DNA of 64,000 bases, from NCBI GenBank assembly GCA_036172245.1, contig JAYWIR010000010.1:2480001-2544000 (forward strand). The letters are read 5' to 3'. Source of the stretch: Raillietiella orientalis. Taxonomy: Eukaryota. Positions 1-64,000 of the stretch are shown here, one piece after another. The position numbers were made by a program, and so were the translations under genes. The notes beneath the pieces are model-generated. The model had not been told where the DNA came from. It did not search any database and saw only the letters and a list, made by a program, of their open reading frames with translations. Every line of letters starts with the position of its first letter. Within the stretch, counting starts at the first letter, position 1.

Positions 1-3000
1 CGGGGATGAGAGAGATCCGAAGCGAAGCTGCTTTCCGAATGCAAGAATGGCGTTTGGTGCTTGTGAAAGGGGCAGGAGGGAAGAGACGATTCGTCAGATT
101 CGAAGACAGTGCCGCCAGGAATAGAGAAAGAATTTCCCTGCATAGCAGAATGCAGAAAGCATCGTGCAGATTCTCCTCTACATGGACCGGGAGGAGCTGG
201 GAGAGATTTCCAGAGGCGAACCACTCGGCTTGGATCTACGATCCAAGCGGATGCGCGAAGGCGTGCCCTCCCATTTCTGGAGGAATGTGGGCGTGCAAGA
301 GGAGAGAGAGAGAATCTCTCAGCGGAGAGAGAGAATCCTTCTCCACACTAGCCTGTCGCTTGCCTGGAAACGTCTGGACAGTCATGCTGCTAGGAGGAGG
401 GTGAGAACAACTCGGAGATGCGCACCTTCTTCGAAGAGGGAAAGAGAGAGCGAAAGACTATCTTGAGGAGTTTACAGTTCCTCCCTCCTCACTCCTCCTC
501 CCTTATTCATTGCACTATCGTAGGCATTCTTCCAGGGTCATCTCGAGAGGAGAAGGAGATATCCGAAGCTGCTTTCCGGAGACCAGGAACAAGGGTGCAG
601 CCTGGGCACAGCAGTCGGGCGGTGTCTCGAGAGTGAGCGAACTCGGAGCTGTGGAGATTCGTCGCACGCGATGCTTGTCTCCCTTGGGATTCCGACCCGC
701 TTCCAGGGGCGTGGTGCACTTGGGATTTCGAAAGCAAGTGGAAGCTGTCTTCAGGCGGCCATCCCTTGCAAGCCGGGAGGGCTCTCGCATCCTATGTCCG
801 ACAGCGAATGCCCACCGTCGACGACGACGCCTGATGGCTTTGCTTTTGCAGCAGGGTCCACCTGTCAAGAGCAGCGCCTTCTCTACACTGTTGCTGGAGT
901 TTCCTTTGTGATGATCGCTACAAGACATGCATCATCGACACAGGAGATATCAATACCACTGCTGCTGCTGTCATCGCAACTTGATTGTTTCAGTATTCAT
1001 GATAGCCGATGACCCACCGAAGAGACCTGAAACCCGGAGAACAAGATATCCACATTGCGCTGAAAGAGACTTGGAAAAATGACTCTTGAACAGAACGGGT
1101 CACGCTTGCAGTGCCGTTGCCGCACGCACGCCCATCCGCTGGTGCACGTTGTGCAGCCCAAAACCGTCCAACATTCTGTTCCCGCGACCAGTTTTGCACT
1201 TTAATGACCTCATTCCTTTCATCTCTCTGTCTGCCATTTTCGGTAATCAAAGGCAGACTTTCTTACCGTAGAATCACTGCGCGCAGGCGCACACACCGTG
1301 CGTATACAATGCACATGACATCGGGCACATCGCACACAGCAAGAAGTACGTTCCCGGTACGAAATACAAACACATTCCAGAGAGTGTTTATCACCCCGCA
1401 TCCAGAGCGCACATGACATGAGAATGCGTACATAAGTGCTAAAGAATGTACGCAGCTGCTCATCATTGCACAAAAGTCATTACTGATATATGAGAATAGA
1501 GGAGGCTGAAACTCCCTCTAGAATTTGAGATTTGGTCGTTGCATCATTCTCTCTGAACTGGCTGTGCATGGCATCTGCTTTCCTTTCCCGCTGAAACGTA
1601 TAATCATTAAAGGACAGTAATCGAGGATTGCAATCCCGATAATCAGGAACCTGTCATTGGTTTAGAATGCGTGTTGTTGCATGTTTGTGGCAGGCCGATA
1701 TCTCTTGAAGGACTTTGGGACAGATGATCCGATGCGTACGCTACATTGAGTCCCCTAACTTTCGGTTGCAGAGCCGACTGCTGTTTAATCCAAACGCTCA
1801 GGAGTGATGATGACATCCGATTTTTCGTGGAAAAAAAAAAAAAAAAAGGATTTTTTTTTTTTTTTCTCGCAACACCTCGAAAGTTAAACACCAGCAGTTG
1901 AGGAACGCAAGGTTCAAGTTGGTGCAACAACCGAAGTCTCATACAGCAGATCTCTCTTCGGGGGTGAATAGCTTTTACCGAAGGGTGGCTGCATCTGTGA
2001 AGGCAAAATCGTCACTCCAATGTGCACAAAACAAAAGTCGCAAAAGGGGATTGAAAAGCATAGAAAGATCGATCAGACAAATGATATTTCGCGAAGAGCC
2101 CAGTTGCTCCTCTCTGTGTGCGTAGGTGGGTTTTTATTTTTATTTTTTCCCGTGTCTTTTTTTTTTTCTTTTCTTCTCCTTTGTTCTACAAGCAGCTTCG
2201 ATAGCTTGGGAGTCAGCACTTCTTAGTAGCGGCATCCGGGGTCTTAGTCAACGGGATAGCACGGAATAACGGGCAGGTCGTGCTCATTTCGCCCCGGGGC
2301 AGGATGAACATCACGCTTGGTATATAGACCTATCTGCCGATGAGGCGGACGTCGGGTGATCGCCAACCTGGAGGAAGCATCGGGAGGATCTCTGTTGCTG
2401 ACCACGAAATTCAATCGCTGATCGAGGGTTCATTTTCGCTCCATGTGGAGCCGACGCCTTGAAAAAGACGAAGAAAGGTCACCAGGTCACATCAGCTCTG
2501 GAGGTGAGACGCTGTGTCGTTGAAGCGCCGAGCTGACTCGGATGCGGCGTAATCTGATTGGGACTACTGGAAAACGCTGCTCTCGTTCTCATCGCCAAAG
2601 TTCCTCGGTCACCCTGTACCAACATCCGCCTTCTTTCTGCCTCAGACGCAGAAGAGTCGTGTCTGGTGGAGTTTACAGAGAAAGGAAGAGGCTGCCCGCC
2701 CGGCCGTTTAGGACGTTTATTTATCCAGAAGATAAACACGGAAGGCGCGGAGCTGAAACGGGACTTGGAAAGAGCGCTGCGGCAAGTATCGGAAAAGAAT
2801 GGAACACTTCGGCTTGAAGTGAGCAGTCGATCCTGAGGCACCTGGAGGTCGGATCTGACCCACGCGGAAGGTTCAAGAGGATCTCCTGACCACTTGGAAG
2901 CATCCTCTCCGAGCGCCCTCCTGACCGCTCCTTCATTCTTCGAATGACGCGCGGAAGCAGAGGGAGGGAGCATGCAGAGAATTCGTCTCCACCGGAAACC

Positions 3001-4150
3001 CTTTTCGGTCTCGTTGCCAGGACGTGAGCTGCCGCGGCTTCTCCCCCTGCTACACCCTCGCCCCTTCGCAGGCTCCTCGGCAGCACCGCACGCCGTATTC
3101 TTTTGCGTGTCCTCTGAGGAAGGGTGGAGAGGAAAGGGGTGACTTATTCAGTCCCTTTCCGGTGATGTCCGGGGCAGATGTTTACGCCACCTTCAAAAGT
3201 CCTTTCATCCTCCCTTCCTCCCATCCCCTCTCTTCCCTCCCGAGAGGAGTCTCTGAGGAAGCGATGCGTTCGCAGCCTCCTTGTGATACCCTGGATCATC
3301 CTTCTTGGAAGCATTTCTCAACGGTAAGGAGAAAAAGATCCACTCCCCCTTTAAATTCCAGGAATGCAGCTACTGCCTGGGATTTCCTTCCCATTTCGGG
3401 TGCTTCCCTTTTTTCCCCCTTACCAGCTTCCTTCCTCTCTCAGGTGAAGAGGGTTAAGGAAAAGAGGAAGCTGGGAGCTACTGGGAAGACGTGGAAAAAC
3501 CTCCCGGCGAGGGAGGAAGGTGGGATCCTGGGAGGCTTCGTCCCTCTCTTCCTCCTCCAGGCAAGGAATCTCTCAAAAGTTCGAGGTTGGTCAGCACCAG
3601 GCGACTCGTCTGGGGCCCCAACGAAGGCGTGCACTGGACGATGGGGACGAAGGGATGCAGAAAATGTCCACGCCCCGGCTCCTTCGAGTCCTTACCTCAG
3701 GTTCCAGCTCCATGCCGCCCCCCTTCCTCCCGCCTTCCCAAAGAAGCGGATCTTCCCACCTCCTTCCACGTAGAGTCCTGTTCGTTTCAGGGTGCGAGCG
3801 CTCCACCATTTGAGGTACGCATCGGAAGGAGCCTCACCCCCTTCCTGCCCTTGTCCATGTCCCTCGGGAGCCTCTTGAAGCTCCTTGGAAAGAGAGGCAA
3901 AGGCACAGGGAAGGCAGCCAGAGGGTGCTCTCTCTGCAGCAGCTTTTTATTATCGCATCCATCCAGAAGAGTTACGCTAATCGAAGAAGTTTCTTTTTTT
4001 TCCTTTTCTTCCACCAGCATGGAGCGCAAAAAAGTCGGGAAGAGGGAGGAGGTTCGCATTAGGGATGGAGAGGATGCCACAAAGCGTGAAATGATCGGGG
4101 ACGGGAGAGGCCCTTCCTGCCTGGGTTGAAGATCCCAACCTCCAAGGGCT

Positions 4151-7100
4151 CTACGCGCTCAGGTTTTTCCGGTAGGCCAGGATCGCCGTGAACAGAAACA
4201 GAGCTGAGTTGATCAGCCCGAGGACCTGAAACCGATGCAGATTGTCTGTTAGGTCGGAGATGGGACTGGACCGCTGGTTGAAACAGGTTCAGCACCAACC
4301 GCGCGAAGCGCCCATGGACCGCTGCGCGCAACGCTTCCGAGAGAAGAGCGAACGTACGGTGGGAGCGGAGACGATCCGCACGCGTTGCGAGGGAGGGCAC
4401 CCTTTGGTTTCTCCTTCTCCTTCCTCAGGGGCCGTGCCGTCGCGATCGCCTCGTGCTCACACCGAGGATCAGCCCCGCTCCTGATCGATCGACCTTCCTA
4501 CCTACTTCGGCATGGTGACGAAACACGGTACCGGGAAACTGCAGGATCGCGGACCCGTGAGATCGGATCGCGGGAAGAGAAGGGCTGCCGCTTCCGGGAA
4601 AACCGGTGATCCGCTCGCTGCGAGGAGAGATGGCGACACGCAGGTTCGCGGAATCGGGAAACCACGAAAGGCCTACGAACATGGCAACGGAACAAACGAA
4701 ACCGAGGAAACCCGCAACAATGCGGGGTGCCGCACGAACGGGATCGGCGAGCCGTGACGGCCGCAAGTGATAAAACGGCAAGCGCTCGCAGTGTACGCGT
4801 TGCGGGCATGTACAACCATAACGGTAGTATTTCTCTCTCTCTCTCTTACAGAGCAAAACGCTTGTCCCTCTGATTCAGGGCATCCAAAGCGGAAAGAATG
4901 GAATTTGTGTCAAAAGGGTGTCAAAGAGTTCCAGCCCAAGCGTCCGTGAGGCACGATCCGACGGTCTCAACCACATACGACAAGTCTGCAAGTCTCGCCC
5001 ATAGAAAAAAGCTCAACCGCAGCTTCCCACCGCGATCTCTTTTAGAGTGGGAGGAAATGCAACGTTTACACGCGGTTTCGACTGCTCTTTTCATCTCCAC
5101 GTGTGTTAAGGATGAAGTGCTTTTGCTAAGGAACAATTATAGGGCTGTGGTATTCGGTGCCTTTCTTTCTGGAAGCACGGATTTAGCTTCGACCGTTCTG
5201 GATCGTGTGACAAAAACCCGTGACTGCTTGCTGAGGCCACCTTTTGTGAAGGAAACCGGATGGATGCTAAACAGATGGTTGCTTCAGAGCGTGCGCCCTC
5301 GCAACCTCCTTGGTGCAGTGGTGATGCCGAGGAAAAGTTGCCCGGTTGTGCTTGTTTTTTTTTTTTTTTTTCTTAAGGGATAATTGTTAATGCAAGGACA
5401 TTTTTGTAAACTACCACCCAACCCACACTTTTCTCATCCGCACACCCTCAGGCACACCTCAAGTACACGGGAGCTTACCCCTGCGAATATTTTATTACTG
5501 TAACCTCTCTCGAGAAATGCGTAACCTTTGTTCCGAGAGACAATCTGGTTAATCTCACTTACACTGGAGCAAAAGCCGAGAAACCCCAACAACCCATACA
5601 GCAGGGGAATCTGAAAGAAGAAGAAAAAAAAATGTACTTACTGACGCAGCAACTTCTGCTTCGTAATTCATAGGGCGATTATAGCGATCGTTCTGAGTTA
5701 AATACACGAGCAAAGTCACGGCGCTACTCAACAAGAGGAGGAAACTTGTCACGTGATAAAAGATTTCCTGGAAAAGAAAACGGTTTTTCACACGGTGGAA
5801 CGAAAACCGGTGCGAAGGCAATCATCGAAGGCGGGGGTGGCGCTGGCGACAAAAAAAAACTCGCGCGATCGAAGCTTTCTCGTTGCGGGTCCAGCCCAGA
5901 GAGGAACTGCCGAGTTATCTGTCCTCGATCTTCCACGAACGCGATACCGGCGGAAAGCGGACACCCGAGCGAAACCCAAGGGCTGGGAACACGGGCTACC
6001 CGGCTGCGCGCTCCCCATTACATCAGTCCAACGCGGCAGGCTTGCAGCCGGGAGAACGTGGGGGAGGTCCAGTTAGCGCGCCCCAGCGCTCCGCAGGCCC
6101 ACCCCGAACGCAAGAGATTGTCCGCGCGCACGGTCGGCCAGGCGTGCTGCAACCGCCGGGGAAGCTGCATCTTCCTTCACCTTCGTGCGGCGAAATTCCA
6201 TTCTTCTTCTTTGTCTGTGCGTGTGCGTGCGTACTTTTTTATCCCTCACGGTGCGTGTGTCCCAGAAATTTCTCCCATAGGGACATCATCCCGCCCCTCC
6301 AGCAACGGTCCGAAAAGCACAGCGCCGGGAAATGGCTGCGGACGCCATTGCTCCTCTCCCCCCTTCTCTCTCCGTCGCAAGAGTGGGCGAAGCATCTCCT
6401 GGAGGTGCAGCAGGGAACCCCAACCACTCGGGGCGCCAATAGGAGAGGGCGATAAAAACCGAATAGGAAAGAGGAAAAAAAATTGGAGGGGAGCCCAGCA
6501 CACAAAGGAAGGACAGGAAATCCCCGTAAAAGGGCGCCGACTCCACAAGTCGCACCGAAGAAACAATGACGACGTTCGCTCCCCCCTCTCCTGCTTCGTT
6601 TCGGGTGTGCCTCGCGCCTCCCGGGACGGGAGCGAAGGAAGACCCGAAGTGGCCACGAGTGTTCCACAAGGGAGGGAGGGAGACTCGTTGGCGCGCCAGG
6701 AAGCTGACCAGTCGTATCCCTCGACTGCTGCTCTTCACCGCATCCCCCTACGTCGCGCCTCCTCTTTTTCGCCGGCCCTAAGTCAAGGGAAGACTGGTGC
6801 TGCCTCGAGGGGGACGCGCGGGTGCTTCCTGGGTCCGTTACTCCCTACCTCCGAAAGTCTGCCGCCGGGAGGGAGACGGGAGGAGCAGCACCCCGAGGGC
6901 TGCAGGGCTCGATGCCGCGAGGGTGGGAAATCTCGAAAGCAGCAACGGGCGAGGTACGCCGGCAGGAAGAGAGGGCGGGGTGCGCGCGCTCCCTGTTCCG
7001 GGATGCGCAGACAGGCGAGCATTGCAGGTGCCGCGCGCCGTCGTCCTGCGTTGCAGAATGACCTTCGAACGGAATTCCTCCTCTTCGTGCTCGCACTTGC

Positions 7101-7872
7101 AACGGGGCGCGCAGGCGGCAGCGGCAGCAGCAGCTGCTGCTGCTGCTGCTGCTGGTCCCTCGCTCTCCCTCTCTCCTTGTGTCTCTTCTCCCCTTTTCCT
7201 CCCGTCCGCCCAGCTTCGCGAAGAAGGCGAGAGCGGTCGGCGCGGTGGTCGCGTCGCGCGCGCGTCGACGGGACGAAAGGCGGTACTCACGAAGTAAGTC
7301 TTAGGGAGCATCATGGCCGTGTTGAGGCTCAATATGCAGGAGATGATGATGCATCCCGTCGCGATGAGGCACGCCGCGGAAACCAGCAGGAAGAACAGTT
7401 CCGGGACGAAGAGGCGACTGTATTCCATGCGGTCGCGGTAGTAGCCGAAGTAGTGGGCGATGATGCCCACGCAGGCGCAGCAGATCAGCTGGAAAAACAC
7501 GTCTGCTGGGCAACGGGGTCATGGAGGGCTTCCCAAGGCAGCAGTCCTGCAGCTGCGGTCTTCCCGGAGGGCTCATGGCCCACTCGCCCCCCCCCCCCAG
7601 TCCACCTTCCCGGAGGGAGCGGGGCCGCTTCGCCGGACCCGGTCGAAGGCGGCGGCGTAGGGGTGACTTTCCCCGCACGCTCCTCCCCGGAGGAAGTTGC
7701 GAGCCGACGTCCGCCCCGACCCGGAAGAGGAGGACCCCTCTGGGAGGCTTACCAGCTGCAAGAGCTTGATGATGCCGGGAAACGTTTTCAGGTAGCCGAC
7801 GTTGAGCAGGACAGCCGTGCTGGTAGTGGTGCTGGTGGTGATGCGCTGCGTCACTGAGACGGTGTGGGCCAT
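4151..7872 (-). CDS. MARVEL-domain (CKLF/CMTM/plasmolipin-like) four-TM protein, gene A, 172 aa, 4 coding exons
   Basis: Exons 7872-7753 (MAHTVSV...LNVGYLKTFPGIIKLLQL), 7488-7291 (LICCACVGII...ELFFLLVSAACLIATGCIIISCILS...PKTYF), 5767-5642 (EIFYHVTSFLLLLSSAVTLLV...EVAAS), 4225-4151 (VLGLINSALFLFTAILAYRKNLSA*). All introns are GT-AG, phase 0. Four hydrophobic segments and the N-terminal YLxTxPGIIK motif typical of invertebrate MARVEL proteins. Confidence 0.9.
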
Positions 7873-10800
7873 CTCGGTCCAGAAGTGGAGGGAACGGCGG
7901 AGGAGGAGGAGGAGGAGGAGGGGTAGGCCTGTTTGCTCGGCGGAGGGCCCGCCTGTCGGATGCACGCACGAGACGCGGGAGAGCAGAGGGCCGGGGCGAC
8001 ACTGAAGAGGGTCGGGACGGCGGAGTGACGAGGCGCGAGCGAGCGCTTCCTTCCGCTAGTGGGAGCCGCACCCACGCGTCCCCGAGTCTTCGCCGCCGTT
8101 CGATTCGCCGCCCATCCCGGACGCGGAGAGACGCCACATGCGAGAGCGGTCTCGCCGAACCGCGCAACTCGCGGGGTGGGGGAAAGCGCGCGCCGTCGGG
8201 AGTCGCCTCCGCGCCTGCGCACCTTGCACGCTGACGCGCGCGCGCGCGCCGCCGCTCGCCGGTGACGGCAGAGGCGCCCCAGGGCTACCCCGACCGCGCC
8301 TTTTTCTCCTGGAGGCTTCCAAGGACGAACGGCCGCCTGAGGGTCCAGGCGCGCCACCGAGGCGTCCGCGCTCTTCCGCCGCGGCCCTCTGCGTGAGGGC
8401 GGTAGCGCACATCCTCCGAGCACGGTCCATACGAGGAAGGGCAGCCTTCCTCCCCCTACCCCCCAGGGAAGGACATGGACGCGTTTCGAGGGCGAGGAGC
8501 AACAGGAGCTTACAGACCTCGCCCGTGAGCGTGCTCGAAGTGGACCGGAAGCTCCTGTTGGTCTTTGCACCGTCTTCCTCCCCCTTCCCCCCTAACCCCT
8601 CCCCATCCCATGCATCCGCGTTTTCTCCTGTCACCCGTGCAGACACTGAGCCCAGCTTCCCTGTCGGCTCGAGCGGACGGCGCTGTTCTCTCTCGCTCGC
8701 CTCCTTCCCTGTTCTCAAAGGGAGTCCTCCGCGTCGGCCCCCGATCCCGGTGAAGGATGACCGCGGAAGACCTCTGCCTACTTCGCCCCTGCCGGGCCAA
8801 GCGCGAAAGGAAAGTCCAAGCCCTCGCTGGCTGGAGATTGCATCGGGTGCACGCTTCGGGATCTCCCCGGAGGGTGGTCGCGCACCCCGTCGAAGACCCC
8901 AAGCTCTCGGGGCGAGCGGCTCTCAGGTCAGATAAGGTCAGGTGGGAGCAGCTGTGTGGGGTTGGCCGAGGGCGGTCGGGAAGCCCTCGGAAGCGCACGA
9001 ACGTCCATCCCTTAGACGCGTGCTGCTGCTCCCGGATGTCTCGGGGGGGAGGGGAGCAGCCTCCCAAACTCGTTTCCGAGAGACCGGCAACCCCTGGACG
9101 ACGACCGGTGCCAGTTGTCGGTCCCCCGGGCTGGGCGCATTAAAGGCGCCGCCGACCTCCAGCAGAGTCTCCTCCCCTTCACTCCCTCCCTGACCTCTTC
9201 CCTGCTCTTTTCCCGGCTTCCCGGGTTCTCGGAGAGAGCCGGGAACCAGGAAGGGGAGGAAGAGGACGGACAGCAGGGAGGGGGTTGAGGAATTCGGCCG
9301 CGGACGACGACTTCCCTGAGGCGGATTCGCTTGGACAGTCGGCGGAGCGAGAGGGGAGGGGAGAGAGGCGCTCTCCATGGAAACCAGCGCGGGCGCACAC
9401 CTTGCCGCGGCGCCTGAGACGGGGGAGGGGGAGGAGCCGGCCCAAACAACGGAAGGAGCGCGTGTCGCTCCTGGATGTCTCCAGGAAGAGGAGGGAAACG
9501 GGGAGAAGGGGGGGAGGAGAAGGAGGATAGCGGAAGCGAGAAGCGATCCCGTTGATTCGCTTTGGACTTCGAGGGAATGGGTTGGTTCCGTTCCTTCGAG
9601 AATGGCGAAACCGAGCGGCGCCGATCCGGGAGCAGGAGGAGGAGGGGACTCCTCACAGACCTCTCTCGCCGACCGATTCCGTGCCTGCTTTCCCCACGAG
9701 GCGCGCTGACCCCGGCCGATCGGGAAGGGAAGGCATCCCGGCCACTCAACGGGGCCATCCGGGGATTTCCGGTTCCTACCAGTACCGCACCAGGCCAGTC
9801 AGTGTCGTCATCCTCCGGTGGGGGGGAGGGGGTTCGAAACCCACGGCGCGTCCATTTCTCCGGCATCGATCCTTCCCCGGGAGGGATTCGAACCCTCGAC
9901 GCTTGGTGCTGCCACATGCGGAGAACCCCCGCATCCACCTGGCATCTGACGCGGGCTGCTCCCTCTCCGGCCTCGGCAGAACACCACGGTGGTGCGCTTG
10001 CGGAGCCTAGAACTTCTCCTCCCCCTTCAGAGTGAGGGGGTGGGTGGGAAGAAGGGCGTCCAGAGTCGCATGAGACACTCGACGTGACCGCTGCTTTCCG
10101 CCGCCAGGAGTGGTCGATTCCTCGGTGCGCATGGGAGGGCGACCGCAGGTGCTCCCGCCGAAGGGGAGAGAGGAACGGGCGGAAAAACGGGCCAGCAGCG
10201 CCCCCACCGAACGACGGAGGTTGAGGGGAGGCGCGGAGGCCAGGAACCCGAGGAGACCTAAGTGTCCCTCTGGAAGCGGCGGGAGGCTGCGCAGGAGCGC
10301 GCCTTCTTCCCGAAGCGCCCGGTTGCCAACCCGAGCCCGGGTGAGGGCGGGACGAACCCGCACCGTGGTCCTGAACGGAGCAGGAATCCCCTGGAAACCG
10401 CGGAGTTTGGGGAAGGAGGGGATGGGGAAGGAGGGATGTAGAGGGGCCAAGGACGACGATACGGACTGCCCGGAGGGACCGACCTTGGCCGCTCCCGGGA
10501 GAATCCAGGGAGCACCCGGGGCTTCCCCGAGAGTGCGAGATCCTGGGGCGGAGACGATCCTTCCGCGCGCCTTTCCGCGGTCGAGCGGGGTGCGAGTTAT
10601 GCGCACCCCGACGGGTGTGGACGACTGTGATAGCGGTGGAAGGGATGAGAGGAGGGAGGGGAAGGGGGATGAGCGTTCCCACTCGCCGGTCCCCCTCGTC
10701 ACGCTACCACCCGCCACCAGGAGCGACTTTCTCCCCTTTCATCGCTGAGACCTCAGGCGGAGTCCGGGCCAAAAGGCAGGGAAGGCGCAGGGTTCCTGAT

Positions 10801-13800
10801 GAGCGGCAGGGAAGCCTCCTGGGTCTCGGGTGTCCGGTGCCTCCGTGGAAGCCTTCGCGTAGCCTCAGCTAGCTACCCCGGAGGAGGTTGTTCGCGCTTG
10901 ACGAAGGTCAAGGTTTTCGTTCCCTGCGCGCCTTCGATCTCTTGGGTAGCCTCCCTCCCCTCCACACTGGAGGAAGCGTGGGGCCCGTCACGGGATGAGT
11001 TCCAGAGACGCCTCCCGTTGTCCTACCGGAAAGGACGCCTCCAGCGTCCCTCTTCCCTCCCCTCGCCTCGAAGAGGTCCGCCCCGCTGTCTACACCGGCG
11101 GAGCTGTTTGGTCCCGAGTTCTGGCCCCCGGGGAAGGACCCTCCTCGACCGGGCAGCTCGGAGCGAGAAAGGACCTCAACAGCAGCAACAAAGGAAGAGA
11201 AAAGAAAGGAGCGAATTGCAGCATCATCCCTGACAGCTTTTACGGACAGAGCGCTTCCCGTCATCTCGGCCATCATCTGCCCGGGTCGCGCGCCGAGAGG
11301 CCACTCGGATTCGCTGCCAGCAGATCTCGGATTCTCCGACTTGAAAGTTCCCTCCTGCGACGGTCCCGGCGCCTGCAGGGCGAACGACGTGGGGTGCGGG
11401 CGCGGCCGCCTCCAATTAGCGCTCTCCGGAACGTCCAGGACGGCGGCGCGTCTCCTTCGATCCCTCCTGTTGTTGTGCCCGCTCGTTCGACTTCTCCGGA
11501 TGCTGTTCGTTACCTCCGCTCGAACGCACTGCTCGCAGCGTTTCCTTTGCAGCTCGCCGAAAGCGTCGGGGGAGCCGAGCGCGCGGCACGGAACACCCAC
11601 GCACCCACCATCCTGCCATTGCGTCCGCAAATCTCCCGTTTGGCGAGGGTTTTCGCCGAATTTCGAAACTGGGCACATCGCATTGCCGGTAGCGTCCCCC
11701 CCCCCCCCTCATCCCGCGCGCTCAACCCGTGCGGTGTACGTGCAATTAGCAGCAGCGCAAATGCGTGTCTGTTATTTCGCAGGGATTCCCAATGCCCCTC
11801 CCCCTTCAGAAATAGGGATGTCGGAGGCAGACGAAGAAAAACGAATGCATGAGGTGAAAAAAAAAGAAAAAAAGGAAAAGAGTAGAGATGCGGGCGCTGC
11901 CGTTCGAGAGTTCCCGCTTTCCATTGCATCTTTTTGTTCCGCTTGCCAAACTTCAAGTGCGCTGTATTTATAGATTTTGCAGATTAGCGCTGAGCCTGAA
12001 AAATGCACGTATGTACATTTCCCTCTCTCCGTGGGGAGACTTTTTTTCGTGCGTGTGTTCTCAGGAAAATCAAAATCAAGGAGCGTTGCTGCGGACGCTT
12101 CCTCGAGCAGTGCTGTTCCTTTCTCGAAAATGTTTGAACGGCCTTTTGCTTTTGTTAATGAATAATGTTTATCTTCCCTTCGCGCAGGGGAACAACAACT
12201 TCCCAGGAATGCTGGTTGCAATTACGAGTTCTTGCACGCATCTCAAGACACGACGCTTTTCCGAAAGTGCACTTTTTTTTGCGATCCTTCCTCACCTACG
12301 ACCACGGCGCAAGCAGATGTTCCGTTGTGAGTGATGACTGTTTTTATGTTGACAGCGATAATCACATAAAGCTCGAGATGAAATGGAAAAATGCGTTACC
12401 AATTGCCAGCCACCTCAGTTTCCTACATCGCAACTTGCAACAACCTATTCTACGAACGGAGTGGTTGGTCCCACGCTGGGGAAGCTTGGAATGCTGGCCA
12501 ACAACATACTTTTTCCCATCCGAGCGCTCGCTGGGGAGGAGAGTCTGCGTCGAATCCACGCAGCAGCGTTTTTTCCCGTCTGCCGCCGCTGCGTCTCCTC
12601 CTCGCAGCACGCGCTAAAAATAGCTCCCATTATTTATACGGATCGTCACAGGAGATTGGGCATTGTTGGCAAGCGCGGTTTCGTCCGGTCAGCGTTCCCA
12701 TGGCGCTGCGAGGGTGTTCCGGGGTTCCCATGGCGTCGAGGTCGACTCGTTCCGGCGGATCCGAGGCGGCTGCTCCGGACACCTTTCCGTGGCGCGCTTT
12801 CCCTCTAGCCACTCTCCTCCACCCTGCCGCGCGTGAATGAGGCCGTGACATATCGAGGACGGTTTTGGAAAAAGAAGCTTAAAAATATCTTGGAGATTCA
12901 GCTACCCACTTCTCGCTTATGCATCACGCGGGTTTCAAAGTTCTGCCGTGCAGGAGGGAAGCACATTTTCGCCTTCGTCGTTGGTATCGGCAACGTCTCG
13001 CAGATAATCAGGATTTCGTGGAAAGTACCCTCCACGTGACCGATATCCATTGCTAAAATGCCAGGTGCCCTATTGAATTCCTAAAACTTTTACGCAAACT
13101 TCGAGCGAACTGTTAACACCCACTCTAGCGTGTTCTTAGTAATCAGAGTTGCTTTCCTGGTAATCCAATACCATTCAGGGCTCCAGATAAGAAAGGTGGA
13201 GATCTATGCAATAAAACACACCCAGAAAGAATTTTCGTGTTTTGAAAAGAGCACATTTCGAGTTCATGACCAATGAACATCCCTCATGAGACCTGACTCA
13301 TCGTCAACTCATTCTACTTTCTACTAATATCTTACGCAAATCACACACGATACATGTATTTTGTGAACAAGGTGCAACAGTTGCCTTTCTCCTGCTACTG
13401 CTCCTTCGGTGTCCTACGACTGACTTCTCCGTTCAAGCAACAACAACATGGAAAGAAAAAATAAAATTAAACACGAGAGAGGAAAGCGAGAGAAGGAATA
13501 GCGAACTGGTAGCGTCATTTATTTTTTGCAGACTAATTCGTTTGTGGTATTTGTTTCCTTGATGCTTGAAGAGACGCTTCCGTGTCTGCACAACAGTCCA
13601 GATTTTTCAAAGGAATCCTGGGATTGCATATTTCTAACTAATTTCTGCCTAAAGATGAGAGTGACTTGGAGAAAAAAAAACGGAAAATGAATCTTCGGTT
13701 AAATTTTAGTGGCACTTGAAGTTCGTGTTTCGGTCGATTCGTATTTCTAAATCATTTCCTTGAGTATGCTGCGCCCCTGGCGACCGTTTCGCAGAGCATT

Positions 13801-16800
13801 CTCGATGTAAGCTTTTAGTCTCTTCGAGCTCTTTGCAGTGTTGTCACTACCAAAAGAAACAAAAAAAAAGCCTAGATTTCACCTAATTAAACAGTTGGGA
13901 TCGATGTATAGATACAGATAGGCGGACAAAAATCTGAATCTGAATCCATGCTGTTCATTGTGGCAACCCTGCTCGGGTGGCTACCTGCAAAAGCAGGCAA
14001 AACCGCGCGCTGCACCATCTAGGGTCGTGCGTACATGACAACTGCTCGCCGGTTAGCGTCTATGGTTCCCGTTTGTTAGGAGGGCGCACGAGACGGGAAA
14101 ACCGACCAACCTAATCCCAGCGGGAGGGCGCGCGCCTCGGATCGCCTCTTGCGTGTGCCATTCGCGAAACGGCAGGTACGCTCACAGCGTGTGCAATGGT
14201 GTGGCGTCGCCGCCGCCTGTAGAAGGTGCGCGTCCCCCACCCCTCCTCTCCCCTCCCCTCCCCCCCCGTCTCCGTGGCGTGCTTCGGATGGGTGTCCTCC
14301 TCTCCCTCCACGGCGAAATGGCACCAAGCGCCCAACAACAACAGCTGGTGCTACTACAGCGACGATGACGTCACGATGCACGCGAATTGCACGAGGACAC
14401 GTCAGCTTGCTACCTGCCATTTCATCGAGAGAGGGAGAGGGAGGGAGAGAGAGAAAGAGGGAGAGGAAAAAAGTGGGCGATACGGCGTGGAAGGCTCTTT
14501 GCCCCGGGCAGGACAAGGCTCCATGACGAGCGATCTGTGAAGCGAAGCAGCGAGAACCGGACAGACGCACCTGTGGCGGACCCGAGCTTTCCCTTGGTGC
14601 CCGTAGAACCAAAAGGAGAGGAAGCAAGATGGAGGCAATGCAGCGGCGGGACCACGGAAGGGAGCACTGGCTGGCGACGGAGGGAGGCCACGCGCGTCCT
14701 CTCATCGCATCCGCGCGTCAGCCGACCCACGCCCGGTGGTCGGTCGCCTCGAGCTGATCCCCGAAACGCACGCGCGTGAGCGCGCGTGGCAGGAGGGAGA
14801 ACCCCGTGACCTTCTTCTCCAGCGGAACGTGCAGGCGCCGATGGCTCTCCCCTCCTTCTCGGGCGCGAGCGTACCATCCGCAATACCCGCCCCGTCGTCC
14901 CCTTTCTCCGACCCCCTCGAGCGAGACTGGCGCCGAGCAGAGGCGGCGCGAGTGGGTCAGTGAGAGGGGTCGCTGCCCGGCGAGCGCGGACAGGGAGAGC
15001 GCAAGCGCGCATGGCTGTGGTGCACCAATCCCCCCCACCTCATCAGCCAGCGCGCTCGCCCCATACTTCTTTGCCTTGCGATTCGGGTGGAAGCGCCCTC
15101 AGCACCTCCCCTCTTCTTTCCTCCTGGAGTAGCCGGCCGTCCTGTCCCCGGCGGCTGACATCCTAACGAGGTTGCCGCAGGCAGACTGTGCTTCCGGCAG
15201 AACCCCGTCGCGGAATCCCCCGTTCTGTTTCCCACATGGGACGGACGTGCCCACCCCACCCCACTCCACCCTCTTGACCTCCCTCGCCCCTCCGACGACG
15301 TCCGTCTGGTCTTCTGGTCACCTCTGCAAGGCGAGGCCGAGGACGCCGCTCCCGGAGGCGGACGGTGCCAACACATCGCGGGAGTCGCGCATTCCGAGAA
15401 GAGACCCCTGCCCGCGAAGGAACTCCTCCTCTTGGGCACCGCGGGCCGGGATAGCCTCCTCCTCTTTCCTATCGATCCTCTCCGCGCAGCGCGCGCGTGG
15501 GACAGCTCTCCGCCGCTGCCAGAGACTCGAGGGAGACTGCTCCACGTCTCCGGGATTCCGCACTCCACATCTGAGAGATGAGGGAGCGCGGGGGAGCCTT
15601 TTTGGCGGGGTTCAAACAAATCCCTGGAGGGGAGGATCCAGGGAGGGCGCTGTGTGCGTGTGTGGGGGGGGAGGGGTCTGATGGATCAAGCTCTCTCGGG
15701 AGTCCTCTCTTGCTGGTCTCCAGCGCGCGTCCACCCACATGGCGTTCGGGGGCACTTGAAGGGCGGGAGAGGGAGTGGAGTAGGAAGAGGCCGCGCTCCC
15801 TGGCACAGGACGGGCGTGTGCAGGGGAGACACAGGGCGTATCCCACTCTCTCCCATCACCCTCCCCTTTTTGCTCTCCTTCCTGCGTGCTGTCTGCCTTC
15901 TGGATGTGCGGAGAATTCCGTCCCGGGGTGGCGCAGGCGCGGCACCTCCCTCCTGAGGTGGCACCCGCCCGAGGGAGTTTCGGAAAGGGGACGAAGGAAC
16001 TGCTCGCAGCATCGGCCGCCTCCCGATCTTTTTGAAGGTGTCGCTCCCTAGCCGATAATTCGCTTTCTTGGGTGTTTCCCTTCCGGGAGGGGAGAGCGCC
16101 TCTAGGAGCAGGGGGGCTGTAGGGGAGAACGCGTTTTCAATTGCATGCGCGCAAAAGAGCCAAGATGGCGCGGCGGCGGCGGTAGTGGTGCCACCTGAAC
16201 AATTTGCCCCCTCTGGCCACCGTCTGAAACAGCAGCGATGAAGCGGGCGAGGTGCCTGCGTAGGGCGAGCTGGGAGACTCGCTCCCAGAGACACGGGGAC
16301 ACGGCAAGTGGACTCGTCCCCTCTTCAGGCAGCTGGGGCAAGGGAGGGAGGAGGAGGAACAGGGATGCCAGGTTGGCTGGTGACTGGTACCACTGGTTTC
16401 CTCTTCTCATGCGCCCGGAGGGGAGTGGGGGGGGGGGTGAGAAAAGCTGACACCTCGGCGGATCGACGGCGGCGGGAGCTCCGGGACTCCTTCCGATTCT
16501 CCCTGATTTCCTCGTAGCGACGGCGAAGAGACCACTCTCGCTGCTGCGGGGAAGGAGGGTCAAGGGACGCAGGGCATCCCCTTCGCGGCATCCGGAAGAG
16601 CCTCTCGGAGAGAAAGGAGGCGCGTGATCTGACGGTCAGCGTCGGGAGGAACTGGCGGCCCGGGAGGGGGCTGGAGGGCGCGGAGCAAGCGGAGAGGGAT
16701 GTTCACGCATCATCCCGGGAGCCCACCTCCCTCGAGGGCTCGGGGGCAGCGGAGAGGTTACTCCGAAGCCCGGTGAGTCGCGCGCACCCTCTCGAGGCAG

Positions 16801-18707
16801 CGGTGGGAACCACGGAAGCGCCCTGGCCTCGTCTCTTCTTCCTGAATCCTAAGGGAGATCTCGTTGTGCTTCCCGGGAAAAATAGGGACGACCGGGCCAG
16901 GAACACCTCCTGATCCTTTCCTTCCCTCCCTCCCTGAGACTGAAGGTACCGGTAAGTTCTTCGAATCCCCTTTCTCCGGGAATGCGGTTCCCGCGCCCTT
17001 TTACGAGGCCCTCGTTGCTACCGTTGCCGAGCTGCACCCGGGAGGCGGACAGAGGAGCCGGAGAAGCAGGGAGGAACAGAGAACCAGGATGGTCCATGCA
17101 GGCCCATATATGTGATCCTCTTCCACCCCTGCGCGATCGCAGCGTACCCGGAAAAACTTCCGGCGAGCATTCTTCGCTTGCGCTGCCAGAGAAGCGGCTC
17201 TCTTGGGGGAGCTCTCACGGCGATATCCCATGCGCCCCGAGCCACGTACGGCCCCAGAATTCCCATCCTCGACCTCCTACCTCGGAAAACATGGGGATCC
17301 AGGGACTCCCCGGTTTCTGCTAGAGCCTCATCGCAGGGTAGCCTCGCTGGGCCGTCTCCCCGCGTCCCTCAGGAGCGGTGGATGGCGGCAGCTACCTTTG
17401 CTCGCCCCATTCTCTTCCAGCATCATGCTCCCCGTACCACGGGCGGAAGAATCCGCGCGCTCGTGCAACTTCCTTCCGAGTCCTTTCCGGAAGGGCAAGG
17501 AGGAGTCAGACTCCTCACTGGGGCTTCCGAGAGCGGCCGGCCGAAGCCCCCAAGTCACTCACTACTGCTGTTCAAATCCGGCGTGTAGGGACGCCTCCCT
17601 CCCCGGGATTCGCTCTCCAGCACACTTCCAGGGGCCCACGAGAAGCCCCTTGGAGGGTCCTTCCTGTCGTCTCCTGTTTCTTCGATCTCGGCGACCCCGT
17701 CCCACCCCTTCCCACTGTGGCTGAGCCCGATGCTCTCGGGTCAGCAGCCAATCAGAGGAGGAGGAGGGAGAGAGAGCGCATGCAGAATTATTGAAGGCAC
17801 CAGTCAGGAAGGAGGTCTGTCTGTCCCTCGCTATTCCGCTCGGGAGCGAGACATCCCGCCCTCAGTTACCCTCGCGGGCACCATGGTAGCGGCGGGAACA
17901 CGAAGGAGAAGCCACGGGGCACACGGCGATCCTGTTCTCTCCTGGAGGAGGACAAGGGGCGAGGAGGATGCTCGGAGCGGCTGGGAAGAGCGCGCTTCGG
18001 GAAGGGCACGGAGGCCGCAGGACCTTCCTGTCCGGCGGGACCACGTGACAGCCAGCAACGTTTCCTGCCAGCAGGTTGCCACGGGACAGGAAGGACCCTC
18101 GACCTCTTTCGATGTCCCAAGAGGAGCCGGCACAATTGGGAGGAAGGGCGGGGAGCGCCGCCACCTCTGCCCGAGCCAAGGCAGGATGAGATGAGCGGCG
18201 GTCCTCCCTCCGTTCCATCCCAGAAGAGTCCTCCTGTTCGCTGGAGGTTTCCGCTTCTTCATCCCCCCTTCCTTTCTTCTCTCCGGAGGCGAACCCTTCT
18301 TGAGGCGGGCATCACGAGACGAGGAAAAGGGGAGAGGTCGCCGTGCGCGCGGGAGCAGTTCTTGGAGCGCCCACTGACCTCAGGAGCCTCAACGGAGTGC
18401 TCCCCTTGCTCCTCTCGCCTATTTGCGTTCCTGCGTGGGTCTTTTCCCGGAAGGGGGAACATGCACGAGCGTGCCCACCCACGGGGAGCTGGCGGGATGA
18501 AAGGTAGAGGGAGGTAGGGGGAAGGGAGGAACAAACAGATTCCTCCGGAAGCCGTTGCTTCCTGTGCGCCCTCCATCTCCATTGCAACGTCCTTCCGAGG
18601 TGACGTACTCACTGCGCGAGCCGCCGGCATCCCTAGAAACCTAACCTCCTTCCCGAAATGCGCGCTCCGCCTAGACGGCCGGCTGGTGTCTCGACGAGAA
18701 GCCCCAC

Positions 18708-18758
18708 CGGAATACATTCGCTGCGCTCCGGTAGCCGGCGCGCAGCGAATGTATTCCG
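18708..18758. repeat. Near-perfect inverted repeat / hairpin
   Basis: cggaatacattcgctgcgc (19 nt), one mismatch, ccgg-tag-ccgg, then gcgcagcgaatgtattccg. Confidence 0.85.
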
Positions 18759-21700
18759 CGGGACGCGCGAGAGAGCTCCTGACCGACGAACGCGGAAAAC
18801 GCGCGCAAGAAGCAACGCCCCGGACGTCGCGCGCGCGCGCGAGTCCCGAGGCGATGGATGCGGTCTGTCTGCATCGTCCGCCGTTCCGGCCGCGTCGTGG
18901 TCGTCGCTGTCCCCCGTCTCCGCGTCCGGCGGAGACGGAAGCAGATGGCGCGCTTTCCTCCAGTTTCTCTCTCGGACCCTTTTCGATTTCCGCCGCTTCT
19001 CCTCGAGGTGCGTTCCATCGGACGGCGAGAGTGAGACGCGGAGTCCTGGACGTCTCAAGCCCTGGAACGCCCTCCGCGGGCGCTCGTCCAAGTGTTCGGA
19101 CGCAAGCACAGGAGCGAGGGGGGTAGGAAGAGGAACGGAGAAAACCGGGCGGCAGCTCGGTTCTCCTCAAGCAGGTTGCCTCAGGAAGGGGTGGTTCCCT
19201 GGCTTCACTAGGGACCCTCGCGCATTTACCCTCGTGGGCGTCGCACCCACACTCGATGTCCGCCCACCGCCGCCACCTTGGCGTTTTCTCCATCTTGATG
19301 CGCAGCCTTTGCGGACGCATCTTCGAACGAGGGCTCCCGGACTCGCAGGGGTCGGCACGGGATAAGGTGACGACCCGTCTCTTTTCAGCAAGTGCGGGGC
19401 GACGCCCGTATCCCTGCAAATCAGTTACAAGGGGGGTTCAGAGTAAATGCCTTGGACGTCTTCCAATCTTCCTGTTAAAAGAGGGAAAGGTATTTTCCGA
19501 TGCAGAGGAAGGTCCGCAACGGGCATTTCCCTCCCCCCCCTCCCGTTTCGCGGGACGCCTGCGCCCACGGCCACCCACGCGACCGCGCAGGCTCGTGAAC
19601 GAGCGGAAGCGACAAACCGAGTCGGCGCCTGAAGGCCGCGACCGCTGGAATGCTGACATCACTCTCGGCAGAAATGCAGTCAGCGCCACCTCTGCGTTTC
19701 TTGGGCGCGTCGAGCCACCGAGGTAAGCAGCAGCGGAAAGGAAGAGAAAGGGGCAAGAGGAGGGTGGACAAAAATGGGGGAGCCAGAGCGAAGGGACCCT
19801 CTTCCCGGGGGAAGCAGCGGGGAAGCTGCCCGACGGGCTCTTGCACCTTTCGCCATGCTCCACTCGCTCGCCGCAGGTGCCGTCGGCGGAAGTGGTGTCG
19901 TCCCTCCCCCCTCACTCTCCTTCTCCCTCTCCCCGAGACGCGTCCTTAGGCCGAGGCCGCTGCCGCCTCCGGGGCCGATTCTTCCGGGAAGCAGGTAGGT
20001 GGCAGCAACTCGCGGCTTGATGGCCGGCGGGACTGCAAGAGAACAGAGGGAACGAGTTACGGGGGACACGGAGAGGTTGGTGGAATAGAGGGAACTTGTG
20101 TGGAGGGAGGAAAAGCAGACGATCGCATCCCCTTCCTCCCTTGAAACAAACACCCACGTCTCGCAAATCGATGGATGGTCTTCGCTCCCCCCCCCCCCCC
20201 AACCTCGTGGGCAGCACCTCCCACTCCAAGGAAGCGAAGAATTCCTCAGAGATTCTTGCGCTTGGCGAGGGGTGCACCGGGAGAAGGGAAGGGAAGAGCC
20301 ACCTCCTCTTCCCTTCTTCTCCTGTCTTTCTTGGTATGGGTGGGAGGAGGACCGTTCGTCCCTACCGCTCTGCTGGGGAGCCCTCCCACTTTCCAGGAGA
20401 CGGTCTACTTCCGGGTTGTTCTGAGCTTCCGAAGAGAGGAGGAAACCCGGAGAGGAAGAGAGCGGTCCTCTGCCGCGACTCGGGTGGAAGTGCCGGCGGC
20501 AGGCGATCCCGGACGCTCGCCGCCGATCTTTCCTGGTCCGCGTCAGGAAGACGGGCACCCTTCGCAAGGCTACGTCTCCTCCTCCCTTTTCCCCGCCTCA
20601 CGGGAGGAACGCACCGCCGCAGTCATGACGACGGCGGTGGCGACAAGATTCGACGAGATGCCCGCCTCCTGCGCGGGGCTTGGCCCCCCTGCCTCCGGCA
20701 CCCGGAAAAACGCGTGCGGACGCGGGGGTTTCGGGTCGCGCCGCCTCCGGTCAGGAGGGGCGCGGATGGAAGAGGACGGGAGGATGGCCGACCGAGAGCC
20801 GGTGAGGAGTCAGGCTTCCCACGAGCCCCTGGGGCATTCCTCAGTGGCCCGGACGGGATACAGCACGGGCGGAACCCACCTCAGGGGATTCGCCCAACCT
20901 CCGGGAGGCTGGTTGAACGAGACGAAGGTGTCGGGAGGGAGGGAGAGGAAGGAGAAGGGGGCAAAGTTTCCAGGCGTACTTAAGTTCCCTCCCAGGAGCC
21001 CAGAAATCTCTTCTGGGGAGCTGCTACTGCGGCACACTGTCTCCTCCTCTTCTGTCTCCCTCCTGTCCGCCCAACCACTCCAGTTCGCCCTGCTGATTCC
21101 GGGACTCTTCGGAACCGGCTGCTGGTGACGAAGTCGAGAATGAGAAGAAGGAGGTGGGGGTGAGGAGGCGCTCGTTCCTCCGGTATCTAAGCCTTTACGG
21201 GAAGCCGAGCACAGGGCGAAGCGCCTTTCAGGTCCAGCCCTTCCTGGGGTGTCGACAGAGTGCCTTGGACCCTCGCAGGTCAGGACAGGAAAGGGAGAGG
21301 AAGGGAATGGAATAGGGCAGCAGTCGTCCTCAGGACTCCTCCCCCTTCCGAGCCCTCTCCACGGGATGCGCGCGCCGAGCGACGAGGCACGCCCTCTCCG
21401 TCGCCCCATCTCCTTTCTTCCGGGCGCCTTGAGCGCGCGGCAGGAAGCAGGGATCGCCGCCCGGACGAGTCGAGTAGTCCAGGGTAGAAGGGAGCCGTGG
21501 GTCCAGGGAAGAACCCACGGCTCCCTTCCCAGAGGCGAGCGTTCCGGGTGCCGTCTCCTTCCAGGGACGCGCAGTGTCCACCTCTGCCTCCGCGCAGGTT
21601 CCTTCACACCCGCCTCTCGTGCCCGCAAGGGAGGAGGGAGGGGAGGAGAGAGTCCAGAACGTCCCCGATGCTTTGCCGTGTCGAGGAGCGAGGGAGAAAC

Positions 21701-21973
21701 AGAAGCCAGCAGTAGCGATGCAGGTGGAAGCAGCGTCCAATTCCAGCCACCGCGCCATGTTCCTCTCCCTTTGACGTGAATTGGGGTGGTGAGCGGCAAG
21801 GTCGAGGACGGACCCATCTCGCCTTTCGGGGGACAGGGTGGAGAGAGGGGTGGGAAGGAAGGGAGGAAGTCGGAAGGGAAGGGGAGATGTGCGGGGGGCG
21901 AGTGGGAGCGTTCCCAAAAGGCTCCACGCCGCTCCCTCAATGAAAAGTCGAATGCGTGGCTCGAATGGTCGGC

Positions 21974-21979
21974 TTTATT
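21974..21979 (-). promoter_or_regulatory. Likely polyadenylation signal of MARVEL gene B
   Basis: AATAAA on the minus strand ~200 nt after the stop codon, in otherwise GC-rich DNA. Confidence 0.5.
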
Positions 21980-22176
21980 TATACAGGTGTGAGTTGCGGG
22001 GCGCGTGTGCGCGCGCCTCCGTGCGTCACGCCGCTCCGGAGGTCCTTCGGGAGGAGTCTCTCAAAACTTCGTGCGCAACCTGCAGGTTTCCTTCGGCCAA
22101 AAGTCAGTGGGTCAGCAGCAACAACAAGCACTCTCCATGGCGTGGCAGTGGATCCGGGAAGGGCGGAAAGGCGGGG

Positions 22177-25100
22177 TCAGGCCTGCGGCAGCTTCCACTC
22201 CTTGTACAGGTAGTAGAAGCCGATTCCGTATGCCAGGGCGTTTACGATTCCGAAGATCTGCGCAGGCATAGCAACGGGGAAAGTCAGCAAAGCAGCATCG
22301 CGCCCCTGTCACGCCCGCAGGACGCTCCACGTCCCTTTTTCACCCACCCACCCAACCCCTTCCTTCTCCCAGGACGTACCCCCGCTGCGAGGTAGCGGCC
22401 GTACGTGAACGCACTCAGGGATGTCAGCTCCACGATGAAGGCAATGACGTAGAGGATGACGGCCAACAGGGTGTACAGCAGCTCCTAGAAAGCAGTGCGT
22501 GATGAGGGCGAGCAGGAAGAGGAGTGAGGGAAGGGACAGGGACGGGGAAGGACTGACGGAGAACTCACCGACAACGTCCAGTTGATGGGTAACTTCAGCG
22601 CCTGCTTGATGGACAGCAAGTACACGAAGCACCACAGCAGCGTGCTGATGAAGCAGGTGACGGCAACAAAGAGGAACCAGTGGGAGCTCCCAGAGATGGC
22701 GGGGGAGCCACACCCCATACAGATGATCCCCAGGACCTGGAAAGACGGCGAGGAGAGTGAGAGCGCGAGAGAGCCCGCACCGGGGCGGCACGCGGAGTCG
22801 AATTCCGAGGGACCAAAAGAGGAGGGCGCCGCTGTCGGGGGGAGGGAGGATTCCAACCACTGGGAATAGAGGGAGGGCGGTTCACGCGTTCGAACTCGCG
22901 GCTCGTAGCTGCATGCAGACGTTGCCACCACTCCCTGCTTCCGCAAAGGGCGCGCTTCTTCCTCCTCCCGCGTACCGGTGAACTTTGAACTAAATCCGTA
23001 CCGTCCTTCCCTCGCTCCTCCTTCCCTCCCTATCCTTTCCAAGGAAGAAAAACGGTCTCGCTTCGCGCTGGTCCTAAAAAATCGTGGAGGGGAGGGGAGG
23101 AGAGATGCATCTGGTGCTCTTCACTGTGCTATTCCCAAACCATACCGCGCTGCGCAGCTCCCATCTAAGAGGGATGGCGCAAGTGGACGCGTAGTGGACT
23201 GCTATTCCCCAGCTTTGTTATTCCTTGCTGTTTCAGTCTATACGGTAGCAACCTACTCTCGCTGGTCCCCGGACCGAACCACCTACGGGCATCTTCCGGG
23301 AAGGGTCTGCTATTCGGACAACCAAAACGCAGTAGAGAGAGAGAGGGAGACTTTTAGGTAGGTAGGTAGGCCTGCCAGCTGTATCCAAACTCTGTGCGAT
23401 GCTCCATAGCGGTAAGAATCAGCGCATCTCTTAATGAGGCCTTCCTGTTCGTCTTTAGGCCCGTTGACCATGAAACCATCGTCTCGCCTCCTTTGAAATC
23501 GCTGGCAACTGGAGAACAAAAAGTGAAAGTCAGTAGAAAATGAGGGTGCGGGGGAGATTGCGTGGAAGGACATCGGCTGTGTCGGTGATGGACACTTGTT
23601 GAGGAACACCCAGATGGCCCATTCTTGAGGTGCTGCTGTCTGCAAGGGGATGCGTCCAAGTAGGGGGAAGGCAACGCCTACCGGGCACGACATGCATCGA
23701 CTGCTAGAGGCACTACCAGAGCGTGAAATGCCCCCTGGGAGCACTTTCCCAGCAGGAACAAAGGGTGAGTCTCCTATCCGGAAACCGTATCTTTCCGAGA
23801 CGTAGGAGGAGGGGAGAAAAAACAAAGAGAAAGCGGGAGAGCGGCGTGGGTGGACTGACCTACGCGCGCACGCACATCCTTGGCGGGTGCTCAGCACTGC
23901 GTTGTCGCTCACATGCGAACAAGTCTCTAGAATCCCCCTCCCCGACGCCAGAAGTCAACTCGTCCCAAACACCAGAAAAAAAAGAAAGAAAGAAACCTTC
24001 GGCCTGGCAGGGTTCCACTGCCCTTTTTGGTCATCCCGTAGAAATAGAAACAAGTAAAGGTACAGGAGTCCGTTCACTGCTCTGGATCAATGTGTTAAGA
24101 CATCGATGAGAATTTTTTGCCTCGAGGGTCACCTATGGCTTTATTGGCACACAAAAAAAAAAGAATGGCTAATCTGCCCTATTTCTCGCCGCTGAAACAT
24201 TCCATCCGAGAGCGACAGGGAAAAGTTGAAGAGGTTTCATAGTGAAGCTCTGCGTCCCTGCCATCCTGCTAAGCAGCAGCCCGGATCCGCACTTTTTTCC
24301 GATGAATCCAGAACAGGGGTAGCCAGGGAGAGGGAGTAAAGAGAGAGAACAAGCAAAAGATGAAGGGTGTATCATTCCGATTCGCGACTCTGCGCAACGA
24401 CGTTTACAGCTAACACTTCCGAGTTTCTTCGACGTAGTGGCCGCATGCATAATTGCCACGGAGAAGAGCACCGAGAGAGATCCGTGATCAAGATGCTTCG
24501 AATCCATTCCTTCCCACAACCTTCCAAATTGCGTTCTTCTTTCTCCCTTCCACCCACTCAGAAGGCAACCTCAACCTCCTTGAAAGTCTTGCGCGCATTA
24601 GAGCAAAACGAACGGTCTTACTTGAAGGAGGATGCCCCCCCCCCCTCTTCATCAATACAAAAAAATATTAAAAACAAAATAAAAAAAATATGCCCACTAT
24701 ACGGTGAATCGTCTGAGGAGCACCGGTTGCTCTGCGGCCCAGACTGATAGCAACAAGGCTTCCCTGCTTCCGCATAGACCTATCCGTGCGCTGAAACTCA
24801 TCCTTGCTGCCCAAATGTGATCTCTTAACGAGCACCTGAACCTCATCCGCGAACGTTTAGGGATGAGCTGCTTCATTTCCGCAAAAGGAGAGAAGACGCT
24901 CTCCCAAACGAGCACCAAAGGGAGGGTTTTCCGGAATGGTGTGTGGTCAGGAGAGCAGTGCTTTTTTCCCTATCCCTGATAACAAGGGAGAAAACAACTT
25001 GCTTTGTCTCTAAGCCGGGACCTTTGGAGCTTAAAAAGCACCTACTGTTGGGAGATATGAAAGAGAGCTGCGAAATTCAAGGCTGATGGGGAAAAGAAAG

Positions 25101-26983
25101 CTGTATTAAGTAAAAATCATTTGGTTGTTCCCCGCTGCTTGTCAGGAGGAGGAAGAGGTGACCAACAGCTCGCGCATTTGCATCGAGCAGCATCTTCAAG
25201 AAGCGAAAAGACTGGGCAATACTTCCTTGTCCAGGAGCCCACCACCTCTCGCTAGAAGCCCTCCTGGTGACAGTGGAAAACGCATGTGTCAGTCTCCTAT
25301 CTCGCGGTGGGTCTCCTGGGATCTCCTCTCGCTAGCAACCACTTTGCTTCCGTCAACAACTGGTAGGGATACCCGTGGCGCGCATGTACACTTTAAATCG
25401 AACTAATGTGTTCAACTTGACGTATGTGTTGAGTATGTGTTGACAGCAAGTAACGACACCGTCGTCAGGTTTGTTGAACTTTAGTTCGATAAACCCGCGT
25501 CACCCGACATTCAACTTTTAACCTGATTCTGCCCGCTGCATCGAAAGCCTACACGTGTTCGTTTTCTTTTCTCTGATACCGCGGCTCCCAAAGGATGGTT
25601 CGACCGCTGCTCTACGAACCCCAGTTCCGGGAACGAACAAACGTGTTCGTAGGGAATAGCGGAAAAGAAGGCACAGCTCTGACATTGTGACTCTCCGTAC
25701 ACGAAACTGCAGCTCGATAGCTCGGGCTCTTCAGCTGCGATAGTTCGACCGCATGTCCGCTTTTTATAATCCAGTAATAAAAAGCCATTCGATTCTGTTC
25801 GTACGAAGCAATCCTCCTGAAGGTCTGCGACGTCCGAAAAACCAAGAGGCTGGAGTCTCGGTGATTGGCGATCAACCAGCAGTATGTTCTCCCGAACTTC
25901 ATACCCCACTAGTTTCGAGCTCCATGTAGCTAGCTAATTGCATGTGAGTTACAAAAAGATAAAAAAAAAAAAAAAAACGACTGTAACATGCAGTTTCACT
26001 TTCATCTCTGTTTGAGAGGGACGACAGATCTGATTTCGAACTCCGAGCATGTGACAACAAGGCACCTGGTGGCTTTTTGGCACGGAACACGGCAAAATAG
26101 AGAACAAACATACTGAAGGCTGCCAGCGACACGAAACACTGTGCCAAAAATATTATTAGAACAAACCAAAATTGTTCGTGCAACAGATTGTAGTGAAGGC
26201 CATCGAAACGCTACGTTGTGATTTCGAATGAATGCATCGAGTCTGTGACCATGAGATCAGTGAAATCAGCAAAACACGGATAGCGGTAGCGTCGCTAGAG
26301 ATTCCAGCGTCACATTCCGGGATGCGATTCGACGAACAGCAGCATCAAATGAAGCTGATCAACTCGGTAGCTCCCTGAAAAACGCATACTCTCTGCCTGC
26401 ATAGCAATAAACGCATAGGATCAGCTGCTGGTGCTCTGCACTTCATTCAACAGCTCGGTGAATTCCGTTTTGAACGTTAGATTTGACCTCCTTCCCGCAG
26501 ATTGCACAAACGGGAAAAATTCCAATTCGCTTCCACGACCGTTCCGTAAGCATCTGAAATAAGATTGCCGCAACAGCGATTTTTCAGTGCCGTAATTTTC
26601 ATCATCGTAACAAAAACGTCTGTCTACGCGCAAAGGAGAGTCGCTTATTCGTGCCAAATAGATACACATCCGCTCGCACGAGAAGTTTTGGATTACTAGC
26701 AAATTCATTGCATAATGGGCGATTTTTTTTGGCGCGTGTTGGGCAGGCTTGCAGTACGTTCCTTCGCACAGAATATCCGTCATACACAGAAATACAGTAC
26801 AAAGTGGTTACTTACCAGTTGAATTACTTTGATGATTCCAGGTGGGGAACGAAAATATTCCACATTTAAGCGCAAACCATCATCAGTCCTTTGATCTGGA
26901 ATTCCCTCATTGACCTTCACGTGGATCGTCGTAGCTTGACCCCTAGATTCACCACCCGACTGACCGCGCGATTCATTCATCAT
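22177..26983 (-). CDS. MARVEL-domain (CMTM4/plasmolipin-like) four-TM protein, gene B, 173 aa, 4 coding exons
   Basis: Exons 26983-26816 (MMNES...LNVEYFRSPPGIIKVIQL), 22736-22569 (VLGIICMGCGSPA...HWFLFVAVTCFISTLLWCFVYLLSI...PINWTLS), 22484-22380 (ELLYTLLAVILYVIAFIVEL...YLAAG), 22257-22177 (IFGIVNALAYGIGFYYLYKEWKLPQA*). GT-AG phase-0 introns. Start ATG is the first in exon 1; an upstream exon is not excluded. Confidence 0.9.
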
Positions 26984-29900
26984 TAAGGGAATGTAACGAG
27001 CATTCACTTAATGGACCAACATATGGACGTCGTTTCATAGAACAGCCAACATTCCTTCCAACTCGCCTGCTTCACGCGTTCTTTCTGCGCTGTGCGGAAG
27101 CGCGTAGCTGCAGTCTCGTGGGAGGAGACAGTTACTGATCGAGTGCACGTAATTTGTTCCTGTGATCATTCTTCGATGCTCATCGCACAATACTTTTTTT
27201 TTTTTTTCCTTTCCGATGGTTTCTTGGAAATTCAAAGTTTGTGTGTGTGTGTGTACATTCAAAGTATGTGCGTGTGTTTTGCTATCTGCATAAAGCTAAG
27301 ATAAAACCATAAACCACAAATTGCACCGAACTGATGTGTGTCGAAACGCTACGAATTCTAACACACAGCTACGAATTGATTGGTCACCTGGAAGATCAGC
27401 GCTCCTACTCCACAAACTTTGCACTTCCAGCTGCATAGCAACGCACCAATGGGTTTTGCGTTCCCCGATGCCTGCATTGCTAATTAGAAGGGAATCGCCA
27501 TGGCTGTGCTGCAGGACGTGCGCACGGACCTGGGACGCACAACAATGCCGCAGAACGGTTTTCTAGAAGAATCCTAGAATATCTAGAATTTTTAACCGGG
27601 GGGGGAGGAGGCATTTAAAAGAACACATAGGGACTGCATGCAATTCTTTCTAACAGTTGCAGTCTAAGTACGCCAACGAATGAGAAAGTGAAAGTACCGC
27701 ACATGTGTAGATTGGTTTGTTTTCTGGGCCTAAAAATTTCGTATCCTGCTTCAGTGATAATTTTATTTCCAGGAGTGTATCACTGAAGAATAACACTGGA
27801 AGTTTTTGTGGCATAGTTAATAGTGTCTTGACATGATTTGAGACGGTCTTTAGAGAGTCACAATACAGTAAGCTTCACAAAACCACACTTACTTTTAGGC
27901 GATCGGAGCAATTTACTTGGCATGGTTTCCAAGTACATTTTATACCTCCAACAGTTATCATTTACGATAGCAAAACATTTGAATGTTGGAAGCCATTTTT
28001 TTTATGAATGCTGATTGTGTGAGCTTTTTTGTTGCAATTTCGATAAGAAGCGTTTAGAAGGATAAGGGATAACAAAGACTGATTGCTTGCTGTTTGCTCT
28101 CCTGAAGAGTCCCATGCACAATGCTTGGAACATACTCAGGATAAGTAATATGTAAACTATAATGCCTTGTTTCTTTTGGATACCCGCTGCATTTTTCATC
28201 CAACTTATCGACAACACTTGAAACATTCAAAGTCTTATCTTTGGAAACGTGTAGCGATTTAATTTAAATTTAAATTCTAAATTATTACGTTCTGCACCGT
28301 TTCGGTTTCACGTAACGAACAATCCAACTTCGCTAAAGAATTCCCTAATTTTACGATATTAAGTTTGTTGCGCACTTCTAGATTTTCTACTGGAATGCTG
28401 TTGTTGTTCGTAAGGCAAGGCAAATAACGTCATAGGTACATAAAATACATTTTTTTTTTTTTTCCGTAAGGATTGCTGTTGAGCTGATAACCCTCCCTCA
28501 CTCAAATAGCAACCCGCATTGACCCGATACCATGTAGTACCTACAAATTCTTTCGACTAGATGCAATTCAAAGCAATCAGATTGACGAGCTGCTTTCGAC
28601 AAGCGGCGTGCTCTCCCACTGCTTCGTGTTTGCAACGTGTCTTTCCAACTTCGATATTCTAAAAGTTCGGACAATTCGTTCATTCGTACGAATCGAACTT
28701 CATCCATCGGTAGGAATCTCTGAGCACATTGCACATCACTGATCGAGGAGGGTCGCTTCGTCCTGCGCGGAATGAACTTCGAAATGGCGATGGCGCCCGA
28801 TCCTCCAGACAACAATGGATGACGGCCTAGCGAGGACGATTTGCCTACCAATTGTTGTGTCCTCCCCCTTTTTTCCACTTCTCTCTCTCGCATTTTCCAA
28901 AGTAGGGAAGCCTTCAGATTGCGCGATCGCTCACAGCTGAGACTGTGAACGAGATGACTAAGGAAGCGAAAACGCTCACAATGGTGGGAAAATTATTGAA
29001 ACTAGGAAAAGATACAATAATCTCAATTGTGTGTGTGCTTTGCCTTTTTTTTTTTTTTCTTTTAAGTAAAGTAAGTTGCCAAGTGCACTTACAAATTCCT
29101 GTGCTGAGGCAATTTTCTTTCAAGTAAAATCTCTTTCTTCATATGTATTGAGGTTGCCGTGTGTTTCGAAATCATCAGTTCTGTTCGCAATTTGAAACTT
29201 GTGGTTCAGTTTCCCTGTCTCCACTTGATGAATAATTGAGTTGTTTCTAAAATGAATTTACATACATTAAATATTGACCACATTTTTGATAAATTATAAC
29301 GGCTAGTTCGCGGTTTCATTACCAACTAGGATAATGACTTGTCTGTTATTATTATAGCCATGAATCTGCTAAGCTTTTCCGCAAAAGGAATTTATATTCA
29401 ACGAAACTTTAGCATTTCCTACGAGCATGATTTCTTATGGTTTGCAACAAAATTTTCTACAAACACATTTCCTATGGGTGTGAGGTTTGACATAGTATGC
29501 CATGGCTGATTTCACTTAATGCCCCAAGTTAAGAGTGTATTTATTTAGAGATAACGTCGATATGAATCCAAACTATGAATAATTGCGCAAATAGGGAACA
29601 AAGCTTACAGGAAGCCTTCTGGTTTCCAAGATGTCTCGGAGCTGGAACCTCGGATCTGATCGCAAGAACATTTATTAATGGAAGTTTCATAAGAGTACCG
29701 GACAGAAATGCAAAATCAGCTACCGCACTTCTGATTCTCTCAAGGGTTCTGAGTAATAGGTTAGGAGCCTTGTTCCGCGAACTTACTGACTCCGGATGGT
29801 AGTGTTCCTATGGCTAATGATTTCGTCGGTAATCAAATGCACGCAGGTAAGATATCCTGTTTGCCAGCCTTTCAACGAATATGTCAAGTTGGCCCACCCA

Positions 29901-32900
29901 TCACTTTGCCAACAGTATCCACATCTCTATCTTCCTCAAAAATTTTAATTTCATTCAGAATAGAAGAGGAGGAAATTCAGAATTCAAAATGGAATAGAGA
30001 GATGGAGACCTCTGAGGAGTAGGAGCAACATTTGCAGCAACCAAATTACTCAAGTGATACATGTCTAACTTATGGGAAGTCAAGTTGCGAAACAGGCATG
30101 CCAAACTTGAACTACGCATTTCACTTAGCACCAAGTGGAACAGATCCATTATCAAGCGTAGAACTGTAACTTATTAGCCCAAGGAACGTTGCAAATACTG
30201 CAATGATGGCTAAGCTTATCATATGCACAATGTCCCACTCAAGAGTAACATGTAACATTGTGAGATTTTTATCTATCTATAACATTAGATATGTTATTCT
30301 TATCAGCTTATCAAGGAAGTCATAGTTTCTCCTCATTCTGTAGTTTCAATTCGGTGAAAACGGCAGCGAACAGAATATTTATGATACAAGTTGTTCTATT
30401 CCTTTTATTCTTGCTTGTGGATCAAATACAAACAATGAAAATGTACAAATGCGAAAAAAATGTGCTCTCGAACATTCCCGCTATTTGTATTGTATTTTTT
30501 ATGCGAGTGTCTTATCAATTACTATCCTTGAAACATTGATCTAGGAAAGTTTTGAATCTCTCGCAGCCACAAATTTTATTTTCTCCTCAGCATGATTCCA
30601 ATTTTCGGCATTTTTGTCCTAACTAAAAAGCAAAAATGATACGGTAGTGATTCATATCAATAGCATTTATGTAAACAACAAAAATATTTCAAATTACTTA
30701 TTCTCTTCCTTTTTGTACCCAGGACAGCAACGTAAATATTTTGCCAAATGCCATGCGGAAAAGTGTAAGGAAGATTCAGGCTCCTAAACTGTGATCATGA
30801 GAGAACTGTAGTCTAAGCAGACGTATCCATGTGACTTTGAATTAGCCTCTGATTTTCCTGACAGGTTTGTGAAGAATCCATGAAAACTAACCGCTTTCGA
30901 CTCAGCAGGTTTCATCTCATAAGATCTCCGATTTTTTCCACACAAAACAGTGCTACCGTTTCCTCGGATTCATTGAAAATAAACATTTCCCACAGTATAG
31001 TACAGTAAATCTCCATGGCGTGGTTCCTTTCTCTATACATACCTGATACCTCATATGAATAACCTGTGATGCAAAAGACCATTACGTGGTAGTAGGTAAT
31101 AGGTTGTCTTTTTATAATAATATTCAGGTTGCCTTTTCATTTTCTGGGTGGCTGTGCTTGTGGGAAGTGGTCAATTTTTTTAAGAATGAGCCTGTCCATG
31201 CCTCATATCCATCTGAACTGTCTGTCCGAAAGAAAAATCAATCTTCCTTCCATTCCTGTTATTTTCAAGATAGGACAGATTAACATCTCCACATCAGGAG
31301 AGCCACAGCTTTTCATAAAGCATTGTCTGGTGTTCCAATTGAACCTCTAATCATGAATGAAATATTTTCTAGTTCTTAACGTTCACAATTTTTACTGTTC
31401 ATAAAGACACCTTAATATGCCTTTTTTCTTTCAATTTCCGTGTTCTATGCATACAACTATCTCATTAAAAATTCTAGATTTGTTTTACAATTCACACAGA
31501 AACGACACCTTTAAAAAAATGCCGAGATAATAGGTCTAACCAATTGCATTCACCATAGTTGCATTCTGCAATGAAGTGAACATGGTTTCATTTCCATATT
31601 GCAAACATTATGTTCCAACATTATGTTTTCTTGAAAAACATTAAGAACTTTTCATGTTTCAATGCTGCACTTTATTTCCATCGTCATCTTATTGACGAAT
31701 TTGAATTTCAACGTTATACTAGGCTTAAGGAACTTTATAGGCATGTATGAGCATTGCATGATTGGTTAACCTTTAATTAATACCACGATGAGACCCACTC
31801 GAACTTTTGGCAGAGAAGATTCAGAACAAGAATTCATGCTGACATATGAAATACGAACGGTTCCAGAAGATTCAAGACCGACTCATTCATGAAACGAGAG
31901 CCCTGCAATGAATGAAAGAAGGAAATAAAGCTTTGTGCGCCATTTCCTCTCAAGGGACTGTTATGAGGAGAGGAAAGGTGTCTACAAGAAGTATCTGTCT
32001 CTTCTTCAAAATATACCTTTGTTGATTCACACTCATTAGCATCTTGCAAAACACAGGAAAAACTTTATAAATCGGTCCTAGAGAAGCAAACAAAAAACAT
32101 GGACGCATCTCCATTCATTAGGACTATCCATTTATTGCTCCAAATAAACCAAAAATAAAGAGCATATCCTAGCATACGTTGGCAGATGAAGGTGTGGAAG
32201 CTATAATAACTTACAGGAGACAAAAAATATGGAAAATTGTCAAATTTGATCCACATAAATCTCATTTATAATCAAGGAGAAATGATGGATAATATCACTG
32301 CTTTTTAAAATTTATGTACCAATGTAAGCAATAATCAAAGACAGTGAGTAAAACTTCTAAGAAAAGTAACTTCAACAGCATATTTGTGATCTGCATTTAG
32401 TATTTGAAGGTAGGATTTAAATATAAAGTTCAAGTCCATTATATGCCCTTTGTTCTTTGGAAGCTTTCTAATTACTTTGTGCAGCCAAAATATAGTAAAC
32501 AAGATTTAGTTTCCTTTTCTATCTATTGCCAACGAACAAACAAGATCTAGAAATGATCAGGGAAGTTTGCTTCAATATCCATGCCCCTTCTAATACCAAC
32601 TACTTCTAAATCATTCCCATCACAAAGTCAAGTAAAATCAGCCAGAATAAATTCAACAAAGATTTCATTTTGTTTCATTGTTAGTACAGTTCAAATATGT
32701 TTTGATTTCTACTGACTCATTCTGAGCATTTAGATGGTATAAATGTAATTCACTATTTTGTTTAATGAAGTATTTGTCTTAAGAATCTTAACATTCACGA
32801 ATAAATGAAAAACACACATATGTGTGATATTAGATAACCTTAAGCCATTCAGTAGCTCCAGAAACCTGCAACATATTGTATAGAATTCATCTGCAAACTC

Positions 32901-34998
32901 AGAACTGTCACCAAATTTTGCAAAAAGTATGTGCTCATCGCTGTTCTTGATCATTGCCCCATTCGACTTCAAAGCCGTATTGCCAAAATAGTTTTACGCT
33001 CTCCTTGTTTAATGCTGATGTGTCCTTGAAATGTTTGTCATGATCATCAGACACGATGAACTGAATGTGTCCGCAGAAACTTGCAAAAGTCGTTAATGCA
33101 GCAAAGTCTCGATTTCCATGAAGTCTCGATTCCAAGTTGAGGATATGAATTTTACAAAAGCAAATATTTAATACGATGTCCATGGAAAACAATTTGACGC
33201 TACTTAATTTACAAACTTTGCTTTCTGCTTGCTTAAAACTTATCTAAAATCTGTCTATTACTTGGTTATTTGCAAAGATCCTCTTAAATTCCCACAGTGA
33301 ATCAGAAAACTAGTAACGTCAAATCCTTTAGTGTAATTTACCGTAAATGGTATTCTACTACATTTATAACAGAATCCTTTAAAACCTATTGCTGTTACGT
33401 TTATACTTTCACTTATCTTTTATCCAGTTTCAGTGAAATATCATCTTTTTCTTTTTGGGTCGTCGCTTTTACATTTGTTCCTGTTAAACAGTGTGCAATG
33501 CTCTTTGTAATCTAGTTGCTTCCTATCGATTTCGATTGCACTTTTACGGCTTTCGCAACGAGCTAACTAGGGATGTCTTTGACAATTTAACTTCTTGATT
33601 GCTCATCCATACCTTTTATATTAAAATATGAAATTTGCAGTTCGTACTTCCTTAGTGACATGGACAGATTTGTTGTAGTCGTAGTGATTTACATTTGGAT
33701 GAAATTTCTAAAAATTTAGTAGTTTGCCTTCTTTCAATCTGTGCTCATTTTCTTTGAGGCAAACTTATGCTGCCTAATTGTAACATTCTGCTACTGTGGA
33801 CTTTGCCCTTATTAATTTATTACATAGGATTTTGTATATTTCCAATTGATGGGCCTTATTTTTCTCATATTTCACGCTTTTCGATTTGTTGCCATATCGT
33901 TTGTCTCAATTTTCAATCCTCATCAGTTTCAGGTCCTGAAACTGATCAGGATTGAAATGAGATAAATCATTTAGGAATCATGGGATCATGCGATTCATTT
34001 TTGCTTCAAAGCTTAAAGACTTATTTATTCTATCTAAACTTATCTATATCAGAACTTTTCTGAATTCAAAGTAATAATTAATAACGCAGATAAAGGTGTG
34101 TTCTTGTGTTGATTATTTAGGTAGAGAACCCGTTTAACATGAAATAATAGCAGCTGTTATCCTTATTATGTTGTGAATTTTGAACACATACTACATGAAT
34201 ATTCATATATTACTTGATTGTGTTTGGTTTAAAGAAAGTTTTCTTCGAATTATACTCTCTAACGTATCTAAATCTCATTTCACAAATTTTGCTTCTATTT
34301 TGAAAAAAAGGTCTTACAAATATTATTGTGTAGATTTTTGAATTTTGAAGTACATACTTTCAAAGTCTTATTTTTGATACTCAATTGTAAGTTCCGTTTT
34401 TTCTCTGCAAAATAAGTTGGAATTTTGAAAAATTCATTACGAGGAATACTTTTCACCTTTTAGTATCCGATTATATAAAATTGTAGCATACAAGTATTTA
34501 TTTCATGTTTAAATTTCAGAAATCTATTGACGAATCACAGTATTGAACTCTCTGTTATCTTATTTTTTTTCCTCGGTTAGAAATTTTGATTTTGTTTCAT
34601 TCCACATGGATACAGTCGTGCAAATTATCATTTTATTTAATGTAACCTTTGATTTTATATTCATTCATTGCATTTATTTTGTGCATGTATTTCTTAGTTT
34701 GAACATATTTGTATTTGTGAGTCGTCTGAATGTAATCCAAAATTCCTCAAAAATATTTTGAAATTTTTTTTTCGAAAATTCCCATAATTTCAAATTTTAT
34801 AGTATTTTATAGAAGATGCAGCGTTTTTTTCATGAAGTAAAGCATCGTTCAGAAATCTGATGTCACGTTGTTCAATTATCCTATAATGTACTGGTATTTC
34901 GTGTATCCAGATGCTCATGCCCACTTGGCTGCGGTTAGGTGAAATAGTAATGAAATAGAAGAAGAATTTAAAGAAGCGGAAAATTTAGTGACCAAAAG

Positions 34999-37351
34999 AT
35001 GTCAGAATTTGACTTAACAAGTGTTCTTTGTTCATACTTAGATAGACATCTTGTCTTTCCATTATTAGAGTTCTTATCGGTAAAAAAAGTAAGTAATTTT
35101 TTAAGCCGTACAAATTTGTACCAAGTTGCGAGTCGTCTCCCGCTAACCGGAACTTGTTCGATAACTGTGATCTGTGTTCATATGTTATAGTTTTCTTTTG
35201 TTTTCTTACGGGTACAAGAGTACAGCTTATTTTCATAAGAAGGGTCATCGATCTCCACATGCAGCCAACATGTCTTAAGAGTTTACATTGGTTTTTGTGA
35301 TGAACTTTCCTTGATTGCAGTTGGTTGCAGTTTACCGTTTCAATTATACACCCCAATCAAAGATAGTTTCTGACGTTTATAGTCAAAGAACATTATTGAA
35401 GATTAGTTAACACCAGAGCTTTTCGTAACTCTTGTAATAGGTATTTACTTAGAGTTCATGAAGTTTATAAAACACTTTTTGGCAGTAAGAAAAGATAAGT
35501 AGATAAATAAGTGCAGCTGCTAATGGGTGAAGACACAATTGTTGTTCATGAAATCAAATAGGCAAGAATTGCTCATGAATCAGCACCCTGGCCAATGGCA
35601 GGGTGCTGATTGTTTCGTATCAAAATTGCTTACAATGTATATTATTTAAGTAATCATTGTTTAAGTAGTGTTTTGCATATTTTGTGAAAACGTATTTTTT
35701 GAGATGGTTATCTAGTTCTTTTGTGCATGAACATTGTAAATTTCCAGATTTATGATGAAAGGGAGCTGCTGCAGTGCAAACTGGACCTTTTGGGTGAAAC
35801 CAACATGTTGGACTTTGCCATGGATGTTCATAAAGACCTTCATCCTGATGTTGAACTTCCTGAGGTACAAAAATTTTTTCATGATTGTACCATATATTAT
35901 TAAATATTGTATTACCTTGAGTAAAAGTGATGAAAGTGATTTTTATGAGAAAATGAGAAAATTGTAATATTCTAGGCAATGATTGAGAAACGAAACAGAG
36001 TTGTGGCACAGTATTCCAAGCATGGAGAAGACATAAAACCTATACTTAAAATATTTGAGGATCCAGAGGTCACTAGGCAGATTCAGATTACTCGTGATTC
36101 CAGAGTTCTGTTTGAATTTCTTATGAAAAATTATAATGTGAATATAGTAAAAGTTTCCTTTGATTGGTAATCGAAAAAGTGCTTCAGTTTCAACCATCCA
36201 TGATTGATACAGTGTACAACTTCGCCAAATTTCAGTATGAATGTGGCAATTATTCTAGAGCAGCCGAATTCTTGTATTTTCATCGTATGCTGGTCTCTCC
36301 AAGTGATAAGGTAACATGAAACTTCAGTGTAAGGAGTGTATTTTTGTAGAATTTTCTGAATGGACTTTGGGGAAAGTTGGCTGCAGATATTTTGATGCAG
36401 AGTTGGGATGTGGCCCTTGAAGAGCTCAATAGACTCAAGGATTACATTGACAATAATACATTTGGGTCATCATTACAATCTCTGCAGCAACGAACTTGGC
36501 TCATACACTGGGGTCTATTTGTGTTTTTTAATCATGCCAGTGGTCAAGACCTTATTGTTGACATGTTCCTACATCAGCCACAGTGAGTGTTTTGTCAGCA
36601 TAATTATAAGTGTTTTTGGCAGATATCTCAATGCCATTCAGACCATGTGCCAACATGTACTTCGGTATCTGGCCACTGCAGTCATAATTAATAAGCAGCA
36701 TCGTCGAACTATGATGAAAGATCTGGTCATGGTTATCCAGCAGGTAAAGGAGACGTCTTTAGTCACTAATCATTATTATGATTACTTAGGAGGCTTACAC
36801 ATACCGTGATCCAATCACAGAGTTCTTGGAACATTTATATGTTAATTTTGATTTTGATGGAGCACAACAGAAGCTCAGAGAATGTGAAACTGTTCTGGTC
36901 AATGATTTCTTCTTAGTGGCATGTCTTGATAACTTTATTGAAAATGCCAGACTCATGATCTTTGAGACTTTCTGTCGCATTCATCAGTGCATAAGCATTA
37001 GGCAAGTGGCATCTTTTCAGAATTTTCATTTCCATCTTAGTATGCTAGCTGAGAAACTAAACATGAGTCCTGATGATGCAGAACACTGGATTGTAAATAT
37101 GATTCGGAATGCACATCTTGATGCCAAGATTGATTCCAAAGCAGGACATGTGGTGATGGGTACCCAAGCAGTGTCTCCTTACCAGCAACTCATTGAAAAA
37201 ACCAAGGTTTTGTCTTTCCGCTCCCAGCTTTTGGCACTGAACTTAGAAAAGAAATTATCACGGAATCAAGAGGTAGCAATTAGTTTTGTGATAATTTGTT
37301 TTGTAATCTCATTTTTATCAGAGTTCTCAGTGGGGTGGTCCAGAGTTGTGA
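34999..37351 (+). CDS. eIF3e: Eukaryotic translation initiation factor 3 subunit E (Int-6), 439 aa, 9 exons
   Basis: Exons 34999-35088, 35748-35864, 35976-36137, 36188-36310, 36350-36582, 36623-36743, 36790-37001, 37041-37272, 37322-37351 join into one open frame. Diagnostic peptides [79 protein letters not shown]. Confidence 0.97.
35578..35611. repeat. Inverted repeat in eIF3e intron 1
   Basis: aatcagcaccctg ... cagggtgctgatt, 13-bp perfect arms around gccaatgg. Confidence 0.75.
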
Positions 37352-38059
37352 AAGAGTATCTGTGATATAAAGAATCATAAATATTACGCACTTGCAAATA
37401 AGTATGAATATCGATAAACGTCATCATGAGTGGTATTGCAAGAGTGTAAAGGATGAGCCAAAACATAGAGCACATTCTGCAAAAATATTTTTTTGTAGTT
37501 TATGGTGTTCTATAAACAAATATTAACATAAAAATAAAGAGGAAAACTGGAATATGAAGTATATCCTTGATGTATGTAAGGCTTTTTAAATTTGCTTGCA
37601 ATGTTACATAAGAACTTCTCCGGGCACATTATGCATTAGATTGAAATTTTGCCTGCAATACTTTTTTCAATATTTGTGCAATTTCTGTGCCTAAAAACTA
37701 CGATGACATTTGAATTGATACAAGAGGCATATTCATGAAAAGTGATGTGTTACAGCAACTTGCAAAGTCAAACTTGAATGTGTAAATTTGGTGTGTCTAA
37801 CTTTAGTATGTAAGATGTATGTATGTTGTAGGTCCAGTCTTAAGCTCTTGTGCAGGAAATTAATTGAGCAACGCTTGTTGCGAACCCATCTTGACTGATG
37901 TGTAGCTGTTACCACCTATTACTTGAAATCGTTTCTATTGAAATTTCGAACATATTACAAGTAAAAAATATTTATATTCACACTTCTTAAATAAATGTGG
38001 ACAAAATTAACAATATATTAGAAGTCTTTATTAATAATTTTGCATGCCATTATATTTTT

Positions 38060-39950
38060 CGAAATAGTGCAGAATGTGCAACACAAGGGGACATTTCTTG
38101 CATCCCCCGAGTTGTTTCACTGCGTTTGTTTTGTTTAGTGCATACTTTGCATCTTCTTTGAGGTTTTGGTTTCCCATTTGTGGGTGGGATATTTCTTGGA
38201 AACTGTCCCCATTGTTTTGCCTCTAGTCATATGTTGTATTTTACAAAATAAAACGAAAGTGCTGAAGAGAGTCATATCCACTATCTAAAGAAATATTTTT
38301 TTGTAACCTTTGACAAATTTTCTCGTTATAGAATAGGAAAATAGGTAATTTTCTTGCAAATCTACGCCACCCGTGCCTTTGTTGTAATTCAAAACAGCAT
38401 TTAGTTTTGTATTTGTTCCGGTTTTATCTTCATTATTTTTCCGTGGTTTTTGTCTTCGGTCATTTCAGGTTTAGCGTGTTTAGTTGAAAGTAAGCATATA
38501 TCTCTTTTATCTTTCCATTTTAGAGCTAGGATGCCATTGCAAGGTCTGTAGAGGATTTCAAACCTCTTCAATTTTGGCCGCTGCAAGTTCTTTAGGCACA
38601 TTTTTTCTGTTACACCTGACTGTCCCAATGGCATTTGTTTCTTTGCCTGTGGGAATGGTTTTGGTGACGAATACCAGTTTTCCAAGAAAAGTGTGTGGCC
38701 ATCACCAATTAGTGATGTTCACGAACTCGTTACAGTGTTTTCTGATGCAGTGTTACCCGAATCTTCTGCCACGTCTTGCCCTGTATATGTTTGAAATTTA
38801 ATGCAGTATCCTGATTTCGGTTCAGACGATTTATAAAATTTTACACCAAAACGACCTCTTTTTGATGGGTTGGATTATTGATGGGATAAGCCACCCTTGT
38901 ATTTCATTAGAGACTCATCGAGTGATAAATATTTTTCAAGAATGTAAGTAAGTTCAAATTCATTAATCAAATAATCAGTTGTATTCCTGACTTTTATTTA
39001 GGCGATCATTTTCATCCACAACTTCATTATTAGTATAATGTAAAAACCGAGTCGGTTGCATAAATCTGCACAAAGTTTTATTTTTGCGGTATACTGGAAT
39101 CTCAATTAAATCCCTTTTTGACGAGCAGCTCTGTACAGATTTTTTCACTTGCGTCATCAAAATACACAAAGCAAATTATGCTTTCAATTCACAGCCATTG
39201 ATCTCCAATTTTTTTTCAAATTTGTTCAATCCATGACCTCCTTCGCTCATTACTTGCTTTGCGTAACGATTATTTTCCGTAGCAAAAATTTCCCCCGAAT
39301 CTTTCTTATTCATTTTAGGTTACTACATAGCTGTTGGAATGGCTTTGGAGAACCTTCCGCGGTTGTTGTTGTTTTCTCCGTGTCTTTCACGGTTCTCCGG
39401 TGCTCTCTTCCGGAGGGAAGAGCATTGTCCCGATCATCGGGTTGGGCTGCATTCGCCCTTCTTACGTGGGTTGCATAGATGCTGCTTGCAAAGCGGATGC
39501 AGGTGGCTACCATCCGTTGTCTTAGCTTCTCAAGCTTCTTTTTTGGAATTCCAAGGTATTGGAGTACCTCTTCGTTTCCAGGATCCCATGCTCCCAGTGA
39601 GCCGACATTCCCATCTAGTGGATTTTCGTATTCCGGGAATTCTGGAATACTCCCACATTTTAGTACGATTTTCTTCATCCTTCCAAATCCATTCAGCAAT
39701 ACTTTCATCTTCCTCTTACAAAATTATATCACTGCCTGCGCTATCATATGTTCACCATCTAATACTCTACACCTCTTGAGAAATGGTACAATGATATCCC
39801 TGCATGTGCTATCAGTTTCCTCATCTTCAGTTATTATTGCCCTCTGTTTTTGCCTTTTTGGGCACGAACGAACATGGTCGCTATCTTCACTGCCCCGCTT
39901 TCCGGTTTGGGATCTTTATTTAAGTTTTTCCAGTAAAAATGTAAAATATA
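38060..39950 (-). mobile_element. Decayed piggyBac (PGBD4-like) transposase, interrupted by a retrotransposon fragment
   Basis: Minus-strand motifs in expected order: acidic N-term and WIWKDEENRTKMWEYSRIPGI (~39700-39630); ATENNRYAKQ; ELKA*FALCILM; RFLHY..DRLNK; LSLDESLMKYKG..NPSKRGRFGVKFY; LALKWKDKRDICLLSTKH; C-terminal Cys-rich FPRNIPPTNGKPKPQRRCKVC. Many stops and frameshifts. Ends approximate. Confidence 0.88.
39330..39625 (-). mobile_element. 3' fragment of a restriction-like-endonuclease non-LTR retrotransposon (NeSL/Utopia-like), nested in the piggyBac
   Basis: VGSLGAWDPGNEEVLQYLGIPKKKLEKLRQRMVATCIRFASSIYATH matches the C-terminal pattern of NeSL/Utopia-type RLE elements. piggyBac motifs lie on both sides. 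Confidence 0.75.
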
Positions 39951-40118
39951 CTTAATCCATTTCACTACATATAATTCAACCTGTATAAGCAAATAAACGC
40001 AATTTTATAACGGACGCAAGAATCCTTCTTGGCGACAGCACTCGACGTTCTGACCAGCTTGGAGACAGGCGACAAATGACCTGCCTGGCACGTCCGTCCG
40101 GTCGGTGATTCTTATGAA

Positions 40119-40149
40119 AAAAATAGCGACGTGACACGTCGCTATTTTT
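40119..40149. repeat. 31-bp palindrome upstream of the piggyBac ORF
   Basis: aaaaatagcgacgtg-a-cacgtcgctattttt, 15-bp perfect arms. Confidence 0.8.
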
Positions 40150-40349
40150 ATGTCTTTCCGGCTCGAGAGGTGCGTCACCCGGATTTTCCGGGGCATTTAT
40201 TTGAGGATAAAAGTACAAGCAAATGTTCCTGTGGTGAACCGCTTCGTTCACCACGTCATGGGCACTTGGCAGTCACCGGTCGGCAGTCCGGCGAGCTCCG
40301 TTTCCGCAGCGAATGGGACGGGAAAAAGATACAAACGAAAAAGGAAACA

Positions 40350-40900
40350 AAAGGTACAACAAGGGTGGGGGAGATGTTCTGGGGGAAGGGATCGCTGGGA
40401 GACGTCCTCTGTGTCGTCCTGTTCAGGATACCTGCAAGTTGCGTCTTCACTTTGCCCAGGCGGGCCATCGCCAAGCGGACTTCAAAAAGAGACGTGTCCA
40501 ATGGATGGCGTCCCTGCCCATCTGGCCCCTTCTGGATGCGTTCCAGGCCGCCAGGATTCCGTGAATGCAGCAGAGAACTACCAAGGCCGCGGCCGGGAGC
40601 AGAGCGGCACGCATGGAGAGGCGCTTAAAAGTGTCCCTGGGGCCGCCTTCGGGGATGTCTAAGATTGTCCACAGACGATCCCAGAACGGTCGGAGGGCGG
40701 CACGGTCCATCAGAATGTGCGGCAGAGTGTCTTTGACACCGCACCTTTCGCAGCGGGCATCTACACTTCCCCGTGTCCGGTGAGAGAGGCGTGCTTTGCA
40801 TGGGATTCCTCAAGGCAACACTAGCAACGCCACCTCCTGCCACTTCATAGGGAGGGTGCCACTGTCCCAACACGCTGGGGACCACTTCTTAGCACAAGAG
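40350..40900 (-). mobile_element. 3' fragment of a LINE ORF2 (Tx1/L1-like zinc-finger region)
   Basis: LPMKWQEVALLVL..GIPCKARLSHR followed by ARCERCGVKDTLPHILMDRAALRPFWDRLW, a degenerate CxxC..ETxxHIL..C..FW zf-RVT-type pattern. GC-rich island in AT-rich DNA. Confidence 0.65.
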
Positions 40901-43663
40901 GTCAAGTGGTACTATGTCTGTTATTATCATTGGGTTAAACGTGTGTAGGTACGATGAACCCCCCCCATATCCATTTCATTGTACTTTGTGCAAAGTGCAT
41001 AACTGTTGTGTCAATGTGCGTAACGTAACTGTGCGTTTTAAACAAGCAAACTTTGGTCACTGATCATAGGTTTTCTTCCCTCAGCCATTGCCACTGTGCT
41101 TTTTTTATGGTGTTTTCATGTCTTTGGATGTGATCAACGTGGATGAAAATACAAATTAAGTCTTTCTCTTGCATCTTGACGCACGTCTGCTTATTTTTTG
41201 AAGTGTAAATTAGTGTCAATAGTGTCGAATTTTGGTGCAGCCTAATTGGCATTTCTACCATTGAAAGTTTTCAAATCTTGCAGTCAACAGTAAAGCTTCC
41301 CGTATCCAATGTTGCGGAAGGGTTGAAAATCGACTGCAACATATACTTCGTTCCTCGGAGAATCTTACGAAAATCTGAAATATACGCCGGCTGCAGGAAA
41401 AAAGAGCAAAAAGTCTGGGAATCTCAAATCTCCCTCCCCACGTGTCTCACTCAATTGTCACCATATGTCACTTCGCAAAATCTGAATCCTTAATCTCAGC
41501 CAATCCATATTTTGGACACGCCAGAAAAGTTCACGAATATTTCAATTATCTATTAGAAAAGTATAGATAGAAAAATATTGGAGATAGCCAACAGCCAATA
41601 ATTTGTCAGCTGATCTTTAAAATCATAAGTGAGGACTGTAAACAAGAAATGCTTCCTTTTACCTGAGTGTCGCGGAGTATTCTTGTACTTTAAGCAATAA
41701 ATTTGTCTAAATTTTGGGATGGAATATTCTAAGAGATTTGAAGATGGTAATTAAAGGCCGGTTGTAATCTGGGAATACCCTTACCTTAACAAGCTGGCAG
41801 TAATTTATGCATATTCAAATAGAAAGGCGTAAGAAAACTTGAAAATCCTAGAGAAAGGAATCCTAGGCTTCTAAATTCAGGAGTGTAAAAAGTAACTGCA
41901 TGTACCTCATTATTTTTAGTAGGCGACACTGTGTGTTTTCTTGGGTACCCGCTCAAGTATTGCTAAATTCCTCATTTAGGCATCCATTATTGGAAAGGCG
42001 ATCTTTATATAATATTGTTTTATATACATAGCATCCATTTAAACAAAAAATGAAAAGTCCAACATCGATTTCCTGTTATATTCTGAAAAGACGGGCGGAT
42101 TAATACGGCGTTGCACATTAATTTGTAAAAATCGATTTTGTCCCGTTTGTTGATAGGCGAATCCCATGGTATTAGGAATTTTCCCTTTTTTACATAGAAC
42201 AAGCACTTCATTTGCATACATGAGAACTTGCTCAATAATAATAATGACCTTTTATCCTAAAGAACTAAATTTTGCCTCTTGAACTTTCGATACGAGATAG
42301 ATGTCACCAGCATAACTGAAAAGAAGTTCTCTCCAGAGGCCAAGTTTTCTCGATGAAATTCAAGCATGCTCGTGTTCTCTGAAAATTGGCTATTGTAATT
42401 AAAACAAAAAAAATCCATGAAAAGCTTTTAAAAAATTGACTGTAATCTTCTAGTCGGATGCATAATTAAAGGTATAATAGGGAAGAATTTAAATACATGG
42501 CTATTGCATTCAATTTTGTTAAAGGTTTCACCGAATCACTCGTTCTTCATAGCGAAAAAAGTTGCAGTTGCTATTTGCCCTCTGGTCAATGAAAAAGAAT
42601 TCATTCAATGACAATGCAAGCAGATGTTATCGCTGTTAGCATCCGAGTGCATTGATTTCTAGAAGAATACATGGCAACTCCCGTTCGTTTTTTTATACGA
42701 ATTTAGTGAGCCCTAAGTAAAGGTTCACATCAGATATTCTGATCTCCTTAATTCTATTTAGCTTGTCCTTATCCGTAACTAAATAAACATACAAGATAGT
42801 ACTTTTATTCTTCGTATCGTTTTAATTCATGGTATTTGTAGACTTGGCATATTGATTAGATCGTCTTTCACAAGTTTCTGCTTTGCAAAACTTCAGTGGT
42901 CATTTTTGCTGCCAAATAAATGGTGCCGACGCCTCACGAAATGGAATTTCTGTTTGCGAAGTTCAGCCTTCTGTGGCAGAGCTATGTCGATTGCCATTGC
43001 CAAAACATTTCTCTTTCAGTGAGAAACAATGTTTTTAGATGATCCCTCATTAATGCAATGACAAAAACCAAACGTACTATGCAAAAATACAGCGTATTAC
43101 TGTCAACGAATAGTTCCTTCAGGAAATTTCGACCTACTGGTAGTATGATCTATTGAATAAAAAACAGTGTAGGATGACTCTTGAAATAAGGAATGAAATA
43201 TTGGAGGCACAAACGTCTTTTTACGTTTCAACATGAGTTCATGTTTAATAAAATGCTCCCCATGACTGTCTGAAAGAGAGGAAAACACAGGAATTTTCAA
43301 GGACGGAAGATAAATTTTTATTGAAATTTCCTGAGGGCAAGCATCCAGAGGGATTCAAATCATCAGCACCGATGTTGCTGCTTTGAATTGCACTTTGCGA
43401 TGTTGTGGAATACACTTTCATCTCATCAGTGGGATTTCGGAAAACTTCAGACGAAATTCGACAATCTCAAATGAGCTTATAGAGTATAACATTATGCCAA
43501 AAAAAAAAAAATCGTCATTAACCTGCAAAACTATTCCTCTCACTTTTATGCGGACTTTTGTACTTGGTTAGTTCCACAACCACGATGTTTGCAACACTTT
43601 GTGTGTTTATGCGGTGGAGGATGCCGAACTTTTCGTGTGTATAGTAAGCAGGAAGCTGAGGCA

Positions 43664-45701
43664 ATGTGGACCAACATGTTCATGGTCGTTGGTTGCATTG
43701 TCTTGTTAACAGCAATCTTGAGAAAACTTATCGAAAGGAAATGGTGTTATTGCAAGAATACTGATCAGATGGATGGACAAGTTGTTCTTATAACTGGTAG
43801 CACATCAGGTCTTGGATGGGCACTGACGAAAGTTGTCGTGAAAAAAGGTGGAAAAGTCTTAATGGCCAGCCGTGATGTTGGAAAAGCAGAGCGCCTTATC
43901 ACCGGGTTCTCACGCAGCCGATTCGCTGGGCAAATGGTATTCTAAACTTGTTTCCTATTCTGTTAGCAATAGTTTATGGCCTACTAAACAGTTGCCGATT
44001 TAGTTTTTAGATTAATGTTTTTTACATTTTTGCCATAATGTCACAGATCAGTAAGGTTACGGCAAATGTTTACCTGCTTTACTGTATTTTCATTTGTTTT
44101 TTATTATATTTTTACGTCGCAGTATTGCATTTTGTCAGTGTCATTTTTGAAGCTTTCCAACTACTTATTGCAAAAATGCACATAACAGTATTACAGGTGT
44201 AATGCTATAGTAGTATAGCTTTTCGTTTGCTGGTGATTAAATCAAATGCCCTTACTGGAGTTTCTCAATTATTAATAGTTACATTCTCGAAATACAGTTT
44301 CTGGATTTTCATTCGTTTTCAGAAACCAATTTATTTGGATTTACTTGATTACCAGTCCATTATCAATGCTGTCCAGCATATTTCTGATTGCCAGCTCAAG
44401 ATTGAATGCCTCATTTTAAATGCTGGCATCTATAAATTACCCAAAGATACTTCAGAAACAGAGAATGGTTTAGAAATTCATTTTGCTAGTAATTATTTTG
44501 GTCACTTCATTCTTACTAATCTTTTACTGAGATGTGAACATCCACCCTCCAAGTAGGTAAGGTGCTTTATTTCTTGGTAATTCAGTATTTTATTTGAATA
44601 TTACATAAATAAGAATGTAAATATGAACAGACTTCCTAAACGTTACACTGTTGATGATGTTTAGGGATTACTAACTGCATATCCTGTAGTCTGTGTGCTT
44701 CTACTGTGATGGTATAATTTATATAAACAAAAATGAAGTGTTTTCATATATGAATGTAGTCCATTTTAAGAAATACTGAGGTATGAACTCAAATCCGATT
44801 TAAAAAGTCTGTATATGTAAACTTATTTTTATGAGAATGTCCAATCAAAAGTTATTCATCTTGACTATTGATAAGGGAACCAATTTAAAGAATACTTTGA
44901 GGTAGATACTGCAGAATTACAAATATATGCAAACGTGGTTTTTTTTTATAAAAATGAGGCATTACTTTAGTGAAACCTCGATATATTTCATAATAAAGTT
45001 TTCTTGGTTATCATAAAGCATGTTAGATTCCACATAATATAAATGCATTTTAAGAAAAGATTGTAACTCTAGGTGCACTGCGATTTTCCCTATGACTATG
45101 TGTTTTTGTGTAGAATTAAAATCATGTTTTCCCAGCTTCATGCTAATGATTTATTTTTCAGAGTTATTATAGTTACATCTTCTTTATTTAAGTATGCTGA
45201 TTTGAGCATAAGTACATTAAGTGTTCCGAGTCATAATGTTGCTGCAACACCGAGAACACATTCAAACATGGCTTATAACAATTCAAAATTTGCTTGCCTA
45301 TTGTTTGCTCGAGAATTAGCTGATAGATTAAAAGAAACTGGCATCAATGTTTATGCAGTCTGTCCTGGATTTGTGTGCACCAATCTTATCAAAAAAGTAT
45401 GGATACAAGAGAGTTTTTGGAAAAAAATTCTGTTTATTCCTGTTTTACTGCTGATGAAGACTCCTTTCCAGGTTTTGTTTAATTTTTAACATTATGATAT
45501 AGTATTTATAATTTATAACAGGGCATCCAGACCATTCTGCACTGTATGTTAGAGAAGAATTTAGTTTCCGGAAATTGTTATTCAAACTGTAATGAATTGC
45601 CGTATCACCAAAAGAATGATGAATTACAGAAAGCACTTTGGACATACACTGAGAATCTGATGCTTGAGAATCCAAAAATTTCAGAGTATATAATGAAATA
45701 A
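43664..45701 (+). CDS. Short-chain dehydrogenase/reductase, retinol dehydrogenase 11-14-like, 330 aa, 4 exons
   Basis: Exons 43664-43936, 44323-44552, 45162-45471, 45522-45701 give one open frame. N-terminal TM anchor, VLITGSTSGLG (TGxxxGxG), LILNAGI, GLEIHFASNYFGHFILTNLLL, VIIVTSS, catalytic YNNSK, VCPGFVCT, GIQTILHC. Confidence 0.93.
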
Positions 45702-46269
45702 ACTTGGAAGAGTTTGCAGGAACCACTTGGTCATTTCAAAACCCAAAATAAAGATAACTCTTTTAGTGAATAAGGAGGTTCTGAATCCTTAAAGTCTTTC
45801 ATATCTAAGTTCCTTCATTTAAGAACTACCAACATCTACCTCCACACTGCAGGAAGTGCCACAAGTTTATTAGACTGCTTCAGCAGCCTTCATAAGTTTG
45901 ATTGATAAGCAAGTTTAACAATGAATTGAGTAGTCTAACGCTAACAACCCTAAGGAGTAATCTAATGTTAACATGATAGTAAAAAAACACTAAAACTTGC
46001 ATTCACTCTCCATTTGTTACTCCTCCCCCCACAAAGAACACTTCTTGTCTGTGTTCTCAGGGTGAGACTTTCAGCCTAAGTCAAACAATGCACTTAATGA
46101 TCGAAATCAAATTATCCTGAGATGGCAGCTGCCTCTATGCATATTTTTACGTAGCATGAATATTACAATGCATGAAATTAGTGCACTTAATGGTTGTGCT
46201 CTAATGTCACTATGCGGAGCTACATAGGTAGATGGTAGCGATAGCAATCAAATCAAGAACCCCAACACT

Positions 46270-46560
46270 TGAAAGAATTAGGAGTGCCTGAACCAACTGT
46301 ACGTCTTCGTATGCAGGAATGCCAAGAAATCTTGGAAGAAATCTTTGGAAATAGGCGGCAAATACTGAAAGTTGATGCTTAAATGACGGTCATTCTCTCT
46401 AACACAATTGAGGATCCAAGTTTCGCCACCATTAGAGAATCCTGTGCAGTTCTGTAGCTTTCTGTAGCCAGGAATATGCGATATTAATACGCATCAGTTC
46501 CACCTAGAAGCAGCGTTCGGAGATCGGCATCCGTGGTGTGTAGCATTGTGAACCGTCCAC
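46270..46560 (+). mobile_element. Possible highly decayed Tc1-like transposase N-terminus
   Basis: KELGVPEPTVRLR (HTH-like), then FATIRE and ISST*KQRSEIGIRG resembling the second HTH of Tc1 transposases. No convincing DDE region seen. Confidence 0.3.
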
Positions 46561-48069
46561 TCGATTCTTATACGCACCCGTCGCACGTTCTTGAACGGAC
46601 ATACTACCGGTTTCGACAAAAAACTTCCCAGTGGTTGGGAGTGAACAGACTTTGAGCGAAAATCGGTCCTCGTCCTGCTAATCGGTCCTCATGTTCTCAC
46701 GTTCGACACGAATTACTTTGCATGCGTAGGTAAAAGTTAGCGATGCTTCATCTGTGAACATGGAAAATTTGTTTGCACTGAACCCTTCCTTCACTTTTAG
46801 CTAAACTAATAAAATTGAAATGCACTATTATATTCTATACTATTGCTTTTTCAAGACAGCTGAATTTCCTTCACTCCTACTGACGCACCTTCTGACTGTC
46901 ATTCTGCTAAATATCCTGAAATGCCCGTATCGTTTGTTCTTGTCTTCCATTTAAAGAACACAGCATCGTACTCAACCTCGGTAATCTCATGAACAAGTAT
47001 CCCTAGCAACGCAACACCCACTACTCTGAAACCAATTACATCTGAAATTAGCTCCCATTATTAAAATGAGAAATCTGCTCAAAAAGTAAAAATGCGGTCA
47101 TACCACAGTATTTCCAAGAATCTCTTATTTCTAGTCGTTGGGAAATCATGCTTACAAATCGGTTGCAGTCTTGTGTTGGTTTTGCATCCCACTTTTTGAG
47201 GGCCTTATTTTTCAGCTTTCACGGGCCTTTCCGGTTATTTCAGGTGTTTGTAGAGCAATATGGAGGTTGATAGCCGTATGGATTATTATTTCTTCTATTC
47301 ACCTTTCCTCTCAAACCTTCCTGTACTCGCAACTTTGGAAGAATATGTGACGAGACGATCGAAAATGAAATGAGAAAACAGCAGACAAATAAGAGCCGGG
47401 AATGGAAAGAAAGTCGTATTGGAGTCAAAGTGGTAAAAATCTTAAAAGAAGGATCATTTGTTTTGTATGGATTCAACTTGTTCAGCAACACAAATGTTGC
47501 TTTTCTCGTCTCGACGTTTCGGTGTCCTGAAGCACCATTGATGCTGGGGAAGTAGGCAGTGACGGGATTATTGGTGGGTTCCGATTGCTTCCAGGAAGAT
47601 GGCTAACCAACTTTTCACACATCTCGCTCAGAGCTCTGAGTAAATCACACATATTGATCTCACGATTGTTTATTGGTCATACACTATAGGAAAGGAAATA
47701 GAGGATACGTCTAGGTGTTCTTAGGCTCTCCAGGAAGAACTGCAAGTGTAGATCAGGAGATTTGCCCTAATGGCCAAATTAGTGGAAGCACACTGGTCCT
47801 TTACTGTGTACCTAATCCCGAGGCAAGCGGTCGGTTGCGCTGTTGCTGCGTTATCCTGGTTCCATGATGGAAGCCTCCGGATTTTTCCTGAGACAGAAGG
47901 AGCAGATGACCTCCCTTGCTGGAGCAGCATTTCCACTAATGTTTTTGTTTCACAAATGAAGTGCCAGATGATGGCACAAGTCACCAGGGATTCTCCTCCA
48001 TGACCAGTGTCGTTTTTCTTCCTCTCCATTTCATCCTCCATTGGAGGGTGCGATTTGAAGATGGTTTCT

Positions 48070-48465
48070 CCATTAGACCAGTGACCCAACCTGTGCTCGA
48101 GCAGTCTCCTCCGAAGTAGAGTGTGTTGGAGAATACCATTTTCCTTTTCATGCTCTCCATCCGTTGCTCAGGGAACCTTCTGTGCTCTCACTGCTTCTTC
48201 ATTTTCTGGATCCCAGATCCGAGGGATCCTGAGACGATCGCTCTGACTGGTACTCTTTTTATCGTAGATGAGGAGAGTCAGTTCTCCGTAACTTCTTTCC
48301 TTTCTTCTTCTACAACTTTGAGGGAAGGTTCGTGAAGTCAAAGCAGGGTGCAGATTGTTGCTTTCCCGTTAGGCTGGAGCACTGAATCTGGTTTCCAGGA
48401 GAGGCGTCGATAAATGTGAAACCGCTCAAGTCCTTAAATCCGGCTGACTTATTTTCACTGATTTT
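48070..48465 (-). mobile_element. Second 3' fragment of an RLE-type (NeSL/Utopia-like) non-LTR retrotransposon
   Basis: WKPDSVLQ (PD motif), then AIVSGSLGS / WDPENEEAV..MESMKRKMVFSNTL..LEHRLGH with frameshifts. Same C-terminal pattern as the 39.5 kb fragment. Confidence 0.65.
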
Positions 48466-48471
48466 CTTCCT

Positions 48472-49072
48472 CTAATTTACTAATTTCACAAGTATTTTTT
48501 TTAATATTACTTTCTAATTGTATTATTTTTTCTTTATTACTTTCAATTACTGCATGTTGCTTCCTATTTGCTTGTATTAATTGGTCTTTTTCTATTTTTA
48601 GATCATAATGTCTTTTTTCTATATTACATAAAAGTTGATTTGCTTTATCATTAAATTTTTCAACTATATTTTCGCATTTATTTTTTATATCTTGATAATC
48701 ACAATTAAATCTTGATATCTCACTTTCAATGTTTCTGTTTCTATTAATTTTTCCAAGGGGAAAAATTCTAATAACAAAATTTTTAAAAGAATTTATTTTT
48801 TGTCTTTCTAAATTTTTATTAATTCTTTTTTTAAAAAGTTTTAATTTAGTTCGTTATGAATTCAACTGTAATTTTACATTATTAATAGTTTCAAATGCAG
48901 AAGTAAACTCAATATGTTTATCATTAACACCATTACTATTAAGTTCAGATTTTATAGACTTATCAATATCTAATAAATAATTTTGCTCTATAATAACAAC
49001 TTGTTCTTTTAATGTTTCAAAATCATTTTTATCTTCAACTAATCAAAATTGTTTTTCTTTTGGACTTAGCAT
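48472..49072 (-). pseudogene. Mollicute coiled-coil hypothetical protein, disrupted
   Basis: MLSPKEKQF(TGA)LVEDKNDFETLKEQ... in code 4; in-frame TAA near 48856 and a frameshift near the 3' end. Confidence 0.6.
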
Positions 49073-49164
49073 GTTTTTCACTCTTTTTTAAAGGCATAAA
49101 AACCCATTTCCTTTGAAATAAAGCAATGGATTAAAAATTATATACACATTTTACAATGGTATTA

Positions 49165-49935
49165 TATGCTTTTTTTATCTAAAAGCAAGTTAATAACATC
49201 TACAAATTGAAGCAAATTATAATAAAATTCCTTTGCTGAACTCTGTTTTGAAAAATAATTCATTTTATTTCATTCAGCAATTAAATTTTGTTTTAGTAAA
49301 TTTCCAGGTTTAATCTTTGAGAAATTATTACGATATAAATTTACTTTTTGAACAAAACTTAAATATTTATCAACTCTTTTGGGTTCTAAAACCAACATCA
49401 TTTTTTTAGATAATACATTACCATAATCATTAACATTTAAATTAATTTTATTTCAATTTAAAAATTTAATGATTTGTTCTTACATTAATTTTTGTGACTC
49501 AAAAAAATAAATACTTCATTCTTGAACACCTAAAAATTCACGAATTTTTTCTAATTTCTTTCTTGTTTTAACATCAAATTGTGCTATGCTCACTTCAATA
49601 ATGTCGTTTTTAGTATTTTTATCAAACCAAAAAAGCAAATCATCAAGTAATATTTTAATAAATTTTCTTTTTTTACAATAAGGAAAATCATCTCTAATTC
49701 TTTTATGATATTCCAAAATATTCTTACTTGATCAAAGAATTTCTACTCATTTTTTACCTAATAATTTTTCGTTTTTACTATAAAAAATACCATCATAATT
49801 TGAAGTTATGATGTTTTTTTTTATTTTCTTTAAAACTATTTTGAATAAAAAAAAAATGAATTTTGGTTATATCTTCCAAAATTTGGATACTTACTATTTT
49901 TAGGATTTAATTTCATAAAATTTCAAATATGTAAA
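49165..49935 (-). pseudogene. Mollicute hypothetical protein (~250 aa), disrupted
   Basis: Code-4 frame ..YHKRIRDDFPYCKKRKFIKILLDDLLFWFDK..GVQE(TGA)SIYF..; frameshift in the A-tract near 49850 and a TAA near 49481. Family not recognised. Confidence 0.5.
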
Positions 49936-50183
49936 CCTAAATCAATTTTATTCATTTTTATTTCTATCTTTTTCTTTCTTGGATACTTTATTTAATAATT
50001 TAATACCATTTTTTGTGTCTCTTTTATGTTCTTTTTTTGTTCTTGATAAAGGATTATATCTAGGATCTGTACATCAACGAATAAAAATACCAACTGCAAC
50101 TGCAACTAGAAATAATGGAATACCGATTCCTGAACATCTAGAATAAAGTAGACACAAAATGTAACCTTTGTGTTAAAAACACT

Positions 50184-50975
50184 TTAAGGAGGGTGTTTAT
50201 TTTTTGGGATTGGTATTATATTTTCACTAGAAAAAATATTAATTTGACCAAAACTAACATTAGCACCACCAGAATTTTGACCATGAATATCAAAAAATAC
50301 AGTTAAATGTCTTAAATTTGGAACACGAACAGGCATAGTAACAAAATTATATAAATGTTGATTATAAACATCATTATCAATTTTAGCTTTAGAAATATAT
50401 TTAACATTACTGTCATAATCTAAAAAACTAAAAGTAAAATCACCAGTAAATGTCTTAAAACGTTCGAATTCAAAATAAAACATAAAACCTTGAATATAAA
50501 AACTCAACGGTTTACCAATCTCAAAATCTAACTGTGTTTGAAAATTTTCAATAAAATAATTATTTGAAAAAGTTAATAAATTATACTTATCAATAGGTAT
50601 AAAATTATGATTAAACATAATACGTGAAAAAATATCTAATTGATCTTTATCAAACTCATAAACACCAGTTTTTAAATCAATGCCGCAAGGTTTAACACCC
50701 GAGACACCACTAACATGTTGAACAAAATAATCACCTTCACCATTACCAACAAAAGTACCACGAACTAATTTTAAATCTGGTTGGTCAACATCAAAATAGG
50801 CAGAATTTCATGGAATAGTTGCTCAATCATTAAAACTATGATATTTAACATACTTAACCATTTCTTTTTTAATATCATAATTAACAACATTAGGATCATT
50901 TGAAGCAATTAAACTAGTGGGTGCTTGAAAAGAAGTATTTACAACAAAAAACAATTTAGCAAATTTAAATCACAT
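50184..50975 (-). CDS. Putative plectrovirus minor virion/adsorption protein, 263 aa in code 4, possibly C-terminally truncated
   Basis: Open frame M(TGA)FKFAKLFFVVNTSFQAPTSL...IPIPKNKHPP* when TGA=Trp; N-terminal hydrophobic stretch; last gene of the phage module. Function inferred from position only. Confidence 0.55.
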
Positions 50976-50978
50976 AAT

Positions 50979-51169
50979 TATTTACCAAATAAACATTTTA
51001 AAATTCACCATGAACCATAAAACAAAACAAATACAATAAAAAACTGAGTTCCATAAACTACTAAATTTCATAAAATAGTAGTAAAATCATCAACTGGATT
51101 ACCTATAAACATAGTTCAATAATCAACAATATATTGATGTATTTTATTATAAATTTCTAAAACACTCAT
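50979..51169 (-). pseudogene. Small hydrophobic phage ORF, frameshifted near the 3' end
   Basis: MSVLEIYNKIHQYIVDY(TGA)TMFIGNPVDDFTTIL(TGA)NLVVYGTQFFIVFVLF. Confidence 0.5.
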
Positions 51170-51178
51170 ACTTAACAG

Positions 51179-51376
51179 CTACCAAAACAATGACCTAAAA
51201 ACAAATTTAATACTACGATAAATAAAATTAAAAAATACACCTAATACTAACCAAAAAGTCAAATTAAACAAAATGCAAACTTCATTAGTGATATTTGATT
51301 GATTTAAAAATATTTGAATATCTTTACGAGAAAATGTAAAAATAAAATGCAATATACTAACTACAAAATTAGACAT
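51179..51376 (-). CDS. Small hydrophobic phage protein, 65 aa
   Basis: MSNFVVSILHFIF...LFNLTFWLVLGVFFNFIYRSIKFVFRSLFW; AGGTG SD-like motif upstream; TM followed by a basic C-terminus. Confidence 0.55.
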   Translation of the reverse strand: MSNFVVSILHFIFTFSRKDIQIFLNQSNITNEVCILFNLTFWLVLGVFFNFIYRSIKFVFRSLFW

Positions 51377-51384
51377 AATAACAC

Positions 51385-51774
51385 CTACTTAATATACTTA
51401 GGATTATAATAATGTTCATATCCACTAGCAGGAGCAACAGCAGTACCTTTTTGTTTATAAGAATAAGTACCACCTTTATAACATTGAATGGGTGCCACAC
51501 CAGACTCTCCATTATGATAAGCATTAGCAATATCTTTACCAGCACCAATACTGACCACAACAGCAGATTTACCAATAAATTTAACACCATAAAATAATCC
51601 TAGTGTTGGTAACATTAATTCGGGTAAAATAACTCTAAATGCAAATCTAAGCAAAATTAAAAATATCATTAATGTACCCAAGTTAAAACCTAAATCACCA
51701 ATAGGAAAACTAGAAAACTTCATAAAAATTAAAGCAAATAATTGCATAACAGTTGTAATAAAAGGTATAAACAT
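51385..51774 (-). CDS. Phage membrane protein, 129 aa
   Basis: MFIPFITTVMQLFALIFMKFSSFPIGDLGFNLGTLMIFLILLRFAFRVILP...; open in both codes; AGGATG upstream. Confidence 0.55.
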   Translation of the reverse strand: MFIPFITTVMQLFALIFMKFSSFPIGDLGFNLGTLMIFLILLRFAFRVILPELMLPTLGLFYGVKFIGKSAVVVSIGAGKDIANAYHNGESGVAPIQCYKGGTYSYKQKGTAVAPASGYEHYYNPKYIK

Positions 51775-51786
51775 AATTTCACATCC

Positions 51787-52040
51787 TAATGTCTTGTAAA
51801 TCTAAATAATCCCAAAATTAAGTAAAATACAAAACTAACATTTATTAAAGAAAGAATAGGCAAAGGTAAAGTGTATAAACTATCATAAAAAAATGACTAA
51901 ATAAAAAGTGTCACAGTATGTAACCCAGCAAAAGAACTTAAATACTGCATATAAATAGTTTGTACCAAAATATTAACAAACGGTAAAAGTTTACCTAATA
52001 AAGGTAAAACAAAAACCAAATAAAAAAATAACTTTACCAT
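51787..52040 (-). pseudogene. Hydrophobic phage ORF with an internal stop
   Basis: MVKLFFYLVFVLPLLGKLLPFVNILVQ...TLFI*SFFYDSLYTLPLPILSLINVSFVFYLILGLFRFTRH; AAGGAAG SD upstream. Confidence 0.5.
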
Positions 52041-52062
52041 TTGCTTACTTCCTTTCTAATTA

Positions 52063-52267
52063 CTAATGTGTTCCATGAATAATATGTCTCGCAAATTGCT
52101 TGATAAACGCTAATACCATAAATACAATTGAAATTAACACTGGTCAATTTGTAAGTGCCACCATCGCCAGTTGTAAATACTCAACCAAAAATATAAGTAA
52201 AAGCATTTAATAATTGTTGTCCAACACCACCAATCATATTTAATAATGTTAATAATCCAGTATGCAT
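52063..52267 (-). pseudogene. Candidate major coat protein-like ORF, frameshifted
   Basis: Strong SD (AAAGGGGGTG); MHTGLLTLLNMIGGVGQQLLNAFTYIFG(TGA)VF.. shifts to ..LTN(TGA)PVLISIVFMVLAFIKQFARHIIHGTH*. Amphipathic N-term, one TM and basic tail, as in filamentous phage coat proteins. Confidence 0.45.
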
Positions 52268-52268
52268 A

Positions 52269-52520
52269 TTAATCACCCCCTTTCTCTAATTCTTTTTGTT
52301 GTTTTTCCAATTCTAATTTACGTTTTTTCTTTTCAAAATCTCTACGACAAAAAGTACAATCAGGGTCATTTTCTTTTTCCTTTACATGTTTTTTGTGTCT
52401 AAATTTCTGCATACCCTCATGTATTCAATTACGACAAAATCAAAGTATAAGGCAAAAGCCACCAATATATAATGCATATTTTATAATCCCCTTAAAATCC
52501 ACTTTAATCACCAACTCCAT
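52269..52520 (-). CDS. Phage protein with one TM, a CxxC motif and a charged tail, up to 83 aa in code 4
   Basis: ..KGIIKYALYIGGFCLIL(TGA)FCRN(TGA)IHEG..DPDCTFCRRDFEKKKRKLELEKQQKELEKGGD*. True start may be a downstream GTG. Confidence 0.5.
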
Positions 52521-52547
52521 ATTTTTCTTTTAATTTTTTTAAAACTT

Positions 52548-52814
52548 TTACATATACAACAAACCTAAGCCTAAAAATGTCTTTTTATACCTAATAATAA
52601 CTTTATTTTTAGTAGTAGATCTTTGATTAATATTCCATGTATCAATTGCTAACTTTTTACTAAATAACAAAGAATTAATAGAACCTAAAATTGGGTCTTT
52701 TAAATATTGACCATAATAAGCACTAACTCCAACCATTGCACTTAAAGGACTTAATTCAGTTCTTAAAATTTTAGTTAAAGTATAATTACTAGTTTGCTCT
52801 AATTCATTAGACAT
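52548..52814 (-). CDS. Phage hypothetical protein, 88 aa
   Basis: TAAGGAG SD upstream of ATG; MSNELEQTSNYTLTKILRTELSPLSAMVGVS... Confidence 0.55.
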   Translation of the reverse strand: MSNELEQTSNYTLTKILRTELSPLSAMVGVSAYYGQYLKDPILGSINSLLFSKKLAIDTWNINQRSTTKNKVIIRYKKTFLGLGLLYM

Positions 52815-53117
52815 AAATAAAACTCCTTACTTTTTATTAAAAAGGAGCATATTTAAACTTTTTTGTGTACTTTGCTCCCATGTTATACAAATTAGTATAA
52901 ATATGCTCCCTATTTAGTTTTTTTAATTTTCTTTTTGTTGTAATTGCCCTTTTTGTTTAACCAAAGCAATATTTAAAATATAATTTGGACAATAATACTG
53001 TTTAGTACATAAATTTTGTAAAACTTTTAGGACAAATAACTTGACCACAAAGTTCACATATATAAATTGATAAATGAAAAAATTGCTGACAAACACAATT
53101 ATTAATTTTTGACATAA

Positions 53118-53258
53118 TTAATTTTTCTTTTCTATAACTTTAAAATTGTTATTTAATTCTTCTTGTTTTTTTAAAAATTGATCAACTCTATTCATCATAC
53201 ATTTATCACACATATATTGAGTTAATCATAATCTCTTACTACAATATTTACATCCCAT
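53118..53258 (-). CDS. Small zinc-ribbon-like phage protein (CxxC..CxxC), ~46 aa in code 4
   Basis: MGCKYCSKRL(TGA)LTQYMCDKCMMNRVDQFLKKQEELNNNFKVIEKKN*. Confidence 0.5.
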
Positions 53259-53547
53259 TACTTTTTCTTTTCTACAATAGACTTAATATCAACAATTTTA
53301 CCTTCTCATGAAATTTCAACATCATAATAAAGGCCAATTTCAATTGTCATTTTAGACAATTTTATTGATAAATCACTATTAGCAAGAACTCATTTGTCCT
53401 TTGACTTCTCACCAGTAGCAACTTTTATCTGTTTCATAAAACGGCGAAAACGTAAGAACAGTATAATTATTGTCCTTACCTTTATTGTCTTTAATAATTT
53501 TGTCAGTTTGTCAATCTGATAGTTGACATAAAAAATTTTGCACAAAT
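53248..53547 (-). pseudogene. Putative ssDNA-binding-protein-sized phage ORF, frameshifted
   Basis: GGAGG SD; ..IIKDNKGKDNNYTVLT.. then ..KQIKVATGEKSKDK(TGA)VLANSDLSIKLSKMTIEIGLYYDVEIS(TGA)EGKIVDIK. Beta-rich and immediately downstream of rep, like gene V of inoviruses. Function inferred. Confidence 0.4.
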
Positions 53548-53795
53548 GCTTAACCTCCCGATATTTAAGTTACTAAATGGAACTAAGTTAGGATAACAAA
53601 AGAATCTTAATTATAAACATACATAAAATAAAAAAAATGTCAATAAACATAACAAAATAGATATTAGTGAAAATATCGGGTAATTACTAATATCCACTAC
53701 CATTATATATATACATAATCGGATAATTCGTGGGTATTAGTGGATATTACAATATACAATACAAATAAAACACTCGTAATATATACACAAGTGTT

Positions 53796-54727
53796 TTATT
53801 TAAAATTAATGTAGAACTTTTCTTTCTCAACAAATATTTTTTCAACTTTATTACCAAAAAATTTATCTAAAAAAGTTAAAAAAATTTCTTTACAAGTAGT
53901 CCATGGCTCAAATTGCTTAACTGCATTTCTAAAACGTACACTATCAATTGAAATATAATCATTATAATCAATAAAACCATCATTTCTAATAGTAGTATCA
54001 AAACTACCACAAAAAGCATAGTACTACCGAAAGTAACAATTTTTTTTCTTAAAAAGCATTGAATGTATTGCCTTAATTGAAGCGTCAATTGAACGTTGGT
54101 ACAACATTACTTTTTGACCCTTAATAACCTTAGGTCAAGTACGAGAAAAAGCATATGCACGAACACCTAAATCAAACATATTTTGAGATTTCATATTATT
54201 TTGAACTTTAACAACATACTTTGCCAAATACTTAACTACATTTTCATTAGTACCTTTTTGAACAACTCTTACATCATTAATGCTCATCATTGTGGCAACA
54301 TACTTTTATGTATTTTTCTATTAAAAAGTATATGAAAATGTACTGCTCCACGTTTTTGATGTTCATAAACATACAGATATTTTAAATTACCTAAATATTT
54401 TGCACGTTTAGGATTATTTCATCACTTTTTCAAACGCTTAAAAAATAATGAAATATGATATTTTGCCAATTAAATATCTTTCATATTTTCAGCATAAGTA
54501 AGGGTAAAAAAACTTAAAACTTTACTATCATAAAAATTATGATAAGCACGATGAATAAGATTAGTCTTAGTACGAATAGTGCTATTTCCTAATTTCTTAT
54601 CATTAATTCCTAAATTTTTTATACCTTGTCCATTACGTTTATTATTTAAAATTGCTTCCATAGGAAAAACTACATTTTTAAGCTATCAACCAGAAAATGT
54701 TTTTTTAATATAAAAATTTTCTTCCAT
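53796..54727 (-). pseudogene. rep: Rolling-circle replication initiator (HUH endonuclease), disrupted
   Basis: Motif I SFFTLTY, motif II YEHQKRGAVHFHILF, motif III KYLAKYVVK; GGGAG SD; TAA at 54470 and several frameshifts. Confidence 0.85.
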
Positions 54728-55096
54728 ATATAAAACTCCCAATATTTATTATTAATCTTATATACTTCATCATTAATATAATACCATAAATTAAAAATAA
54801 AAATAAAAACTCAAGGTGAATTCTGTTACTTAATCTAGATAATTGTACAATATATATACTAATTAGTGAATTATAAATAATAAAATTTATAAATTTAAAT
54901 ATTTTTTTCTTCATGTAATAGTAACGTATTTGATAATTCATACCGGTATATCCTAGAAATTAAAATCATTCCATTACCTTTTTATTAATATTTGTATATA
55001 CATATTGATGTTTTATGTGTTAATTAATAATTTTTAATTTACTTAACAGTTCTTTTACTATTTATTATATATTATTATTTAGTATATATTATAGTG

Positions 55097-55198
55097 TATC
55101 TAATTATCTATATTTAATATAGATAATTAGATAATAATTCGAGTATATACCGGTATATTTAATATAGATAATTAGATAATAATTCTAGTATATACCGG
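55097..55198. repeat. Putative plasmid replication origin: two 45-bp tandem repeats overlapping a 37-bp palindrome
   Basis: 55109-55153 and 55154-55198 are identical except one g/t; 55097-55133 has 18-bp inverted arms; directly upstream of the Rep_3 gene. Confidence 0.75.
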
Positions 55199-55240
55199 TA
55201 TATATGTTACAATTATATATATGTTTAAAGGGGTAAGATT

Positions 55241-56116
55241 ATGGCAAAATGTTTAGTTAACAAACAAGAGAATAAATTTATTAAAAAATCAAATGTGATT
55301 GTTCGTGCAGTAACAAATGATTGTGCTGGGATGATGACTCAAAGGTTATTTAATTTTACCATTTTAAATTCTTTACATAAATTAGATTGAAATAAACAAG
55401 AAAAGCATAAATATTTGGAATGTTGAATTACTGATTTTTCTAAATATTACGGTATTGCTGAAAGACAACTTTATAAGGTTATTCATAAAAACAAAGAAAT
55501 GACAGTAATTCAAAAAGGAATAGAAATTTTAACTACTTATAAATTTTTTTTATTTGATGAAAATAGTGGAGATTCTAAATTTGTGAATTTATTTTTAGAA
55601 GGTGGAAATACACAAGGAAAAATTTGTTTAGAAATTCATCAAAGTTTAGTAGCAGAACATTATTTAAATTTAAAATCTAATTAAACAAATATTTATTTAC
55701 CTTATACAAAAACTGTCACAAGTAAACATTCAATGAGCTTATGTGAATATTTACGTATTTATTTATATATGAATGCAAAAACCAAGAGAACGCCAACTTA
55801 TCAGCGTATTTGAGATTTCGAACTTGCTAAAATTTTAAATTAAAGTTTAAACAGTAGTTATTTTAAAAATACTAGTATTTTAAAAAAACAAATTTTAGAA
55901 CTAGTTAAAAAAGATTTGTTAAAAAGTGATATTATTTTTACTTATGAATTAATAAAAATTGGTAGAAAATATAGGAAAATAATTTTAAATACACATTTAG
56001 ATTTAAAAAAATTTAATGCTCAAAATCCTGAAATTGAAAAAATCATAACTAAAAAAGAAAATGTAAAGAAAGAAAAATCTTTGCAATTTTTTACTAATAA
56101 GATTAAAAAATTTTAA
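55241..56116 (+). pseudogene. Plasmid replication initiator, Rep_3/RepB family, two in-frame stops
   Basis: IKKSNVIVRA, YLNLKSN*TNIYL..TSKHSMSLCEYL, FTYELIKIGRKYRKI; one frame throughout with TGA=Trp and TAA at 55682 and 55841; AAGGGG SD. Confidence 0.8.
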
Positions 56117-56272
56117 AATAATTGAAAAACCAATTTTAAGTGAAGATGAAGTAAAAAAGATTATGCAAGATTTTGATAATCATTAAATTATTAGGTAATA
56201 ATATTTATGTAATAGTGTGTATTAATGTTTACAAATGTGTATTATAATTAAAAATTGAATGTTGGTATAATA

Positions 56273-57055
56273 ATGAAAATGATTAGTTTTTGTAACAGTA
56301 AAGGTGGAGTTGGTAAAACAATATTAACAATTAATGTTGCTCAAATATTAGCTCAAATCGGTAAAAGAATTTTATTATTTGACTTTGACCCACAGGCAAA
56401 TTTAACAAATACCTTATTAGATAATCATATTGATAAATGGAATATCTAAATGAATTTTAGGTGCAGATAAAGATATTTTAATTGAAATAATTGTAGAAAG
56501 GGACTTTATCAGGGATTTTTTTAGTACCTTCATATTCAAAAATGGTTTTAGAGACAAATAATATTGTTTTGAATCAACCAAATTTTGAGTTTAGATTTAA
56601 AATGAATTTAGAAGAAATTAAAAATACATTGAATATTAAATTTCATCATATTTTTTTTTGATACACACCCATCTATGAATACAGTTTTATTAAATGTTTT
56701 ATTAGCTTCAGAAGAAATAATTGTTCCAACTGAGCTACATTCATATAGTTTTGAAGGTATTACTACTATGTTTAAACCTTATTTAGAAACAATAAATATT
56801 TCTAGAAAAATGGGAATGAATATAAAAAATAATATGAATTATTATGCTTTCAATAAAATTTTAAAAAATAAATTACATCAAAGTGTTTTTGAACTTATTT
56901 CTCAAAATGAAATAGGTACAAAATTGTTAAATACACATATTCCTCTATCTGCTACTAAGCAAAAGGAAACAATGTTACTTAAATTTGCATCAATAACTGA
57001 AAAGAATCCAATTTATAAAGTAGTTATGGAATTAAATAACAAAGGAGTTATTTAA
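56273..57055 (+). pseudogene. parA: ParA/Soj partition ATPase, frameshifted
   Basis: Deviant Walker A NSKGGVGKT, LLFDFDPQANLT, Walker B region IFFDTHPS, ASEEIIVP; frame breaks around 56445-56520. Confidence 0.88.
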
Positions 57056-57057
57056 TT

Positions 57058-57336
57058 ATGTATAACAAATTACTTGCATCACTGAAAAGCAAAATTGATA
57101 CTAGTGCTAGTCAAATACCAAAAGAAGAGAATATTTTTGAAATAAAAAAAGAAATAATTCAATCCGAAACCAAAGATGAAACAAAAATCATTAGAAAAAA
57201 TATTTCAATAACTTTAAAACAGCAGATGATGATAGATGAAATGTCAAAAAATAATTATGAAATCAATTTATCATCTATAGCCAGACGTGAAATTGAAAAG
57301 ATATATAATGAATTTAAGTTTAAAAAAAATAATTAA
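57058..57336 (+). CDS. Small ParA partner with a C-terminal ribbon-helix-helix-like region, 92 aa
   Basis: AAAGGAG SD; starts 2 nt after parA; IIRKNISIT (strand) LKQQMMIDEMSK (helix) NLSSIARREIEK (helix). Layout of type Ib partition systems. Confidence 0.6.
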   Translation: MYNKLLASLKSKIDTSASQIPKEENIFEIKKEIIQSETKDETKIIRKNISITLKQQMMIDEMSKNNYEINLSSIARREIEKIYNEFKFKKNN

Positions 57337-57349
57337 TTTAAAAATAAAT

Positions 57350-57369
57350 ACCCAACATTAAAGTTGGGC
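57350..57369 (+). terminator. Short hairpin after the par operon, possible terminator
   Basis: cccaac-attaaa-gttggg just after the stop of the RHH gene. No U-tract on the plus strand. Confidence 0.3.
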
Positions 57370-57434
57370 AGTGCGAGGGATATACCCCCTTACACAGTAT
57401 TATCTGTACTACCTTACAAGAAAGCGAACTTTAT

Positions 57435-57810
57435 ATGCAACAAAAATGCTGATGAAAGTTAAGAAACGGTATGGGAGTTCGTATTCAACTCCCTAATGAT
57501 ATTGACAAAGAAACGGGTAAACAAAGGTATCGTCCAGCAATAGTTATTAAGTCTTATTCAAGCCATGTAAAAGTGAATTAATGACAACTGAATTAAGTAG
57601 TCATGATTACTTTAAAATTAAAATTGATAATCAAATTCAATACATAAGGCCAATTTATTTTAGAACAATATCTTTTGAACAAGTTAATAGAATTTGACTA
57701 GATAGAAATAATAATGTCATTATAATAAATAAGACAAATAAATTTTTTAAAAACTCGGTGCAATGGAGTTTAAAGAAATTGTTGATGAAGAACTGTGTTT
57801 TTTTTAAAAA
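57435..57810 (+). pseudogene. PemK/MazF-like toxin, frameshifted
   Basis: TVWEFVFN / PNDIDKETGKQRYRPAIVIKSY..VKV / LMTTEL..IYFRTISFEQV..; RPxxVI and downstream TT pattern of PemK-family RNases across two frameshifts. Confidence 0.55.
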
Positions 57811-58040
57811 AAAATAACATTTCTTACTTAAATATTAATGTATAAATAAAACTCTTACTTAGATAAGTAAACAAAATGAATATTTTACTTTCATGTAGTA
57901 ATATTGACGCCTAATTTTAAGTTATCATTTCTAACAACTTTTTTATTTATGGTGACATTATAAAAATATGTTAGTATGTAAATAAGAATAGATTTTACTA
58001 AGTTATCGTTCGGATGTGATAAATATAGAAAATAATAGGT

Positions 58041-58345
58041 ATGGATTAAATTATATTGATATTGCAGAATATTTTTATAATAATATAGAGTATATTAATG
58101 ATTTAAAATTACAAAAACTTATGTTTTTTGCTTATGTTGAATATTACAAAAAATATAAAAAAGAATTATTTGATAATTTTGAAGCATGAGTTTATGGTCC
58201 TGTATTACCAGAATTATATCATAATTTTCATAAAGTTTTATTAAATAAAGAGTATAATGAAGAAATTATTAATGAGAAAAAAGATGTTAAAAGAATTTTA
58301 GATGATATTATTAAAAAGTATGGTAAAAAAGATGCTTTTGAATTT
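58041..58345 (+). pseudogene. Panacea-domain (DUF4065) antitoxin, 5' frameshift and 3' truncation
   Basis: YIDIAEYF..INDLKLQKLMFFAY..LFDNFEA(TGA)VYGPVLPELY..IIKKYGKKDAFE, then abrupt join to the IS256 3' region. Confidence 0.82.
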
Positions 58346-59617
58346 TGAATTTTAATTTTGAATGGGCATTGTTCATTTTTTTTGTTATATTTTCAATTGC
58401 TAAATAAAATATTTTGAAAACTGCCATATCATTAGAAAAAAATTTTTATTTCTGATAACTTTTCGTAACTGACTATTAATTGATTCAATGGCATTTATTA
58501 TATAATTTACTTTTTTGATTTCTGCAGGATAGTTAATAAAAACCATTAAATTTTCTCAATTTTTATATCAAGATTTAGCAATTTGGGGATTTTGTTTAGT
58601 TCACTTACTTTCAAATGATTCTAAAGCTTGCATTGCTTGCTCTTATTACATGCGCTATAAATTGGTTTTAAATCTGCCACTAGAGATTTTCAATGCTTGT
58701 GTGAAACATATTTTAAACTGTTTCTTATTTGATGAACTATACATAATTGATGTTCTGTTTTAGGATAAACTGTTTGTATTGCATCTGACATGCCTGTTAA
58801 ATTATCACTACAAGCAATAAGAATACCATTTAAACCACGATTTTCATTTCTGTGAAATTAGCTAACGAAAACTTGACACCTTCATTTTCACTAATTCATA
58901 AACCTAAAACATCTTTTTTTTACCTTCTAAATCAACACCTAATGCTATATAAACAGATTTGTTAATAATGCGTGTATTTTGTCGTACTTTAACTACTATG
59001 CAATCAAAATAAACAATTGGATAGACACTATCTAATGGTCGATTTTACCATTCTTTGACATCATCAATAATATCATCAGTAATTTGACTAATAACACTTT
59101 CACTAATATCAGCACCATGATATAACTCTTGCAATTGCAATCTAATATTTGATAAAGTCATACCTTTTGCATATAATGAAAGAACTTGCTGATCAAAACC
59201 ATCAAATCTTCTTTGTCTTTTTGCAATTATTATTGGTTCAAAATTACTATTACGATCTCTTAATACATCAATTTCAATTTTGCCTTGTTGTGTTATTATT
59301 TTTTTGATGTTGTACCATTACGAACATTATCACTGTTACTACGTTGATTTCTATTATCTCCTAAAGAACTTTGTATTTCAGAATTTAACATTTTTTCTAC
59401 TAAAAGTTTTGTTAATTTTTTATATAGACCTCCTTTTTTTAAATACTGTTGTTAAATCTTCAGTATTTTCTAATAATAAATCCACTGCTTGTGATATTGG
59501 ACCATTATTATTGATATTTTGTTTTTTAGACATATGTAACTCGCTCTTTCTAGTTTTATTATAGAACTAATTAAACGTAGTTATTTTTGTAAGTTACACA
59601 GATTACTAAACATTACC
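58345..59617 (-). mobile_element. IS256-family insertion sequence, transposase disrupted, right end missing
   Basis: ATG at 59533; [74 protein letters not shown]; left end GGTAATGTTTAGTAATCTGTGTAAC at 59617; several stops and frameshifts. Confidence 0.92.
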
Positions 59618-59824
59618 TACTAGCAAGAAAAATTTTTATTAATCGTATAAAATTATCACTTCTAATGAGCTCTGTACAACTTGTTCCATTTGTGCTCATT
59701 ACTAAAAAAATAAAATCTCAATACGAAACTTGTCTTAAAACAACAGTATTATTTATTGATAATTGTTTGGCATTATTTTGCTTGGTAATCATATAAAAAA
59801 CCTCTCATCTTCGTTATGATTTTA

Positions 59825-60098
59825 ATAGTGAATTTAACTTTGAAGATGTCCATCTGTTGCATTAGTTTCATCTTTATTCTTAGCATTAGCACCTGCTATT
59901 AATGATGTTTTTAATGCTTTCAGTTTTTTTGATTTTCATCAATTTTGGCAATTAATATTCTCAACTGATTTTTTTGTTCATCAATATGCATGGCATTGTC
60001 TTTACTTTTTTTCTTTGCAAAAACCTAACAGTATAAGTTGTTAAAGCACTAATAATAATGGTAACTGATGACAAAATCGCTGCTATAAAATCTTCCAT
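59825..60098 (-). pseudogene. Mollicute hypothetical protein with an N-terminal TM and coiled coil, frameshifted
   Basis: MEDFIAAILSSVTIIISALTTYTVRFLQRKKVKDNAMHIDEQKNQLRILIAK... Confidence 0.4.
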
Positions 60099-60284
60099 GT
60101 ATTTTGCTTTAACAAAAAAAATGTGTTTTTATACAAAACACACTACAGAAGTATTTGTAATGTATTATGTGCCTTTATAAGATATAAAGATTAATATTTT
60201 ACATCTCTAATATAATAGAAAGCACAAAAAATAGCAAGAGTAAAATAATTATTTTGCTGACAATCTTAAACTTGTCCATTATTT

Positions 60285-60812
60285 TGCTTTATTATTAGCA
60301 CCAAAAGAGATAATTTTTGTGATGCCATAGTTTTGACTGCTTCTTGGCCAGCATTAACCAAATTTACGAGCATCAAAACTAGTAGGATTAACACTAAATC
60401 ATTATTTAAGGGCATTAGCATAAGCAAGTTTTAAATCAGTACCAATATTAATTTTACTAATACCGAAACGAATTGCTTTTTTGCAAATCAGCAAGTGGCA
60501 CTTATGGCACTGGCACTATGTAAAACTAATGGAATGTTAATAGCAGCGCGAAGCGCGGATAATAATGAAAATTGTAAGGCAACTTTGCCACGATAAAGAC
60601 CGTGAGTAGTGGTGCCAATAGCAATCGCCGGGGCATCAACTTTCGTTTGTTCGACAAACTTTATTGCTTCATCAACATTAGTATAGCCTTTATTATCACT
60701 ATTACGGTGATCTTCTTTCCCGCCAACATGACCAACTTCAACCCCTTTACTATGAGCATATTTAACAACTGTTTGTGTTGCTTTGACATTAGCAACAAAG
60801 TGAACAGTTGCC
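60285..60812 (-). pseudogene. Class II fructose/tagatose-bisphosphate aldolase, C-terminal half, disrupted
   Basis: NVKATQTVVKYAHSKGVEV-GHVGGKED..YTNVDEAIKFVEQTKVDAPAIAIGTTTHGLY..IPLVLHSAS / KAIRFGISKINIGTDLK. N-terminal half absent at the junction; EAE motif deleted; stops and frameshifts. Confidence 0.9.
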
Positions 60813-61806
60813 AAAAGAGAAGCAGAGAAAAATGAGAGACTTTACGGTTTCTGCTGGAAAGTACAAGAACACCAAAATGTCCAACAAGCAGAAAGTAGTT
60901 GGAGTATAGAAGCACTCCTTGGAATGACTGCAGAACAGCTCTGAGAACACATCGAGTATATCCTCGAGGCTGGAAAACTGGGGACGGGGCCCTTGGTGGA
61001 AGTGCCAGTGTTTGCAGAAACTGATGACTTTTCCAAACTCGGACAAAGAGGAGAAGTCTACACGTTGGCAATGGAAAGTTTTCAACGCCACAGTGGAGGA
61101 GCAGAAAAACAGAGGACTCGATCGATTTTTCGCGAAGAAGTATGTAGGGGTGATCAAGGACGAGAACGTCTGGATGGGGAGCGCGGGACAAACGTGTGCA
61201 AAGAGGAGGCTTACCTCCGGAGGAAGCTATCACGAAGATAAAGGGACGCTCGAGAGGAAAGTTCCATGAAGTGCGAAGCGCGCGATCCATTCAGCGTTTC
61301 CCTTGGAAACCGATCCGCCGGCTTGCACTGATGGCCAGAGAGAAGCAGCAACTGGGGAATCTGAATCGAGCTTGGCCGTCCAATCTAACAGGCATCTCCA
61401 AGAAGGGCCTCTATCCTGCAGAGTGGTTTTGCGATCCGCAAGGGGGGAGGAGGAGGAAATAGGAAAGGAATGCCTGGAGCCCGGATTGATTGCCGCCGTT
61501 CAAGCTGGGAAGGAAAATCGTATCGAAGAAACCATGCGGAAATCACTGATTTTGTAAATTCCTTGTTCATAGCAGTAGTGGTAGTAAAAGGAAACAACAA
61601 CAAAAAAAAAAAGACTATAGTCTCTTGGGACCGAAGTAAACGAAAAGACTCGTTTGAAACCATTTTGGTTTTAGAGAAATGTGGGCGCGTGACGGTGGCT
61701 CCGTGGAGCGGAAACACGCAGAAGCCATTCAATTGTTCGCCGGGCGATTGTTGGACTTCGTGGTTCACACGCGTGGAAGTCAGCTGGAAAAAATTCGCCT
61801 GTGGGG

Positions 61807-62646
61807 ATGAGCTCTAAACAAAATCGTGGAGCAAACACCAAAAAGCGCGTCCGCAAAAAAACGCACAAGGAGAACTCATTCCTGGAATCGCAGGAAACCC
61901 TGAAATTCGTCGGGAATTCCAATTCATCCCAGCTTTCCGAAACGTATTCGTTCATCCAGAGGAAGCTCCACGAAACCAAATACCTTTCGAATAAGATACA
62001 GGAGCACGGAACGCTTTCTCCTGTGACCAGCAGTAGCTTCCTCATCGCTTCTCTGAAGGAGCAGACGCAGCAGATGTTTGCCCTTTTGCTCAATGAAAGC
62101 GATGCTCCGGGCGACGACGGTGACATCAAGAAGAACGCTCCTGGCAAGAAGCGAAGTCTGCCCGCGCAAAGGGAGAAGCTGCAGACCGGGAAACTGACGA
62201 AGTCTGAAGCATCGGACTGCACGGATATCACGCTGACGCAGTTGAATGCGTTGCGTGGGAACACTGCCTTCAGCGGTCACGGTGCGAACGGTCCCGGTAA
62301 GAAGGGTAGGAATGGGAAAAGAGGAAGGAAGCAAAACTCTGCCGATGACACGTATCTGGTTCCTTTTTCACCAAGTTCTCAAACGGACTGCAAATCTGAT
62401 GATGTTCCCTGCGTGCCGGGAAACGATGCCGAGTGGCAGTTTCCAGACACTCTCTTTCCAAATTTAATAACTGAAGAATGGATGCAATCCGACCTTCCCT
62501 GCGTTCATGCTGAAGGCTCAACCGAAGCAGCCAACGCAGACAGCAGCCAAGGATATCACTTTCAGCTGGGACCAGAATCCAATGTGCTCCCGTGGCTGGC
62601 AGAATCGTACGCTCTGCTCTATCAGAACGAACAGTCCACAGTGTAG
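61807..62646 (+). CDS. Uncharacterised intronless ORF, 279 aa
   Basis: ATG-initiated 840-nt frame in moderate-GC DNA, followed by AT-rich simple repeats; basic NLS-like clusters (KKRVRKK, KKGRNGKRGRK) and an acidic/aromatic C-terminus. No family recognised. Confidence 0.5.
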   Translation: MSSKQNRGANTKKRVRKKTHKENSFLESQETLKFVGNSNSSQLSETYSFIQRKLHETKYLSNKIQEHGTLSPVTSSSFLIASLKEQTQQMFALLLNESDAPGDDGDIKKNAPGKKRSLPAQREKLQTGKLTKSEASDCTDITLTQLNALRGNTAFSGHGANGPGKKGRNGKRGRKQNSADDTYLVPFSPSSQTDCKSDDVPCVPGNDAEWQFPDTLFPNLITEEWMQSDLPCVHAEGSTEAANADSSQGYHFQLGPESNVLPWLAESYALLYQNEQSTV

Positions 62647-64000
62647 TCAGCTCTATACTTTCAGAACCTTTTTTTGTGTGTGTGTGTGTGGGGGGGGGTG
62701 CGTGCTGATTTTGACAAGTGAGCGACTTGGATCCTGTTTCGTAAGAACTTGACATAATCATTTTGATAGCAATTTGACGGAGGTGCCCTTTCCAGAGTGG
62801 CAGTCATTTTTTTTTTTTTTTTCCTTTACAAACGGCCATTTTTGGCAAAATGCAATTGCAGTAATAGGGGTTAGGGAGAAACGATTCTCAGTGGGAATAC
62901 TGCTTGAATGTATGAAATTTATTTTGTATACGAAAATGTAAAAAACACAAAAAAAAAAATTGTGAATGGCAATCAGAACCTTAATGAATTCATTTTTGAT
63001 GTCCGTCTTCACTTAATTCTGCTTCCGATCCTCTTTATGCATAAAAGTATTCATAAATTCTACGACTGCCACTTGGGTGATTTTTGCATCGATGGGGATG
63101 ACAAGTTGCAGCACAGGTGGAAAATATCCAAATAAGTACAGTACCATAAATTTGTAAACTACAAAGTACAAAGCGAAACATGCGTTGTGGGCAAATGTTT
63201 TGACTGCAGTTGTTTTGAAGAAAATCGAAATACAAGTTCTAACGACATAGTTGAAAAGGACAGCAACTTCATTCTCACAGCTCACGCTCTGGTAAAAATC
63301 CATTCAATTCATTACAGAAACTCAGCTGATTTCGGCCACTGAAGATTCTTCTTCAGAATTCTTCTTAGTATTTAAATTATATTCTAAGCACTCTAAATGC
63401 ATCGCTCTTCAGAAGCTATAATGACGAAGAGACCAACCTGCTCTGGCTTTCAGGAGAATCCAACGTATCTCCTGAATTCGAACGAAAGCTCAAGCAACTT
63501 CAAAAATGATTCTCATCTGGATTTCAATTTGTCGAATTCGTTTCACGCCTACTTCTCCTTATTCAACCTCGGTTCCACTTTATCTCCTGTTTCTCTTATC
63601 GTACTCATTCTTCGCTTGCCTATCTTCTTAAATTGCGAGTGTGCATCCACAGACTCTACAGATTATTTTTTTCAACGATGTTTGGAGAAAAAAGAGTGCC
63701 GGCACTCCAAGACTACGGCTCGAATCATCAAAAATCAGTGAATGATTGGATTATTCCGAATTCGGCTCCCAGCTGAGGGTGTGTTCATGCTTTATGAATT
63801 GAGATGTGATCCTTGTCAGAAGGCGATCCGCAAATAAAAAAAATCACACCGACTCTTTAGTCATGCTAGAAGGTGTGGCCCGTGCCCTGGTGCTGGAGTG
63901 CAAAAGTACCAAAGGTTCGAACCACGTCGGTCCGTGAACTTTAGGACGGTTGATTCAAACTGTAAAAGCTGCTATGCGCTTATTATGCAGGCGTAGGTGG

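Follow-up and report, generated by a model that had tools for sequence, protein, structure and literature searches.

Spiroplasma mobile DNA between host-type flanks of an arthropod contig, a probable fossil of nuclear insertion

The window, i.e., the whole stretch of 64,000 nucleotides analysed here, contains a 12.3-kb block with sharp edges (48,450/48,470-60,812) made up of Spiroplasma ixodetis-type mobile DNA and the 3' part of a class II aldolase gene, in which TGA is read as tryptophan. The block is bacterial in origin and mosaic in structure, its lesions are real, and it is embedded without gaps in host-type DNA on both sides. We consider it probable that it represents a real nuclear insertion of Spiroplasma DNA that has by now become a fossil.

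Extent of the block and its flanks

The sequence-only reading had described a sharply bounded, very AT-rich block between eukaryotic sequences, and both parts of this description hold. The GC content of the block (48,471-60,812) is 0.241 versus 0.396 in 40,000-48,470 and 0.457 in 60,813-64,000 (i.e., ca. 24% against 40-46% in the flanks), and all 1-kb bins across 49,001-60,000 remain at 0.20-0.26. Bins of 100 nt place the switch in 48,400-48,500 and 60,800-60,900. At the left junction (48450..48470) host-type sequence passes into AT-rich Spiroplasma-type sequence as GC drops from 0.48 through 0.35 to 0.21, and at the right junction (60805..60815), located within the aldolase reading frame, it rises from 0.40 to 0.53 and aldolase homology stops (60,799-60,814). 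The whole window is free of Ns, neither joint shows a shared repeat or an adapter motif, and no host transposon or host sequence was found inside the block.

Two intron-bearing host genes sit 3-13 kb to the left of the block, in agreement with their earlier identification. The first, eIF3e (34999..37266, plus strand), has five coding blocks separated by short introns, is recognised by Pfam (PCI and EIF3E_C) and tblastn, and clusters with arthropods in a tree; its best identity is 75.9%, to Limulus, and the proteins listed included nothing near-identical. The second, a short-chain dehydrogenase (SDR; 43490..45489, plus strand), has three exons, with Pfam adh_short positions 1-43, 54-121, and 142-191 found in three separate ORFs. 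The tetranucleotide signature of the right flank correlates at 0.69-0.79 with four left host segments and at 0.11-0.21 with the block, and it is from composition only that the host nature of this flank is read; its 279-aa ORF (61808..62646, plus strand; with a (TG)n/G run and a T run behind it) is an orphan, with no match in Pfam and none among 1.84 billion representatives.

A mosaic of Spiroplasma plasmid and phage modules

Each of the 10 plasmid records that match 48,470-55,200 belongs to Spiroplasma. For 54,900-60,812 there are 120 matching records, of which 57, including all of the top 12, come from this genus. The mobile parts share 84-91% DNA identity with plasmids and chromosomal copies of the S. 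ixodetis clade, which bears out the Spiroplasma donor proposed before, and the same modules, in the same local order, are found in live S. ixodetis replicons (Y32 pSIXOD1 and pSIXOD5, sAp269 pSAP_1, and the sAtri plasmids). No genome exceeded 91% identity among the 398 Mycoplasmatales genomes scored at 1-2 candidates per genome (3 more were unscored), and exact copies of the block ORFs were found in the protein collection for none of eight.

The genes of the left end are on the minus strand. Two coiled-coil ORF fragments of 133 and 77 aa (48455..49087; ORF lists), in whose region a 29-nt tandem repeat occupies 48,492-48,548, have no known relatives, with a weak, sub-threshold match in Pfam and none in PHROG. 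Next to them lies a pseudogene of a 257-260-aa hypothetical Spiroplasma plasmid protein (49177..49955; tblastn with psAtri3 and pSHM_1 proteins, 52-57% identity) that belongs to a conjugation-like cluster in Spiroplasma plasmids and is here interrupted by a frameshift near 49,854 and an in-frame TAA at 49,480, and then the remnant of a gene for a 793-aa plasmid protein, reduced to its final 57 codons (49957..50127; tblastn, residues 737-793).

The plectrovirus-like part, also on the minus strand, consists of two modules. Module A (50198..52544; protein alignments) has 84-91% DNA identity to copies in seven Spiroplasma loci; its 350-aa ORF is cut after residue 261 at 50,198, where homology to all seven loci ends, its small ORFs of 63, 65, 129, and 77 aa remain open, and a 68-aa ORF has one frameshift. 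A deletion scar follows (52545..52563), placed by locus coordinates on both sides in six related copies, with 20 nt where these copies have 0.67-1.4 kb; it takes residues 86-271 of a 271-aa ORF, of which tblastn reaches residues 1-85 only. Module B (52564..54834) is 87% identical to two chromosomal copies in a single genome and includes a pseudogene of an HUH rolling-circle Rep (53,913-54,730, minus strand; Pfam REP_ORF2-G2P, phrog_3419, and alignment to the SVTS2 Rep) with the motif HFHIL, three in-frame stops (54,685, 54,472, and 54,026), and one frameshift. The small phage ORFs reach up to 97% protein identity to Y32.

On the plus strand a plasmid replicon is recognisable. Origin-like repeats (55055..55203; repeat search and TRF), i.e., two 45-nt direct repeats (98% identical, one base apart) and a 25-nt inverted repeat, lie directly upstream of a Rep_3-type initiator pseudogene, a position that suggests that these repeats served as iterons. 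The initiator itself (55241..56083; 58% identity to the psAtri3 Rep) has two in-frame TAA codons, at 55,682 and 55,841. In the ParA/Soj pseudogene (56273..57052; Pfam AAA_31/CbiA in two pieces, 86.6% identical in DNA to psm2 of S. melliferum) three indels (2 nt lost once and 1 nt gained twice, one of these gains within a T run) put 56,435-56,651 out of frame, and 3' of it a 92-aa ORF (57058..57336, plus strand; 87% aa identity to the ParA neighbour in psm2) is still open. A 159-aa Spiroplasma plasmid protein is represented by a pseudogene (57450..57814, plus strand; tblastn in two frames) whose frame shifts once, at about 57,570. It precedes a SocA/Panacea-domain gene (58016..58345, plus strand; Pfam SocA_Panacea, E = 2.7e-12; phrog_1281), whose 3' end is supplanted by an IS256 copy, with IS256 homology beginning at 58,346.

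This IS256-family element (58346..59617, minus strand; Pfam Transposase_mut in two pieces) has 88-91% DNA identity to multi-copy elements and a heavily broken transposase, the longest open frame being 90 aa versus 260-404 aa in six Spiroplasma copies. Beyond it, an AT-rich stretch with short ORFs only (59636..60284; ORF list) has no match among the plasmids. The block ends with the class II fructose-bisphosphate aldolase pseudogene (60285..60812, minus strand; Pfam F_bP_aldolase, profile positions 108-213 of 277), which retains residues 109-281 only, its 5' part having been severed by the right junction. It shares 57-59% aa identity with the 281-aa gene of two other genomes, has lost four codons, shifts frame near 60,500, and contains in-frame TAA codons at 60,404 and 60,356.

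A Pfam search of the block translated with code 4 returned the identities first assigned to the HUH Rep, ParA, Panacea, IS256, and aldolase. That of Rep_3 is carried by the 58%-identical Spiroplasma Rep with Rep3_N and Rep3_C, whereas the fragment itself has no Pfam match, and the PemK assignment found no support, the gene at 57,450-57,814 and its intact 159-aa Spiroplasma homologue both being without a Pfam family at E <= 0.01. TGA codons within tblastn matches align with W of the Spiroplasma homologue in 24 of 36 cases, as expected from the proposed reading as tryptophan, and the remaining 12 fall mostly in out-of-frame read-through. Of the 16 start codons, 6 have a Shine-Dalgarno-like 4-mer in front of them, versus 5.9% of random 17-nt segments of the block, so that the description of the genes as led by such sites is partly borne out.

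Decay, constraint and age

All nine genes with intact relatives of at least 200 aa are broken, i.e., truncated, frameshifted or stopped (the 793-aa and 260-aa proteins, the 350-aa and 271-aa phage ORFs, the phage Rep, Rep_3, ParA, the IS256 transposase, and the aldolase). Nonsense codons sit opposite Y, K, L or Q of the homologues, each equivalent to one base change, and two of the three ParA indels lie outside homopolymers. Because several of the lesions are such single-base nonsense changes or indels outside homopolymers, they are true mutations and not read errors, in line with the earlier view that general sequencing error is unlikely.

Window-private changes are distributed evenly among the three codon positions, whereas those among live Spiroplasma copies lean to third positions: 17:18:26 versus 43:20:88 among six live copies for IS256 (p = 0.015), 20:24:13 versus 102:87:163 for the phage ORFs (p = 0.002), and p = 0.0008 for the two pooled. 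Constraint on the window lineage is thus relaxed. Of 1,196 columns, 65 differ privately in the IS256 copy of the window, a figure that takes in the unrooted stem branch, and 7-8 indels are private to it as well, whereas the live copies have 5-14 differences each. The decay may have taken place in the host, as originally envisaged, or already in the donor, as live plasmids also carry broken genes: the Rep of a live S. ixodetis Y32 plasmid is split into three pieces and the IS256 copies of a live sAp269 plasmid are broken or fragmentary. Decay by itself therefore does not locate the DNA in the nucleus.

The old age once attributed to the insert found no clear support. Private divergence is only about 2-5%, the identity of the phage part to its relatives falls within the relatives' own range, and in three phage segments another copy is more diverged than that of the window (with 21 private differences in the window versus 63 in one related locus, and 7 versus 25 in another). 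Window-private AT>GC and GC>AT changes number 53:51, versus 137:86 in live copies (Fisher p = 0.09, in the opposite direction), and these changes show no GC drift toward host composition. It is conceivable, although in our view unlikely, that a real nuclear insertion took place recently and that essentially all of the damage pre-existed in a junk-rich plasmid or chromosome of the donor. Such a history would fit the few private columns in conserved phage ORFs (3/189, 5/216, and 7/233), the single base separating the 45-nt origin repeats, the lack of visible GC drift and host insertions, and the pseudogenes of live relatives. However, none of the 6-7 related copies has the 50,198 break or the 52,544/52,564 deletion, the window-private changes are unconstrained, and a replicon with dead Rep_3 and ParA would hardly be maintained as a plasmid by living cells. 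These objections do not date the damage relative to the transfer, and if the insertion were recent and the damage made in the donor, the block would not be an "old" fossil and would say little about past infection.

Origin of the block and known systems

For a fossil nuclear insertion, which we favour, we postulate that a piece of an S. ixodetis-type Spiroplasma, mostly mobile DNA (plasmid replicon, plectrovirus-like prophage, toxin-antitoxin-like pair, and IS256) with the tail of an aldolase gene, may have been joined to an arthropod host chromosome by breakage and, probably, end-joining at arbitrary points, one break falling within the aldolase, and that the joints would be present in the germline DNA of the animal. 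The insert would have no function in the host: none of its large genes is intact, it uses another code (TGA = Trp), and its changes ignore frames; it would gather substitutions, small indels, and deletions regardless of reading frames, part of this decay presumably postdating the transfer. Wolbachia insertions in the nuclear genomes of arthropods and nematodes are likewise kb to Mb of germline symbiont DNA, mostly non-functional and decaying; unlike them, the present block comes from another donor phylum, and its TGA = Trp code makes nuclear expression even less likely.

We regard it as improbable that the contig is an assembly chimera or contaminated, i.e., that a degraded mobile-rich region or large plasmid of a live, co-sequenced Spiroplasma was misjoined between host stretches. 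Live S. ixodetis-clade replicons do bear broken Rep and IS256 copies together with the same phage-like modules, the block shows neither host insertions nor GC drift, and its small phage ORFs are still open and closely similar to those of Y32. Two independent false joints would nevertheless be required in one contig without N, neither of them marked by a shared repeat or adapter, and nothing closer than 91% was seen among the genomes scored. In contrast to the live modules, moreover, the window has a private truncation and a private deletion of about 0.7-1.4 kb, eukaryotic flanks, and dead Rep, Rep_3, and ParA; the latter two genes and the aldolase are intact in the live plasmids and genomes compared, here all nine large genes are broken, and the changes of the window lineage disregard codon position. 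That part of the insert has been domesticated and functions in the host is very improbable: several small ORFs (63-129 aa and 92 aa) are still open and some tick cassettes are transcribed (PMC11617991), but these ORFs contain TGA aligned with Trp, i.e., stops for a nuclear ribosome, no eukaryotic gene structure is visible in the insert, and their window-private changes show no third-position enrichment.

Events of this kind have already been published, as Spiroplasma DNA in Ixodes (PMC11617991) and ant (PMC13320244) genomes. According to the former report (Baede et al. 2024), Ixodes ricinus and I. inopinatus carry in their nuclear genomes S. ixodetis "cassettes" that are kb-sized (14.6 kb for cassette C), lie within host contigs, share 70-90% identity with the same references (chromosomes and plasmids of sHm, sAtri, and Y32), and are mosaic, each piece having its own homology pattern. 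Unlike these, the present block lies in a host other than Ixodes, as seen from eIF3e, and is one unbroken stretch, whereas tick sequence interrupts the tick cassettes. In ants, 37 of 497 HGT loci were assigned to Spiroplasma/Mycoplasma (PMC13320244), again a transfer from a Mollicute into the nucleus of an arthropod, but the notable cases described there are conserved, expressed single genes (MurNAc etherase), whereas the block is multi-gene mobile DNA without an intact large gene. Under the synteny criterion published for telling HGT candidates from contaminants, as worded in PMC7003083, the block qualifies as an HGT candidate.

Borders, flanks and donor of the AT-rich block

Judging from its sequence, the AT-rich block of the window (from ~48,450/48,470 to 60,812) is probably a nuclear insert of Spiroplasma DNA. 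The sequence-only reading had described it as sharply bounded, and this is borne out by its composition: GC is 0.20-0.26 in the 1-kb bins of 49,001-60,000, amounts to 0.241 over 48,471-60,812 as compared with 0.396 in the left flank (40,000-48,470) and 0.457 in the right flank (60,813-64,000), and in 100-nt bins switches within 48,400-48,500 and 60,800-60,900. The use of TGA as tryptophan that it had proposed also holds, as 24 of the 36 TGA codons lying within tblastn matches are aligned with Trp of Spiroplasma homologues. Its further claim that the genes are led by Shine-Dalgarno (SD) motifs stands for some starts, SD-like 4-mers being present ahead of 6 of 16 (background, 5.9%), and fails for the remainder, which have none. 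Searches for tRNAs and Rfam families gave no match, and none of eight block ORFs was matched exactly in the protein collection.

The window contains no N, and the block and both host-type flanks are therefore part of one gap-free contig. The left flank carries an eIF3e gene (five coding blocks, 34,999-37,266) and a short-chain dehydrogenase (SDR) gene of three exons, a protein search with which gave no match. In a tree of 23 named animal sequences, from which insects, crustaceans and ticks are missing, the spliced eIF3e clusters with Limulus and Strigamia (support 99/95), and its highest identity within this sample is 75.9%, to Limulus; no near-identical protein was present among the 120 matches listed. 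By this grouping, coupled with the lack of a near-identical protein in that list, the host is an arthropod to which that collection offers no close relative. The right flank has a 279-aa ORF (61,808-62,646) that forms part of a 317-aa open frame; a (TG)n/G run and T runs come after it, and the ORF has no Pfam family and no match among 1.84 billion protein representatives. The tetranucleotide signature of this flank correlates with those of four left host segments at r = 0.69-0.79, and with that of the block at 0.11-0.21. The block and its flanks share no repeats with one another or with other parts of the window, there is no target-site duplication, and the joints are free of adapter motifs (weak evidence). 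An assembly chimera with Spiroplasma DNA would require two independent false joints within a gap-free contig, and we consider it improbable. The block, moreover, displays the synteny that separates HGT candidates from contaminants, as laid out in PMC7003083.

The Spiroplasma donor proposed earlier is supported by plasmid, phage and chromosome matches at 68-91% identity. All ten plasmid records matching the left half of the block are from Spiroplasma, as are 57 of the 120 matching the right half, among them the entire top 12 (led by S. ixodetis sAp269 at 85.7%). Phage matches are confined to the Spiroplasma plectroviruses SVTS2 and SVGII3 (66-68% across Rep), and the best genome matches reach 87-91% in a scoring of 398 Mycoplasmatales genomes, which left out three genomes and took one to two candidates per genome. 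The class II aldolase at the right end is 57-59% identical in protein to a gene of two ~1-Mb genomes (G211 and G142) with MreB, which we take to be a marker of Spiroplasma among code-4 Mollicutes, and only 35-37% identical to the aldolase-like counterpart in G042, G062, G013 and G051, the four genomes in which the phage modules recur. The mobile and the metabolic parts of the insert thus point to different relatives. Given that the aldolase relatives are unlike those of the phage modules, either the donor paired ixodetis-type mobile DNA with a gene type that is absent from those four genomes or the block is a mosaic. A pattern scan of genome contigs for aldolase relatives gave a best identity of 50%, with none from Spiroplasma, a word-based protein search found a single match (41%), and the Atlas returned only generic aldolase clusters (0.85-0.87).

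Anatomy and lesions of the block

Comparison with Spiroplasma loci divides the block into pieces, each with its own set of relatives, and Pfam searches read with code 4 recognize a Rep fragment of REP_ORF2-G2P (HUH) type, two pieces of ParA, Panacea, two pieces of an IS256-type transposase and a class II aldolase. The leftmost piece (48,455-50,197) is made of plasmid gene fragments, i.e., a gene for a 260-aa hypothetical protein, with a single frameshift and a single stop, and the 3'-terminal 57 codons of that for a 793-aa protein. Two plectrovirus-like modules come next (50,198-52,544 and 52,564-54,834), with 84-91% identity to copies in Spiroplasma chromosomes and S. ixodetis Y32 plasmids. 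The second contains the HUH Rep, which is of plectrovirus type (PF23343 REP_ORF2-G2P, E = 1.1e-10; phrog_3419), has 53% and 41% identity with the Rep of SVTS2 over two frames, and is broken by three stops and one frameshift. A complete Plectroviridae element was ruled out, with a 350-aa ORF cut at residue 261 and a 271-aa ORF reduced to 85 residues: the former ends at 50,198, where the homology of all seven relatives is lost, and at the deletion in the latter the window has 20 nt in place of the 0.67-1.4 kb of six relatives.

A plasmid replicon (54,835-57,336) follows, with 45-nt direct repeats, a Rep_3-type initiator, ParA and a 92-aa ORF. The two repeats (55,109-55,198, within 55,055-55,203) differ by one base, and are located just upstream of the Rep_3 pseudogene, and a 25-nt inverted repeat with 96% complementarity overlaps them; by position they look like candidate iterons of the plasmid origin. 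The initiator fragment has no Pfam match of its own and is 58% identical to the Rep of the sAtri plasmid psAtri3, which bears Rep3_N and Rep3_C; two TAA codons interrupt it. ParA has a ParA/Soj deviant Walker A P-loop domain (AAA_31, E = 1.1e-16; CbiA, E = 7.4e-16), its gene being frameshifted by one 2-nt deletion and two 1-nt insertions. Beyond the replicon lie a gene of the 159-aa family and a Panacea gene (57,433-58,345). The former (57,450-57,814) had been named PemK, an assignment that finds no support, as neither the window gene nor its intact 159-aa homologue has a PemK/MazF or any other Pfam family at E <= 0.01. The latter encodes a SocA/Panacea antitoxin domain (PF13274, E = 2.7e-12, profile positions 1-102 of 113), and its 3' end has been replaced by an IS256 copy (58,346-59,617) with Transposase_mut in two fragments (E = 4e-11 and 8e-12) and a longest open frame of 90 aa. 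A stretch without match (59,636-60,284) precedes the aldolase (60,285-60,812; residues 109-281 of 281), the 5' part of which is removed by the right junction. A full-length F_bP_aldolase was likewise ruled out, one frame covering only profile positions 108-213, with stops and a frameshift.

That the recognizable genes are broken, as the sequence-only reading had it, applies to all nine genes with intact relatives of at least 200 aa, each being truncated, frameshifted or stopped: four are truncated or deleted (those of the 793-aa protein, the 350-aa ORF, the 271-aa ORF and the aldolase) and the other five are hit by stops or frameshifts (the 260-aa gene, phage Rep, Rep_3, ParA and the IS256 transposase). 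The nonsense codons correspond to Y, K, L or Q in homologues, a single base change away, and two of the three ParA indels fall outside homopolymers; the lesions are thus mutations and not sequencing errors, which had already been considered unlikely. Small ORFs (63-129 aa) are still open, and the block shows no sign of a working gene.

Relaxed constraint and age

Over 1,196 ungapped columns, 65 differences are private to the IS256 copy of the window (changes present in it and absent from the compared Spiroplasma copies), which also has 7-8 private indels; six Spiroplasma copies have 5-14 differences and 0-1 indels each. By codon position, the window differences are distributed 17:18:26 (uniform, p = 0.30) and those of the live copies 43:20:88 (contrast, p = 0.015). 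In four phage ORFs, window-private changes number 20:24:13 vs 102:87:163 in relatives (p = 0.002), and the contrast for IS256 and phage ORFs pooled has p = 0.0008. Because the window-private changes, unlike those of live copies, are not biased to third positions, these sequence comparisons support relaxed constraint in the window lineage.

Several features, however, speak against reading the block simply as an ancient fossil whose decay took place in the host. The IS256 comparison has no root; copies other than that of the window are the most diverged in three phage segments, and the identities of the window lie inside the relatives' own range; and no drift of window-private changes to host GC is apparent (AT>GC:GC>AT 53:51 vs 137:86 in live copies, p = 0.09). 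The private divergence of ~2-5% indicates some time since the split from the sampled relatives, a time that is neither datable nor assignable to the host phase. Of the old, neutrally decaying insert proposed at the outset, the relaxed constraint is thus retained, and the age finds no counterpart in GC drift or divergence. The living donor clade provides a further objection: among live S. ixodetis plasmids, the Rep of pSIXOD1 from strain Y32 is annotated in three pieces and pSAP_1 of sAp269 carries several IS256 fragments, so that pseudogenes are common in this clade.

Proposed route of transfer, known inserts and host surroundings

Based on the anatomy of the block and on the usual course of symbiont-to-host transfers, we postulate that DNA set free by a germline-associated Spiroplasma was joined into a broken chromosome. 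This DNA would probably have come from a large plasmid or a mobile-DNA-rich chromosomal region, and the breakpoints would be arbitrary, one of them lying inside the aldolase gene. Owing to TGA at conserved Trp codons, expression of block proteins by the nuclear system would be impossible, and the stretch would then drift. A more specific reading, which we regard as doubtful, sees in the insert a germline fossil, now fixed, of extrachromosomal mobile DNA (a plectrovirus-plasmid-IS mosaic) from an unsampled or extinct Spiroplasma lineage that paired ixodetis-type elements with an aldolase type absent from the ixodetis-like genomes searched. If true, it would constitute an endogenous remnant of a single-stranded-DNA bacteriophage in an animal chromosome, and a datable trace of an earlier infection in an arthropod lineage to which protein databases offer no close relative.

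Spiroplasma nuclear inserts as such are already known from ticks (PMC11617991) and ants (PMC13320244). The former source describes S. ixodetis cassettes in nuclear contigs of Ixodes ricinus and Ixodes inopinatus that are mosaic, of kilobase size and in some cases transcribed (Baede et al., PMC11617991), and whose identity to the sHm, sAtri and Y32 references also matched by the block is 70-90%; unlike for those cassettes, the host here is other than Ixodes, given that no near-identical eIF3e occurs among the 120 matches listed. The latter, a survey of 163 ant genomes, attributes 37 of its 497 HGT loci to Spiroplasma/Mycoplasma (PMC13320244). None of the papers listed in literature searches has a title or abstract on plectrovirus-derived DNA in an animal genome, and the supplementary tables of PMC11617991 could well include pieces of this kind. 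Nothing in the block points to a new mechanism. Provided that the junctions are genuine, one more arthropod, beyond Ixodes and ants, joins the short list of hosts with nuclear Spiroplasma DNA, and the captured DNA can be symbiont plasmid and phage rather than core genes. Such inserts mislead PCR and metagenomic screens for Spiroplasma, as host DNA yields false positives, and are usable as markers of past infection.

Two further features lie in the rest of the window. A 17-kb stretch (6,000-23,000) of GC 0.60-0.69, with a CpG o/e of 0.94 and long open stretches in each of the six frames, adjoins host DNA of GC 0.28-0.45, the candidates being a GC-rich isochore, a repeat or a gene cluster. A GC island (0.547) at 40,000-41,000, set in AT-richer host DNA, has overlapping ORFs of 120-180 aa (no Pfam match for the one searched) and may be a transposon remnant.
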